A stretch of DNA of 64,000 nt from NCBI GenBank assembly GCA_000146045.2, contig BK006938.2:736001-800000 (forward strand). The letters run 5' to 3'. Made by a program: the position numbers and the translations under genes. Position 1 is the stretch's first letter. Each line of letters starts with the position of its first letter. A model generated the notes under the pieces. That model was given only the letters and a program-made list of their open reading frames with translations, ran no database searches and was not told where the DNA came from. Origin of the DNA: TPA_inf: Saccharomyces (lineage: Eukaryota). This document shows positions 1 to 64,000 of the stretch, in pieces.

Positions 1-3000
1 AGTTCGTAAAGTTTATAAATGCATTAGGTAGGTATTTGAAAAACACATCAGATATCTCCCTCCTAACTCGTTTTTGTTCTCCAAACTGCGTTTTACTTAC
101 TTTTCCAGAAATAAGGGCAACAAGTTTTAATATAGACAACGAAACATCAGAATAAAGGTTATAATTGGTTGCTACTTCTCTGAAAAATAGCAGGAAATCC
201 CCATAAAACTCCTCCATTGCAGAGTTTTCTACAGAATCCACGTAGTTAAACAAAAATGCAATAATCGATTCCCCGCTTAATCTTTTTAACATGGAAGGCT
301 CCCCTTTAGTTAATTTAGTTGTGCTTGACCTACTTCCGTCACGATTAGAAAACTTGACAGATGCCGTTCTGTTGTATCTGATAATTACACCATACAATAA
401 ATGTGGTATTGTAATGGCGGGTTTATTGCCGTCGAGCACATGTACTAGTGTGACTGTAGTATTGTCTGATCTAATGCTGATCAAATTTTCCAGAAGTTCC
501 AAAGGTTCTAGTAGAAATAAGGTTTCCAACAGTTTCTTCGACCTAAATTTGAACTTGTATGAGTTATGATTAGTGGCGTCCAGGCTAGAATCATCGTTAG
601 ATTTACACGAAATGTTATGGGCCCAATACCAGATATCTAAACAGCATGAAATCACCTGTCTGAAAGATTGTAGTATTACGTCTCTTTCCCCCTGAATCTT
701 ACTTTCTTCATTGGAAGAATCTGACGAAAAAACGTTTGAAACAACGGATTGAATAAAATCACCCTTTAGATTAGACCCAGAAAAGTATCCTTCCCTTTCC
801 TCGGTGACAAGGTAACCATGTGAAATCTCTAATAGCTCTTCCAGACCACCCAGAAGCAAAGCTATTGGTTGGTAATAACCACCTTCTCTCTTTTCTAGCA
901 AAAACAATCTCTGAACACACTGTACAAGAGATGCAGACAATGGTAAAATCATTCGAAATATAGAATTCTCAAAATAAACAATGCTTTCGGAAAGAAGCTT
1001 CACATAGGCCGTTACAATAAGAGGGCTTTTCATATTTGAAACGCTGGTAACAAGGAAATCGATATATTTTAAATGGGCAGCATTGTCATCAAAAATGTCT
1101 AGTTTAATACCATTATCGTGTGATAGTCTGAGAACCTTCGATACAATATCTAACAAGGAAACTGCTATTAACTCGGGCTCAATTCCTTCTTCTGCAATAT
1201 ATTTAGACGACATTTGCAGCAAAAATATGACAATGTCCTTGAAATTTTGCTCAGTTCCATCGAGTAAGATATCCAAAAGAATCAGAGCACTCCTGATACT
1301 TTTCGCATGTGTATTGCTCTTTATATTTAGAAATCTCATCAATGTAACCAACAGCAAACTTTTATATGTGGAAACGTCTTCATTCTTCCATATGGTCGAA
1401 GATTTTATTGAGGTAAGCTCAGTGGAAAAAACTTTCCTAGTGCGTCCATTGTTTGTTTTCAAAACATAAGCAAGCATTTGGAACTCATATGTGAGCATAT
1501 CAAGATCATCCCTTTCGTCTAATCTTTCTTTTTCGAGACGATTAACCTTTAAAATATTATCAGTCAAAATGTAAAATAATCTTGAAGCAGATCCCGAGTT
1601 TAATATCGATAAAATCCACTTTGAAACGGTTAAATAAAAAGGATTCTGGTCATCAAAAAGTTCGCCCAAAATTAATTCAAGAGGGCGCCTAATCAAGTTT
1701 GAATCTGAGTCTAATTGTGTCCATAACAGATCTAACACGCTTAATCTCTCGGATATATCTTCCTCTTCCACAAAAGTATACACTAACGCACTTTCAATAA
1801 ATTTGGATGGAATAAATCTGTTTAAAGTCTTTAAGTTCTTGACACCTAGTATTTGATGGCGTGGATCTTTTAAAGATTTCCATACGGCCATCATGACTAC
1901 TTTCAATAATTTCATCGATTCAATGAATTCCATGCGTGAATATAAGTAGTTACCAAAAATTTCCACAATTCCAACGATTTCTTCTGATTTTGCATCATTA
2001 TTAGATTCACAAAGCCTGGGAATAGCCTCAAATATGCTCTGAGTTATTTTTTTATCCGACCAGCTTATGTGAGATCGTCCTTTAAGTTCTTCAGACTCAG
2101 GTATCTTTTCGAAAATAGCTATAAATAATTTGGAGCTTTCATTGATATTTTCCAAGTCCCATAAACTTGAAAGAAGCTTCTTCTGAATCAGGTCTGCTAT
2201 TAAAAAAGTTAGATCTTCTGTTGTAAAGGGTGGCAAACGCTCAGCTATATTTTCTTTCTCTAAAATGCTAGATGGATTAGAAACATTGGTATAAAACCCA
2301 CGTATTTTGGCCAAAAGTTCTTCGCAGCTTACTTCATCATCGTGCTTTAGTTTTGAGTGACTGAGAGGGAGAAGGGCTCTCTCGGGGATATAGTTTAACA
2401 ATTTGTTGTACAAAGAAAATTTTTGGAGCTTATAAATATTGTCGAAATCTTTATCATTAGATGGAAGGGCCAGTAAAGTTAATAATATCAAAGGAAGGTG
2501 GCGTACGATAATCTCTTCGTCGTTTCCAATATTAAAATTTGTTAATACGAAATCCAAAATTTTTAGGTTTTTGATGTCTTCAAGTTCTTGAAATAGCTTT
2601 CCCCATATAATATTTGTTTCAGTATTGTCAAAGAAAGTACGTGCCGTTTTCATTATTTGTTCGTTTTGTTTAAATTTTTCCGAGGAATAGAGAAGTGGGA
2701 TGAACAATTCAGGAATTACAAGTGAGCCAATTTCCCATCTATCCATTACTGCCATACTTATCCTGAATGCAGTTAACACGGATTCTTCTTCTGAAAGAAG
2801 GTCGCTTAAACCTTCTAAAAGGGCGCTTAATCCATATTTTGTAAAATATACATTACTTTCCTCGTTTGCTGACTTAACCGAGGTAGTATATTCCATGGAG
2901 TTCCCGCCGTTATTGTTTAGCATGCCCCCAGCAGTAGGACCGAGAAGCCAGTTCCATATTCTTCTGTTCAAAGACATATCCTTGCTCAAAGTAGTTCTAC

Positions 3001-3997
3001 AACAACTCATTATCAATAACTTTTTATCCTCAGAAGTAATAAGAACATTCAAAACGGGAGAGTCTAGCCTCAACCTCTGTAATAAAAGGTCCAAAACGCT
3101 CCTTTTAATAAGAATATCATTTTCATCTTCTAAACAACCGACAAGGCATCGGATAAGTAGACCTGGTTCAGGGGTTACTAAATCTTTGGCAGCAGGCAAT
3201 AAGACCTTGAAAGCTTCTTCTTTTCTTTTTTTCCTGTCTAGATGAGAATCGTTGGTTTCAGTTTCACTTGGGTTCTCTTCCGCTTCCATTTTTATTTTAT
3301 TTACTAGATGAGGTACAGCATTCAACGACGGAAACTTTCTAGTCAACCACGTGAGTCCGCCCAGTCTTCTGCCTTTATTTGCAGTCATGACTAGAAACAA
3401 CGTTTGCCAAAATAAGGAATCATCATCCAAGTTCTCCTGCAGAGTCTCAATGAGTTTTAAAGTTAAAGGTAAAAAATCGTTGCTTTCATCATCAATTCCT
3501 GGCAATAAACTAGAAATCAAAGGTCTGATGAGCAGTCTTAACGTTGTTTGAGGCAACAGAAGGATATAGTTATCGTAAAGCTCTATCAAATGTGACCTAA
3601 CAGACATAGAGGCATAAGTCATCAAAGGTAAAATTCCCGGGATCCAAATGTTACATTCTGTAGCCAGAGTTTCAAGGCCAATATGTTCAAAGATATACGT
3701 ATATACTTCTAAAGTTTTCTGATGAACACCTGCTGGTAACGCCGGCGATAATGAGGATGTCAATCTTCGACTTACTTGATATGGAGAAGGAACATAGTAC
3801 CTTACATTCTGAAATTTAGGTGACCAGCTTTGCAACGCCTTTAATAGTGTTCCCAAACTAGCAATATAGTCCGCCCATTCTGTTACAGAGTCAAATCTTT
3901 CTAATGCTCGCTCGACATTAGCACGAAACTTCTTCTGTTTGGAGTCTAGTTGTTTATTATTTGAGTCAATTGTAAGGGGCTTTAGTGGTAAGGACAT
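1..3997 (-). CDS. DOP1: DOP1 (Dopey family, endosome/Golgi trafficking), N-terminal part of the gene. The start codon is at 3997 and the ORF continues off the 5' window edge.
   Basis: The reverse complement from 3997 reads MSLPLKPLTIDSNNKQLDSKQKKFRANVERALERFDSV.... This is an uninterrupted minus-strand reading frame through position 1. The ORF track misses it because it has no in-window stop. I recognise it as the DOP1 N-terminus. Confidence 0.85.
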   Translation of the reverse strand, partial: MSLPLKPLTIDSNNKQLDSKQKKFRANVERALERFDSVTEWADYIASLGTLLKALQSWSPKFQNVRYYVPSPYQVSRRLTSSLSPALPAGVHQKTLEVYTYIFEHIGLETLATECNIWIPGILPLMTYASMSVRSHLIELYDNYILLLPQTTLRLLIRPLISSLLPGIDDESNDFLPLTLKLIETLQENLDDDSLFWQTLFLVMTANKGRRLGGLTWLTRKFPSLNAVPHLVNKIKMEAEENPSETETNDSHLDRKKRKEEAFKVLLPAAKDLVTPEPGLLIRCLVGCLEDENDILIKRSVLDLLLQRLRLDSPVLNVLITSEDKKLLIMSCCRTTLSKDMSLNRRIWNWLLGPTAGGMLNNNGGNSMEYTTSVKSANEESNVYFTKYGLSALLEGLSDLLSEEESVLTAFRISMAVMDRWEIGSLVIPELFIPLLYSSEKFKQNEQIMKTARTFFDNTETNIIWGKLFQELEDIKNLKILDFVLTNFNIGNDEEIIVRHLPLILLTLLALPSNDKDFDNIYKLQKFSLYNKLLNYIPERALLPLSHSKLKHDDEVSCEELLAKIRGFYTNVSNPSSILEKENIAERLPPFTTEDLTFLIADLIQKKLLSSLWDLENINESSKLFIAIFEKIPESEELKGRSHISWSDKKITQSIFEAIPRLCESNNDAKSEEIVGIVEIFGNYLYSRMEFIESMKLLKVVMMAVWKSLKDPRHQILGVKNLKTLNRFIPSKFIESALVYTFVEEEDISERLSVLDLLWTQLDSDSNLIRRPLELILGELFDDQNPFYLTVSKWILSILNSGSASRLFYILTDNILKVNRLEKERLDERDDLDMLTYEFQMLAYVLKTNNGRTRKVFSTELTSIKSSTIWKNEDVSTYKSLLLVTLMRFLNIKSNTHAKSIRSALILLDILLDGTEQNFKDIVIFLLQMSSKYIAEEGIEPELIAVSLLDIVSKVLRLSHDNGIKLDIFDDNAAHLKYIDFLVTSVSNMKSPLIVTAYVKLLSESIVYFENSIFRMILPLSASLVQCVQRLFLLEKREGGYYQPIALLLGGLEELLEISHGYLVTEEREGYFSGSNLKGDFIQSVVSNVFSSDSSNEESKIQGERDVILQSFRQVISCCLDIWYWAHNISCKSNDDSSLDATNHNSYKFKFRSKKLLETLFLLEPLELLENLISIRSDNTTVTLVHVLDGNKPAITIPHLLYGVIIRYNRTASVKFSNRDGSRSSTTKLTKGEPSMLKRLSGESIIAFLFNYVDSVENSAMEEFYGDFLLFFREVATNYNLYSDVSLSILKLVALISGKVSKTQFGEQKRVRREISDVFFKYLPNAFINFTN

Positions 3998-4472
3998 TTT
4001 TTGTCGATCCTCTCAGAAAAAGCTGCTCTGTCGGCTTTTTATTTCACCGTTATAAACATAATTGGGAGGCTTGAGTTTTATATTAGGTATTGCTATTGTT
4101 CCTTTTCCAGTGAGATCGAAGCTTAGCCTTTGAAAAAACCAAAATCACTTTTGATCACGTGCCTCGGGTGGAACGCCCAGCAAATATATAAGTATGTCGT
4201 TTATTAATAAAACGGTAATCGGACTCTAAATATTCCTTCTTTCAGCACTCGCTTATGTCGTTATAAAAACTTGATTAATTTGAGTAATTAGCAGTTTTTG
4301 CCGTAGGTATGTTTTTAGAATGTTCTTTTGCACAGTCAGAAGCGTTGTTACCCATAATTTCGTGTTGAGAATATTAAATAATTACGTAAATGATCTGCCA
4401 AATGCTGACAATGATTGAAAAATAATTTTAAAGTTTAAATAATGCAAAAAATTTGTGTAAAAAGAATATGTG

Positions 4473-5600
4473 TCAACCTAAGCCGTTCCATACAAATAAA
4501 TTTCCATCCCATGCAGTTGAAGCCACATATCCTGGCTTTCCCCACAAGCTCCAGTCAGCTCCAAATACGAATTCTGAATGCTGTGTGAAATTGAAAATGG
4601 AACCTTTAGTAGCATCCGTAGAGTTAGTTTTATATGTTTCTTTTGCACCATCGTTGCTGAGATCTCTCCATATTCGACAGGTCATATCATATGAAGCTGA
4701 CATTAAAATATTGGAATGATGAGGGGACCAGGTAACTTTTCTGATTGCCAGCCCGTGCGCATTAGGGATTTCATTGATGCATGATGAATTGTGAAGTTGG
4801 CCGGGCACAGTCCTCTTGATAGTCGCTGATTCATTTTTATTTAGCATCCTAATGTCCCAGATTCTAATGGCATTATCTACACCTCCTGTGGCAACTACAT
4901 AAGGTCTGTATTTGTTGAAATCGCAAGTCAATGCTTCTAGTCCTGAATGCACTAAAAAATTATTCTGATTTTTGCCGGAAGGTAGTCTAATGTCAAATAA
5001 GCTTGCATAAGAATTCCCTGAACAGGATAATACGAGATTTTGGTCGTGGGGCGAGAACTGTGCTTGGTATACACAGTTCCTGTTTTTTGAAATACCTGTA
5101 AAGCTTTTCTTTTTCAATATAATGGCGTTTAATGGATCCACCATTTTGGTAATCTCTAAAGGTCGTGGAGTAAGGGTCATTAAACTTTGCTTTCTTAGAG
5201 GGGACCATATTTTTATAGATCCATCCCATGAACTACTTAAGAAATTCTGCCTGTTGACTAAGTTCCAATTACAACTGAATACTTCTCGTTCATGCTCTTT
5301 AAATATAGCAATAGGAAACTCTTTAAAGGTTGTATCAAACAAGCGTAATGTACCATCGCCCTGTGCAACCAACACTTGGTTTTCATGACTTTCGTTCCAT
5401 GCAAGATCAAATAAACAATCCTGTGTTAAAAAGGAATTAACTTCCACTATTCTACCTGAACGATCAATCTCAAGGATGAACAATTTTCCATTCCCAACCA
5501 GGCCAAAGTTTGAACCAGCAGCTACCGCGAGCCTGTTATCGAAAAAGGGAGAATACTGGACACCGTACCCACTAAAACCTTGCATATGATATCTGAGCAT
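4473..5600 (-). CDS. PEX7: PEX7, the WD40 PTS2 peroxisomal import receptor (375 aa).
   Basis: The track ORF 4473..5771 carries a 57-aa extension beginning at a GTG. The first ATG gives MLRYHMQGFSGYGVQYSPFFDN..., a WD-repeat protein matching PEX7 in length. Confidence 0.85.
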   Translation of the reverse strand: MLRYHMQGFSGYGVQYSPFFDNRLAVAAGSNFGLVGNGKLFILEIDRSGRIVEVNSFLTQDCLFDLAWNESHENQVLVAQGDGTLRLFDTTFKEFPIAIFKEHEREVFSCNWNLVNRQNFLSSSWDGSIKIWSPLRKQSLMTLTPRPLEITKMVDPLNAIILKKKSFTGISKNRNCVYQAQFSPHDQNLVLSCSGNSYASLFDIRLPSGKNQNNFLVHSGLEALTCDFNKYRPYVVATGGVDNAIRIWDIRMLNKNESATIKRTVPGQLHNSSCINEIPNAHGLAIRKVTWSPHHSNILMSASYDMTCRIWRDLSNDGAKETYKTNSTDATKGSIFNFTQHSEFVFGADWSLWGKPGYVASTAWDGNLFVWNGLG

Positions 5601-6041
5601 GTTGTATAAATTATGCAAAAAGTTAGATGATAGTCCGTTAACAATATGAGATCTCTGCACTTTTCGAGCGTCGAATTCCAAATCAGAAAGAAAACGATTT
5701 CGACCTCCGGTAAAAGATTTTATGGTAAGAAAACACAGTTTGTGTTCCACAGTTCTTAAAAGTGTTTTCACCTTTTACTGTTTTGCGAAACGACTTTTCA
5801 GAGGAGGTTATGTCGGTGGTTTAATTTCTCGGCCTTCATATTTACTTGCTGGAGACATGCAAATTTCTGATTAACAATGATTATAGAACTTTAAGTAGAA
5901 GTAAAGAAAAATAAGTATATGATATATATATATAAAGATGCAGATAAAAAAAAGGTAAAAGGAGTAGAAAATAATGTCTGAAAATGGATGACTGCCAATA
6001 GGACATATTTTCATATTAACATACTTCAGAAGCGGTATTGT

Positions 6042-7874
6042 TTATTGTGATGATCGTTGCTCATTGTTATCATTAGGGACGTCGTTATGAATGGTGGTGT
6101 CCGAACTGCTTGAACCTTGGCCTTGAGAGGGATTTTCGTCTGTAGGAGGAAAGGCAGCAGAATTGTTGTTGCGTAGTTCGACGGTAGTAACATCACCATT
6201 TTGATTTCTATAACTGGCAACACCGGAGGAAAACAAGTTATTTCTGTTGTTCTCACCAGTACTTCCACCTCGTTGTTGATCATTGCTATGGTTATTGTCG
6301 TTATTGTTGTCTCTTGAGCCATTCGTAAAATGGCCTGTTAATCGTGAAATATTTTCCAAAAAGGAACTTCCTTGCGTTGTATCAGAGGACGATGAGTCAT
6401 TACGTCCTTGGTTGTGAACAGTTTGTGCTCCGGGTGCTGTTGTTGCAGAGGTATCAGAAGTTCCCCTCTGAGCAACGTTGAATATGTGATCCAAAACGGC
6501 TCTTAGTCTGTTGTGGTGAGGGTCTGTAGCGTCACTACTAGTGTTATTTGAGTTTGGACCGTTCGCTGCTGATGGGCTTGCCGAAGAATCAGAAGCGGAA
6601 GGATTCGGATTTGGACTGTGGAATTGGAACAAAGTCAAAGGGATGGGAACCCAGCGCGGACTTTGATTGTTATTCGAACCACCAGAATTAGAGGGTGGAT
6701 TTTGAGTAGTTGAGCTCGGCCCGTTGACACCGTTTCTATCGCTATCATTAGGCGGTAAACGGACTGGATTGTGTAAAGGTTGGCCGTTTTGAGGCACTAA
6801 AAAAAAGCCTGTTCTTGATAACATCTGTTCGCCAGAACTTGCATTTCCGATAGTGGGAACCGTTGTATTGGACGTGTTTTCGGATGGGGCGGAACTATTT
6901 TCGTTAGTGCTATTCACTGCAGTTGGGTCGTATAAAACTCGTCTAATACGTTCAAAAGCAGCTTCGTTAGCTGCTACTTCATCCGTATCTTGTTGGGCTG
7001 CACGTTGAACACCTACAGATTCGCTGATCTTTTGTCTACAAAGGGGACAAGAATTTTCTAATCTTGACCATTTGTAGATACATTCCCTCCCAAAAATGTG
7101 GCCACAAGGTAACTTGATTGGTGAGTGTTTGTAGCTTGGATTTGTTTCTTCATCATTGAGAGTGCGTTGTTGTTCAGTGAGAGGAATAGAAGGCGGTTCA
7201 ACAACCGTAGCATTTGTAATCGATGGGTTACTGTCATTATCGGCGGTTGTGCGTAGGGGCGCACCTTCATTATCCTTCCTTTTTTTTGTTCCTTCAGATT
7301 CCTCCTCATTTTCAGAATCCCTTTTTCTTTTTGCTTTAGTTGAATCAACTTCATCTTCATATTCGTCATAACATATACTACATAAGGGCCCTTCGGCCTT
7401 GGGTAGATCAGAAACTTGCAGAACGGGGAGCTTATCAAACTCATCCTTTGATATTCCTTTTGGTCTATTTAATAGTCTGTTGAATCTCTCCATTGCAAGC
7501 TGAGCAGCAACAGATATGAAGCTGTTCAAACGGTCTTGTGGAGTAGACGCAGGAACATCACGAAAAGATAAAACAAGAGCACCGTCGGGTTGATGGCCCC
7601 CATTTCCGATGCCAAAGCTGGGCCCAGTACCGTTGGCAATCGTGCTACCGGATGCTGCGCTGTTGTTTTCGTTATTATCATTATTAGATATATTGCTCAA
7701 ATGTGCTAATCTCTCCGGAGTGAAATAGGAATACTGAATGGAAACGGTTATGTTTCTTGTTTGCTCAGCACCACCATTGAGTGGACCGGAAGCTGCATTT
7801 GAATTATTATTATTTTCAGCATTATTTGGTGATGTATTTGTGCCTCTGTTTTGTTCTTGACCACTTTCACTCAT
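6042..7874 (-). CDS. SAN1: SAN1, the nuclear protein-quality-control RING E3 ubiquitin ligase (610 aa).
   Basis: The track ORF begins MFIM with a TTG. The first ATG gives MSESGQEQNRG.... It has a RING-type motif (CSICYDEY...CGHIFGRECIYKWSRLENSCPLCRQ) flanked by long N/S-rich disordered regions. Confidence 0.85.
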   Translation of the reverse strand: MSESGQEQNRGTNTSPNNAENNNNSNAASGPLNGGAEQTRNITVSIQYSYFTPERLAHLSNISNNDNNENNSAASGSTIANGTGPSFGIGNGGHQPDGALVLSFRDVPASTPQDRLNSFISVAAQLAMERFNRLLNRPKGISKDEFDKLPVLQVSDLPKAEGPLCSICYDEYEDEVDSTKAKRKRDSENEEESEGTKKRKDNEGAPLRTTADNDSNPSITNATVVEPPSIPLTEQQRTLNDEETNPSYKHSPIKLPCGHIFGRECIYKWSRLENSCPLCRQKISESVGVQRAAQQDTDEVAANEAAFERIRRVLYDPTAVNSTNENSSAPSENTSNTTVPTIGNASSGEQMLSRTGFFLVPQNGQPLHNPVRLPPNDSDRNGVNGPSSTTQNPPSNSGGSNNNQSPRWVPIPLTLFQFHSPNPNPSASDSSASPSAANGPNSNNTSSDATDPHHNRLRAVLDHIFNVAQRGTSDTSATTAPGAQTVHNQGRNDSSSSDTTQGSSFLENISRLTGHFTNGSRDNNNDNNHSNDQQRGGSTGENNRNNLFSSGVASYRNQNGDVTTVELRNNNSAAFPPTDENPSQGQGSSSSDTTIHNDVPNDNNEQRSSQ

Positions 7875-8310
7875 AATGAACAAAAGCTGAGGTTACAAGA
7901 CTATGAGAGAAAACAAAGGGGAAAAAAGGGAGAAACGAACTATCCTGAAATGCTAAATAATTTCTATCTATAGTAGCTTCACTAGAGGATATATATGATA
8001 AACTATATTTCCTTCAATATATAGTTTTTAGCTATTATTTCATTATTGATTTGGTGATACTAATGCAATGTAGTTATATGTAAAAAATTCTTTCATATTT
8101 TTTGACAATGGCAGATAGAATGTTTTACCCGGCTTTTTGCGTCGAAGTATATAATTGTTGATTAAGAAGCCAGTAACAATAAAAAAGAACAGTATTATTT
8201 ATTTTACGTTAAAAGACGCTTTTCTTTCAAGTAATGTACAATGTTATACCTCCAGATATACATTGCAACTTTTAAAGTCTAGTAAATGCTTATATGGAGG
8301 GAGGGATTTA

Positions 8311-10101
8311 TCAAATGTGATGAAAAATAGCTGTAATGAACCTGGCGAAAAATGGAGGATTCAGATTGTGTCCTCCGTTTTCTTTTCTCGTAGATGAACT
8401 TGAGGTGGGAGATAACATTCCTGTTGAGGAAGTACTTGAGGTAGATTTTGAAATAGAGAGAGCTGTCGTACTTGTTTGGGTTTTTTGGCCTTTGGAGCTG
8501 GAAGAACTTGTTGCCGAATGAGACGTGGAAGCAAAGTACGATATACTGGAGTTAGCTGCCGTGGAAAACATGTTGCCGCCGGAGACAATACTTTCATATG
8601 TAGACCAAGTGCTTGAGTAACCAGGTGCTTTAAGAGCACTTGGAACCGCGCTCTCTATAATCTCAATGTATTCACCGTCGTCGCTGAAGTTAGCCTGAGC
8701 CATTGATATCTCCATATTGTCCAGATCATATACCACGTAAGTATTAGCTAAGAAGTTATCACCCAAAATAATGGTCGGATCTGACTGCGGTGCAATACCT
8801 AGTATACAAATGTTTGAACGACTATCTGTGACTAGCTGAAAATCGCTTAACCAATTAGAAAGATAGAATCCACCAAAATCAAAGATGATGCTACTCTCTT
8901 CTTCCATCTCTTTGATACAATCCATTATGTAGTAACCATATGCAGAAGAGTAAGTAGCTCCGACCTGGTCGGCAAGCATTTTTACCAGCTCAGTTGGCAT
9001 ATACGATATGGTCGTACCTGAATCTAGCAGGACTGGGATCTTTGTAGTGGTTAGGGTTGTCAGATTGTCTTCTTTATCCCCTTTCGACGTACCTAATCCT
9101 TGTAAAGTGACTTGGAATTGAATTGGATCCTTGTAGCCGCGATGCTGCAAAGTATTAATGATGGGAATTGTGTATAGGTCGCCCGCATATTTTCCATGAT
9201 CCACAGCGCCAAACAAAATGGTACCATGTTTCGAATCAGAATCATTTGCGAATAAAGAATAAGCTGTTGATTTTATTACACCCGAATTCTTTAGCACCAT
9301 CGGAAAGTTATTGTAAGTGTAGCTTTTTTGTACAGAGCTGAGAGAAACACCAGAATAAGTTGACTCCAAGCCAGGCAAACCAATACCCAAGACACCAACT
9401 GTTGAGTTTGTTTCGTTTGCTACAGCAAATGATAAACCCGTAATGTTCAAATCGTTCAAGCTCAATTGATCATGGCCCCAGGTACCAGATGCAAAAGTCG
9501 TATCACCATAGGCGATCGAAAATTCTGTATTATTGGAGTTGAATGTAGACGACTTAGAGGTATTAAATGTCCCGTATGTAGCGCAGTCAATTAACTGTGA
9601 TGTAGAAGCTGTACTATCAAAAGTAGCAGTGGCTTCGCTGGTAACTATAGTGGTGTCGTAGCTAATTTCAGTAAACACACTCTCAACCACGCTAGCCAAA
9701 GCATCCTTGTTTACTTGTTTAAAGGATGAGCCAGTGGTATCCTTCTTTTTAGTGGAACAGTATGGGTTGTCTGAACCCGTGACCCATAGATCAGAAGAAC
9801 CAGTGTCGACAAGCACAGTAACTTTTTGAGGAGGGGTGCCAATATCTAATTCCACCGAATAAAAACTGTTTTGATTAGTCAGTTCCACCAGCTCGTAATC
9901 ATCATCTCTTGTCATCAAACGCGTTCTACCTTTTGTATCATCCAAAGCGTTTTCAAATGAACTGCCGTATTTCTTCTGAAAATTCATTTTGACATAGACT
10001 TCATTACTTGGTAAGGATGGAAAATCTGTAACACCGGCATCTACTATTGAGCTGCAGACAAGTAATGCATCTACGACAAATGTGAGGACAGATAATTTCA
10101 T
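8311..10101 (-). CDS. MKC7: MKC7 / yapsin-2, a GPI-anchored aspartyl protease (596 aa).
   Basis: Taking the first ATG, the protein starts MKLSVLTFVVDALLVCSSIVDA (signal peptide). It has DTGSSD and DSGTT aspartyl-protease active-site motifs, a Ser/Thr-rich stalk and a hydrophobic C-terminal GPI signal. The track ORF carries a 35-aa TTG-initiated extension. Confidence 0.85.
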   Translation of the reverse strand: MKLSVLTFVVDALLVCSSIVDAGVTDFPSLPSNEVYVKMNFQKKYGSSFENALDDTKGRTRLMTRDDDYELVELTNQNSFYSVELDIGTPPQKVTVLVDTGSSDLWVTGSDNPYCSTKKKDTTGSSFKQVNKDALASVVESVFTEISYDTTIVTSEATATFDSTASTSQLIDCATYGTFNTSKSSTFNSNNTEFSIAYGDTTFASGTWGHDQLSLNDLNITGLSFAVANETNSTVGVLGIGLPGLESTYSGVSLSSVQKSYTYNNFPMVLKNSGVIKSTAYSLFANDSDSKHGTILFGAVDHGKYAGDLYTIPIINTLQHRGYKDPIQFQVTLQGLGTSKGDKEDNLTTLTTTKIPVLLDSGTTISYMPTELVKMLADQVGATYSSAYGYYIMDCIKEMEEESSIIFDFGGFYLSNWLSDFQLVTDSRSNICILGIAPQSDPTIILGDNFLANTYVVYDLDNMEISMAQANFSDDGEYIEIIESAVPSALKAPGYSSTWSTYESIVSGGNMFSTAANSSISYFASTSHSATSSSSSKGQKTQTSTTALSISKSTSSTSSTGMLSPTSSSSTRKENGGHNLNPPFFARFITAIFHHI

Positions 10102-10737
10102 AGAGCTCTTTCTTTTTCGTTTATTTTTGACGTATTTGCTCAAGCGAATAACGACAAAAGCTTGTTCTCTCGTTGATACTTTTAGCCAATTACAATTTCT
10201 TAGCAAGAACGAGTGACGCCAACCAAATTTCTCCCAAAAGTGATTATCTGAATAATGAAAGATGGTAGGAAATAAGGTATTGAAACAGGTTCAAAACTTT
10301 AAAAGAAAACTGCCAAATAAACTTTCTCGATGCGTAGCTGAAATTTCAACTTCAAAAAAAAAAAAACGCGTGTAACTTTCTACGTGCAAAACGATGTGTA
10401 TGAATCCCGTCTTAATTAGTAAATAGGGTCTAGTAAGCGTAGCGAGGATGAATTAAATGCATTGTTGAATATGAAGAGCACCTTATGGTATATAAATGTA
10501 CAATCTTGATTCATGACAGCTTTGCAAGTAAACGTATCAAATGAATATCACGATTTTGGCTGTATTACCCGGGCAGTATACGCGGCGAATTTTGTTAAAA
10601 AATGTGTTAGACTTAAGTCGGAGCAAATGAATAATGGGCATATATAGCGCATAGGTTCGCTAGTGTAAGACAGGAGACTGTCCAATAGCATTCGAATCAT
10701 AACCGAATCTTTGCCAGTGTGTGTATAAAATACGACA

Positions 10738-11526
10738 ATGTCTTCCAATCCAGAAAATTCTGGTGTTAATGCGAATAATAATACGGGCACTGGTAACGCT
10801 GATGCGATCACAGGAGCTCAGCAAAATATGGTACTGCAACCGAGACAGTTGCAAGAAATGGCCGCTAAGTTCAGGACATTACTGACTGAAGCAAGAAATG
10901 TAGGTGAAACTACTCCTAGGGGCAAGGAATTGATGTTCCAAGCCGCAAAGATCAAACAGGTATATGATGCCCTTACACTGAATAGGAGAAGACAACAGGC
11001 TGCGCAAGCCTACAATAATACTTCAAATTCAAATTCAAGCAATCCAGCTTCTATTCCTACTGAAAATGTCCCTAATTCATCACAGCAACAACAACAACAA
11101 CAACAACAGACAAGAAACAACAGTAACAAATTTAGCAATATGATAAAACAGGTTCTCACCCCGGAAGAGAACCAAGAATATGAAAAGCTATGGCAGAATT
11201 TCCAAGTCCGTCATACGAGTATAAAGGAGAAAGAGACCTACTTGAAACAAAATATTGATAGGTTAGAACAAGAAATAAATAAACAGACGGACGAAGGGCC
11301 CAAGCAGCAGCTACAAGAAAAGAAAATTGAACTGCTTAACGATTGGAAGGTGCTAAAAATTGAGTATACCAAGCTGTTCAATAATTATCAAAACAGTAAA
11401 AAAACATTCTATGTAGAGTGTGCAAGACACAATCCGGCTTTACATAAATTCTTGCAAGAAAGCACTCAACAGCAACGAGTGCAGCAACAAAGGGTACAAC
11501 AACAACAACAACAACAGCAGCAGCAG

Positions 11527-11566
<40 letters not shown>

Positions 11567-12357
11567 GCCAGGGTCAAAACCAAAGAAAGATTTCTAGTTC
11601 TAATTCTACTGAAATACCCTCTGTAACCGGCCCTGATGCACTGAAATCGCAGCAGCAGCAGCAGAATACAATAACTGCCACCAATAATCCCAGGGGCAAT
11701 GTTAACACTTCACAGACTGAACAATCGAAAGCTAAGGTAACCAATGTAAATGCAACGGCATCTATGTTGAATAATATAAGTTCGAGCAAATCGGCAATAT
11801 TCAAACAAACAGAGCCTGCCATACCCATATCGGAAAATATATCTACCAAAACACCAGCACCGGTAGCTTATAGATCCAACAGACCTACAATAACTGGAGG
11901 TTCTGCTATGAATGCCAGTGCTTTGAATACACCAGCAACAACTAAATTACCACCCTATGAAATGGATACTCAGAGAGTTATGTCAAAGCGTAAATTAAGA
12001 GAGTTAGTGAAGACTGTCGGAATTGATGAGGGTGACGGTGAAACTGTCATTGACGGTGATGTTGAGGAATTACTATTGGATCTTGCCGACGATTTTGTTA
12101 CTAATGTTACAGCTTTTTCTTGTAGATTGGCAAAACACAGAAAATCGGACAATTTGGAGGCAAGAGACATTCAGTTACATTTGGAGAGAAATTGGAATAT
12201 TAGGATTCCTGGTTATTCCGCAGACGAAATAAGAAGTACAAGAAAATGGAATCCCTCTCAAAATTATAACCAGAAATTGCAGAGTATCACATCAGATAAG
12301 GTAGCAGCTGCAAAAAACAATGGAAACAATGTTGCAAGCTTGAATACAAAAAAATAA
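10738..12357 (+). CDS. TAF12: TAF12, a TFIID/SAGA subunit (539 aa) with a C-terminal histone fold and two poly-Q tracts.
   Basis: 539-aa ORF with Q-rich low-complexity stretches and a conserved C-terminal histone-fold region (...RKLRELVKTVGIDEGDGETVIDGDVEELLLDLADDFVTNVTAFSCRLAKHRKSDNLEARDIQLHLERNWNIRIPGY). Confidence 0.9.
11083..11109 (+). repeat. (CAG/CAA)9 tract encoding Q9 in TAF12.
   Basis: Visible directly in the sequence as cag caa caa caa caa caa caa caa cag. Confidence 0.95.
11467..11577 (+). repeat. Long mixed CAA/CAG tract of about 111 bp encoding QQQRVQQQRV(Q)25R in TAF12.
   Basis: Seen in sequence. The antisense frame produces a spurious CCCCCC-containing ORF (11574..11849). Confidence 0.95.
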
Positions 12358-12612
12358 TTATGTTACCCACATTCTCCACTCTTCCACAGAAAAAATTCCT
12401 AAAGTTATAGTTCACATTGTTATATATGTATCTATAAAGCGAAATTTTTTAAAATTAATTGATTAATTAATATTTTGTATCTAAAGTGTTCATACTATAT
12501 TATTTACTTAGATTATACATAATTAAAAAAAAAAAAAACTTTTTTTCCTTGTTTTCATTTTGTTTTTATTATTAAATATTAAAAAAAGTGTCCATAACAT
12601 CAATGTTTTTTT

Positions 12613-14742
12613 TTACCTTTGATTAGTTTTCATTGGCGAAACCATAATCCCCGTTCCATTCCCATCATAACTACGCTCTCTTCTGAGTTGATCTTCAAGC
12701 TTGAACATCAACTGTCCATTATGATCCTTGTTAATATTTTCTTTGATTGGACTACTAGAAACACTTGAAGTTCCATCTTTTCTTGGTCTTCCTCTTTTTC
12801 TTGGAGACCTTTTAATTACCACGTTTTCATACTTTTTACCACCGCTGCAAATCATTCTACTTCTGTGCACAACCAAAGCGTCTTCTCTATTGAATTTCTT
12901 ACCACAGGGACATGCATACGCCTTTTCTTGGTGCGATTTTTTGTGTCTTATCAAGTCATGATTTCGTACAAATGCCTTATCACATCCAGGGTGATCACAG
13001 GAATATGGCCGATCTTCCAAATGTGTTTGAATATGAGATCTGATGTTATACCTTCTCTTGAATGTTTTTGTACATCCAGGAAATAAACATTCAAATGTTT
13101 TATCAGGCATTTCCTTCACATATTTATCGATTGAACCTCTGGGCAGTGTTGTGAGTTTTCTTGTGATTTTTGAGGGACTATTTGTGGTATATGTGTTGAT
13201 TTCCTTAATGTGTGTGCCGAATTGAGGAGATCTTCCTTCGTACTTACTTTGTGACTTAAGAACGGGAGAAGGCGTTTCGGAAATAACAAATCTACTTTCA
13301 GGCTCATTTTCCTCATTATCATCTCCTTCATTGTCTGTATTTTTCGTAAGTACATTAGGGTCTAAATCATTGAAAACGCCTTCCCGATGTCGTGCTTGCT
13401 GGCTCGGCGGCTTTAGATGTGGTGTCGCAGCATTGATACCCAATGCATTCTCACTGATAGAGCTAAAGTGTAACTGCTTACCTCTTGGTGTATATTGGTC
13501 TATATAACTGGAGGAAAGGGATACTTTATTGACTGATGGAGTATTATTTACAGACCCAGGAATTGTAGGCATAATATCCACAGAAGCACTCTTTAAAGAC
13601 ACTGATTTTGTAGGAGAAGGACCTGGTTTTCCAAGAAGTTCAATACCCAGGCCCAAAGGTTTCTCTGAATATTCGCTTTCCTGATCTTCAACATTAATCT
13701 TGAAATCTAACCTTAAGTTATTAGGGGTAATGTTAGCAGAGTTGGACGTAGCTGAACTAACTCTACTCTTTGGAGTGAAGGGCGTAATAAATTTGGTTTT
13801 TGAACTGAGGTTTTCATTTGGATTCGAGCGAATTTTCTTTGGTGAAATGAGGGAGTCATTGAAACCTTCGTTCAATTCCTGGAAACATAGTGGTCCTACA
13901 GTACCACTAGAGTTTTTTCTCTGCAGGCAGTACTTTTGTCTATTGTTTCTCCTAGAAGGTGACCCAGTGAACGAAGTATTAGACATTGGTGGGGAAATCA
14001 TTGGTGAAAGGCTATTTGCGTATACATCCTCCACATTTTCTGAAGCAGGAGAGATCTTCCTTTTGGGAGATAAAAACTGTGGACCATCAGAGTTCTCTAA
14101 GGTAGCCTGTAGTTGTTGTTGCTTGTATTGTGTTTGTTTGAGTTCTAACTCTAACTTCTTATTAGCCTCTTGTTGTGCTCTCAATTGCTCGCGCAACTCT
14201 TGTTGTTGCTGTAACAGTAATTCCCCGAGGTTTCTATCGAAGCCTTTATTAATTTCACTTTTGTTTATAGTCGACAATAAATTATCCGCCATGGAAATCT
14301 TCTTTTCATCGTGGGGCTTATCACTCATTGTTTTTTGATAAACAGTCATACCACTGTCTTGATTTAATCTATTTTCATTCAACAAGCTAGTTGCATTTAG
14401 AGTCACTTCTCTTGAATTATTTTCTAAGTCAAAGTTCATACTTTGCCAATCATTTCCTATTAACTCGGAGAAAGTAGAAACCTTGACAGATTTTTCATCA
14501 GAAAGTGGTCCCAGCGGAAGGTTTAAGTCATTTATTTCATTCATTATAACTTCGTTGGTTTCACCATAGTTTAGGTTCAATATATTGCCTAAATCATCTG
14601 TTGCTAGTGTTTTATATTCGCCTTCTATTGCATAACTCGAAGGGTCACTGCCTCTAGCATTTGAGTAATAAGAGTTGGTTTGTAGGTCAAAATTTAGGCT
14701 TTGTACTTTTGAGGCATCAAACCAAGAGTTTGATGTATCCAT
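12613..14742 (-). CDS. SWI5: SWI5, a C2H2 zinc-finger transcription factor (709 aa).
   Basis: Three C2H2 fingers lie near the C-terminus (FECLFPGCTKTFKRRYNIRSHIQTHLEDRPYSCDHPGCDKAFVRNHDLIRHKKSHQEKAYACPCGKKFNREDALVVHRSR). The length of 709 aa fits. Confidence 0.9.
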   Translation of the reverse strand: MDTSNSWFDASKVQSLNFDLQTNSYYSNARGSDPSSYAIEGEYKTLATDDLGNILNLNYGETNEVIMNEINDLNLPLGPLSDEKSVKVSTFSELIGNDWQSMNFDLENNSREVTLNATSLLNENRLNQDSGMTVYQKTMSDKPHDEKKISMADNLLSTINKSEINKGFDRNLGELLLQQQQELREQLRAQQEANKKLELELKQTQYKQQQLQATLENSDGPQFLSPKRKISPASENVEDVYANSLSPMISPPMSNTSFTGSPSRRNNRQKYCLQRKNSSGTVGPLCFQELNEGFNDSLISPKKIRSNPNENLSSKTKFITPFTPKSRVSSATSNSANITPNNLRLDFKINVEDQESEYSEKPLGLGIELLGKPGPSPTKSVSLKSASVDIMPTIPGSVNNTPSVNKVSLSSSYIDQYTPRGKQLHFSSISENALGINAATPHLKPPSQQARHREGVFNDLDPNVLTKNTDNEGDDNEENEPESRFVISETPSPVLKSQSKYEGRSPQFGTHIKEINTYTTNSPSKITRKLTTLPRGSIDKYVKEMPDKTFECLFPGCTKTFKRRYNIRSHIQTHLEDRPYSCDHPGCDKAFVRNHDLIRHKKSHQEKAYACPCGKKFNREDALVVHRSRMICSGGKKYENVVIKRSPRKRGRPRKDGTSSVSSSPIKENINKDHNGQLMFKLEDQLRRERSYDGNGTGIMVSPMKTNQR

Positions 14743-15036
14743 CTTTTTCGAAAAAACAATGACGTTAATATTTTATTTGATTGCGCTTTAATTATATCGC
14801 AGATGTTAAACACGTTCTCAGGATCTATTTACCTAGCTCCAAGAACGAGTTATATGGTGGTATCTATATTGTCGTTCTCAAATCTTTCTTCCAACGATGC
14901 CTTTTTGTCTTCCGTGCCAATACATAAATAGTGAATAAAATTGCAGACGATCCTCTATAGTACTCAATCATTGTTTATAGAGCAGATCTATAGGGAGAAA
15001 GAAAGATAATTAGTCGCTAATGGTAGGTATTGTTAT

Positions 15037-15059
15037 TGTTTACCTTTTTCCTAAACAGG
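15037..15059. promoter_or_regulatory. Candidate forkhead (GTAAACA) plus Mcm1 (CCTAAACAGG) composite site about 300 bp upstream of SWI5.
   Basis: tgtttac at 15037-15043 is the reverse complement of the Fkh core GTAAACA. cctaaacagg at 15050-15059 fits CC(W)6GG with one C. SWI5 is a known Mcm1-Fkh2 (SFF) G2/M target. Confidence 0.45.
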
Positions 15060-15413
15060 TTAAAGTACGAAAGTGAAAATTTCATCCTCTCTACTTGCCC
15101 GGATTGGGATTCAGACCAAGATATTTCCAACAATGCTGCTATGAATTGGAACAGAGATGTTCTAATGAATATTTAACAAGGTGTGAGCGGAGTGTACCAC
15201 TCCTATCGGCTTTCAGATAATCATACTACCTTTCAGAATATCTAACAATAACACTCCGATATTTGATTCGCTCTCCTTTAAGACAGAAATAACATTGGCC
15301 CTAGAATCCAATGCCGTAAATATCTACTTGACACCATTTAATGAAAGAACTGTCTGACTGCCGAAGTTTTATAAGTAGTTTGACTATGTTTCATAAGTTA
15401 GGCCACTAGACAG

Positions 15414-15423
15414 CATGTGAAAA
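15414..15423 (+). promoter_or_regulatory. UAS-INO / ICRE-like element (CATGTGAAAA) in the EKI1 promoter.
   Basis: 9 of 10 positions match CATGTGAAAT, about 210 bp upstream of the EKI1 ATG. Phospholipid biosynthetic genes are Ino2/Ino4 targets. Confidence 0.45.
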
Positions 15424-15630
15424 CGGTGATGATAGTAAAAAAATATCGTTTGGGTTTTGGCTACCCGGAGGTCGTTTGCAAAAGAAAGTGTATGCAAATC
15501 TACAAAACAATAGATGTCGTTGTTGAGATAACAGATTGGCACAAAATTACTAAATTGTTGTGGTACGCAGCTATAGTTTGTACGAAAGTAGTAGCAGAAA
15601 TTAACAGATACAGATCTGCAATTTGGCATA

Positions 15631-17235
15631 ATGTACACCAATTATTCACTTACAAGCAGTGACGCAATGCCCCGAACTTACTTGGTCGGCACAGCCTCAC
15701 CAGAAATGTCTAAGAAAAAGCGCCAGTCTGCAAATTGTGACAAGCCAACGAGGAGGGTGATCCACATCATCGATACTAATGAGCACTCAGAAGTCGACTT
15801 GAAAAATGAACTGCCAATAACATGCACGAATGAAGACGGTGAGATGACATCAAGCTCATGGACTTCACAAACCGCTAATGATTTTCTCAAACTGGCATAC
15901 GTAAACGCGAAATTAGACCCGTCTTTGCCATCTCAATATTTCAAACAAGATATCATAAATGTTTTACAAAGCTTGGAGATTCCTGGATGGTCTGTGCCCG
16001 GCTCTAAAGAATCCTCGTTGAATAAGAATTTATTAACTTTGACACAAATCAAGGGGGCCCTTACAAATGTTATTTATAAGATTCACTATCCAAACTTACC
16101 CCCTTTACTGATGAGAATTTTTGGTGATAGCATAGATTCTGTAATTGATAGAGAGTATGAATTAAAGGTTATTGCGAGATTATCATTTTATGATTTAGGA
16201 CCCAAACTAGAAGGGTTTTTTGAAAATGGCAGATTTGAAAAATACATTGAGGGTTCGAGGACATCTACTCAAGCCGACTTTATAGATCGGGATACTTCAA
16301 TAAAAATTGCTAAAAAATTGAAAGAGTTGCATTGTACTGTTCCATTAACGCATAAAGAAATAACGGATCAACCGTCATGCTGGACAACCTTTGATCAGTG
16401 GATCAAATTAATAGACTCGCATAAAGAGTGGGTTTCCAATAATGTAAATATAAGTGAAAATTTACGCTGTTCAAGTTGGAATTTTTTTTTAAAGAGTTTC
16501 AAAAATTATAAGCGTTGGTTGTATAATGATTCTGCTTTTACCTCAAAATTATTAAGAGAGGATGATAAAGATAGTATGATAAATTCTGGGCTAAAAATGG
16601 TATTTTGCCATAACGACTTACAGCATGGTAATTTACTTTTTAAAAGTAAGGGTAAGGATGACATCTCAGTGGGCGATTTAACAATTATTGACTTTGAGTA
16701 CGCAGGCCCTAACCCCGTTGTATTTGATTTATCAAATCATTTGAATGAATGGATGCAAGACTATAATGATGTGCAGTCTTTCAAGTCTCATATTGATAAG
16801 TATCCAAAAGAAGAAGATATTTTAGTTTTTGCACAAAGTTATATAAATCACATGAATGAGAACCATGTCAAAATTGCTTCTCAAGAGGTTAGGATTCTTT
16901 ACAATCTAATCATCGAATGGAGGCCTTGTACACAATTATTCTGGTGCCTTTGGGCTCTTTTGCAAAGCGGAAGGCTACCACAACGACCACTGATAGAAGG
17001 TGAAAAACTAATGAGCGAAAAGGCTGGACTAGGTGATGAAACGCACCTTATGGAGCACAAAAATAAAGAGAATGGAAAATACGATTGTTCTGAAGATGAT
17101 TCGTTCAACTATTTAGGATTTTGTAAAGAAAAAATGTCTGTCTTTTGGGGCGATTTAATTACATTGGGAGTTATCGACAAAGACTGCCCAGATATTGGAA
17201 AAACAGATTACTTAGACACTAAACTTATTTTTTAA
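15631..17235 (+). CDS. EKI1: EKI1, ethanolamine kinase (534 aa).
   Basis: Choline/ethanolamine kinase motifs are present (HNDLQHGNLL Brenner motif and IIDFEYAGPN). The length matches. Confidence 0.9.
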   Translation: MYTNYSLTSSDAMPRTYLVGTASPEMSKKKRQSANCDKPTRRVIHIIDTNEHSEVDLKNELPITCTNEDGEMTSSSWTSQTANDFLKLAYVNAKLDPSLPSQYFKQDIINVLQSLEIPGWSVPGSKESSLNKNLLTLTQIKGALTNVIYKIHYPNLPPLLMRIFGDSIDSVIDREYELKVIARLSFYDLGPKLEGFFENGRFEKYIEGSRTSTQADFIDRDTSIKIAKKLKELHCTVPLTHKEITDQPSCWTTFDQWIKLIDSHKEWVSNNVNISENLRCSSWNFFLKSFKNYKRWLYNDSAFTSKLLREDDKDSMINSGLKMVFCHNDLQHGNLLFKSKGKDDISVGDLTIIDFEYAGPNPVVFDLSNHLNEWMQDYNDVQSFKSHIDKYPKEEDILVFAQSYINHMNENHVKIASQEVRILYNLIIEWRPCTQLFWCLWALLQSGRLPQRPLIEGEKLMSEKAGLGDETHLMEHKNKENGKYDCSEDDSFNYLGFCKEKMSVFWGDLITLGVIDKDCPDIGKTDYLDTKLIF

Positions 17236-17326
17236 GCTGTATACACAATCAAGTATTTTTCTATTCACTGCGATAAAATTGTGTTTTTCAACATGTTAGG
17301 TCAATGGAAAGTCATTATTTTGAAGC

Positions 17327-17337
17327 AAAATGTAAAA
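17327..17337 (-). other. Perfect 11-bp ARS consensus sequence match (TTTTACATTTT on the minus strand) in the EKI1/KGD2 convergent intergenic.
   Basis: The reverse complement of aaaatgtaaaa matches WTTTAYRTTTW exactly. It sits in an AT-rich 3' intergenic. Only the motif is seen, with no functional evidence. Confidence 0.25.
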
Positions 17338-17674
17338 AAAGAATATTATTAAGAGAATAAATTCTTTCAAAAATGTAGAGCAAGTTATGTGGAAATCAAA
17401 AGAATATTAGTTGATTCTATTATATAATAAATAGTTATAATCATTGTATTTTGATGATGAAAATTCAGTATCTAAGAGTTATAGCCAAGAGAGTAATTTT
17501 TAATACTTTTTTGCGCTTTTCCATATCTCATTATAAAAAGAAAACATTAATTCATAGTTCCATTTATCATCATAGCATATCTTTAAATATCATACTTAAA
17601 TAGAAGAGATTCACACAGTAATAGCGGACAAGAATAATCATGAAATCAGATTGGTATGGGCTGCAAATTTCAAA

Positions 17675-19066
17675 TCACCATAACAACATTTTTCTAGGGT
17701 CTTCAATCAACTCTTTAACAGTCTTCAAGAAGGTAACAGCTTCTCTACCATCTAGCAATCTATGATCATAAGTCAAAGCCAAGTACATCATTGGTCTTGA
17801 GACAATTTGTCCATTAACAGTGACAGGTCTCTCTTTGACACCATGCAAGCCTAGGACGGCTGTTTGTGGTGAATTGATGATAGGAGTACCGTATAATGAA
17901 CCAAAAACACCACCATTAGATATGGTGAAAGTACCACCCGTCATATCTTCTAGGGTTAATTTGCCATCACGCGCTTTATGACTCAAGCGAACAATTTCGT
18001 TCTCAATATCTAAAACACTCAATGACTCTGCATTACGAACGACGGGGGTAACCAAACCCTTTGGAGTGGCCACAGCAACAGAAATATCTGTGTAATCACG
18101 ATAAACAATCTGGTCACCTTCAATGGCACCATTGACGGCTGGAATATCCTTGGCGGCCAAGGTACATGCTTTGGAGAAAAGACCCATGAATCCGAATTTA
18201 GTACCGGTCTTCTTAATAATCTCATCTTTATACAGTTTCCTCATTTCCATCAAAGCTGACATGTCAACTTCGTTGAATGTGGTTAAGGAAGCAGCAGTGT
18301 TTTGAGACTCTTTTAATCTTTCGGCAATCCTCAATCTCATACGGTTCATTTTGACCCTGGTTTCTGTACGTGGAAATGGTGTGAAAGAGTTAGAGGCTAC
18401 TGGGGGTTCCTGCGCCTTAGAGACGGTCTTCTTTGGTTGATCAGCCTTTTTTGGTTCTGTAACTTCTTTCTTTGGAGCGGCTTCTTTCTTTGGAGCAGCT
18501 TCTTTCTTTGAAGCCGTTTCCTCACTTGAGTTTTCCCTTGCGGCGACACCTTGCGATGGCTCCGCTTGTTCGGTAGGCTCTGGCTTAGATTCTCCAGAAC
18601 CCTCAGCAGGTGCTTCACCAGGCTCGACCTGAGCTAACTCCTCACCAACAGTGACAGTGTCCTCTGGTTTGAAATTTAGCTTCGTAACAGTACCTGATAC
18701 TGGCGAATTGACCTCAATATCAATTTTATCGGTCTCAATAGTGGCCAACAGCTCGTCCTCCTTAATAAAATCACCAACGTTTTTAGTATATTCCTTTAAA
18801 GAGCCTTCAGTCAGGGACTCTGCCATCGGAGGAACTTCAATAGAGGTAGATTTAAAACGATTGCTAGTTATGGAGAACGGATTCGCCGCAACTGAAATTT
18901 TCTTGCCGGATAAATATATTGAACCTAAGGATTCGACCTTGTTAGCTTGTTTGAACAAACTTGTAGAAGCATGTCTCTTGACGAAAGAAGCAGCCATAAC
19001 ATTTCTAGCCACTTTAGATTTTACTAAGGATTTGGCAGCTGCAGTACGCGTCGCTCTGGAAAGCAT
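17675..19066 (-). CDS. KGD2: KGD2, the dihydrolipoyl transsuccinylase (E2) of mitochondrial 2-oxoglutarate dehydrogenase (463 aa).
   Basis: It has an N-terminal presequence ([12 protein letters not shown]...) and a lipoyl domain with the ETDKIDIEV lipoyl-lysine motif. An Ala/Pro/Lys-rich linker carries PKKEAA repeats. The C-terminal 2-oxoacid dehydrogenase acyltransferase domain includes the catalytic DHRLLDG motif. Confidence 0.9.
18440..18520 (-). repeat. Three tandem copies of an 18-bp unit encoding (KKEAAP)3 in the KGD2 inter-domain linker.
   Basis: The plus strand shows cttctttctttggagcgg / cttctttctttggagcag / cttctttctttgaagccg. Confidence 0.8.
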
Positions 19067-19391
19067 TGTTTAAATAATTATCTGAAGTTGTGTCTTTGGT
19101 TGTAACAAATGTGGTAGTGAAGTTTATAACAATATATCTATTCACTGATATATACCGTTAAAGATAGCTGCCTAATTTTTTATTTCGGATTTTTCTTTTT
19201 TTTACGTTAGATATTTCCTCCCCTGAAGCTCAAAAAGAGATTATATATGAAAAGTAGGCCTAGTTGAGGGAAAAAGGATTTGCATTTGCTGATAGACCAA
19301 GTGTGGATCCGAGCCCTGTAGTAGAATGGTGCTAATGTAGAATAAGAATAAGCTTTAGGAACCATAGATTCCTGCGTAATTTGTGGCCGCT

Positions 19392-19430
19392 TTATTGGCT
19401 CACTCCGGGCAGGACCTTAGTTTTGATTGG
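19392..19430. promoter_or_regulatory. Two CCAAT/ATTGG boxes (ttattgg at 19392-19398, tgattgg at 19424-19430) in the KGD2-NUM1 divergent promoter. These are candidate HAP2/3/4/5 sites.
   Basis: Both are ATTGG matches. KGD2 is a respiratory gene known to be HAP-regulated. Site usage is inference. Confidence 0.35.
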
Positions 19431-19627
19431 CTGCAAAAAAAGGGTTGTTAATATCGTCTTTGACGGAGATGCGGGTGGCTGGAATTGTTTTGTTTATTAT
19501 TCCCCAAGAGAGAAGAGACAAGAAGTAGTAATGACGATGGAACAAAGATCGGTTCTAATAGGACCACAGGGTTGAATAGAGACGAGTAAAGACGCAACGG
19601 TCAAGGCTTTCCACGAGACGTTCGAAT

Positions 19628-22600
19628 ATGTCCCACAACAACAGGCATAAAAAGAATAACGATAAAGACAGCTCAGCAGGGCAGTATGCAAATAGCATTG
19701 ACAATTCATTAAGCCAGGAAAGCGTCTCAACGAACGGCGTAACAAGGATGGCTAACTTAAAGGCTGATGAATGCGGCAGTGGTGATGAAGGAGATAAAAC
19801 AAAGCGGTTTTCGATTTCAAGTATTTTGAGTAAAAGAGAGACAAAAGACGTGCTTCCGGAATTTGCAGGCAGTAGTTCCCACAATGGAGTACTCACGGCG
19901 AATTCATCAAAGGATATGAACTTTACTTTGGAACTAAGCGAGAATTTGTTGGTTGAGTGTAGGAAATTGCAATCCTCTAATGAAGCTAAAAATGAGCAAA
20001 TCAAGTCTCTCAAGCAAATTAAAGAGTCATTAAGTGACAAGATTGAGGAGCTCACTAACCAAAAAAAGTCCTTCATGAAAGAGTTGGATTCAACTAAAGA
20101 TTTAAACTGGGATTTAGAATCTAAATTAACAAACTTGAGCATGGAATGTAGGCAATTAAAAGAATTGAAGAAAAAGACTGAAAAATCTTGGAATGATGAA
20201 AAAGAAAGCCTGAAACTTCTGAAAACAGATTTGGAAATTTTAACATTAACAAAAAATGGCATGGAAAATGATCTTAGCTCTCAAAAACTTCATTACGATA
20301 AAGAGATTAGTGAATTAAAGGAAAGGATTTTAGACTTAAATAATGAAAACGACAGATTACTTATTAGTGTTTCTGATCTAACAAGTGAAATTAATTCCTT
20401 ACAGAGCAATAGAACTGAAAGAATAAAAATTCAAAAGCAACTTGATGACGCCAAAGCATCTATTTCTTCGTTAAAAAGAAAAGTACAAAAGAAGTATTAT
20501 CAAAAACAGCATACTTCCGATACTACAGTAACATCTGATCCTGATTCTGAGGGGACCACTAGTGAAGAAGACATTTTTGATATAGTGATCGAAATTGACC
20601 ACATGATTGAAACAGGCCCCTCTGTCGAGGACATTTCTGAAGATCTTGTCAAGAAATACTCAGAAAAAAACAATATGATATTGTTATCGAATGATTCATA
20701 TAAAAACTTACTACAAAAAAGTGAAAGTGCATCCAAACCAAAAGACGATGAATTAATGACCAAAGAGGTGGCTGAAAACCTGAATATGATCGCGTTACCA
20801 AATGATGACAATTACAGCAAAAAAGAGTTTTCGTTAGAATCTCATATTAAATATTTAGAAGCTTCTGGCTATAAAGTTCTTCCTCTAGAGGAGTTTGAGA
20901 ACCTAAACGAATCCCTATCAAATCCATCATATAACTATCTCAAGGAAAAACTTCAGGCTTTGAAAAAGATACCCATCGATCAAAGTACGTTTAACTTGTT
21001 AAAAGAGCCTACTATTGATTTTTTACTGCCTTTAACATCCAAAATTGATTGCCTGATAATACCTACCAAAGATTATAATGACCTTTTTGAGAGTGTCAAG
21101 AATCCATCAATTGAACAAATGAAAAAATGCCTGGAAGCAAAGAACGACTTACAATCGAATATTTGTAAATGGCTGGAGGAGAGAAACGGCTGTAAATGGC
21201 TAAGTAATGATCTGTATTTTTCAATGGTTAATAAGATAGAAACACCTTCGAAACAATACCTGTCAGATAAGGCAAAAGAATACGACCAAGTGCTGATTGA
21301 TACTAAAGCCTTAGAAGGTTTAAAGAACCCAACGATAGACTTTCTAAGAGAAAAAGCTTCTGCATCAGATTATTTATTACTCAAAAAAGAAGACTACGTG
21401 AGCCCATCACTGGAATACCTAGTTGAACATGCCAAGGCCACCAATCACCATTTACTATCGGATAGTGCATACGAAGACCTAGTCAAGTGCAAGGAGAATC
21501 CTGATATGGAATTCTTGAAGGAGAAGTCTGCCAAACTAGGCCACACTGTGGTATCCAACGAGGCATATTCTGAATTGGAAAAGAAACTAGAACAACCATC
21601 ACTGGAATACCTAGTTGAACATGCCAAGGCGACCAATCACCATTTACTATCGGATAGTGCATACGAAGACCTAGTCAAGTGCAAGGAGAATCCTGATATG
21701 GAATTCTTGAAGGAGAAGTCTGCCAAACTAGGCCATACTGTGGTATCCAACGAGGCATATTCTGAATTGCAACGCAAATACTCAGAATTGGAGAAGGAAG
21801 TAGAACAACCATCTCTAGCATACTTAGTTGAACACGCCAAGGCTACCGATCACCATTTACTATCGGATAGTGCATACGAAGACCTAGTCAAGTGCAAGGA
21901 GAATCCTGATGTGGAATTCTTGAAGGAGAAGTCTGCTAAACTAGGCCATACTGTGGTATCTAGCGAGGAATATTCTGAATTGCAACGCAAATACTCAGAA
22001 TTGGAGAAGGAAGTAGAACAACCATCACTAGCATACCTAGTCGAACACGCCAAGGCTACCGATCACCATTTACTATCGGATAGTGCATACGAAGAACTAG
22101 TCAAGTGCAAGGAGAATCCTGATATGGAATTCTTGAAGGAGAAGTCTGCCAAACTAGGCCACACTGTGGTATCCAACGAGGCATATTCTGAATTGGAAAA
22201 GAAACTAGAACAACCATCACTAGCATACCTAGTCGAACATGCCAAGGCTACCGATCACCATCTGCTATCGGATAGTGCATACGAAGACCTAGTCAAGTGC
22301 AAGGAAAATTCTGATGTAGAATTCTTGAAGGAGAAGTCTGCTAAACTAGGCCATACTGTGGTATCCAACGAAGCATATTCTGAATTGGAAAAGAAACTAG
22401 AACAACCATCACTAGCATACCTAGTCGAACATGCCAAGGCTACCGATCACCATCTGCTATCGGATAGTGCATACGAAGACCTAGTCAAGTGCAAGGAGAA
22501 TCCTGATATGGAATTCTTGAAGGAGAAGTCTGCCAAACTAGGCCACACTGTGGTATCCAACGAGGCATATTCTGAATTGGAAAAGAAACTAGAACAACCA

Positions 22601-25600
22601 TCACTGGAATACCTAGTTGAACATGCCAAGGCCACCAATCACCATTTACTATCGGATAGTGCATACGAAGACCTAGTCAAGTGCAAGGAGAATCCTGATA
22701 TGGAATTCTTGAAGGAGAAGTCTGCCAAACTAGGCCACACTGTGGTATCCAACGAGGCATATTCTGAATTGGAAAAGAAACTAGAACAACCATCACTGGA
22801 ATACCTAGTTGAACATGCCAAGGCCACCAATCACCATCTGCTATCGGATAGTGCATACGAAGAACTAGTCAAGTGCAAGGAAAATCCTGATGTAGAATTC
22901 TTGAAGGAGAAGTCTGCTAAACTAGGCCATACTGTGGTATCCAACGAAGCATATTCTGAATTGGAAAAGAAACTAGAACAACCATCACTGGAATACCTAG
23001 TTGAACATGCCAAGGCCACCAATCACCATCTGCTATCGGATAGTGCATACGAAGAACTAGTCAAGTGCAAGGAAAATCCTGATGTAGAATTCTTGAAGGA
23101 GAAGTCTGCTAAACTAGGCCATACTGTGGTATCCAACGAAGCATATTCTGAATTGGAAAAGAAACTAGAACAACCATCACTAGCATACCTAGTCGAACAT
23201 GCCAAGGCTACCGATCACCATCTGCTATCGGATAGTGCATACGAAGACCTAGTCAAGTGCAAGGAAAATCCTGATGTAGAATTCTTGAAGGAGAAGTCTG
23301 CTAAACTAGGCCATACTGTGGTATCCAACGAAGCATATTCTGAATTGGAAAAGAAACTAGAACAACCATCACTAGCATACCTAGTCGAACATGCCAAGGC
23401 TACCGATCACCATCTGCTATCGGATAGTGCATACGAAGACCTAGTCAAGTGCAAGGAGAATCCTGATATGGAATTCTTGAAGGAGAAGTCTGCCAAACTA
23501 GGCCACACTGTGGTATCCAACGAGGCATATTCTGAATTGGAAAAGAAACTAGAACAACCATCACTGGAATACCTAGTTGAACATGCCAAGGCCACCAATC
23601 ACCATCTGCTATCGGATAGTGCATACGAAGACCTAGTCAAGTGCAAGGAGAATCCTGATATGGAATTCTTGAAGGAGAAGTCTGCTAAACTGGGCCATAC
23701 TGTGGTATCCAACAAGGAATATTCTGAATTGGAAAAGAAACTAGAACAACCATCACTGGAATACTTAGTCAAACATGCCGAACAAATACAATCAAAAATT
23801 ATATCGATCTCGGACTTCAACACCTTAGCTAATCCATCTATGGAAGATATGGCTTCAAAATTGCAAAAGTTAGAATACCAGATTGTTTCGAACGATGAGT
23901 ACATTGCATTGAAAAATACGATGGAAAAGCCGGACGTTGAGTTACTAAGATCCAAGTTGAAAGGTTACCATATAATTGATACAACAACGTACAATGAGCT
24001 AGTCAGCAATTTCAATTCTCCTACGTTGAAGTTTATTGAAGAGAAAGCCAAAAGCAAAGGTTATAGATTAATAGAACCTAATGAATACCTTGACTTGAAT
24101 AGGATAGCCACTACACCTTCTAAAGAAGAGATTGATAACTTCTGCAAACAAATTGGGTGTTACGCTTTGGACTCTAAAGAATATGAAAGACTAAAAAATT
24201 CTCTGGAGAATCCCTCCAAGAAATTTATAGAAGAAAATGCCGCATTACTTGATCTTGTGCTAGTGGACAAAACGGAGTACCAAGCAATGAAAGATAATGC
24301 AAGCAACAAGAAATCACTTATTCCTTCAACCAAGGCACTTGATTTCGTTACAATGCCTGCCCCACAGCTTGCTTCTGCAGAGAAGTCATCACTACAAAAA
24401 AGAACTTTATCTGATATTGAAAATGAGTTAAAGGCCTTAGGCTACGTCGCAATTCGTAAAGAAAACCTGCCAAACCTAGAGAAACCAATTGTTGACAATG
24501 CCTCCAAAAATGATGTCTTGAACCTATGTTCGAAATTCAGTTTAGTACCATTGTCTACTGAAGAATATGATAATATGAGAAAGGAACACACTAAAATCTT
24601 AAATATTCTCGGTGATCCATCTATTGATTTCCTGAAGGAAAAATGTGAAAAATATCAAATGCTCATAATTAGTAAACATGATTACGAAGAAAAGCAAGAA
24701 GCCATTGAAAATCCAGGCTACGAATTTATTTTAGAAAAAGCATCAGCACTGGGATATGAATTAGTTAGCGAGGTTGAGCTGGATCGCATGAAACAAATGA
24801 TTGATTCACCAGATATTGACTACATGCAAGAAAAGGCTGCCCGCAATGAAATGGTGTTGTTGAGGAACGAGGAGAAGGAAGCATTGCAAAAGAAAATAGA
24901 ATATCCCTCTTTAACATTTTTAATCGAAAAGGCTGCTGGAATGAACAAAATACTTGTTGACCAAATCGAGTATGATGAAACTATAAGAAAATGCAATCAT
25001 CCCACTCGGATGGAGCTAGAGGAATCCTGTCATCACTTGAACTTGGTTTTGCTCGACCAAAACGAGTACTCAACTCTAAGAGAACCTTTGGAAAATCGAA
25101 ATGTTGAAGACTTAATTAACACCTTGAGCAAACTAAACTACATTGCAATTCCTAATACTATCTACCAAGATTTAATTGGAAAGTATGAGAATCCAAACTT
25201 TGATTATCTAAAGGATTCTTTGAACAAAATGGATTACGTCGCAATCTCTAGACAAGATTATGAATTGATGGTTGCTAAATACGAAAAGCCACAACTGGAT
25301 TATTTGAAAATTTCTTCAGAGAAAATCGACCACATTGTAGTGCCTCTGTCTGAGTACAATTTAATGGTTACAAATTATAGAAATCCCAGCTTGAGCTACT
25401 TAAAAGAGAAAGCCGTTTTGAATAATCATATTTTAATAAAAGAAGATGACTATAAAAACATTTTAGCAGTATCAGAACATCCGACAGTGATCCACCTCTC
25501 CGAAAAGGCATCTTTATTAAATAAAGTCTTGGTAGACAAGGATGATTTTGCGACCATGTCACGCTCGATTGAGAAACCAACTATCGATTTCTTATCCACT

Positions 25601-27874
25601 AAGGCGCTATCAATGGGGAAAATACTAGTTAATGAATCTACGCATAAAAGAAACGAGAAACTATTATCTGAACCAGATTCTGAATTTTTGACAATGAAAG
25701 CCAAGGAGCAAGGGCTAATTATCATTTCAGAAAAGGAATATTCTGAACTGCGGGATCAAATAGATCGTCCTAGCCTAGATGTTTTGAAAGAAAAGGCCGC
25801 CATTTTTGATAGCATCATAGTAGAAAACATAGAATACCAACAACTGGTAAACACTACAAGTCCCTGCCCTCCCATTACTTATGAAGATTTGAAAGTATAT
25901 GCCCACCAATTCGGTATGGAATTATGCCTCCAAAAACCCAACAAACTTTCTGGAGCTGAGCGTGCAGAGCGCATTGATGAACAATCAATAAATACGACCA
26001 GCAGTAACTCGACCACAACATCGAGCATGTTTACAGATGCACTAGATGATAATATCGAAGAGCTTAATCGTGTCGAATTGCAGAATAATGAAGATTATAC
26101 TGACATAATCTCGAAATCATCCACAGTGAAAGATGCTACCATTTTCATTCCCGCCTATGAAAACATCAAGAATTCTGCTGAAAAATTAGGCTACAAATTA
26201 GTTCCGTTCGAAAAATCAAATATCAATCTGAAAAACATTGAAGCTCCATTATTTTCGAAGGACAACGATGACACTAGCGTTGCCAGTAGCATAGATCTTG
26301 ATCACTTATCTAGAAAAGCAGAAAAATATGGTATGACCCTCATTTCTGATCAGGAATTTGAAGAATATCATATACTAAAAGATAACGCGGTTAATCTGAA
26401 TGGTGGCATGGAAGAAATGAATAATCCCTTGTCAGAAAATCAAAACTTAGCAGCAAAAACCACAAACACAGCGCAAGAAGGTGCCTTCCAAAACACCGTT
26501 CCCCACAATGATATGGACAACGAAGAAGTCGAATATGGGCCGGATGATCCAACATTCACAGTAAGGCAACTCAAGAAACCCGCTGGCGATCGTAATTTGA
26601 TTTTGACTAGTAGGGAGAAAACACTGTTATCAAGAGATGATAATATAATGAGTCAAAATGAGGCGGTTTATGGTGACGATATATCTGATAGCTTTGTAGA
26701 TGAAAGCCAAGAAATCAAAAATGATGTAGACATTATTAAAACTCAAGCTATGAAATATGGTATGTTGTGTATTCCTGAAAGTAATTTTGTGGGTGCATCA
26801 TATGCAAGTGCTCAAGATATGAGCGATATAGTTGTGCTTTCCGCGTCCTATTACCATAATCTAATGTCACCTGAAGACATGAAATGGAACTGTGTTAGTA
26901 ATGAAGAATTACAAGCGGAAGTTAAAAAGCGTGGGCTCCAGATTGCACTAACAACAAAGGAAGATAAGAAAGGTCAAGCCACGGCATCCAAACATGAGTA
27001 TGTGTCGCATAAGCTAAACAATAAAACATCTACTGTGTCCACAAAGTCTGGAGCAAAAAAGGGACTTGCAGAAGCAGCAGCAACAACTGCTTATGAAGAT
27101 TCCGAAAGTCATCCACAAATAGAAGAGCAGTCTCATCGTACTAATCATCATAAGCACCATAAACGTCAACAGAGTCTGAATTCTAATTCAACCTCAAAAA
27201 CCACACATTCATCGAGGAATACGCCAGCATCTAGACGAGATATAGTAGCATCATTTATGTCACGTGCAGGATCTGCCAGTAGGACGGCATCTTTACAAAC
27301 TTTAGCATCATTGAACGAACCAAGCATAATACCCGCGTTAACCCAAACCGTCATTGGGGAATATTTGTTTAAGTATTATCCACGCTTGGGACCTTTTGGA
27401 TTCGAATCACGTCATGAAAGATTCTTCTGGGTTCATCCATATACCTTAACTTTGTACTGGTCCGCTTCTAATCCCATCCTAGAGAATCCTGCCAATACCA
27501 AAACAAAAGGTGTTGCCATTCTAGGAGTAGAAAGTGTCACAGACCCAAACCCATATCCAACAGGATTGTATCACAAAAGTATTGTTGTTACCACAGAAAC
27601 TAGGACTATTAAGTTTACTTGTCCTACAAGGCAAAGACACAATATTTGGTATAATTCATTACGTTATTTACTTCAAAGGAACATGCAAGGGATAAGTTTA
27701 GAGGACATCGCTGATGATCCAACAGATAATATGTATTCAGGAAAGATTTTCCCATTGCCCGGCGAAAATACAAAGAGCTCCAGTAAAAGACTTAGCGCAT
27801 CGAGAAGGTCCGTATCTACAAGGTCTCTAAGACATAGAGTACCACAAAGCCGATCATTTGGCAATTTACGATAG
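19628..27874 (+). CDS. NUM1: NUM1, the cortical dynein/mitochondria anchor (2748 aa). It has an N-terminal coiled coil, a 12x64-aa tandem repeat array and a C-terminal PH domain.
   Basis: 2748-aa ORF with 12 near-identical 64-aa repeats (PSLEYLVEHAKATNHHLLSDSAYEDLVKCKENPDMEFLKEKSAKLGHTVVSNEAYSELEKKLEQ). The C-terminal PH-like region reads ...IGEYLFKYYPRLGPFGFESRHERFFWVHPYTLTLYWSASNP.... Confidence 0.95.
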   Translation: MSHNNRHKKNNDKDSSAGQYANSIDNSLSQESVSTNGVTRMANLKADECGSGDEGDKTKRFSISSILSKRETKDVLPEFAGSSSHNGVLTANSSKDMNFTLELSENLLVECRKLQSSNEAKNEQIKSLKQIKESLSDKIEELTNQKKSFMKELDSTKDLNWDLESKLTNLSMECRQLKELKKKTEKSWNDEKESLKLLKTDLEILTLTKNGMENDLSSQKLHYDKEISELKERILDLNNENDRLLISVSDLTSEINSLQSNRTERIKIQKQLDDAKASISSLKRKVQKKYYQKQHTSDTTVTSDPDSEGTTSEEDIFDIVIEIDHMIETGPSVEDISEDLVKKYSEKNNMILLSNDSYKNLLQKSESASKPKDDELMTKEVAENLNMIALPNDDNYSKKEFSLESHIKYLEASGYKVLPLEEFENLNESLSNPSYNYLKEKLQALKKIPIDQSTFNLLKEPTIDFLLPLTSKIDCLIIPTKDYNDLFESVKNPSIEQMKKCLEAKNDLQSNICKWLEERNGCKWLSNDLYFSMVNKIETPSKQYLSDKAKEYDQVLIDTKALEGLKNPTIDFLREKASASDYLLLKKEDYVSPSLEYLVEHAKATNHHLLSDSAYEDLVKCKENPDMEFLKEKSAKLGHTVVSNEAYSELEKKLEQPSLEYLVEHAKATNHHLLSDSAYEDLVKCKENPDMEFLKEKSAKLGHTVVSNEAYSELQRKYSELEKEVEQPSLAYLVEHAKATDHHLLSDSAYEDLVKCKENPDVEFLKEKSAKLGHTVVSSEEYSELQRKYSELEKEVEQPSLAYLVEHAKATDHHLLSDSAYEELVKCKENPDMEFLKEKSAKLGHTVVSNEAYSELEKKLEQPSLAYLVEHAKATDHHLLSDSAYEDLVKCKENSDVEFLKEKSAKLGHTVVSNEAYSELEKKLEQPSLAYLVEHAKATDHHLLSDSAYEDLVKCKENPDMEFLKEKSAKLGHTVVSNEAYSELEKKLEQPSLEYLVEHAKATNHHLLSDSAYEDLVKCKENPDMEFLKEKSAKLGHTVVSNEAYSELEKKLEQPSLEYLVEHAKATNHHLLSDSAYEELVKCKENPDVEFLKEKSAKLGHTVVSNEAYSELEKKLEQPSLEYLVEHAKATNHHLLSDSAYEELVKCKENPDVEFLKEKSAKLGHTVVSNEAYSELEKKLEQPSLAYLVEHAKATDHHLLSDSAYEDLVKCKENPDVEFLKEKSAKLGHTVVSNEAYSELEKKLEQPSLAYLVEHAKATDHHLLSDSAYEDLVKCKENPDMEFLKEKSAKLGHTVVSNEAYSELEKKLEQPSLEYLVEHAKATNHHLLSDSAYEDLVKCKENPDMEFLKEKSAKLGHTVVSNKEYSELEKKLEQPSLEYLVKHAEQIQSKIISISDFNTLANPSMEDMASKLQKLEYQIVSNDEYIALKNTMEKPDVELLRSKLKGYHIIDTTTYNELVSNFNSPTLKFIEEKAKSKGYRLIEPNEYLDLNRIATTPSKEEIDNFCKQIGCYALDSKEYERLKNSLENPSKKFIEENAALLDLVLVDKTEYQAMKDNASNKKSLIPSTKALDFVTMPAPQLASAEKSSLQKRTLSDIENELKALGYVAIRKENLPNLEKPIVDNASKNDVLNLCSKFSLVPLSTEEYDNMRKEHTKILNILGDPSIDFLKEKCEKYQMLIISKHDYEEKQEAIENPGYEFILEKASALGYELVSEVELDRMKQMIDSPDIDYMQEKAARNEMVLLRNEEKEALQKKIEYPSLTFLIEKAAGMNKILVDQIEYDETIRKCNHPTRMELEESCHHLNLVLLDQNEYSTLREPLENRNVEDLINTLSKLNYIAIPNTIYQDLIGKYENPNFDYLKDSLNKMDYVAISRQDYELMVAKYEKPQLDYLKISSEKIDHIVVPLSEYNLMVTNYRNPSLSYLKEKAVLNNHILIKEDDYKNILAVSEHPTVIHLSEKASLLNKVLVDKDDFATMSRSIEKPTIDFLSTKALSMGKILVNESTHKRNEKLLSEPDSEFLTMKAKEQGLIIISEKEYSELRDQIDRPSLDVLKEKAAIFDSIIVENIEYQQLVNTTSPCPPITYEDLKVYAHQFGMELCLQKPNKLSGAERAERIDEQSINTTSSNSTTTSSMFTDALDDNIEELNRVELQNNEDYTDIISKSSTVKDATIFIPAYENIKNSAEKLGYKLVPFEKSNINLKNIEAPLFSKDNDDTSVASSIDLDHLSRKAEKYGMTLISDQEFEEYHILKDNAVNLNGGMEEMNNPLSENQNLAAKTTNTAQEGAFQNTVPHNDMDNEEVEYGPDDPTFTVRQLKKPAGDRNLILTSREKTLLSRDDNIMSQNEAVYGDDISDSFVDESQEIKNDVDIIKTQAMKYGMLCIPESNFVGASYASAQDMSDIVVLSASYYHNLMSPEDMKWNCVSNEELQAEVKKRGLQIALTTKEDKKGQATASKHEYVSHKLNNKTSTVSTKSGAKKGLAEAAATTAYEDSESHPQIEEQSHRTNHHKHHKRQQSLNSNSTSKTTHSSRNTPASRRDIVASFMSRAGSASRTASLQTLASLNEPSIIPALTQTVIGEYLFKYYPRLGPFGFESRHERFFWVHPYTLTLYWSASNPILENPANTKTKGVAILGVESVTDPNPYPTGLYHKSIVVTTETRTIKFTCPTRQRHNIWYNSLRYLLQRNMQGISLEDIADDPTDNMYSGKIFPLPGENTKSSSKRLSASRRSVSTRSLRHRVPQSRSFGNLR
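21404..23770 (+). repeat. NUM1 internal tandem array of 12 units (ten of 192 bp, two of 213 bp) plus a degenerate 13th.
   Basis: The periodicity is seen directly. The antisense ORFs in 21445..23598 tile with the same 192/213-bp period, each run split by a single stop, and near-identical proteins. Units differ at a few codons (E/A, N/D, M/V) and by a 21-bp insertion (LQRKYSE) in units 2 and 3. Confidence 0.95.
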
Positions 27875-28177
27875 TTAAAAAAACTAAATAACTCTAAGTA
27901 AATTAAGAACAATAATAATCATTATTTCGATTTTTAGTCCTGTAAACACGTTTGCCACCGATGAGTAACACTGAAAGATCAGAGAAAGAAAAAAAAATTC
28001 TACCTAATGAAATAAATAAACTAAAAAGATTAAATTAACTAATTCTCATGTTAGTAGGTCACGAATTCTTTAATTTTGTTTTGTGACTGAAATAAATATG
28101 AAAACGATAATGAATAAATAAATAAGGAGAGGCAGCAGAAATACGCCAAATATTCAAAGGGCTTTGTTGTTGACCGA

Positions 28178-29155
28178 CTACCAAGTCATCCTTTGCAATG
28201 CTTTAACACTAGTATGTAAGTTCCTAGGCTTACTCAAATTAGTGATATTATCGTTGTTGCTTGGGGCTAGGGAAGTAGGAAGTGGAGTCAACGCCGTATC
28301 CTTACTTCTTCCATCGTTAGCATTTTGATATATTTCAACGTCCTTATCATCACCGTGTTTGAAACAGCAACGCTTACCGTACGGACAGTAGCCTAACTTC
28401 GACCAATTTATGCAAGGTTTAGTTCTATAATTGTTTGATTTTTTCTTGAATTTCAGTTCATTAAGACCATGAGCAAATTGGCATTTATTTCCATACTTAC
28501 AATAGCCTTTAATAGTAAAAGATTCACAGAGCTCAGTTTTGTATAAGGTCTTATTGACTAATTGAGGAAGCTGCAAAGGTGCCCTTCTACAAGGTTCCAG
28601 TTTTGTTGTTTTCTGAATTGGAAGTGTGTATGGAAGTCCAGTAGACTGAGAATCCACCTGAGATAGTTTTTGTAAATTCTCCGCTGTCAGGGGTAATGAA
28701 AATGCACTTGTCGTGTAAGTAGGGTTAATCTCAACTTCGAGTGACCTTTTCTTACGTTTTTTCTCAGTTGTAGCAAGTGTTGAGATGTTATTATTGCCTG
28801 CGAAAGGGTTATTAATAGGTAATGTATTTGTAGGTCTGGAATCTGATATGATCAAGTCTTTAAAATCTCCCAACGGATGATAACAGTTTGGTTTGGATGG
28901 TAACCAAGGAGAAGGCCTTGGTGAGTATTCACTTAAAATGTCCGTTTCATTTATATTATGCCCCTCGGAGCTGCTGCTGTCATCATTATCGGTATTTTCA
29001 TTGAGCAGTGTCTTTATATAATATTCTTCGATTTCTTTAATCTTTGACTCGTACTCCTTGTTGAGATCAGAAAAGATCGAGGACGTAGTCGTTGAGGTCG
29101 AATTGGCATTCGGTATGTTTAAATAGTAGCTGTTTGGAGCAACATTCGGCATCAT
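28178..29155 (-). CDS. CTH1: CTH1, a TIS11/tristetraprolin-family tandem CCCH zinc-finger mRNA-decay factor (325 aa).
   Basis: Tandem CCCH fingers are present ([26 protein letters not shown] ... [26 protein letters not shown]). The length of 325 aa fits. Confidence 0.9.
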
Positions 29156-29705
29156 GGCTAGTGTTAATCCTTAATAGTTCTTATTGGTTGAGTTGCCGAA
29201 GAGACTGTGATATAGGGTTCTACGGCTTTACAATCAACTTATGGGTGAAGAGGCTAAATAAGATGTGACTTGTTAAGAGAGCAAGCGCAACAAGAGTGCA
29301 AAACCGTCACACTATGTCCAATGATCTACACTATCAACCTTTGAGTTAATGTTCTCTGATCCAGTATATTAGTAACTGCTCACACTGATCAAGAGCGTGA
29401 GAGAATACGAGCGAAAAAGAAAGAAGAAAAATTTGGGTGCCATTGGCACAGACCCTAAAAGAGATGTGAGAGAAGTGGGCCATATATGTATATTTTTCCC
29501 GAATGTCCTAATAAGTAATGATTGGAAATCCTAGGTCTATAAACTCGGGTAACAGAAGGTGGAAAATGAAAATTTTCTATTTTCCAATTGTAAAATCAGC
29601 AGGCATCGTTAGATTGGCTTTAAAGAGCTGAGTTTCCCATGCTGTCGGTTGGTATAATTTAAGGAAAAGCCCTCCCTCCATATCCAGAAGGCACTTGTTA
29701 ATACT

Positions 29706-30503
29706 ATGGATTATAAGGAAGAACAGAAGCAGGAACTAGAAGTTTTAGAGTCCATTTATCCTGATGAACTGAGGATCATAAACGATGAATACCCAAAGAT
29801 TAAATTTGAAGTAGCCATTAAATTAGAGCTGGATACAGGTGATTCTACTTCTGTTTTAACCAAAGAGCACACTATAATCGCCGAATTCAAGTTACCAGAA
29901 AACTACCCTGACGAACCATGCCTGATTTCATTGGAAGCTCAAGAAGTAGCCCTCAATGACAACGAAGAAGATAACGAGGAAGATGAAGACGAGGTTGAAT
30001 ATGACGACCATGGTAATAAAGTACTGAAAAAGTTTGAAAACCTGCCAGATTTAATAAGCTTTAAGGGGTACTTGCCTGAATTAACCGTACAATTAGAATC
30101 GCAAATCGAAACCGATATGTTATTGGGTATGCAAATGTGTTTTGCATTGATTTCATCCATAAAAGAAAGATGTGAGCAATGGTATAGTGAACAATTGAAT
30201 AAGCTCGAGAAGCAGTACGAGCTGGAAGCACAAGAACGTGAAAAGAAGGAACAGGCCAAGTTCCATGGTACTAAAGTCACAAGAGAATCGTACTTGGAAT
30301 GGAGGTCTAAATTTCGCCAAGAACTGAAACTGGATGAAAGAGACCAGGTGAGAAGGATGAAGGCTCATCATGGGAAGCTAACCGGTAAGCAAATGTTTGA
30401 ACAAGGCGTGGTGGGCACAGGCGACGAGTATATGGAAGAGGATGACGCGAGTGTAGATGACGTAGCCAAGGGACTTGCCAAGACCGAAATAGCAAATCAA
30501 TAA
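29706..30503 (+). CDS. GIR2: GIR2, a highly acidic RWD-domain protein (265 aa).
   Basis: It has an RWD-like N-terminus (QELEVLESIYPDEL...) and an acidic stretch (NDNEEDNEEDEDEVEYDD). The length matches. Confidence 0.85.
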   Translation: MDYKEEQKQELEVLESIYPDELRIINDEYPKIKFEVAIKLELDTGDSTSVLTKEHTIIAEFKLPENYPDEPCLISLEAQEVALNDNEEDNEEDEDEVEYDDHGNKVLKKFENLPDLISFKGYLPELTVQLESQIETDMLLGMQMCFALISSIKERCEQWYSEQLNKLEKQYELEAQEREKKEQAKFHGTKVTRESYLEWRSKFRQELKLDERDQVRRMKAHHGKLTGKQMFEQGVVGTGDEYMEEDDASVDDVAKGLAKTEIANQ

Positions 30504-30735
30504 ATACTTGTGTACTTAAGTATTTAAGTATTTTCTTCTGCATGGATAATGACATATACAAATGTATCTATATAATATTTTTTTGATATTCAATAAAAAG
30601 AAAACTGACATTTGAAGAAGGAAATAGACAAGTTTTTAGTAAGATATTATTAGTGTATATATGGATACATATATCTGAGAATGAAAATTTGTTGACTGTA
30701 TTGAATGTATTGGGAGATGAAGGGGTATTTGGTGA

Positions 30736-31971
30736 TTAGACCAACGACTTGGAGTAAGAGAATAAGTCGGAAAATGCATCATTTCCCTTCGACTTGTCCT
30801 TTGTAGCCTGAGGACGGGCTTTTTGCTGTTTTTTCTCCGCAAAGGGCAATGATGTTTGCGCAGCAGCGGTGGTATCTGTGTCTGACTTTGGGCCATCCCA
30901 GTCAAGCAAATCATCTATTTTACTATTGGAAGTTTTAGGTGCTGTTGTGTCGGGACTCGTTTCGCTTTGGAAGTCGCCAAACTCATCATCATCATCATCA
31001 CTATTGCTGTTGATATTATTGTTTTTGTTGTCATTATTACCATTGTCTATTGTTATATTATTCGTGGTGCTAGTACTATCGTCAAGATCGATTAAGTCAG
31101 GGATGCTATCTTGTTGTTGCTTTCTTTTCCTCTGCTGTTCTTTATTTTTGATCTGCTCTCTTAATATCTCCCTTCTTTGTCTTCTTTGTTCTTCCATATG
31201 AGAACGCCTGCGAGTATTCGAATTTGCTTCTGTTTCCACAGGAACATTGAAGTTGGTCACATTATTAGCATCCATTTCACTGTCAAAGCCATCTGCATCT
31301 GCATCAAATTCATCGTCGTCGATGTTATCGTAACTTGCAGACGTTGAAATCTGGTTGGCATTATAAATGGAGGATTCTCCTTGCTGTCGAATTTTCAAGG
31401 CATTCTTCTTATTCTTGGCTCTTTCCTTTTTCAAAAATTGTGAGTCTTCCAAGTATTGCAAGATAAGTTCTCCCTTTTTCCTAATACCTCTCTCATGAAT
31501 CTCCATTTTACCATCATTGGAGAATTTTACCTTGAATTGGGCAATCTCCCTGGTTAAAATATGCTTATGAGTGAGCAAACATGATCTAATCTGATTCAGT
31601 TCGTCACCTGTGTCGACGTTCAATAATAGGAATTCAATGACTACTAGACATTTTAAGACCACCCTCCATTCGGACCCATAATTAACGTAGTCCTTTCTTG
31701 CCTTTTCGTATAGGTTCTTGGGCCTGGTAGCGATATGGTCGACTAATCTTTTCAACGTGTATTCTGTCATCAAGTAGAGCGGCACTTGGTATCTGTTCCT
31801 TAAAACCTTGGCGAGGTGCTTCGGTGTGGGGCCCCAAGCATCGGTATTTGTAGCACGACGGATATCTATCTGATAAGGCTCATATTGGACTATCACGTTT
31901 TGGGCAAACCTTGCGGCATTTCTAATATCATGGATACCTAAATTTTGAATCTTTTTTGATAATGAGTCCAT
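30736..31971 (-). CDS. ENT5: ENT5, an ENTH/ANTH-like clathrin adaptor (411 aa).
   Basis: The N-terminal ENTH-like domain reads [34 protein letters not shown].... The C-terminal region is low-complexity with a clathrin-box-like DLIDLDD and an acidic-Phe [10 protein letters not shown] motif. Confidence 0.85.
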
Positions 31972-32511
31972 TTTGTATGGTGTTGGTATTTATGCAATTG
32001 GAACGTTTAATTTGTGTATATGAATTTCCCTTCCGATTTGTATATTGGATAGAAATATAATTTTTTAAAAAAAGTAAACTATAAGCAGCCTGGAAAGATA
32101 AGCTAGACCAATTCTTATTGATAAAAAACTAAAGATAAATTCAACCGAAAACTAAAATCTAGATTGAAATTAAAACAAGAATGAATGAATGGATCAAAGG
32201 ACCTGAATATGAAAAAAAGTGCAGGAGAAAGAAAATTTTCTCGCTGTGGAAAATAAGCCGAAAATCCGTTACCTAGAGGAAAGAAAGAAACGTGGGAAAA
32301 ACAGGGGGCGGTACCCGGCGGCGTCAACTTAACAGGCATAACCTAGGCGGTAGTTGGCTAGTTGGCAAGCCTGGCAACATACTCCGATATAGGTAGGAAG
32401 AGTTAGTTATAAGAATTGATTGTCATACATACACATACCTTATACATATACATATAATTTAAGAGAGAATAGTTCGTTTCAATTTTTGCTGTATTGTTCC
32501 AGGCAGAGCGG

Positions 32512-33000
32512 TTATAATTCACCGGACTTGGCAACAACAATTCTAGCCTTGGTGGCACCGGAAGGAGAACCCAAGGACTCAACCTTCTTAACGATGTCGT
32601 AACCGTCAACAACTTCACCAAAGACAACATGCTTACCGTCCAACCATGGGCATGGAACGGTGGTGATGAAGAATTGAGAACCGTTGGTGTTTGGACCGGC
32701 GTTGGCCATGGACAACAAACCTGGTCTGTCGTGGTGCTTCTTGAAGTTTTCATCTGGGAATTTGCCACCGTAGATAGACTTACCGCCGGTACCGTTACCA
32801 GCAGTGAAGTCACCACCTTGCAACATGAAGTCTGGAATAACTCTGTGGAATGGAGAGCCAGCGTAGCCGAATCCCTTTTCACCGGTACATAGAGCTCTGA
32901 AGTTTTCTGCAGTCTTTGGGACTATGTCGTTGTACAACTTGAAAACGACACGGCCAATTGGTTGGCCATCAGCTTCGACATCAAAATAGACTTGGGACAT
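32512..33000 (-). CDS. CPR1: CPR1, cytosolic cyclophilin A peptidyl-prolyl isomerase (162 aa).
   Basis: Taking the first ATG gives [46 protein letters not shown]..., a canonical cyclophilin. The 16-aa upstream extension on the track ORF is discarded. Codon usage is strongly biased (highly expressed). Confidence 0.9.
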
Positions 33001-33140
33001 GGTAGTATTAGCGGTTGAGTTTGGATTGAGTTGAGATATTAAATTCAAGACAAATCTTAATATAACCTATCTAGCGAAAAAGGAGGAACAAATGATGACG
33101 ACAGTGGCAAAAGGATAGAAGGCTCAAGAGAATACGTTTA

Positions 33141-33148
33141 TATTTATA
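33141..33148 (-). promoter_or_regulatory. TATA box (TATAAATA on the minus strand) about 140 bp upstream of the CPR1 ATG.
   Basis: The plus strand reads tatttata, whose reverse complement is TATAAATA. Confidence 0.5.
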
Positions 33149-33357
33149 CAGGGAATCGAACAGACACTTGTCAGCGTAAGCCCAACCAAAGTGAGAAGGG
33201 CCACGGCCATTACCAGAGACAGAAATGAGTGGAAGCGCGTGGAAGCCCGTCTAGCAGAGGAAGAAATTCGAGACGAGGCGGGACGTGGCGGGCTGGGCGC
33301 CCCAGAAAATACCGTAGAGGACGAGGGGGGCGGTGGAAACCCCTAAGGGGCGAAAGG

Positions 33358-33384
33358 CGGGTAACATCTAACAGCGACGGGTAA
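33358..33384. promoter_or_regulatory. Two Reb1 core sites (CGGGTAA = TTACCCG) 20 bp apart inside a GC-rich island in the CPR1/RPA14 divergent promoter.
   Basis: cgggtaa occurs at 33358-33364 and 33378-33384. The surrounding stretch of about 160 bp (33230-33390) is unusually GC-rich for yeast intergenic DNA. Confidence 0.5.
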
Positions 33385-33524
33385 GCATATTGCGGGTGTA
33401 AAATTTTTCATTTCGAGCTTACTTCAAGATGATGCATATGTTTAAATCACATTGATTATAGAGGTCTCATCGGTAAGGCAGAGCAGAACTGGAGACGTCT
33501 GAGGTAAGATTTCGATAATACAAG

Positions 33525-33938
33525 ATGATGAAAGGTTCTAGAAGAACAGGTAATAACACTGCTACCACGCTAAACACGCCTGTGGTCATTCATGCCACGC
33601 AGCTGCCCCAACATGTCTCTACTGACGAGGTTCTTCAATTTCTGGAGAGCTTTATCGATGAGAAGGAGAACATTATTGATAGTACTACCATGAATACCAT
33701 CAGCGGCAACGCCGCTGACGCGGACGCTGCCGCTGTGGCTAACACCAGCCTCAACATCGACACCAACCTTTCCAGCTCCATATCGCAATTAAAGAGGATT
33801 CAGAGAGACTTCAAGGGTCTGCCACCCGCCCAAGACTTTTCCGCCGCGCCCATTCAGGTCTCCACGACGGAGAAGAAGGAGACAAGCATAGGTGTTAGTG
33901 CCACCGGCGGCAAGAAAACTACATTCGCCGATGAGTGA
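33525..33938 (+). CDS. RPA14: RPA14, the RNA polymerase I subunit A14 (137 aa).
   Basis: 137-aa ORF MMKGSRRTGNNTATTLNTPVVIHATQLPQHVSTDEVLQFLESFIDEKEN.... Recognised by recall. It lies immediately upstream of HOM2, as expected. Confidence 0.8.
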   Translation: MMKGSRRTGNNTATTLNTPVVIHATQLPQHVSTDEVLQFLESFIDEKENIIDSTTMNTISGNAADADAAAVANTSLNIDTNLSSSISQLKRIQRDFKGLPPAQDFSAAPIQVSTTEKKETSIGVSATGGKKTTFADE

Positions 33939-34172
33939 GACCTGTAGCAGCAGCCTTGCCCTTTTACACAAAATCCTACATATCCATTCACATACGCCTT
34001 CTGTATACTACAATATATGCATATCAGTTAGAATTCTGACATCTGAACGTCTTCAGTGCTTTTTTTTCTCTTTCTTTCCAGATCCAAATATCACCGGCAG
34101 CGGCCTCAAAGTACCCGGTTTTCTTTTTTTTCACACTTTTTTTTTTTCCAAATCATGTTGTCAAGCATTGAT

Positions 34173-34179
34173 TGACTCA
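34173..34179 (+). promoter_or_regulatory. Gcn4 response element TGACTCA about 180 bp upstream of HOM2. A weaker TGACTAC lies at 34188-34194.
   Basis: This is an exact GCRE heptamer. HOM2 is an amino-acid biosynthetic gene under general control. A poly(dA:dT) tract lies at 34121-34150 and a TATAAAAT at 34279-34286. Confidence 0.6.
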
Positions 34180-34356
34180 TTTTCCTCTGACTACTACCAG
34201 TTCAAAATGTTAGAGAAAAATAGAAAAGCAGAAAAAATAAATAAAAGAACCATATTTATTTGTTCATTCACTTTCGAGTATAAAATTAAATCTTGTTTTT
34301 CTTGTTTTCACTTAAGTACACATACAAATTAAATTGTAGAAATAAAGCGTTCTAAA

Positions 34357-35454
34357 ATGGCTGGAAAGAAAATTGCTGGTGTTTTGGGTGCTACTGGTTC
34401 CGTTGGTCAACGTTTCATTCTGTTGTTGGCAAATCACCCTCATTTCGAACTGAAAGTTCTTGGTGCCTCTTCTAGATCAGCTGGCAAGAAATACGTTGAC
34501 GCTGTGAACTGGAAGCAAACCGATTTGCTACCGGAATCTGCTACCGATATTATTGTTTCCGAATGTAAATCTGAATTCTTTAAAGAGTGTGACATCGTCT
34601 TTTCCGGATTGGATGCTGACTATGCTGGCGCTATCGAAAAGGAATTCATGGAAGCTGGTATCGCCATTGTTTCCAATGCCAAGAATTATAGAAGAGAACA
34701 AGATGTGCCATTGATTGTTCCTGTTGTCAATCCTGAGCATTTGGATATTGTAGCTCAAAAGCTTGACACCGCCAAGGCTCAAGGTAAGCCAAGACCAGGG
34801 TTCATTATCTGTATTTCCAATTGTTCCACTGCAGGTTTGGTTGCACCATTGAAGCCTTTGATTGAAAAATTCGGTCCTATTGATGCTTTGACCACTACTA
34901 CTTTGCAAGCAATCTCAGGTGCTGGTTTCTCCCCAGGTGTACCAGGTATTGATATTCTAGACAATATTATTCCATACATTGGTGGTGAAGAAGACAAGAT
35001 GGAATGGGAGACCAAGAAAATCTTGGCTCCATTAGCAGAAGACAAGACACACGTCAAACTATTGACTCCAGAAGAAATCAAAGTCTCTGCTCAATGTAAC
35101 AGAGTCGCTGTTTCCGATGGGCACACCGAATGTATCTCTTTGAGGTTCAAGAACAGACCTGCTCCATCCGTCGAGCAAGTCAAGACATGCCTAAAAGAAT
35201 ACGTCTGCGATGCCTACAAATTAGGCTGTCATTCTGCTCCAAAGCAAACTATTCATGTTTTGGAACAACCAGACAGACCTCAACCAAGGTTGGACAGGAA
35301 CAGAGACAGCGGTTACGGTGTTTCCGTTGGTAGAATCAGAGAAGACCCATTGTTAGATTTCAAAATGGTTGTCCTTTCCCACAACACCATTATTGGTGCC
35401 GCTGGTTCTGGTGTCTTGATTGCCGAAATCTTACTAGCAAGAAACTTGATTTAA
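34357..35454 (+). CDS. HOM2: HOM2, aspartate-semialdehyde dehydrogenase (365 aa).
   Basis: It has a Rossmann GATGSVGQ motif and the active-site Cys in ICISNCSTAGL. Codon bias is strong. The length matches. Confidence 0.92.
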   Translation: MAGKKIAGVLGATGSVGQRFILLLANHPHFELKVLGASSRSAGKKYVDAVNWKQTDLLPESATDIIVSECKSEFFKECDIVFSGLDADYAGAIEKEFMEAGIAIVSNAKNYRREQDVPLIVPVVNPEHLDIVAQKLDTAKAQGKPRPGFIICISNCSTAGLVAPLKPLIEKFGPIDALTTTTLQAISGAGFSPGVPGIDILDNIIPYIGGEEDKMEWETKKILAPLAEDKTHVKLLTPEEIKVSAQCNRVAVSDGHTECISLRFKNRPAPSVEQVKTCLKEYVCDAYKLGCHSAPKQTIHVLEQPDRPQPRLDRNRDSGYGVSVGRIREDPLLDFKMVVLSHNTIIGAAGSGVLIAEILLARNLI

Positions 35455-35876
35455 GGAAAAATTGCAAAGTTATGTCTTCATCTTACTTTTTTTTCGAACG
35501 AACAAAAAATACAAAACAAGTAAATAAGTATATGTGTATGAATATACGTATAATAATTTGAAACGTAGATCTTTATTATTAGTTTCTTGAGTTTCGAGAA
35601 TTCGTGATTCAATGTTCATTATTTTTTCTTTTCTTTTCTTTTCAATAGTATAATACCAAGCCTTTATTATTTTTCTTCCACTTCAAGAAAAGGTAATTCT
35701 CTCGCTGACCCAAGAAAAAAGCTAAACAGAGAGCGTAGTGATGCATACAAACAACTCATTTACATGGGAAAAAAAAGGAGAGAGGAAAGCAGCAGACATA
35801 TCTCAAAGCTGGGATACACTCACAATAGCACTGTTGGTACTCATTTCAGGTAATACTCTTGGAAGGTATCCCTTAA

Positions 35877-38800
35877 ATGAACACATCATTTGGCTCAGTA
35901 GTGCCTTCCACTAATTTCAATTTTTTCAAAGGGCATGGAAATAATGATAACACTAGTGCCAATAGTACTGTTAACAACAGCAATTTCTTTTTAAATAGCA
36001 ATGAAACGAAACCTTCGAAAAATGTCTTCATGGTGCACTCTACCTCTCAAAAGAAGTCGCAGCAACCGTTACAAAATCTCTCACACTCACCTTCCTACAC
36101 GGAAAATAAACCAGATAAAAAGAAAAAATATATGATAAACGATGCCAAGACCATTCAACTTGTAGGTCCACTGATTTCCTCTCCTGATAATTTGGGATTT
36201 CAGAAGAGATCGCACAAAGCAAGAGAATTACCAAGGTTTTTGATTAATCAAGAACCTCAATTGGAGAAAAGAGCTTTTGTACAAGATCCCTGGGACAAGG
36301 CTAATCAAGAAAAAATGATCTCATTGGAAGAATCCATAGATGATCTCAATGAATTGTATGAAACACTAAAAAAAATGAGAAATACTGAGCGATCGATAAT
36401 GGAAGAAAAAGGGCTAGTGGATAAAGCTGACTCAGCAAAGGATCTTTACGATGCTATAGTATTTCAAGGTACCTGTTTAGATATGTGTCCCACATTCGAG
36501 AGATCAAGAAGAAACGTTGAATATACTGTGTATTCATATGAAAAAAATCAACCAAATGATAAAAAAGCTTCTCGAACTAAAGCATTGAAGGTCTTCGCGA
36601 GGCCAGCAGCAGCAGCAGCTCCTCCTTTACCTTCTGATGTTAGGCCACCCCATATTTTAGTCAAGACATTGGACTATATTGTAGATAACTTATTAACAAC
36701 ATTGCCTGAAAGCGAAGGATTCTTATGGGATAGGATGAGATCCATAAGGCAGGACTTTACATATCAGAACTATTCAGGACCTGAGGCGGTAGATTGTAAT
36801 GAGCGTATTGTTAGGATACATCTTCTGATCTTGCATATCATGGTGAAATCAAATGTGGAATTTTCGCTTCAACAAGAACTAGAACAATTGCATAAATCCC
36901 TTATCACGTTATCAGAAATATACGATGACGTTCGTTCCAGCGGCGGAACATGCCCAAATGAGGCTGAATTTCGAGCTTATGCTCTCCTGAGTAAAATAAG
37001 AGACCCTCAATACGATGAGAATATCCAAAGATTACCAAAACATATTTTCCAAGATAAATTAGTTCAAATGGCTTTATGTTTCAGAAGGGTTATATCTAAC
37101 TCAGCTTATACTGAACGCGGGTTTGTTAAAACTGAGAATTGTTTAAACTTCTACGCAAGGTTTTTCCAGTTAATGCAATCACCCAGCTTGCCATTATTAA
37201 TGGGATTTTTTTTGCAAATGCATCTGACGGATATTAGATTTTATGCGCTAAGAGCTTTATCACATACTTTAAACAAAAAGCATAAACCAATACCATTTAT
37301 TTATTTGGAAAATATGTTACTCTTTAATAATCGGCAAGAAATAATTGAATTTTGTAATTATTACTCAATTGAAATCATAAATGGGGATGCAGCCGATTTG
37401 AAAACATTGCAACATTATTCTCACAAATTGTCAGAAACACAACCTTTAAAAAAAACATACCTTACCTGCTTAGAAAGGAGATTACAGAAAACTACTTACA
37501 AGGGTTTAATTAATGGCGGTGAAGATAATTTGGCTTCTTCGGTTTATGTGAAGGACCCAAAAAAGGATAGAATACCTTCTATCGCAGACCAATCTTTTTT
37601 AATGGAAAATTTTCAAAACAACTATAACGAAAAGTTGAACCAAAACTCATCCGTTAAACCACAGATCAATACCTCTCCAAAAAGAGTTGCAACGCGGCCC
37701 AACCACTTTCCTTTTTCACAGGAATCTAAGCAATTACCTCAAATATCTCAATCTCATACTTTATCAACAAATCCTTTATTAACGCCACAGGTTCATGGAG
37801 ACCTATCGGAACAGAAACAACAACAAATTAAAACCGTCACAGACGGAGGCTCCCCATTTGTTTTTGATCAATCAGCACAGAATTCTACGGTGGAAGCTTC
37901 CAAGGCTCATATGATATCCACGACCAGCAATGGTGCATATGATGAGAAGTTGAGTTCAGAGCAAGAAGAAATGAGGAAAAAAGAAGAACAACGAATAGAA
38001 GAAGAGAAAACTCAATTGAAAAAGAAGCAAGAAAATGCGGACAAACAAGTAATCACTGAACAAATTGCAAATGACTTAGTAAAAGAAGTGGTAAACAGTA
38101 GCGTGATTAGTATTGTTAAGCGTGAATTTTCAGAGGCTAATTATAGGAAGGACTTCATTGACACAATGACCCGTGAACTTTATGACGCATTTCTTCATGA
38201 AAGGTTGTATCTGATATATATGGATTCTCGTGCTGAATTGAAAAGGAATTCCACTCTAAAAAAAAAGTTCTTTGAGAAATGGCAAGCATCTTATTCTCAA
38301 GCAAAGAAGAACCGTATATTAGAAGAAAAAAAAAGGGAAGAAATTAAACTCGTAAGCCACCAATTAGGAGTACCAGGTTTTAAAAAATCTACATGTTTGT
38401 TTAGAACCCCGTATAAGGGTAACGTAAATTCATCATTTATGCTATCATCTTCAGATAAGAATCTAATATTTTCACCTGTAAATGACGAGTTTAATAAGTT
38501 TGCGACTCATTTAACCAAGATTTCAAAACTTTGGCGGCCGTTAGAGATGCAATCAATCTATTATGATAACCTTACGAAAAAGTTCCCCTCCAATTCTCTT
38601 ACTCCGGCAAATTTATTCATTTATGCGAAAGATTGGACATCACTCTCAAACCGTTGGATCTTAAGTAAGTTCAATCTGCAAACAGCACAGGATTCAAAAA
38701 AGTTCAGCAATAATATTATCTCTAGCAGAATAATTTGTATTGATGATGAATATGAACCATCTGATTTTAGTGATTTGCAATTATTGATATTTAATACAGG

Positions 38801-39782
38801 TGTTACGAATCCAGATATATTCGATTTGGAGATGAAACTGAAAGATGATGGTGAAGAACTGATAAAGCTAATCACTGGTATTTCTCTAAATACAAATATA
38901 TGCTTTTCCCTTTTGATTATTTATTGGGAATCCGCAGAAAATACTTTATCGGAAAGTACCATTAAACACTTACTAAAATTAAACCGAATATCTAAAAACT
39001 ATAGTAGTGTTATTGAACGCATTGACTTAATGAATCTCACCGAAGAATCCCCTCATAAGTGTTTAGAGGACAAATTATCTGAAATATCACATTCTTATGT
39101 GTACAAGTTGACAGAAAGGGGAAAATATGATAAAACACTTCGTCAGAAAAGGTCATTGGCCGGCATTCACTCACGTAGCACTCAACTACAAACTACAAAG
39201 GACATTGATCAAAAGATGAAGAAAATGCTGGAAAAAGAGAAAAACAAGTACCAACAACAAATAGGCGAAAGGAACACCTATGCGCATCTAGAATCGCATA
39301 TAGATGCATCACCAAGAAGCAAGAAAAGGAAATTGCCAATACTCCTGTCAACTTCTCATTCGAGCCAATTTAAAACTCCTCTAGCTTCTAGATTAAACAC
39401 CTCTGGTTCGTCTACTTCACCACCTTTACCATCTCATTTGGCGATGAAATTCAGGAAAAACTCGAGAGTTACTAGTTTACATACCGTATTACCCGTTAGC
39501 ACACCAAGCCATAGTAATAACATACCAGCTGCAAGTTTTAGCGGGAATAACACCACCGATATACAGTCCCAACAATTAATCGAAAACCAGAAGAGTACAT
39601 CTGTATATTTGAATAACGTTTCTGAAAGGATTCTGGGAAATCAAGAAATATGTCAAACACCAATTAATCCTGTTACTCCTGTGCTAGATGGGGCCGATCA
39701 AGGTAAGGAGGACATTCCTGATAGTATATTAGAGCTGAAGATCTTGATCGATTCTGTCAAGAAGAAAGTAAATAATGATTAA
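35877..39782 (+). CDS. SAC3: SAC3, the TREX-2 mRNA export scaffold (1301 aa).
   Basis: 1301-aa ORF with a SAC3/GANP-type region (...[27 protein letters not shown]...[37 protein letters not shown]...). Confidence 0.88.
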
Positions 39783-40162
39783 AGCATTTGTAATATATAA
39801 ACAAAAGAAATGTGCATTTTTTCTATAGCTTTAGGAAAAGTATTTGATAATCACCCATTTCTTATTACTGTCGGCGTGCCATCCTTTTCTCTAAAGCTCG
39901 GCGGAAGAAAAATTCAATAATTGTGCAAAAAGTGAAGCCAGGGTTGCAAATACAGAGTTATATCAAAAGACCTACAGAGTATACATACACGTTCTCAGGG
40001 AAAAGTCTTCTGATATATTAACTTTACACATGCATTGCCTATCATAATCATATACTGTTGAAGACTAATAGAAGCATCTCTAGGGGAAAAAAGGAAACAG
40101 GCGTGTGATAAGAGGCCAAAAAGTTATAAACTGCTTAAAAATAGGGAAGTTCCTTGAGGAAT

Positions 40163-42721
40163 ATGAGTTCTGTCAACCAAATATATGACCTATTTCCCAA
40201 TAAGCATAATATCCAATTTACAGATTCTCATTCACAGGAGCATGATACTTCGTCCAGCCTTGCTAAGAATGATACAGACGGAACTATAAGTATACCAGGT
40301 AGTATAGACACTGGCATTTTAAAGAGCATTATTGAGGAGCAAGGTTGGAATGACGCTGAGTTATATAGAAGTTCAATACAAAATCAAAGATTTTTTTTAA
40401 CGGATAAATACACTAAAAAGAAGCATTTGACTATGGAGGACATGCTTAGCCCAGAAGAAGAACAAATATATCAGGAACCTATTCAAGATTTCCAAACATA
40501 TAACAAACGTGTTCAAAGGGAATATGAGCTCAGGGAAAGGATGGAAGAATTCTTCCGTCAAAACACCAAAAATGATTTACATATTTTAAACGAGGATTCA
40601 TTAAATCAGCAATATTCCCCGTTAGGACCTGCAGATTATGTTCTGCCCCTCGATAGATACTCCAGAATGAAACACATTGCCTCAAACTTTTTCAGAAAAA
40701 AACTTGGTATTCCTAGAAAACTGAAAAGAAGAAGCCATTATAATCCCAACGCAGAGGGCCACACCAAAGGGAATTCTTCTATATTGAGTTCCACTACTGA
40801 TGTAATTGATAACGCCAGCTACAGGAATATTGCAATAGATGAAAATGTTGACATAACACATAAAGAACACGCCATTGACGAAATAAACGAGCAGGGTGCA
40901 TCAGGTAGTGAATCTGTTGTGGAAGGTGGATCGTTATTGCATGACATTGAAAAGGTTTTCAATAGGTCCAGGGCAACTAGGAAATACCATATCCAACGGA
41001 AATTAAAAGTGCGCCATATTCAAATGCTTTCTATCGGGGCTTGCTTTAGTGTCGGATTATTTTTAACCTCAGGGAAAGCCTTTTCTATTGCCGGGCCATT
41101 TGGTACACTACTTGGGTTTGGACTCACAGGTAGCATCATTTTAGCCACAATGCTGTCATTTACAGAGTTATCCACCCTTATTCCTGTGTCTTCTGGGTTC
41201 TCAGGACTGGCTTCTAGATTTGTAGAGGATGCTTTCGGATTTGCATTGGGCTGGACGTATTGGATTTCCTGTATGCTTGCTCTTCCTGCCCAAGTTTCCT
41301 CAAGTACATTCTATCTCAGCTATTATAATAATGTCAATATATCAAAGGGAGTAACAGCAGGGTTTATCACGCTGTTTTCTGCATTTAGCATTGTAGTAAA
41401 TTTACTGGATGTCAGCATAATGGGTGAAATTGTATATGTTGCTGGAATAAGCAAAGTGATAATTGCAATTTTGATGGTTTTCACGATGATCATCCTAAAT
41501 GCCGGACATGGAAATGACATTCACGAAGGAGTCGGTTTTAGATATTGGGATAGCTCTAAATCTGTCCGAAATTTGACCTACGGGCTATATCGTCCAACAT
41601 TTGACCTGGCTGATGCTGGCGAAGGAAGCAAAAAAGGAATTTCAGGCCCAAAAGGCCGATTTTTAGCTACGGCATCAGTAATGCTAATTTCAACATTTGC
41701 GTTTAGCGGTGTTGAGATGACTTTTTTAGCTAGTGGGGAAGCTATAAATCCAAGGAAAACAATTCCTTCTGCTACAAAAAGGACATTTTCCATTGTACTG
41801 ATATCTTACGTTTTTTTGATTTTTTCGGTAGGCATCAACATATACAGTGGCGATCCAAGACTACTATCATATTTTCCTGGTATTTCCGAAAAGAGGTATG
41901 AAGCCATTATAAAAGGCACAGGAATGGACTGGAGACTTAGGACTAATTGTCGCGGCGGTATTGATTATAGGCAGATTTCAGTAGGAACAGGTTATTCTAG
42001 TCCTTGGGTTGTTGCATTGCAGAACTTTGGGCTATGTACTTTCGCATCTGCTTTTAACGCAATACTGATATTTTTCACTGCTACAGCAGGGATATCCTCG
42101 TTATTTAGTTGTTCAAGAACACTATACGCCATGTCTGTACAACGGAAGGCACCGCCAGTTTTCGAAATTTGCAGCAAGAGAGGTGTTCCTTATGTTTCAG
42201 TGATATTCTCCTCTTTATTTTCAGTCATTGCTTATATTGCAGTTGACCAAACCGCGATTGAAAACTTCGACGTCTTGGCCAATGTTTCTAGTGCTAGTAC
42301 GTCTATTATATGGATGGGATTGAATCTTTCCTTTTTGCGATTCTATTACGCCCTAAAACAAAGGAAGGATATTATATCAAGAAATGATTCATCATACCCA
42401 TATAAATCGCCATTCCAACCATATCTAGCGATTTATGGTCTAGTTGGATGTTCATTATTTGTTATATTTATGGGATATCCTAACTTTATACATCATTTCT
42501 GGAGTACTAAAGCTTTTTTTTCAGCATATGGTGGCCTGATGTTTTTCTTTATCAGTTACACAGCTTATAAGGTTCTCGGAACGTCAAAGATTCAAAGACT
42601 AGATCAGTTAGATATGGACAGTGGGAGGAGGGAAATGGACAGAACTGACTGGACCGAACATAGCCAATATTTGGGAACATATAGGGAAAGAGCGAAGAAG
42701 TTGGTTACCTGGCTGATTTAG
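40163..42721 (+). CDS. SSY1: SSY1, the amino-acid-permease-like plasma-membrane sensor of the SPS system (852 aa).
   Basis: The first ATG gives MSSVNQIYDLFPNKHNIQF.... A long hydrophilic N-terminal extension is followed by a 12-TM amino-acid-permease fold. The track ORF starts 3 codons earlier at a TTG. Confidence 0.88.
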   Translation: MSSVNQIYDLFPNKHNIQFTDSHSQEHDTSSSLAKNDTDGTISIPGSIDTGILKSIIEEQGWNDAELYRSSIQNQRFFLTDKYTKKKHLTMEDMLSPEEEQIYQEPIQDFQTYNKRVQREYELRERMEEFFRQNTKNDLHILNEDSLNQQYSPLGPADYVLPLDRYSRMKHIASNFFRKKLGIPRKLKRRSHYNPNAEGHTKGNSSILSSTTDVIDNASYRNIAIDENVDITHKEHAIDEINEQGASGSESVVEGGSLLHDIEKVFNRSRATRKYHIQRKLKVRHIQMLSIGACFSVGLFLTSGKAFSIAGPFGTLLGFGLTGSIILATMLSFTELSTLIPVSSGFSGLASRFVEDAFGFALGWTYWISCMLALPAQVSSSTFYLSYYNNVNISKGVTAGFITLFSAFSIVVNLLDVSIMGEIVYVAGISKVIIAILMVFTMIILNAGHGNDIHEGVGFRYWDSSKSVRNLTYGLYRPTFDLADAGEGSKKGISGPKGRFLATASVMLISTFAFSGVEMTFLASGEAINPRKTIPSATKRTFSIVLISYVFLIFSVGINIYSGDPRLLSYFPGISEKRYEAIIKGTGMDWRLRTNCRGGIDYRQISVGTGYSSPWVVALQNFGLCTFASAFNAILIFFTATAGISSLFSCSRTLYAMSVQRKAPPVFEICSKRGVPYVSVIFSSLFSVIAYIAVDQTAIENFDVLANVSSASTSIIWMGLNLSFLRFYYALKQRKDIISRNDSSYPYKSPFQPYLAIYGLVGCSLFVIFMGYPNFIHHFWSTKAFFSAYGGLMFFFISYTAYKVLGTSKIQRLDQLDMDSGRREMDRTDWTEHSQYLGTYRERAKKLVTWLI

Positions 42722-42755
42722 GGTTATATGTACTATTATTAGTATTATTATTGTT

Positions 42756-42831
<76 letters not shown>

Positions 42832-42840
42832 TATTATTAA
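42722..42840. repeat. ATT/TAT trinucleotide microsatellite of about 120 bp (pure run about 42758-42828, roughly 23 units) starting immediately after the SSY1 stop codon.
   Basis: Seen directly. It is read in antisense as the spurious poly-Ile ORF 42608..42868. Confidence 0.95.
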
Positions 42841-43042
42841 TACTAAATATTGACACTGCTTTACGCACTAGATTGTGCGGGTAACTGAATATTTTTTGAA
42901 AATGAAGAAAAAAAAATTTCGATGAGATGACCTTAGTAGGTTAATAGTTATTAGTTGCCTACTTATAGTGAAATTCATAGTTCTAAGAAAATTTAGAACT
43001 TATACCTAAAAGCATCTTCAGGCTGAGGATTAAAAAAGGAAT

Positions 43043-44206
43043 ATGAGTGAACTTGAAGCCACAATTAGGCAAGCCAAAGAAGCCCTGGCTGAAAATAATG
43101 CCAAAAAGGCGCTCAAAATATTGAAGCCGTTCAAAAGTTCACTGAAAAAAGAAAACGCAAACAATGTAATACTGAATGAAGTGTTTGCCGATGCATACCT
43201 GGATAATGGACAGGTAGAGAAAGCCTACCCAATTTTAGCGCGTGCTTGCGAATTAGATCCTGAGGGACAAGTTGGCGGACCGGACAAATTTTTTACCATG
43301 GGTCAAATCATGGGTGGACAGGATGGTGTATCGATAATAACTCGCGGAATAATGAACATCTCTAATACTGGAGGTGAAATGTTAACCAACGTTCAGGTTG
43401 AAAAGATTGTAGGTGGACTGCTTTCTGTGATTGAAATTTGGATGACGGATTTATGTATGGAGCCAAATGCAGAAGAGCAGTGTGAGGAGTTAATACAAAA
43501 GGCGATGGAACTCACAGAGGGAAAATCTCCTGAAACATGGTCTACCCTGGGTTCTATCAAAATCTCGCAACAAAAATTTGGAGAAGCTTATGAAGCATTC
43601 TCACAAGCCTGGAATTTCTTTGAGTTGAAAAAACAAGAAATTGGTAGCGGTATAAATGAAAATGGTGACACAACTCAGAAAGCTGGTTTACAGTCAGAGT
43701 ATGTAGATCTTTTACAACCTCTTTTATCTTTAACAAAGATGTGCCTCGAAGTGGGAGCTTACGAAGTCGCATTGAAAGTTATTGCCGCAGTAAGAGATAT
43801 AGATGAGGATAACATAGAGGGTTATTATCTAGAGGGTTTTACTTATTATTTAATGAGTAAATTAGAAATTTTCAAGTTGAACAATCCCGAAGTAAGCCTG
43901 CGTCCGGAAAATATATACGAGTTTAACCAACTCATTCAAGAAGTTCCTTTGGATTTATCCCACGAACCAATCTCCCAGTTAATCTATGACTCAAGATTAG
44001 CGCTAAGTTTTGCATTGCAAGCAGGTGTCAATGCTGACAGCAAAGATGAAATTGTGCAAGAATTATTGGGCGGTGCTAATGCTTTACTCCAAGAAATTGG
44101 TGGTCCTCTAGATCCAAGTGAGTTAACACAAATCAAGAAGGGTGATTTAGTGAATGAGAATGAAGACTTGGAAGAGTTGGACATAGAGGAAGAATATTCT
44201 GACTAA
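43043..44206 (+). CDS. ACL4: ACL4, the dedicated assembly chaperone of ribosomal protein uL4, TPR-like (387 aa).
   Basis: 387-aa ORF. Recognised by length and position between SSY1 and NBP2. It has an acidic C-terminus ([14 protein letters not shown]). Confidence 0.75.
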
Positions 44207-44389
44207 TAGTCTTCTAATTTAACATATGCATAAGTACATACACTGATATATATGTATATATCCGTAAGAAACGGAAATTATGACATAGAACAGATGGAAG
44301 AAGATTCGGCCAGGCATACCGCCAGGGTGGTGACCTCTTTATCTGTTTTTAGTGAGTATTTTACTGTCATAACCAATTGGAATTTGTAT

Positions 44390-45100
44390 TCAATCCGATA
44401 TATCTAATTTTGTTTTCATATCTGCTTCGACCTCCGCAACATCATCAATATCTTCCCATTCATCGTTGTCGTCGTATTCATCTTCGTTAGTGTTATCAAT
44501 ATTGTTTTTAGGACTAACGCTCTGTGTAATCAAATGTGTCAAATAGAAAGGTCGAGCCTTATTCTCCACCTCGTTCTCACCATCTTCCGGCTGTATATAA
44601 GAGACAAACTCCTCCGGTACCAACCCTGTTTTTGATCCTGACTCATTTTCTGCTACTAGCCAACCTTGCCCATGCTTGTAACTGATAAATACGATGTCAC
44701 CCTCAGCCAATCTCAATTCATTATCATTTTCGGGTTCGAAATCGTAGAGGGCAACAGCACGTTGGTTAACTATGTAGTCGTCTGGTAGTGTTATACTTTG
44801 TCTTTTATTGTATGTGTCTTCTCCATTTGAAGAATCTGAAACCATTTCATCCTCCTCATTGTCTCCATCAAAATAACCATAATGGAGAGGATTCGAATCT
44901 GCGTACGCATAATCTTTGATTGATATATAACCTATTGTGGTTGTTTCTGTATCTTCCATTGTGTCACTATTTCCTGCCTGCACTGCCTCCACCTCTCTCC
45001 CGTTCTGTAATACTGCCTCATTGAGAACACCTATAGTTTTTTTGAGACCAGATTTCAAAATATTGGTATCTTTTTGTGTGGTCGTTTCCATCGTTGCCAT
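44390..45100 (-). CDS. NBP2: NBP2, an SH3-domain adaptor (236 aa).
   Basis: The SH3 domain reads ALYDFEPENDNELRLAEGDIVFISYKHGQGWLVAENESGSKTGLVPEEFVSY. The length matches. Confidence 0.85.
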   Translation of the reverse strand: MATMETTTQKDTNILKSGLKKTIGVLNEAVLQNGREVEAVQAGNSDTMEDTETTTIGYISIKDYAYADSNPLHYGYFDGDNEEDEMVSDSSNGEDTYNKRQSITLPDDYIVNQRAVALYDFEPENDNELRLAEGDIVFISYKHGQGWLVAENESGSKTGLVPEEFVSYIQPEDGENEVENKARPFYLTHLITQSVSPKNNIDNTNEDEYDDNDEWEDIDDVAEVEADMKTKLDISD

Positions 45101-45422
45101 CGTAGATTCAATAAATATGTCAGTGGAAGTTAAAGTAAGGTAAAGTTGAGAAAAATACTTAAAATTTGTTAGTATCTATCACGTTTTATTGGTAGCTGTT
45201 ATTATGTGTGATTGAGCGTGTTGTTACTGTGCACTGTGTTGCATTGTCCATTACAAGCTACTTCTGAAGTGAATTCTCCATTTCTCGCAACTGGAAAAAT
45301 AAGTTGGTGTGACTAAAAATAATAGTCTATCTCTTCACGAAAAGGAAATAGGAATGACAAAGCTCCAAAAGGCTCCATAAAGAACTTGCTCAGAGGCTGG
45401 CATTTGAAAGGGCTACAAGACC

Positions 45423-45950
45423 ATGACCACATCACACAGACCACAGTTAGAAGCAAGAAGCGGTGCAAAAGCGGCCGCTTATACACCAACAGGCATCGAG
45501 CATGCCAGATTACTACCAGGACATACAACATTAAAATACAGGAAATTTAAAGAGGAGGAAAATCTTAGAGCAAACTGTGCGCAAGAAGATAGGAGCAACG
45601 ATAAATCTTTAGAGGAGGCAGTAATGAACGAAGAGAAACAGGATGTTGTGGGGAGTGGGAACCTCCAAGAAACCCGCAGTGAGAAAGACCAAAAAGACTC
45701 GTTGCAAGAGCTGCTGGTTACTCAAAAAAATAAAGTGGAAGATAAAGCAGAGCTTGAAGGAAATGAACAATTAAAGGGAGGAAATTCGTCTAGGCGATCG
45801 TGGAGAAAGGGCACGGCGTTTGGACGCCATAAAGTAACCAAAGAGACAAATATTAAGGAACATGCAACAAAAAAATCAGCGTCCGGATACATTAACGATA
45901 TGACAAAATCTGAATATCATCAAGAATTTCTCCATAAGCATGTTAGATAG
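45423..45950 (+). CDS. CWC15: CWC15, a spliceosome component of the NTC/Cef1 complex (175 aa).
   Basis: 175-aa ORF starting MTTSHRPQLEARSGAKAAAYTPTGIEHARLLPGHTTLKYR..., the conserved Cwc15/AD002 N-terminus. Confidence 0.8.
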   Translation: MTTSHRPQLEARSGAKAAAYTPTGIEHARLLPGHTTLKYRKFKEEENLRANCAQEDRSNDKSLEEAVMNEEKQDVVGSGNLQETRSEKDQKDSLQELLVTQKNKVEDKAELEGNEQLKGGNSSRRSWRKGTAFGRHKVTKETNIKEHATKKSASGYINDMTKSEYHQEFLHKHVR

Positions 45951-46040
45951 TACATAGGAACGATACATAAATAGTACGTTTATATCTTTTTTTTTTGACA
46001 AGAGCAAGTGATTTTTTTTATCACTGTCTTCTTTAAGGGA

Positions 46041-48215
46041 TCATTTATCATGGTGAGATTTTCTTTTCAAGAACCTCGAGAATTTGCTACGTTTCTTCTC
46101 TTTTTCGGGTGGTTCTGACTTGAGAGAACCTGCTGCTTTGGGACTAGAAGTACCAGACTTAGGACTATTGTCTTGGCTTTTTAAATGAACATGAGAGACT
46201 GGTTGTGCCACCGGTTTCATTTCCCTTAGAAGGAAATCAGGCGGGTTTACTTGCTGGCGCTGATCTTCCTTGAATTTGAAAAATTCTCTAGGATTTTGTA
46301 AACGTTCCACTTCATCTAAGAATTTTGTTGGTGTTAATATCTCGTCGCTGCCAATAAAGATATCTCTGTTCTTCAAGTTTGATTGATCATAAGCAGCTTT
46401 AATTTCGGGAATTGATATACCACCAATAACATAGTAGAAGAATCTTTGTCTAGGTATGTTTTTTTTTATATTAGAGCTTTTCGTGGTCCAAGCTGCCTTG
46501 TGACGGGGATTCCTTAAGGATGAGGAGGAGTTAGCAGAGGTATTCGCTAAGCCTGCTTGGAATTCTTCTTCATTCAATAACTCAATTGGCTTGTCCTTTA
46601 AATATGGGAAGTATTGTTCGCTCAATAACAATGGATTCGCTATAACCTTTGAAAGAATATTCCCTACAGCGGGAACGAACCTTGAAGTGTGATAGATATT
46701 TGGATCATTCACTAAAGTATCATGAAACCATTCCTTTTGAAATGGTTTATCCTTCGGTTTGTCTTTGATCAATTTGAAATCAATTAAATCGTAATTTCTG
46801 AATATTTTTAAATATTGCTGGAAATTTTCATGTTCATGAGTAACTCCTATAAAGTTCAATAATTTAATGAAGTCTAACTCGATAATTCCACCTCTGAAAA
46901 GAGCATACGCAATAATGTAACGCAATTTATCTAAGATTGTCGGTTCCTTCATTGCTAACGCTGGTAAGAGATCATCGATAATATGCTTTATCTTCTCACC
47001 ACTAAAATCCATTCCAAATCCGGATAGGTTTTGTTCAATAGCAGAAATATCCGCTAATTTTCTTTCCGCGTTCTCTCCTAGGCATTCATCTACCAGTGTC
47101 TTATGCAAAATCAGCCTTCTTCTTTCTTCATCAAAATCTTTCAGGTGCGCTACGACACTCAGCAGATCGGTAGTATTCTTTACGTTCGATCTATCAACCA
47201 GCAGAGGGTTTTTAGCAATCAGTTCCTTGATTCTTCCTTGAATATATTCGTTGGCATCCATAATATGCTGATGTTTCAAATCAATCCAGTCAGGATCATA
47301 CAAATCTACCAATTTTGAAACCTTTTCCTCTTGCTCACCAGCTTCATTCTCGGCAGAATAATGATATATATCTTTTTGTGTGTCCACATTAGCTACCAGG
47401 TCATAAGCCATTGCTTGATAGCTAAAATCATGTAATATTGGCGCAAAAGGGTCCAGTGTTCTATCGGTGATTATTAGAATGGAACGCGGTCTTTCAGTGT
47501 TTTGAGGAGGGAAATCTGGATTATTGCGAGCGTATGTATCTATCGCTATTTGGAAAGCGTTTGCAATAGACCTTGTTAAAGAATTTGCGTTGACTACGGC
47601 GTTTCCATTGCGGGCATCTTCCTCTTCCACAGGATTAGATACAGAATATCTAACAATCGGATATTCCCCCGTAATAACACACAAACTAACTAGTGAGCCT
47701 ACAATCTTCCTCACGTTAGTAGGAATCAAAGCCTTACAGTTGTTGTTGAAAAAAACCTGTAATGAGTGTTCCATTTGTAAAGTTTCGAAGAATTGAGATT
47801 CTTTGACGAAAAACCCTAGTTCGATCGGCTTAAATGACTCCAAATTTTGAGCAATGTAACGTTTTGATTGAAAAAACTGAAATATAGGGTTTGTTAATCC
47901 TGGTAAAAATCTGATGTGACATCTTCTGTACTTAGGTGGTCTTACCATGAAGTCAGCATCGATACAATTGATGTTATATTTCGTTGGTTCCAATATGTAA
48001 ATTGCCTCGATGGAGGATTGTCCTTTTCTTGTTGGGGAATCAATCAAATCAACAGATGTGACATTATTTAAAAGTTCTTGGGGTGTGAGGAAAAGATAAC
48101 TCAATATTGTCTCCACAGTTTTATCGATAATAAGAAACTTCAAGTTATTTTTCGTCTCAATCTGATTCAAAACCCCTATCAAATAGTTCCTCTGTAATTC
48201 AATTAAATCAGACAT
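46041..48215 (-). CDS. SEC1: SEC1, the Sec1/Munc18-family SNARE regulator for exocytosis (724 aa).
   Basis: 724-aa ORF of SM-protein type (MSDLIELQRNYLIGVLNQIE...). The length matches. Confidence 0.88.
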   Translation of the reverse strand: MSDLIELQRNYLIGVLNQIETKNNLKFLIIDKTVETILSYLFLTPQELLNNVTSVDLIDSPTRKGQSSIEAIYILEPTKYNINCIDADFMVRPPKYRRCHIRFLPGLTNPIFQFFQSKRYIAQNLESFKPIELGFFVKESQFFETLQMEHSLQVFFNNNCKALIPTNVRKIVGSLVSLCVITGEYPIVRYSVSNPVEEEDARNGNAVVNANSLTRSIANAFQIAIDTYARNNPDFPPQNTERPRSILIITDRTLDPFAPILHDFSYQAMAYDLVANVDTQKDIYHYSAENEAGEQEEKVSKLVDLYDPDWIDLKHQHIMDANEYIQGRIKELIAKNPLLVDRSNVKNTTDLLSVVAHLKDFDEERRRLILHKTLVDECLGENAERKLADISAIEQNLSGFGMDFSGEKIKHIIDDLLPALAMKEPTILDKLRYIIAYALFRGGIIELDFIKLLNFIGVTHEHENFQQYLKIFRNYDLIDFKLIKDKPKDKPFQKEWFHDTLVNDPNIYHTSRFVPAVGNILSKVIANPLLLSEQYFPYLKDKPIELLNEEEFQAGLANTSANSSSSLRNPRHKAAWTTKSSNIKKNIPRQRFFYYVIGGISIPEIKAAYDQSNLKNRDIFIGSDEILTPTKFLDEVERLQNPREFFKFKEDQRQQVNPPDFLLREMKPVAQPVSHVHLKSQDNSPKSGTSSPKAAGSLKSEPPEKEKKRSKFSRFLKRKSHHDK

Positions 48216-48870
48216 CGTTCCGCCAAACCAAGCATGTGCACACTCTTCTACTTTGTCAGTGGATTCTAATTATTTTCAAGGTCTTACAAAGCAATGTCTT
48301 ACTAGTTTCAATAGGGACTTAAACTGATCGTTTAAGCAAAAGAAAAACACCGTGCTGTGTGACCATCTACCAATAATTGCGAGAACATAAGACGACGCCG
48401 CCATTCACCTCTCTATCACTTACACCATGTTATAGGGATAAGTGTGTAGTCGATCGGCTATTCGATGATTTTTAAAGAGTGCCTGTAATAATAGCTGTAT
48501 CGCAAGTAAGGAATACAAGATTACTGATATTTTGATCCAGGAGGATGGACATGTTAGATAGAAAAACTAAGAGGGCTACTACATCCGGTTTAGTATTCTG
48601 TTATTGGGAATGCTTTTCCCAAGACGCAAGCAAGAGGTGACACATAAACATAGTTTTCTTATTGTATCGTTACATATTCTTATTTTACGCTGCTGTCATT
48701 AAATATGGCACTTATCTCAGATACATTTCTTTTAATCAGCGAAAAAAATGGCGAGGTGAAAAAAATCGATGAGATGAAAAAATTTTTTACTAGTAAAGGC
48801 GTATTGATGATATATTAGCAGCTAAAGTATAGCAAGGTTTGTCAATTTGAAGCAGTCCGCGTGTTTTACA

Positions 48871-50205
48871 ATGAGCGTCATTCATCCTTTGCAGAATTTA
48901 CTCACCTCTCGTGATGGCTCATTAGTTTTCGCCATCATTAAGAATTGTATCTTAAGCTTCAAATATCAATCGCCAAATCATTGGGAATTTGCTGGAAAAT
49001 GGTCTGATGATTTCGACAAAATTCAAGAATCGAGAAACACCACTGCTAAGGAGCAACAAGGACAATCCAGCGAAAACGAAAACGAGAACAAAAAATTGAA
49101 AAGTAATAAAGGCGATTCCATTAAAAGGACAGCAGCCAAGGTACCATCTCCAGGTCTTGGCGCCCCACCGATATATTCGTACATAAGAAATCTGAGATTA
49201 ACTTCGGATGAATCAAGACTAATTGCGTGCGCAGATTCTGACAAGTCCCTCCTAGTTTTCGATGTCGACAAAACTTCCAAAAATGTCTTAAAGTTGAGAA
49301 AAAGGTTCTGCTTCTCAAAGAGACCGAATGCTATTTCTATAGCCGAAGATGATACTACAGTCATAATAGCTGACAAATTTGGTGATGTATATTCTATTGA
49401 TATTAATTCTATCCCGGAAGAAAAGTTTACTCAAGAACCTATTCTCGGTCATGTCTCTATGTTGACTGATGTACACTTGATTAAAGACTCTGACGGTCAT
49501 CAATTCATAATTACAAGTGATAGAGATGAGCATATTAAAATTTCGCATTATCCCCAATGTTTCATTGTGGACAAATGGCTCTTTGGTCATAAGCATTTTG
49601 TTTCTTCCATATGCTGTGGCAAAGACTATTTATTATTAAGTGCAGGTGGTGACGATAAAATCTTCGCTTGGGATTGGAAAACTGGTAAGAACTTGTCTAC
49701 CTTCGATTATAATAGTTTGATTAAACCTTATTTGAATGATCAGCATTTAGCACCACCAAGATTTCAAAATGAAAATAATGATATTATTGAATTTGCAGTT
49801 AGTAAAATTATAAAGTCAAAGAACCTACCGTTTGTTGCGTTTTTCGTCGAAGCTACAAAATGCATAATAATTCTGGAAATGTCCGAAAAACAAAAAGGGG
49901 ATCTTGCACTAAAGCAAATTATAACTTTTCCATATAATGTTATCTCATTATCCGCCCATAATGATGAATTCCAAGTCACCCTAGATAATAAGGAATCATC
50001 TGGTGTGCAAAAAAATTTTGCCAAATTCATTGAATATAACTTAAATGAGAATAGTTTTGTCGTGAATAATGAAAAATCAAACGAATTTGACAGTGCCATC
50101 ATACAATCAGTACAAGGGGATTCTAACTTGGTGACCAAGAAAGAAGAAATTTACCCGTTATACAATGTTTCCTCGTTAAGAAAACATGGAGAACATTACT
50201 CGTGA
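48871..50205 (+). CDS. TRM82: TRM82, the WD40 subunit of the tRNA m7G46 methyltransferase (444 aa).
   Basis: The ATG at 48871 gives [20 protein letters not shown]..., a WD-repeat protein. The 8-aa upstream extension of the track ORF is discarded. Confidence 0.8.
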
Positions 50206-50305
50206 AATAAAAAGGTAGTAAGTACATCTTTATAACTAATATAAAAAAAGATACGTACCGATTTGTGTTAATAATCATTGTTAGTACATCTTTATACCTC
50301 TGTTT

Positions 50306-53221
50306 CTAGCTGAAGGCGGCGAATTGAATAGCAGTTCTTTTTAAATTGGCAGATACAATAGGATTAATCTCATTGATACATTTTTGTAGTCTATTTGTGT
50401 CGTTCTGGAAACAGTTTTGTAAGCACGCCCTTAATGTGGCCTCGGTGTCCTTTTCAAGTAAAGGACCCATAACCTTCTGAAAGAATTCCAAATCCACTAT
50501 AATTTGTAATGAGCCATCATTAGAAAGATTACCAACATAAGGCTTAAATGCCTCAAAGAGGTATCTGGCTATAAAAATCTGCGTTTCAATTAAAATCTTA
50601 TGGATGAGCTGAGGCCCAATTCTAAAGCACTCACTGTGAACCACGATCAGAATCATTAACGCTTCTATAATATAGTCACCAACCCTGAATGAATTTGATG
50701 TATACATGGGCCAATTTATTTCGTGGAATTTTTCTTCAAGAGTATCCCTTAAGTTGATCTTTAAGTCAGAAAGATAGTTACCGAAAATTGAAGATTCCAT
50801 CTTAGATAGTAGGCTAAATAATTCTAAGTTTTTGGAAGCCAAATTCCACTCGAATGCGTCATCAAAATACTGCAAAATATTTGGGAATGCACATTCTCTA
50901 AAATATTGTAGATTTGTTAATGTTAAGATGGTATGAGAATTTCTTGGGTTGTCCTTATCCTTTGCCGCATTTTTTAAGATCGCTTCCAATACAGCTTCCA
51001 TCGATATAATCTGTTGAATTTCTATACCTGTGAGCAGTTGTTTTGACGGATAACTTACTACTGAAATTCCGTTAATGATTGGTAATTTTTCATATGCGAA
51101 TAATAGATCTCTAGTAGTTTTGATACTCACTTCTTGAAACGAGGTGACAATTTCCGGAAATTGTGTCACACCATATTCGAAAGTTAGATTTTTACTACTG
51201 TCCTGTGATTTGCTTGAAAATGTAACCGTTTCATAGACCTGCCAGTTCTCCAGTTGATAAAAGTTAGATATATCTCTTAATTTCGTGGAAGATATGGCAC
51301 CTACGCAACGATTGATTATAGTTGATAGAGTGTTCCTGCAAATGGTGATTCCGTTAGTTGTGATATTTAATTGCGCTAACTCGGTAGAGAATTTCAAAAT
51401 GGGCTCCACAATTTTCGGTAGATATCTTAAACAACTCAATCCATTACAATTAGGAGGTATAAATCCATAATCCAAAGGTGACCCCGAATCTTTATTACTG
51501 CGGGTAATATCTCCAGTAGAATCCTTCAATGATGATGGTAGAGATGATTGAGAAGATGTGAAAAATGATATTAAATTTTGTGAGACTGAAGTGATGAATT
51601 CCTCGCCCTTTAACCTAACCTCGTTAATCTGTTCTTCCTTCAAGATCAAGCTTTTTTGGTATGATTCAATAATATTAGAATCACCGATCAAAATGTTTTC
51701 TTTTCTTTTTTCATTTATAATGGAATTTTGGTAAGTCCCATCGAGGAACTTTTCAATGTGTTCCCAGAATTCTATAAATTGATCACAAATTTTCCACAGG
51801 TCGTTAATATATTTTAAGATTAATAGCCACATTTCAATGATAGTTGGGGAATCAGTTAGTCCTTGAGAGCTGGGTTGGCAATTCAAATTTAGATAGCTGG
51901 TTCCAGAAATGGTGTTAACTTTATTGGGTTCAACGGTACTTTTCAAACCTTCACTATCCTTGCCCGTATCACTTATTATTTGGAATAATTGATTGATTTT
52001 CAAATAATACGACAGCTCCACGCACCCTTGACTTTTATCTTGATTAGTATTGTTTTGTAATATAAGCCTTTGAGAATGAATGATTTTACTAATCATATGG
52101 CCAGACAACTCGTTCAGTTCATTCTGAAAGCCATTCATTTTGATGGACATCCATCTTAGGATTGGATTTTCATTGGATGATGAAGTTGTGTTCTTGTTAC
52201 CACTTTCACTTTCTCTTTGATTATTATTGATAAAGTTTTCTAAGTTCAACAATTTTGAAAAGAGGGACAAAATTGTTTCTTGGGGTTGGTCAATGTTAAA
52301 ATTTGAATTTATTAAACTGTTCCAAATCAGATCTTTATACGTGACTAATAAATTTTCTATTTGAGTCCAAATTCTTTTTATAACAAGAGATTGTGAAGCA
52401 TCTGAACTCTGGTTGAAACGGCGACGGAGCGTAAGACCTTTTGAATATTCGATAATGAACTCATTGAAATCGTTGTTAGTCAAACATCTCTTTAAAGATT
52501 TGGGTAGGTTGAAGTAAAACTTATTCAATTCAATAAATTTTTTGGTGGCCTGGTAATTCAAAATTTTCTGATAGTTATCCATTAGCGGTTTCAGTTTGAA
52601 AGTTGTTGTTCTAATAACCTCGTCGACCTTTTTATTTAAGCTTTCCACATTTATTTGATTTTCTTTTGGTGAATCACATTGGTTTTTTTCATTCGTTTTC
52701 TCGTCAAATTCTTTGTAAATTTGGTCTAACTTGTTTTTAATCTTAACATACTTGGTGAAATTTTTACCAACCAATTGTTTCAAATGTATAGATTGGTCTT
52801 GTATATCACTGTCCAACCTGTCCAGTGAGTTATTTAGATCATTGAAAGAGTCTTGTTTGTGCATATCTCTCAGAAAGGCTTTGACGTTGAATTGTTTACT
52901 GTTGACAAGATAGTTCAACCGCATTGAATCATTTGGTAGATGTTGCAATTCTTTAGACATTTCTTGTCCATTCAAGGGATCTCTAATATAACTTAACGAC
53001 TCATCGTTTAAATATGCTCTCGATTCCTTGTCAATGCTAATTTGATTGCCATATTTGAAGTCTTTTAATATGTCGAATGACGTTTCAACGCCAAGTTCAT
53101 TGCTTGTAGCCTCTTCATTATTCAATTTTGAGGAATCTTGGGCCCAGGAATGGGTCGGATTAATAGTCTTCAACTGATAAAAACGAAGTAGTTGCTCGTC
53201 GCCAATTTGAAACCTATCCAT
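50306..53221 (-). CDS. SEC5: SEC5, an exocyst subunit (971 aa).
   Basis: 971-aa ORF ([37 protein letters not shown]...). The length and position fit. Confidence 0.85.
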
Positions 53222-53448
53222 GGTACCAAACTTTTTTTCGCTACTTTATTTCAACAGAAACTTCTTTCCTAGTTTAGCAGCTTTAACGCAGCTTATTTTT
53301 GTTACTTTAGTTGAATAGTAGGAGTTGATACTTTTGTTTTTTCAAGTTGAAAACAGAAACGAAAAATTAAAGAAGCTGCAGATTCAGCATTCATGCCTAA
53401 GCTAAAAAGAACTGGCAGCGAAGAACAGAGGAAAGAATAACTGAAACT

Positions 53449-54069
53449 ATGGATTTTGAGGAAGATTACGATGCGGAGTTTGATGATAATCAAGAAGGAC
53501 AATTAGAAACACCTTTTCCATCGGTTGCGGGAGCCGATGATGGGGACAATGATAATGATGACTCTGTCGCAGAAAACATGAAGAAGAAGCAAAAGAGAGA
53601 GGCTGTAGTGGATGATGGGAGTGAAAATGCATTTGGTATACCCGAATTTACAAGAAAAGATAAGACTCTGGAGGAGATTCTAGAGATGATGGACAGTACT
53701 CCTCCTATCATTCCCGATGCAGTAATAGACTACTATTTAACCAAAAACGGGTTTAACGTAGCAGATGTACGAGTGAAACGACTTTTAGCACTTGCTACTC
53801 AGAAATTTGTTAGTGATATAGCTAAGGATGCCTACGAATATTCCAGGATCAGGTCTTCCGTAGCGGTATCTAATGCTAACAACAGTCAGGCGAGAGCTAG
53901 GCAGCTATTGCAAGGACAGCAACAGCCTGGCGTGCAGCAGATTTCACAACAACAACATCAACAGAATGAGAAGACTACAGCAAGCAAAGTTGTTCTGACG
54001 GTGAACGATCTCAGTAGCGCTGTTGCTGAATACGGGCTCAATATAGGTCGCCCAGACTTTTATCGTTAG
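53449..54069 (+). CDS. TAF10: TAF10, a TFIID/SAGA histone-fold subunit (206 aa).
   Basis: 206-aa ORF with an acidic N-terminus and a C-terminal histone-fold region (...[48 protein letters not shown]...). Confidence 0.85.
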
Positions 54070-54327
54070 TGGCTAACAAATGGAAATGAAATATGTATAT
54101 AGTGTAGCAGTATGCAACTCTTTTAAATACACGATTCGTTATTAGATTGATTAGAGCACTTATTCACGCAAATTTGACACGCTTTTTGAACATCCGTTTT
54201 TCACGATTTTTTACTGAAGGATCATGAAAGATTGCCACATAAGAGAACACCTCCGTTGCACCAACACTTCATCACGATAAAAAAACTATCGAGCTATCGT
54301 ACTACGGAACAACTACATAAGTCAAAA

Positions 54328-55848
54328 ATGGCCATTGATTACTCTAAGTGGGATAAAATTGAACTATCAGATGATTCTGATGTCGAGGTGCATCCTAATG
54401 TGGACAAGAAATCGTTCATTAAATGGAAACAACAGAGTATCCATGAACAGCGATTCAAAAGGAACCAAGATATCAAAAATTTGGAGACACAAGTGGATAT
54501 GTATTCTCATTTGAACAAACGAGTGGACAGAATTTTGAGTAATTTACCTGAAAGTTCTCTTACTGATTTGCCAGCCGTTACCAAATTCTTGAATGCAAAT
54601 TTTGATAAGATGGAGAAAAGTAAAGGGGAAAATGTTGATCCTGAGATTGCAACATACAATGAAATGGTTGAAGATCTTTTTGAACAATTAGCAAAAGATT
54701 TAGACAAAGAGGGCAAAGACTCGAAGAGCCCATCTCTCATAAGGGATGCTATTTTGAAACATAGGGCTAAGATCGATTCAGTAACTGTAGAGGCTAAGAA
54801 GAAATTAGATGAATTATACAAGGAGAAAAATGCACACATTTCATCTGAAGACATTCATACAGGCTTTGATAGTAGCTTTATGAACAAGCAAAAGGGGGGG
54901 GCTAAGCCACTGGAAGCAACTCCTTCAGAAGCTCTTTCGAGCGCTGCAGAGTCTAATATTCTTAATAAACTAGCAAAATCATCAGTTCCGCAAACTTTCA
55001 TCGATTTTAAAGATGATCCTATGAAACTGGCCAAGGAAACTGAAGAATTCGGTAAAATATCCATTAATGAGTACTCAAAATCTCAGAAATTCTTACTGGA
55101 GCACTTACCTATTATTTCAGAACAACAAAAGGACGCCTTAATGATGAAGGCCTTTGAGTATCAGTTACATGGTGACGATAAGATGACTTTGCAAGTCATT
55201 CATCAATCCGAATTGATGGCCTACATTAAGGAAATCTACGACATGAAGAAAATTCCATATTTAAATCCAATGGAACTATCAAATGTCATTAATATGTTTT
55301 TCGAGAAGGTTATCTTCAACAAGGACAAGCCAATGGGTAAAGAGTCTTTTTTGAGATCAGTTCAAGAAAAATTTTTGCACATTCAAAAACGTTCCAAAAT
55401 TTTACAACAAGAGGAAATGGATGAATCGAATGCTGAAGGAGTAGAGACGATTCAATTGAAATCTCTAGATGATTCTACAGAATTAGAAGTAAACTTGCCA
55501 GACTTCAATTCTAAAGATCCAGAAGAGATGAAAAAGGTTAAAGTTTTCAAAACTTTAATACCGGAAAAAATGCAAGAAGCCATAATGACCAAAAATTTGG
55601 ATAATATTAATAAAGTCTTTGAAGATATACCAATTGAAGAGGCTGAGAAACTTTTGGAAGTGTTTAATGACATTGACATTATTGGAATAAAAGCGATCTT
55701 AGAAAACGAGAAAGACTTTCAAAGTTTGAAAGATCAATACGAACAGGACCATGAAGACGCCACTATGGAGAATCTGTCCTTAAACGACCGTGATGGTGGC
55801 GGAGATAACCATGAAGAGGTCAAACATACTGCCGACACTGTTGACTAG
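54328..55848 (+). CDS. CDC37: CDC37, the Hsp90 kinase-client co-chaperone (506 aa).
   Basis: The first ATG gives MAIDYSKWDKIELSDDSDVEVHPNVDKKSFIKWKQQ..., the conserved Cdc37 N-terminus. The track ORF has a 32-aa TTG-initiated extension. Confidence 0.9.
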   Translation: MAIDYSKWDKIELSDDSDVEVHPNVDKKSFIKWKQQSIHEQRFKRNQDIKNLETQVDMYSHLNKRVDRILSNLPESSLTDLPAVTKFLNANFDKMEKSKGENVDPEIATYNEMVEDLFEQLAKDLDKEGKDSKSPSLIRDAILKHRAKIDSVTVEAKKKLDELYKEKNAHISSEDIHTGFDSSFMNKQKGGAKPLEATPSEALSSAAESNILNKLAKSSVPQTFIDFKDDPMKLAKETEEFGKISINEYSKSQKFLLEHLPIISEQQKDALMMKAFEYQLHGDDKMTLQVIHQSELMAYIKEIYDMKKIPYLNPMELSNVINMFFEKVIFNKDKPMGKESFLRSVQEKFLHIQKRSKILQQEEMDESNAEGVETIQLKSLDDSTELEVNLPDFNSKDPEEMKKVKVFKTLIPEKMQEAIMTKNLDNINKVFEDIPIEEAEKLLEVFNDIDIIGIKAILENEKDFQSLKDQYEQDHEDATMENLSLNDRDGGGDNHEEVKHTADTVD

Positions 55849-56347
55849 AAATTTATGTAGCTATTTTACTGGTGCAGCGTGCATCTACTTCCTTTTTTAT
55901 TGTTATTTTCATTTATACATAATACAAAAAAAAAAAAGAAGAAAATTAATGATCAATAAAGAAAATCGTGAAATTACAGCAGAGGTTTTGTACCTGCTTT
56001 CCTACGTTAGTACATAATATCTTATTTTTTATTAGTGCATGTTTTTCTCAGTGTGTGTTTTTGTAATTTGTATATACTACACAAAGAATCGGAAGGGTAA
56101 AATGTGAAAAATACTGGGTCTTTTGAAATATATTGAACGGGCTAATATATGAAATGAATATGAAAAGAAGAAAAAAATGTGACAAGAAAAAAGTGGTGAC
56201 AAAAAAGACAAAATAATTATTCAGAGATGATAAACTTAAAGCAAAACTTGGTAACAAACTTTCATTAAAACAAAATATGTATTCTTTTTTCATTTTCATT
56301 TTTTTTTTACTGTTTTTTTGTTATTTCATGGAACTGGTAAAGAATTC

Positions 56348-57889
56348 TTAAGATTTTAAGCTCATTAATAAAAACGCAGCACTATTGTCTTCCCCATTTC
56401 TTGGCTGCTGTTCATGTTTCTGTTGGTCGTGTTGTAGGGGAGGCTCAATATCTCCATTCTGAGAGTTAGTAAAACTTGGATTTGTAGGTTTAGGGCTAAC
56501 TACGCCATTAGTAGAACTTGCTACGCTGTCTATGTTAGGTGCTAAACTGTTATTTCTCAGAGAAGCTGCACCAATTGATTCCCAGTCTTCTTCGTCTGTA
56601 TCTGAGTGAGGTTGATGATGAGAATGGGGAACAAGTTGTGGCGACGATTCCCCATTCAGGTGTTGTGAAGCTACTCTATGTTTCTCCTTGTCCGATAATA
56701 CTATCGGATTTGAACTTACATTCATCTGTTCTTCTAGCTTAGGGGAGGTGGAAACCGACGTAGCTTTAGAGTTAGGGTTTGTAGTGACGATCAAATAGTT
56801 TTTGTTTGGGAAAAGTGTCGATCTAATACTTGATTCTTTCGATACAGACAGACGAGAAGCTCTTCTTGAAGTTGGCTCACTTGTCGCAGTAAGTTTCTCT
56901 AAATCTATCTTCGCCTGGTTTGAGTTACTGTTGTTATTTGATGGGGTTGTCGTTGAGGTTGTATTGGGGGAAAGGTAGGATGAATCTTGGTGTGTGTTTA
57001 GTTTGGAAATGAAAGGTGTATGTGGTTTTATGCTCGAACGGCGTCTATTTCTTAATAGCGGTCTAATCTTTTGTGCTATTATTTCATGCTCAATATTCTC
57101 GGGAGTTGAATCGGCGAACACAACTTGAGACCTTCTCCTGCCGAAACTATAGGGATCACCATTTGAAGATTTTCCAAAATTATTACTGCTGTTCCTCGAT
57201 TTGTTTTGGTAATGTAAATGATGGTCATCTTCATCAAACTCCTCATCCTCATCTTCCGATGCTAGCGCATTTTCATCTATATATACTACGTTTGCTGCTG
57301 CAAGTGGAGATTTGCTGCGTTTGATATTAACAGGAATGGTGGTGGAAGCAACAGCGGTAGGCGGGGTGGTGGCTCCATCGATATTCGTGATATTATGCTC
57401 AACTTTCATAGGCATTTCAACTTTGCCGCCTGAATTAGAATTTGAATTGTTGCTTTTCCTTCTTTGACTCTCTTGAGAAATCAAGTCTTTCACCTTTGCA
57501 TTTGCAAAATTGGTCGCTTCCAGCTCCTTATCAAAGTTGGCAGGGTCTACTCTTTTCGCGGACCATTGACCCCATCCAATTTTTTCAAATACCACTGATT
57601 TTTCTTTATCACCACTTTCCATAGCACTCATTATAAGTCGTCTTTGCTTGGAAGATGATAAATCTTTAAAACAGGGAATATCTAGGCATAAGGTCTGTGT
57701 AATGTGTCTAATGGCCAATGGTCCCATTTCTAGTAATAAAGTGGACAGTTTCCCGGGCGTAACTCTTTGAGCGGCTGCTAACCCAGCGGGTGATGATGTG
57801 GAGATAGGTTTGGAAAATATACTAGAGCTTGCCTCGGATTTGACCGATATGGCTTGAGGAGGCGATACCTCCTTTTGGTTTTCTGACAT
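56348..57889 (-). CDS. STB3: STB3, an RRPE-binding transcription regulator (513 aa).
   Basis: 513-aa ORF (MSENQKEVSPPQAISVKSEAS...) with a conserved N-terminal domain followed by low-complexity S/N-rich sequence. Confidence 0.8.
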   Translation of the reverse strand: MSENQKEVSPPQAISVKSEASSSIFSKPISTSSPAGLAAAQRVTPGKLSTLLLEMGPLAIRHITQTLCLDIPCFKDLSSSKQRRLIMSAMESGDKEKSVVFEKIGWGQWSAKRVDPANFDKELEATNFANAKVKDLISQESQRRKSNNSNSNSGGKVEMPMKVEHNITNIDGATTPPTAVASTTIPVNIKRSKSPLAAANVVYIDENALASEDEDEEFDEDDHHLHYQNKSRNSSNNFGKSSNGDPYSFGRRRSQVVFADSTPENIEHEIIAQKIRPLLRNRRRSSIKPHTPFISKLNTHQDSSYLSPNTTSTTTPSNNNSNSNQAKIDLEKLTATSEPTSRRASRLSVSKESSIRSTLFPNKNYLIVTTNPNSKATSVSTSPKLEEQMNVSSNPIVLSDKEKHRVASQHLNGESSPQLVPHSHHQPHSDTDEEDWESIGAASLRNNSLAPNIDSVASSTNGVVSPKPTNPSFTNSQNGDIEPPLQHDQQKHEQQPRNGEDNSAAFLLMSLKS

Positions 57890-60192
57890 TATTAGTGGTA
57901 GTCTGAAATAATGTCTTTTTATTCAAAATTTCAATTTATTAGAAAAGCACAAAGCAGGAGCTTGGCGTTTGTACACCGAATGATTCAGATGATACTATAC
58001 TCTTTTTCCTTCTTTTCAGCGGAAATTTAGTAACGGTCTTTAATCGTGTTTACAAGTGGTTACAAATTCACGTGCTCCGATTGGAAACTGGTTATTGACA
58101 CGACTCTTGAAAATCTCAGTTCGCCCTTTTTTGCGATAAATTTAACGTGCTTCTGATCAGGATTGCCAGGCACCGTTTGCAATCAGTGTCTTTTATAATC
58201 GATTTGTCTTGGATATGGATGGTATTACCGTACCTGTATCTTTATATTATAGCGTGGATTGCGTGAGATTGTGTGGAGATGAACATGAGAAGGATAAAGA
58301 CTATCTGAAATAGTTCACTCTTCGGTTACTAAGGTAAGGAAGGCGCCTCTACCCTCTCAGCGCGCACGTGCGGAGTGATCAGCCTACTACCGTAGGGACT
58401 TTTGCACGTTATTATGGGAATATCATTGCCAACGCAACCTGATTCCTATACAAGCAGCCAATTCATGCAAATGACTGTAGTATTGTATAGCATGCCAACA
58501 TTCTTCATCATACTATCCTGAGGTCCTATTTCTACAAAGATCCCACAAAAGGGTTCATAATTTTGGCCGTATTTCAGTTTCTGCCGTGCTTGTTTGAGAA
58601 TCTGGGGCATTCCAATTTGCTTGACGAAGATCTCAAGCCACTAGCACCAATAAGCAACATTCTCACTCGAGAAGTCGCAGAAAATCTCTGTGACTGCATT
58701 TGTTTTAGAGACATTCTCATCATTGGACGGGAATGTTCTGGCGCCACGATAAGAAATTTACGACCGGGAATGTTGCGTACTCTAGTTTTTGTCGATTTTG
58801 CTACTCACTCCTGCTGAATTTGCAGTAATGTTTTAAAGATGTGGCTTCGCAACCACCAACATGAACCCTATGGTCGTGTCTTTTGTTTGTTTCTTGTAAC
58901 AAATCATAGCGAGCAGTTTGAAAATTATTACAAAACCAAAATACGTCTCTAGTAGTGCTACCATAGAATTTATTGGGGCATACGTAAAACAAAGTTTGAA
59001 TCTTTCTTGTCATACTTCGCCATAAATTACAGACAGTCTCGTCCCCTATGCTTCAAAAGAAATAGGATGCGAGGGGTGGAGGCGCTTGATGGAAGAATAA
59101 TCCAAGTCCTCAACCTTTTAGGCTAAACAATCTTGGGACTCCCGTACAAATACTGGATATCTCAAATTGCTCAAAAATTGTGCTTTATTGATCCAAAAGT
59201 TGCCTGTCCAAAGATACATCTACATTGACATAATGGAAAACATGAAAACATACACCTACGAAGGGCATAATTGTGCAAGATATAAATGCAGCCTATGTTT
59301 CCTGCCAGATGGAGCGTATATTTCCGACCGAGTATTACTCAGTTGAACTCATTCAACGTTACACAAGTGAAGTTGATTATAGGATAATGTAGGGGTTTAT
59401 AATAGCGTAGTCAATCAGGCTTATGAGGAACAAAAATAGTAAAAGCAAGCAAGTATGGCCCTATTTATCTTAAGCGTCAAGCCTTTTATATCCAAGCAAG
59501 CACTTGCAAACTTTGTTGTTATCGCTGATGGCGCTCCTCCATAGCGAGTATTGATGCTTGGCATAAACAACAAGCCTGTAAGCCTTGCCTTCTCATTCGC
59601 CTTCATTACAAGTAAAAACGCCCTCATCTGCTATTTGTTTCCAATAAATCCGTGAAAACATCGGTATGTTCTAGTGTTTTGATGGAAGCGGTGCTACCTT
59701 ATTGTTTGCAATATGGATGACTCAGCTTAATGGTTTTGTGATGAACACAGTAAAAAAACGTTGACTCCTACGTGCAGCCGATCGTCCTCCACACTTAAAT
59801 TCGTTGAGATAAATCGTGTAGTAATACACTCAGTCATTCAGTATCCGTGCTTGTTTCTTTCTTTTCCTATTTGTTCGCAAGTGACTACGTGCGCCCTTAA
59901 TTGCTTACATATTTTAGGTTAAGATTACATCCTTTCTTATTTCGGCAAAAATGAAGTTAGTATAAAATGCCCATGAATGAGGACCAAAATGGCTAAACTT
60001 GATAAGTCTTTCTACATAGTTTACATATTTGTTATTGCTATATGATGTACCTTGTTTATGAATTAAACGAATCTAAAAAGGATCACCGCCACTAAATCAG
60101 GATTAATATGAGTAAAAGTATATCAACCTTCTCATTTTTTCTGTGTTCTACAACTAAGCATATTTTAATCTGCTGGACCATTCAACAAAGCC

Positions 60193-63100
60193 TTAATCAG
60201 TAGAAAGGTATAATTCACCAACTCTGCTTAGAAATTGTTTTATAGCATGTCTCAACTCCGTTGGAACGCTCTTATCTAATATTTGAATCACCAGAGCATA
60301 CATAGCAGGACAGTATAGTCTAAAGTCTTCATCATCAAATTCGTAGTAACCTTGTAATATTTCAACTATCACTGAACGCCAGGCATTGATACTACGTTCC
60401 ATGGTTCTATCATCCAAAGAAACATAACCCTCTACGACCTGGATGCAAATGGTGATCAGACGAGTTATTAAATCAGCCTTCTTCTCATCATCGTTCAGAT
60501 ACAACTGAAACATAATGTCAAGGAGAACTGCAGCAGCACTCGTTTCTTGTTTCAACAGGTTTGGTATTTTATCAACTACACGAGCCTCTACTAGTCTTGT
60601 TCTTAACCCATAATCTTCATTAAAGTCACGAGAAAATTCGTACGATTTCTCCAACAATCTTGTAATTCTAATGGCTTCCTTGTAAGGGATACAGTGGGCA
60701 AAATCTTCGTTCTCGAATAATTCGTTGAGCAGCTCTATCATCAAAAGCTGTAAAACACATTTGACAACAATAGAATTCTTGATGTTTATTCTCCTACGTA
60801 TATCTTCGTTACTTTCGTTTCGTTTCATGTGCTTAGTTTTCTTGGGGATACTTAGACTAGCGGGCTTTGGATTCAATTCGTCCTTTACCGTCGGAACGGA
60901 ATTGCCATTATTAAGCTTAGTTTGCCCATTGAGTGTTTCAACCATGTCACCACCAACGTCTTCGCTGGATTCTTCTTGATGCGCTCTTTCGACCGTCTCA
61001 CTGATATTAGAATCGTTCTCCCTTCTGTCGTTGCTATCATCATCTGAGTGTTGGCTGGTATCATTAGTTGTTTGGTGATGAGATACAGATGATTTTCTTC
61101 CTTGCTGTAACGGATCATAATCGAACAATTCATTAGCAGTGGTTAAATCAAACAATTTATCGAATACGTCACCTATTTGATTCCAATGGTACTCATTGAA
61201 TTTAGATACGTTTTGCAATATCAATTGTTGCAGGCAGGATCTCCCAATTCTAGCAATAGTGTCATTTTCTTGACAAATACAGGATACCAGCAGACCCAAA
61301 AATCCATCGAGCATTCTGTTCAACGATTCAAAGTAATGCGTAAAAAGGGCAATCAAGTTCCTTAAGGCTTGAATTAACGTGGTCGAAAGCCAAACACTTA
61401 AATCATCATGACTATTGAATTGGTTGACTTCCCAATGTTTGGATAATACACCGAAAATAGGAAATAGTAACTTCTTACAAATCTTTTCCCAGAAATCATC
61501 ATTGAATTTACCACCATATGCCACTAGGGCATCGAACATATAGTTTAATGCACGTGATCTAACTTCTAAGTCTTCAGCTGTCATGATCGTATCATTGAAG
61601 CAGAATAACATAGGGAACCACACATCCTGGAATATGTCTTTCCCACGAAGTAAAGCATCGTTATGTTTTCTTTCTTCTTCAGTCTTATTTTCATTGTAAA
61701 AACAGATGTCTGCGACGTTCTGAGTCATCTTTCTTAGAGACTCCAAAGCATGTAGAGATAGCTTTTGGAATCTCTTATTTTTGGTGATTTCTCTGAAGAC
61801 ACCAACTAACTCAGAAAAGGCATCTTCTTGAGAGAATACGTTTTCGAAGTGATTTGTCACAATATCATTGCTAACCAGCAATTGCGTCTTTAATACAATG
61901 GATTCAGTGCTTGAGCGAGCCGTATATTGTAAGGATTCAAGAATAGGCTTCCAGCCAGATTTGATACTTTCCGATTTTGTCAATATGAAGTTCCTAAAAC
62001 ACTCAATAATCATTTCTTGAACTTCAGTGTTGCCACTATTTTGAACCGTGTATTCAAAAGGTTTTAAAAAATCATGTTGAAATTCAAAACCTGATAATTC
62101 CTCAATATCTAAAAATCTCATAGACAATTGACGCAGGGAATCGATAGCGAAAAATACTACTGCTAAGTTAGAGTTTGTAGCAATCTTGTTGAAAGCTTTT
62201 CCCATAACAGCCCAAAGCGGCGTCCATTCTAGTTTGATACGATCCATATTGTAGTAACATACATCGACCATTTTTTGCAAGGAAAACATTCTTGGTGTGG
62301 AAGCATTTTCAGATGATTCAATTTCTTCTAAAGATACAGCGGTTAAAGCTTTGATAAAATCAACGATAGCATTACCTGATAACTCGGAACTTTTGGTAAA
62401 TATATTGTCCATCAAAACGACTAATTCACTGGAGGAAATGAATTTAGAGATTTCGGGTGATAAGGTTTGATTATGGTGTTTTTCTTGAGCCAATTCTGTG
62501 GGAGTTGCCTTCTTGCCCCAAACATCAAAGAAAGATGTATTATTGGATCTTGATGATTCGTAAGAAACTCTAGGGTTTGCAACACGAGCTTGTGCAACAT
62601 CTGGAACCGTATCTCTGTCGATACCTTTGGATATCAATTGTAGTCTTTCCATTTGAGACACGACCAGCAAAATGTCCTTCCACGATCCCTCCAAGTAATT
62701 TCCTTCTGATAACGCGACTTCAAGAAGAATTACCATTGCATTGACATTTTTAACTTTGATTTCTTCAAGGTTTTGAAGGTTACAAAATTGGACTAACGCA
62801 CCTACAAAGGAGGTTCTAGCATCATTGATTCTAAAAGTAGAAGCAATTTTAATTGATATTTTCAAGCCTTCTAAACACTTATTGGTTGTGTCAATGTCAT
62901 CATAATCCTTAAATGGGGGGGTTAGAGCTGCTAAAAAGGACATCCATAGTGTCTCGAAAATTGATTTAACATGCTCAACGTGGGAAGCAGCATAATAGAC
63001 GTCTGGGCCTCCTTTATTTTTGTTTAAATTCTTAAAGACTAATTCCGTTTTAGATGAAATTTCTTTTGAGACTTGATTATATGCCTCTCTTGTCAAATCA

Positions 63101-64000
63101 CGAGAATTAAAGAAGTTGAAAGCAGATTGCTGTTGTTGGACAAGATTGGTATCACCTGAAAGCATTGCCTGATGCTGTTCAGAAATTAACTTGATTTCAT
63201 TGTTAGCAATTTCGTTGAACAAACCTTCCAAGAAGTCTCTTGGTAAATCTCTTCCGTTGTCAATACCTTCGTTGTTTTCTAAAAACTCTTGTAAAGACAT
63301 TTTATTTTTGATTTGTGACGAATGTAAATCAGTATTCAACATGATCAAAGAATACGAAAGCACATATGCAGTATCCGCCTTTGAAAAGACTCCGGGGTTT
63401 TGGTCCACAAATCTTTCCGCAAATTTCAGCATGAATCTGTCAATTTTTTGACCTTCTCCAGGCAATCTGAAACTTTGTAAAAATGACCTTAATGCGTCAA
63501 CAATGGACATACCAGTGAAGTCAAACTCATCAACAAATGCGTGCATTATAGCGATGTTCTTGTCGTCTCCTTCGCCTAGATAATCCCCAACAGCGGCCAT
63601 GTCGAGGCCTTCTGTTTCTAATAACCACTTGGCAATGGAAATTGGAGAATCATCTTTCAAAAATCCTTTTTTAATAAGTACTGGAATAGCTTTCTTGGGT
63701 TTATTGTTGAAAATAGCAATACATTCCGATAAAGCAGTTTTCCTTAGTTTCAAATTTTCAAATTGTGTGGGGTCGTCTGCGTCAATGTTTTGACTGCTCA
63801 ATGATCTGCTTTCTTCGTCTTCATATGTTGGTTTGAAGTCATCATTACTTGTCATAATAGAAGACCTTACGTCGTTACTCAAAGATGATCTAGATTCTTG
63901 ACGAGCTGAAGATGTTGTGTTTAGTAATACCTTATTAGCAGTGTGTGTGTTTGGATTTAAAGCTTTGTGAGCCCATGAGCTTAAGGAACGCAAAACTGAC
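60193..64000 (-). CDS. SEC7: SEC7, the Arf-GEF of the late Golgi, C-terminal about 1269 codons. The gene continues past the 3' window edge.
   Basis: It contains a complete Sec7 GEF domain (...FNNKPKKAIPVLIKKGFL...ESIAKWLLETEGLD...GEGQKIDRFMLKFAERF...FSKADTAYVLSYSLIMLNTDLHSSQIKNKMS...). The reading frame is open to position 64000. The M at 63993 in the track is only an internal Met. Confidence 0.9.
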   Translation of the reverse strand, partial: SVLRSLSSWAHKALNPNTHTANKVLLNTTSSARQESRSSLSNDVRSSIMTSNDDFKPTYEDEESRSLSSQNIDADDPTQFENLKLRKTALSECIAIFNNKPKKAIPVLIKKGFLKDDSPISIAKWLLETEGLDMAAVGDYLGEGDDKNIAIMHAFVDEFDFTGMSIVDALRSFLQSFRLPGEGQKIDRFMLKFAERFVDQNPGVFSKADTAYVLSYSLIMLNTDLHSSQIKNKMSLQEFLENNEGIDNGRDLPRDFLEGLFNEIANNEIKLISEQHQAMLSGDTNLVQQQQSAFNFFNSRDLTREAYNQVSKEISSKTELVFKNLNKNKGGPDVYYAASHVEHVKSIFETLWMSFLAALTPPFKDYDDIDTTNKCLEGLKISIKIASTFRINDARTSFVGALVQFCNLQNLEEIKVKNVNAMVILLEVALSEGNYLEGSWKDILLVVSQMERLQLISKGIDRDTVPDVAQARVANPRVSYESSRSNNTSFFDVWGKKATPTELAQEKHHNQTLSPEISKFISSSELVVLMDNIFTKSSELSGNAIVDFIKALTAVSLEEIESSENASTPRMFSLQKMVDVCYYNMDRIKLEWTPLWAVMGKAFNKIATNSNLAVVFFAIDSLRQLSMRFLDIEELSGFEFQHDFLKPFEYTVQNSGNTEVQEMIIECFRNFILTKSESIKSGWKPILESLQYTARSSTESIVLKTQLLVSNDIVTNHFENVFSQEDAFSELVGVFREITKNKRFQKLSLHALESLRKMTQNVADICFYNENKTEEERKHNDALLRGKDIFQDVWFPMLFCFNDTIMTAEDLEVRSRALNYMFDALVAYGGKFNDDFWEKICKKLLFPIFGVLSKHWEVNQFNSHDDLSVWLSTTLIQALRNLIALFTHYFESLNRMLDGFLGLLVSCICQENDTIARIGRSCLQQLILQNVSKFNEYHWNQIGDVFDKLFDLTTANELFDYDPLQQGRKSSVSHHQTTNDTSQHSDDDSNDRRENDSNISETVERAHQEESSEDVGGDMVETLNGQTKLNNGNSVPTVKDELNPKPASLSIPKKTKHMKRNESNEDIRRRINIKNSIVVKCVLQLLMIELLNELFENEDFAHCIPYKEAIRITRLLEKSYEFSRDFNEDYGLRTRLVEARVVDKIPNLLKQETSAAAVLLDIMFQLYLNDDEKKADLITRLITICIQVVEGYVSLDDRTMERSINAWRSVIVEILQGYYEFDDEDFRLYCPAMYALVIQILDKSVPTELRHAIKQFLSRVGELYLSTD

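What the first reader, a model, noticed from the sequence alone, without database searches (positions are those of the whole stretch)
20850..25850. NUM1 combines a homogenised core array with a much longer ancient degenerate array of 32-aa half-units
Each perfect 64-aa NUM1 repeat is made of two related half-units: PSLEYLVEHAKATNHHLLSDSAYEDLVKCKE and NPDMEFLKEKSAKLGHTVVSNEAYSELEKKLEQ. Both have the pattern P-x-[LIM]-[DE]-[FY]-L-x-E-K-[AS]...hydrophobic...EY. Reading the flanking protein, the same motif recurs in degenerate form many times on both sides of the perfect array. Examples are NPTIDFLREKASASDYLLLKKEDY, DPSIDFLKEKCEKYQMLIISKHDYEE, NPGYEFILEKASALGYELVSEVELD, YPSLTFLIEKAAGMNKILVDQIEYDE, KPQLDYLKISSEKIDHIVVPLSEYNL, NPSLSYLKEKAVLNNHILIKEDDYKN, KPTIDFLSTKALSMGKILVNESTHKR and RPSLDVLKEKAAIFDSIIVENIEYQQ. 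A large part of NUM1 therefore looks like one old repeat array. Only its centre has been recently homogenised and is near-identical at DNA level, while the flanks have diverged. This would be a textbook picture of concerted evolution confined to an array core.
Basis: partly seen in the sequence, partly recalled or inferred. Interest (0 to 1): 0.55.

Follow-up and report, generated by a model that had tools for sequence, protein, structure and literature searches.

The report
Old 32-residue module array in NUM1
About 1,900 residues in the middle of the yeast dynein and mitochondria anchor Num1 are one ancient array of about 54 small 32-residue modules, and the well-known 12 x 64-residue repeat is a young 12-fold copy of just two of them.

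Summary
The ORF at 19628-27874 (+) is S. cerevisiae NUM1. A profile built only from the core half-units scores the C flank at 100 bits, against at most 10.9 bits in 500 shuffles. A profile built only from four other yeasts finds 8 N-flank units, 24 core units and 22 C-flank units. Thirteen C-flank units sit at exactly 32-residue spacing.

The module array is old. It occurs in Num1 orthologues from Saccharomycetaceae to Metschnikowia, Lodderomyces and Wickerhamomyces, with 5-70 units each. Most of these arrays show no near-identical units.

With the core collapsed to one A-B pair, NUM1 aligns unit for unit with Naumovozyma and Nakaseomyces Num1, straight through the junction. The core is therefore a lineage-specific amplification of one ancestral pair. 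It is not a homogenised stretch of old units. Exchange between copies and copy-number change then act inside the new array.

AlphaFold2 predicts helix, 7-residue loop, helix for each unit, with uncertain packing between units. One yeast lineage has a coiled coil in place of the array. A length-setting spacer is the most likely function, but this is inferred, not shown.

This is a modest novelty: an undescribed repeat family in a well-studied protein.

The parts
19628..27874 (+). NUM1 ORF, 2748 aa plus stop codon
   Evidence: ORF list and translation. Mcp5_PH domain at aa 2567-2684. The C flank is 99.2% identical to Num1p of S. cerevisiae YJM195.
19910..20536 (+). [quoted passage not shown] It lies outside the array.
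   Evidence: Coordinates come from PMC6297085. No unit hits fall in aa 1-320. This region matches the N-termini of orthologues.
20627..21400 (+). N-flank degenerate units (aa 334-591). There are 7-8 units of 25-37 aa, plus one unit at aa 492-538 that carries a 15-aa insertion.
   Evidence: Cross-validated HMM score of 36.4 bits against 7.6 in shuffles. The orthologue-only HMM finds 8 units at 75 bits against 5.9. The insertion unit shows in alignment A2. Unit starts are listed.
21401..23746 (+). Young core: 12 copies of a 64-aa A-B double unit (24 half-units, aa 592-1373). This is the 192-bp megasatellite.
   Evidence: TRF gives 21404-23779, 12.2 copies, 94% matches. Mean DNA identity is 94.8%, Ks 0.176, Ka/Ks 0.14. 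It corresponds to a single A-B pair in relatives.
21770..21790 (+). 7-aa insertion (QRKYSEL) in helix 2 of core unit 2
   Evidence: Units 2 and 3 have a 213-bp period. Sequences are shown.
21983..22003 (+). 7-aa insertion (QRKYSEL) in helix 2 of core unit 3
23747..23929 (+). Units C1-C2, an older diverged A-B-like pair. The first ~30 nt still match the core (the '13th partial copy').
   Evidence: The DNA alignment to a core unit shows near identity for ~30 nt, then 59% overall. C1 is A-like and C2 is B-like.
23747..26386 (+). C-flank degenerate units (aa 1374-2253), about 22 units
   Evidence: Core-only HMM score of 100 bits against 10.9. Orthologue-only HMM score of 307 bits with 22 units. 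Unit table.
24614..25861 (+). Block of 13 diverged units at exactly 32-aa spacing with no indels (aa 1663-2078)
   Evidence: Unit spacing. Scores 136.8 bits with the core+N HMM, against 5.5 in shuffles. The first four units (aa 1663-1790) gave the AF2 model with pLDDT 88.9.
27326..27679 (+). C-terminal PH domain (Mcp5_PH). It lies outside the array.
   Evidence: Pfam PF12814, E = 1.3e-45.

Best explanation
**What it is.** The central ~1,900 residues of Num1 (aa 334-2253) are a tandem array of about 54 copies of one small module. The consensus is PSLEHLKEKAKKLGLVVVPKEEYEEL followed by a short helical tail. Each module is predicted to form a 10-residue helix, a 7-residue hydrophobic extended loop and a 12-residue helix.

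**How old it is.** The array predates the split between Saccharomycetaceae and the Debaryomycetaceae, Metschnikowiaceae and Wickerhamomyces lineages. In most species it evolves by slow divergence of individual units that keep their positions.

**Where the core came from.** In the S. cerevisiae lineage, one adjacent pair of units (A and B) was duplicated. The likely cause is unequal exchange between the similar 5' ends of unit A and the next A-like unit, C1, which lies 192 bp away. The pair then expanded to 12 copies. This 192-bp array now behaves as a megasatellite. Copies exchange sequence and copy number varies, while purifying selection keeps the protein sequence.

**What it does (inferred, not shown).** The array is a length-setting, segmented spacer between the membrane-bound PH domain and the N-terminal coiled coil that binds mitochondria and dynein. 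Adding or losing modules tunes its reach.
For: **The array is real.**

**It is ancient and specific to Num1.**
- A window-only 4-unit profile finds 163 proteins among 1.84 billion cluster representatives.
- Of the 87 that are at least 1500 aa long, 85 carry the Num1-type PH domain and hold 5-70 units. The dominant spacing is 32 aa.
- Named examples include Lachancea, Eremothecium, Zygosaccharomyces, Naumovozyma, Nakaseomyces, Kluyveromyces, Saccharomycodes, Wickerhamomyces, Lodderomyces, Metschnikowia and Candida orthopsilosis.
- The other 70 fungal PH-domain loci, all with lower-ranked PH matches, have no units.
- Three orthologue loci from metagenomes with 28-89 units (L005, L007, L009) have no DNA-level tandem repeats. 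A fourth (L004) has only weak 96- and 192-bp ones.

**Units keep their positions, and relatives have a single A-B pair.**
- Collapsed NUM1 gives one collinear HSP through the array: 557 bits against 88 bits for the next one in P0032.
- The MAFFT alignment shows N6, N7, A, B and C1-C6 each with one partner.
- The unit-level alignment beats a shuffled-order null at z = 4.7, 3.2, 4.6 and 4.0.

**The core is young and copies exchange sequence.**
- Identity is 94.8%. Units 8 and 9 are identical, and so are units 6 and 11.
- Sites 14 and 106 show all four allele combinations. Ks is 0.176.
- Two other S. cerevisiae sequences carry 5 and 4 copies.
- NUM1 is listed as a structural-variant hotspot (PMC12711572).

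**Fold.** The AF2 model of degenerate units has pLDDT 88.9 and the model of core units 82.0. Both give the same pattern, H4-13, loop, H21-32, with pTM 0.35-0.38.

**Spacer role.**
- One orthologue (L003) has a heptad-periodic coiled coil between vestigial units. Another (L010) has coiled coil punctuated by single units.
- Unit length varies by changes in helix 2: 28, 32, 39 and 49 aa.
- Deleting the TR domain leaves clustering and nuclear segregation intact but reduces spindle penetration (PMC6297085).
Against: - No Saccharomyces sensu stricto orthologue could be retrieved. The timing of the amplification, and whether sister species share it, are therefore unknown.
- The 4- and 5-copy alleles come from short-read assemblies and could be collapsed.
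- Positional orthology with more distant yeasts is not above the null.
- The fold rests on AF2 with a 6-row alignment of paralogues. The low pTM leaves inter-unit geometry open.
- Nothing here tests the spacer function directly.
- Strong conservation of particular residues (P1, K9, A10, E22, Y23, L26) and Ka/Ks of 0.14 would also fit a ligand-binding repeat.
Confidence: 0.8

Rival explanations
1. About 24 pre-existing, diverged 32-aa units in the middle of the old array were overwritten by gene conversion or unequal crossing-over. The core is then a homogenised part of the ancestral array, and the flanks are edges that escaped.
For: - Copies in the core do exchange sequence (four-gamete site pairs and identical non-adjacent units).
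- C1-C2 look like a partly diverged edge copy of A-B, with 59% DNA identity.
- Larger orthologues with 56-89 units exist, so a longer ancestral array is conceivable.
Against: - Collapsed NUM1 aligns unit for unit through the junction with four relatives that have one A and one B.
- Those relatives have 31-41 units, close to S. cerevisiae's 30 degenerate units plus 2.
- The core period is 64 aa, but the old array has no 64-aa super-period.
- A and B remain only 41% identical in DNA, so no conversion has occurred between 96-bp neighbours.
- The 3' boundary is sharp.
Confidence: 0.1
2. The modules are primarily binding sites rather than spacer elements. The array would be a multivalent platform or molecular ruler that engages a periodic or oligomeric partner, such as the microtubule lattice, dynein/dynactin, or an ER or mitochondrial factor. 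Copy number would then set valency.
For: - The same residues are conserved in hundreds of units across distant yeasts (consensus).
- Unit length is strict at 32 aa across 13 diverged units.
- Ka/Ks is 0.14 in the core.
- Isolated single modules are retained inside coiled coil in L010, and at both ends of the coiled coil in L003.
- Num1 co-precipitates with alpha-tubulin Tub3p (PMC2199608). The region responsible was not mapped.
Against: - CC plus PH (or CAAX) constructs without the array are sufficient for clustering and spindle movement. TR deletion has only a subtle phenotype.
- Unit number ranges from 5 to 70 between species, up to 89 in one metagenome locus. One lineage replaces nearly all units with coiled coil.
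- No partner is known.
- In a 26-residue fold, most conserved residues could simply be needed for folding.
Confidence: 0.15
3. The flanking matches are coincidental low-complexity or compositional similarity in a K/E/L-rich protein, and no real array exists outside the 12 copies.
For: - The region is rich in K, E, D and L.
- Some outlying units score weakly, for example aa 373, 401, 1433, 1625 and 2175 at 3-6 bits.
Against: - Composition-preserving shuffles never exceed 11 bits, against 100-307 bits observed.
- Spacing is exactly 32 aa.
- An independent profile from other species recovers the same units.
- The coiled-coil and tail regions of the same protein give no hits.
Confidence: 0.01

Closest known systems
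Num1 'TR domain' / NUM1 192-bp megasatellite, described as twelve or thirteen 64-residue tandem repeats
   Same: The core at 21401-23746 is exactly this feature. It has a 192-bp period and near-identical copies. Length polymorphism and structural-variant hotspot status are reported in the literature.
   Different: The papers I could read treat it as a 64-residue repeat of unknown function. They place the domain at aa 592-1776. They do not describe three things: the 32-aa module, the array extending over aa 334-2253, or its conservation in other yeasts. One paper states that the repeat region is poorly conserved.
Nebulin-type modular giant proteins: ~35-residue helical modules with a more uniform, copy-number-variable central block (my own knowledge, not tested here)
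   Same: Both have many short helical modules of fixed length filling most of a giant protein. Both have an old diverged array with a younger, more uniform block. Both show length variation by whole modules.
   Different: Nebulin modules bind actin and act as a thin-filament ruler or stabiliser. No filament partner is shown for the Num1 modules. There is no sequence relationship. The Num1 young block is a simple 2-module amplification.
Central coiled-coil rod of NuMA, and of the Num1 orthologue in locus L003
   Same: It occupies the same position between a dynein-binding N-terminal part and a membrane-targeting C-terminal part. Its role is proposed but unproven. In L003 a heptad-periodic coiled coil occupies the place of the module array.
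   Different: The S. cerevisiae array has a 32-residue periodicity, not a heptad one. It is predicted to be a chain of helix-loop-helix modules rather than a continuous coiled coil.
SAP / HeH / LEM helix-extended-helix motifs (~35 aa)
   Same: The size is similar, and the predicted order is the same: helix, extended hydrophobic or Gly-containing loop, helix.

Membership tests
Num1/Mcp5 cortical anchor family | C-terminal Mcp5-type PH domain | tested here: met
   PF12814, E = 1.3e-45, at aa 2567-2684.
Num1/Mcp5 cortical anchor family | N-terminal coiled-coil domain homologous to that of orthologues | tested here: met
   aa ~57-303 align to the N-termini of orthologues.
NUM1 192-bp megasatellite (TR domain) | Head-to-tail 192-bp units, about 12 near-identical copies | tested here: met
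   TRF finds 12.2 copies at 94% matches. Mean identity is 94.8%.
NUM1 192-bp megasatellite (TR domain) | Copy-number polymorphism among strains | tested here: inconclusive
   There are 12 copies in the window, 5 in metagenome contig L002 and 4 in YJM195 Num1p. The last two come from short-read assemblies and may be collapsed. The literature supports polymorphism.
Concerted evolution by homogenisation of pre-existing units | Sequence exchange among copies | tested here: met
   Sites 14 and 106 show all four combinations, and non-adjacent units 6 and 11 are identical.
Concerted evolution by homogenisation of pre-existing units | The homogenised block replaces an equal number of ancestral diverged units | tested here: not met
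   Relatives have one A and one B between the N7 and C1 orthologues. Collapsed NUM1 aligns collinearly with them.
Concerted evolution by homogenisation of pre-existing units | Copies within a species are more alike than orthologous copies between sister species | not testable with these tools
   No Saccharomyces sensu stricto NUM1 sequence could be retrieved.
SAP / HeH / LEM motif | Significant sequence-profile match | tested here: not met
   Pfam scans of NUM1, the flanks and a consensus dimer gave no SAP, HeH or LEM hit at E <= 10.
SAP / HeH / LEM motif | Helix-extended-helix fold | tested here: inconclusive
Coiled coil | Heptad periodicity | tested here: not met
   Autocorrelation of the S. 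cerevisiae array peaks at lags 32, 64, 96 and 128, not at 7 or 14. L003 and L010 do peak at 7, 14 and 21.
EF-hand / calmodulin-like helix-loop-helix | Structural or sequence match to EF-hand proteins | tested here: not met
   Calmodulin chains top the Foldseek list only at E = 3-10 with TM 0.16-0.20. There is no Pfam EF-hand hit.

The most novel reading that the evidence does not exclude
The 26-residue conserved module is not just filler. It may be a recognition element or a dimer 'knuckle' that recurs along the Num1 rod, isolated within coiled coil in some yeasts and packed head to tail in others. The array would then bind a periodic partner (for example the microtubule lattice) or zip two Num1 chains together in register. 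Module number would set valency or force capacity, and lineage-specific amplifications (S. cerevisiae, L. thermotolerans and others) would be adaptive tuning.
Probability: 0.15. Interest if true: 0.7.

Novelty: new member of a known kind. Interest (0 to 1): 0.45.

Why it matters
**For the Num1 field.** Num1 is the cortical anchor for dynein and mitochondria in budding yeast. About 70% of its length has no assigned structure or function. The papers I could read describe only a 64-residue repeat and call it poorly conserved.

The whole central region turns out to be one conserved module family:
- It has a predicted fold.
- Its unit number varies from 5 to 70 among catalogued orthologues, and up to 89 in one metagenome locus.
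- It can be replaced by coiled coil.

This gives a concrete, testable hypothesis: the array is a spacer that sets reach. It also gives natural reagents, namely alleles with 4, 5 and 12 core copies and orthologues of very different length.

**For repeat evolution.** The case separates two processes that are often conflated. The old array evolves by divergence, with units keeping their positions. The uniform block arose by recent amplification of two units, and the same thing happened independently in several lineages.

This is an incremental advance, not a new kind of system.

Tried and rejected
- **First homologue search.** A word-indexed search with the C flank (aa 1375-2106) returned nothing. 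The PH-containing C-terminal region (aa 2301-2748) returned only fragments and distant PH proteins. No sensu stricto orthologue was obtainable.
- **Alignment A1.** An alignment of overlapping 4-unit windows was staggered by MAFFT and not used.
- **Pfam noise.** The hits Aminotran_1_2 (E = 2e-13) and HTH_3 (E = 3e-9) have no single passing stretch. They arise from summing weak hits over 24 near-identical units. They vanish when the flanks or the consensus are scanned.
- **Distant positional orthology.** Matching S. cerevisiae units to L004, L005, L007 and L009 did not beat a shuffled-order null.
- **The 25-aa landmark.** The idea that the 25-aa unit N7 is a conserved landmark also present in L004 and L009 was only weakly supported. 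The placement ranked 2nd of 84 for L009 and 13th of 72 for L004. I dropped it in favour of the closer relatives.
- **Synteny.** Neighbouring genes did not help to place the metagenome loci.
Full report
**1. What is at the locus**

The region lies inside a single ORF at 19628-27874 (+), which encodes 2748 aa.
- The protein carries a C-terminal Mcp5_PH domain (PF12814, E = 1.3e-45, aa 2567-2684).
- Its C flank is 99.2% identical to 'Num1p [Saccharomyces cerevisiae YJM195]'. The gene is therefore S. cerevisiae NUM1.
- Tandem Repeats Finder reports a 192-bp array of 12.2 copies at 21404-23779, with 94% matches.

**2. The core is near-identical, not perfect**

- Units 2 and 3 carry a 21-bp insertion (QRKYSEL).
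- After removing it, the 12 units average 94.8% DNA identity (range 90-100%).
- Mean Ks is 0.176, mean Ka is 0.025 and Ka/Ks is 0.14. The protein sequence of the copies is therefore under purifying selection.
- Units 8 and 9 are identical, and so are the non-adjacent units 6 and 11. Variable sites form mosaics: sites 14 and 106 show all four combinations. This points to exchange among copies.
- Each 64-aa unit is two related halves, A and B, that are 34% identical in protein and 41% in DNA.

**3. The flanking motifs are real**

- An HMM built only from the core half-units scores the C flank at 100 bits, against a maximum of 10.9 bits in 500 composition-preserving shuffles. The N flank is marginal with that model, at 10.6 against 9.1.
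- Cross-validation removes the circularity. A core+C model scores the N flank at 36.4 against 7.6. A core+N model scores the C flank at 142.2 against 8.4. Within the C flank, aa 1663-2080 alone scores 136.8.
- An HMM whose parameters come only from 253 units of four other yeasts gives the results below. It finds nothing in aa 1-320 or aa 2261-2748.

| Region | Units found | Score (bits) | Best shuffle (bits) |
|---|---|---|---|
| aa 321-591 (N flank) | 8 | 75 | 5.9 |
| Core | 24 | 501 | 10.4 |
| aa 1375-2260 (C flank) | 22 | 307 | 7.8 |

- Thirteen consecutive diverged units (aa 1663-2078) sit at exactly 32-residue spacing with no indels.
- BLOSUM autocorrelation of the C flank peaks at lag 32 (0.36, against a median of -0.77 and sd of 0.18). 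Lag 64 is lower, so there is no A/B super-period outside the core.
- Flank units are 21% identical in protein. In DNA they are 39% identical in register and 29% out of register.

The array spans aa 334-2253 (nt 20627-26386), slightly wider than the reported coordinates. It holds about 30 degenerate units against 24 core half-units.

**4. The module is ancient and specific to Num1**

*Metagenome loci.*
- A metagenome scan anchored on the PH region returned 80 fungal loci. Units occur only in the ten with the best-ranked PH matches.
- Loci L004, L005 and L009 carry 77-89 units, and L007 carries 33-34.
- L005, L007 and L009 have no DNA-level tandem repeats. L004 has only weak 96- and 192-bp ones.

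*Protein cluster representatives.*
- A profile made only from window sequences (A2) was scored against 1.84 billion cluster representatives. It found 163 proteins at E <= 1e-3 and 87 at E <= 1e-30, mostly 2,000-3,700 aa long.
- Of the 87 that are at least 1500 aa long, 85 have the Num1-type PH domain. They hold 5-70 units, and the dominant spacing is 32 aa.
- Source names include Lachancea thermotolerans, Eremothecium sinecaudum, Zygosaccharomyces rouxii and Z. bailii, Naumovozyma dairenensis, Nakaseomyces bracarensis, Kluyveromyces dobzhanskii, Saccharomycodes ludwigii, Wickerhamomyces mucosus, Lodderomyces beijingensis, Metschnikowia bicuspidata and Candida orthopsilosis.

The array therefore predates the divergence of these budding-yeast families. 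No Pfam family covers the module.

**5. The core is an amplification, not a homogenised stretch**

I collapsed the core to a single A-B pair, which gives 2030 aa and 32 units.
- This collapsed protein aligns with its closest available relatives in one collinear HSP, from the coiled-coil domain through the array. For P0032 the score is 557 bits, against 88 bits for the next HSP. N. dairenensis gives a single HSP across the array.
- The multiple alignment shows N6, N7, A, B and C1-C6 each with one partner, and no gap at the junction.
- A unit-level alignment beats a shuffled-order null at z = 4.7, 3.2, 4.6 and 4.0. In N. dairenensis, the S. cerevisiae units N7, A, B, C1 and C2 match consecutive units at aa 523, 555, 586, 618 and 650.
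- Those relatives have 31-41 units depending on the cut-off. That is roughly the S. cerevisiae count without the extra copies.
- The 3' boundary is sharp. About 30 nt of the '13th copy' still match the core, then identity falls, to 59% over C1-C2 as a whole.

This pattern fits an initial unequal exchange between the similar 5' ends of A and the A-like unit C1, 192 bp apart, followed by expansion. That step is inference.

Two other S. cerevisiae sequences carry 5 copies (L002) and 4 copies (YJM195) with 99% identical flanks. They may be collapsed assemblies. However, NUM1 is listed among structural-variant hotspots in 1,086 near-T2T genomes (PMC12711572), and a 1993 paper is titled 'The NUM1 yeast gene: length polymorphism...' (reference list of PMC2199608).

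Independent young amplifications exist elsewhere:

| Protein | Near-identical units | Unit length |
|---|---|---|
| L. thermotolerans (P0001) | 18 | 32 or 39 aa |
| P0062 | 11 | 39 aa (the last one 53 aa) |
| P0022 | 8 | 49 aa |
| P0014 | 6 | 32 aa |

Of the 88 long proteins analysed, 76 have no near-identical units.

**6. Structure**

- AlphaFold2 on four degenerate units, with a 6-row alignment of in-register paralogous windows, gives pLDDT 88.9 and pTM 0.38.
- The same run on core A-B-A-B gives pLDDT 82.0 and pTM 0.35.
- Both models show the same pattern per unit: helix at residues 4-13, a 7-residue loop carrying the conserved hydrophobic triplet, helix at residues 21-32, then a 3-residue linker.
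- Local confidence is high. The relative orientation of units is not defined.
- Length variants (28, 32, 39 and 49 aa, and the 7-aa insert in S. cerevisiae units 2 and 3) all change the length of helix 2.

**7. Function (inferred)**

- The literature reports that CC plus a membrane anchor suffices for clustering and spindle movement. Deleting the TR domain leaves these intact but lowers bud-neck crossing and spindle penetration. The domain's role is 'unidentified' (PMC6297085; PMC6589697).
- Two orthologue loci are informative.
  - L003 (PH 66% identical) has a central region that is heptad-periodic coiled coil, with two vestigial modules at each end.
  - L010 (PH 47% identical) has coiled coil punctuated by 6-7 isolated modules.
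- Taken together, three observations fit a length-setting spacer between the PH domain at the plasma membrane and the N-terminal coiled coil: the module array and coiled coil are interchangeable, unit number ranges 14-fold among catalogued orthologues, and the deletion phenotype is mild.
- The strong residue conservation and the retention of isolated modules keep a binding-platform role open.

**8. Verdict**

- 'One old array' is confirmed and extended.
- 'Homogenised centre' is replaced by 'recent amplification of one A-B pair, with concerted evolution inside the new array'.
- The 12 x 64-aa repeat and its polymorphism are already known. The 32-aa module family, its extent, its age and its predicted fold were not found in Pfam or in the literature I could search.
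- This is a new repeat family of an ordinary kind. Its main use is to frame experiments on Num1's central region.

Noticed in passing
L003 (metagenome contig JXWR01004375.1), open frame 2-9313: This Num1 orthologue (PH domain 66% identical) has about 2,400 aa of heptad-periodic coiled coil where S. cerevisiae has the module array. Only two vestigial modules remain at each end. L010 has coiled coil punctuated by 6-7 isolated modules.
   Followed up: partly
P0001 (Lachancea thermotolerans Num1p) aa 990-1671; P0062 aa 670-1112; P0022 aa 1585-2049; P0014 aa 982-1173: These are independent, lineage-specific amplifications of near-identical units with periods of 32, 39 and 49 aa. L. thermotolerans has a 7-aa insertion variant in helix 2, analogous to the QRKYSEL insert in S. 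cerevisiae units 2 and 3.
   Followed up: partly
L002 (contig OCVT010000397.1) 345-7313, and P0002 (AJU59376.1): These S. cerevisiae NUM1 sequences carry only 5 and 4 core copies (2307 and 2229 aa), with flanks 99% identical to the window. They are either real copy-number alleles or collapsed short-read assemblies.
   Followed up: partly
window 19555-20262 (-): A 235-aa ORF lies antisense to the 5' end of NUM1 and overlaps its start. It is probably a spurious ORF opened by the composition of the coding strand.
   Followed up: no
window 18463-18514: An 18-bp tandem repeat (2.9 copies, 94% matches) lies inside the neighbouring 463-aa ORF at 17675-19066 (-).
   Followed up: no
window 19628-27871, Pfam scan: Whole-protein Pfam E-values for Aminotran_1_2 (2e-13) and HTH_3 (3e-9) are artefacts. 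They come from adding weak hits over 24 near-identical half-units, and no single stretch passes. This is a caution for automated annotation of repeat proteins.
   Followed up: yes
L004 3759-4201 and 5955-6362: This orthologue has its own weakly similar DNA repeats of 96- and 192-bp period (69-84% matches). This is an intermediate-age local duplication within the array.
   Followed up: partly
P0155 (Candida albicans WO-1, 744 aa): The protein annotated with the Num1-type PH domain in C. albicans is only 744 aa, while C. orthopsilosis Num1 is 2104 aa with 34 units. This is either a truncated gene model or a real loss of the array.
   Followed up: no
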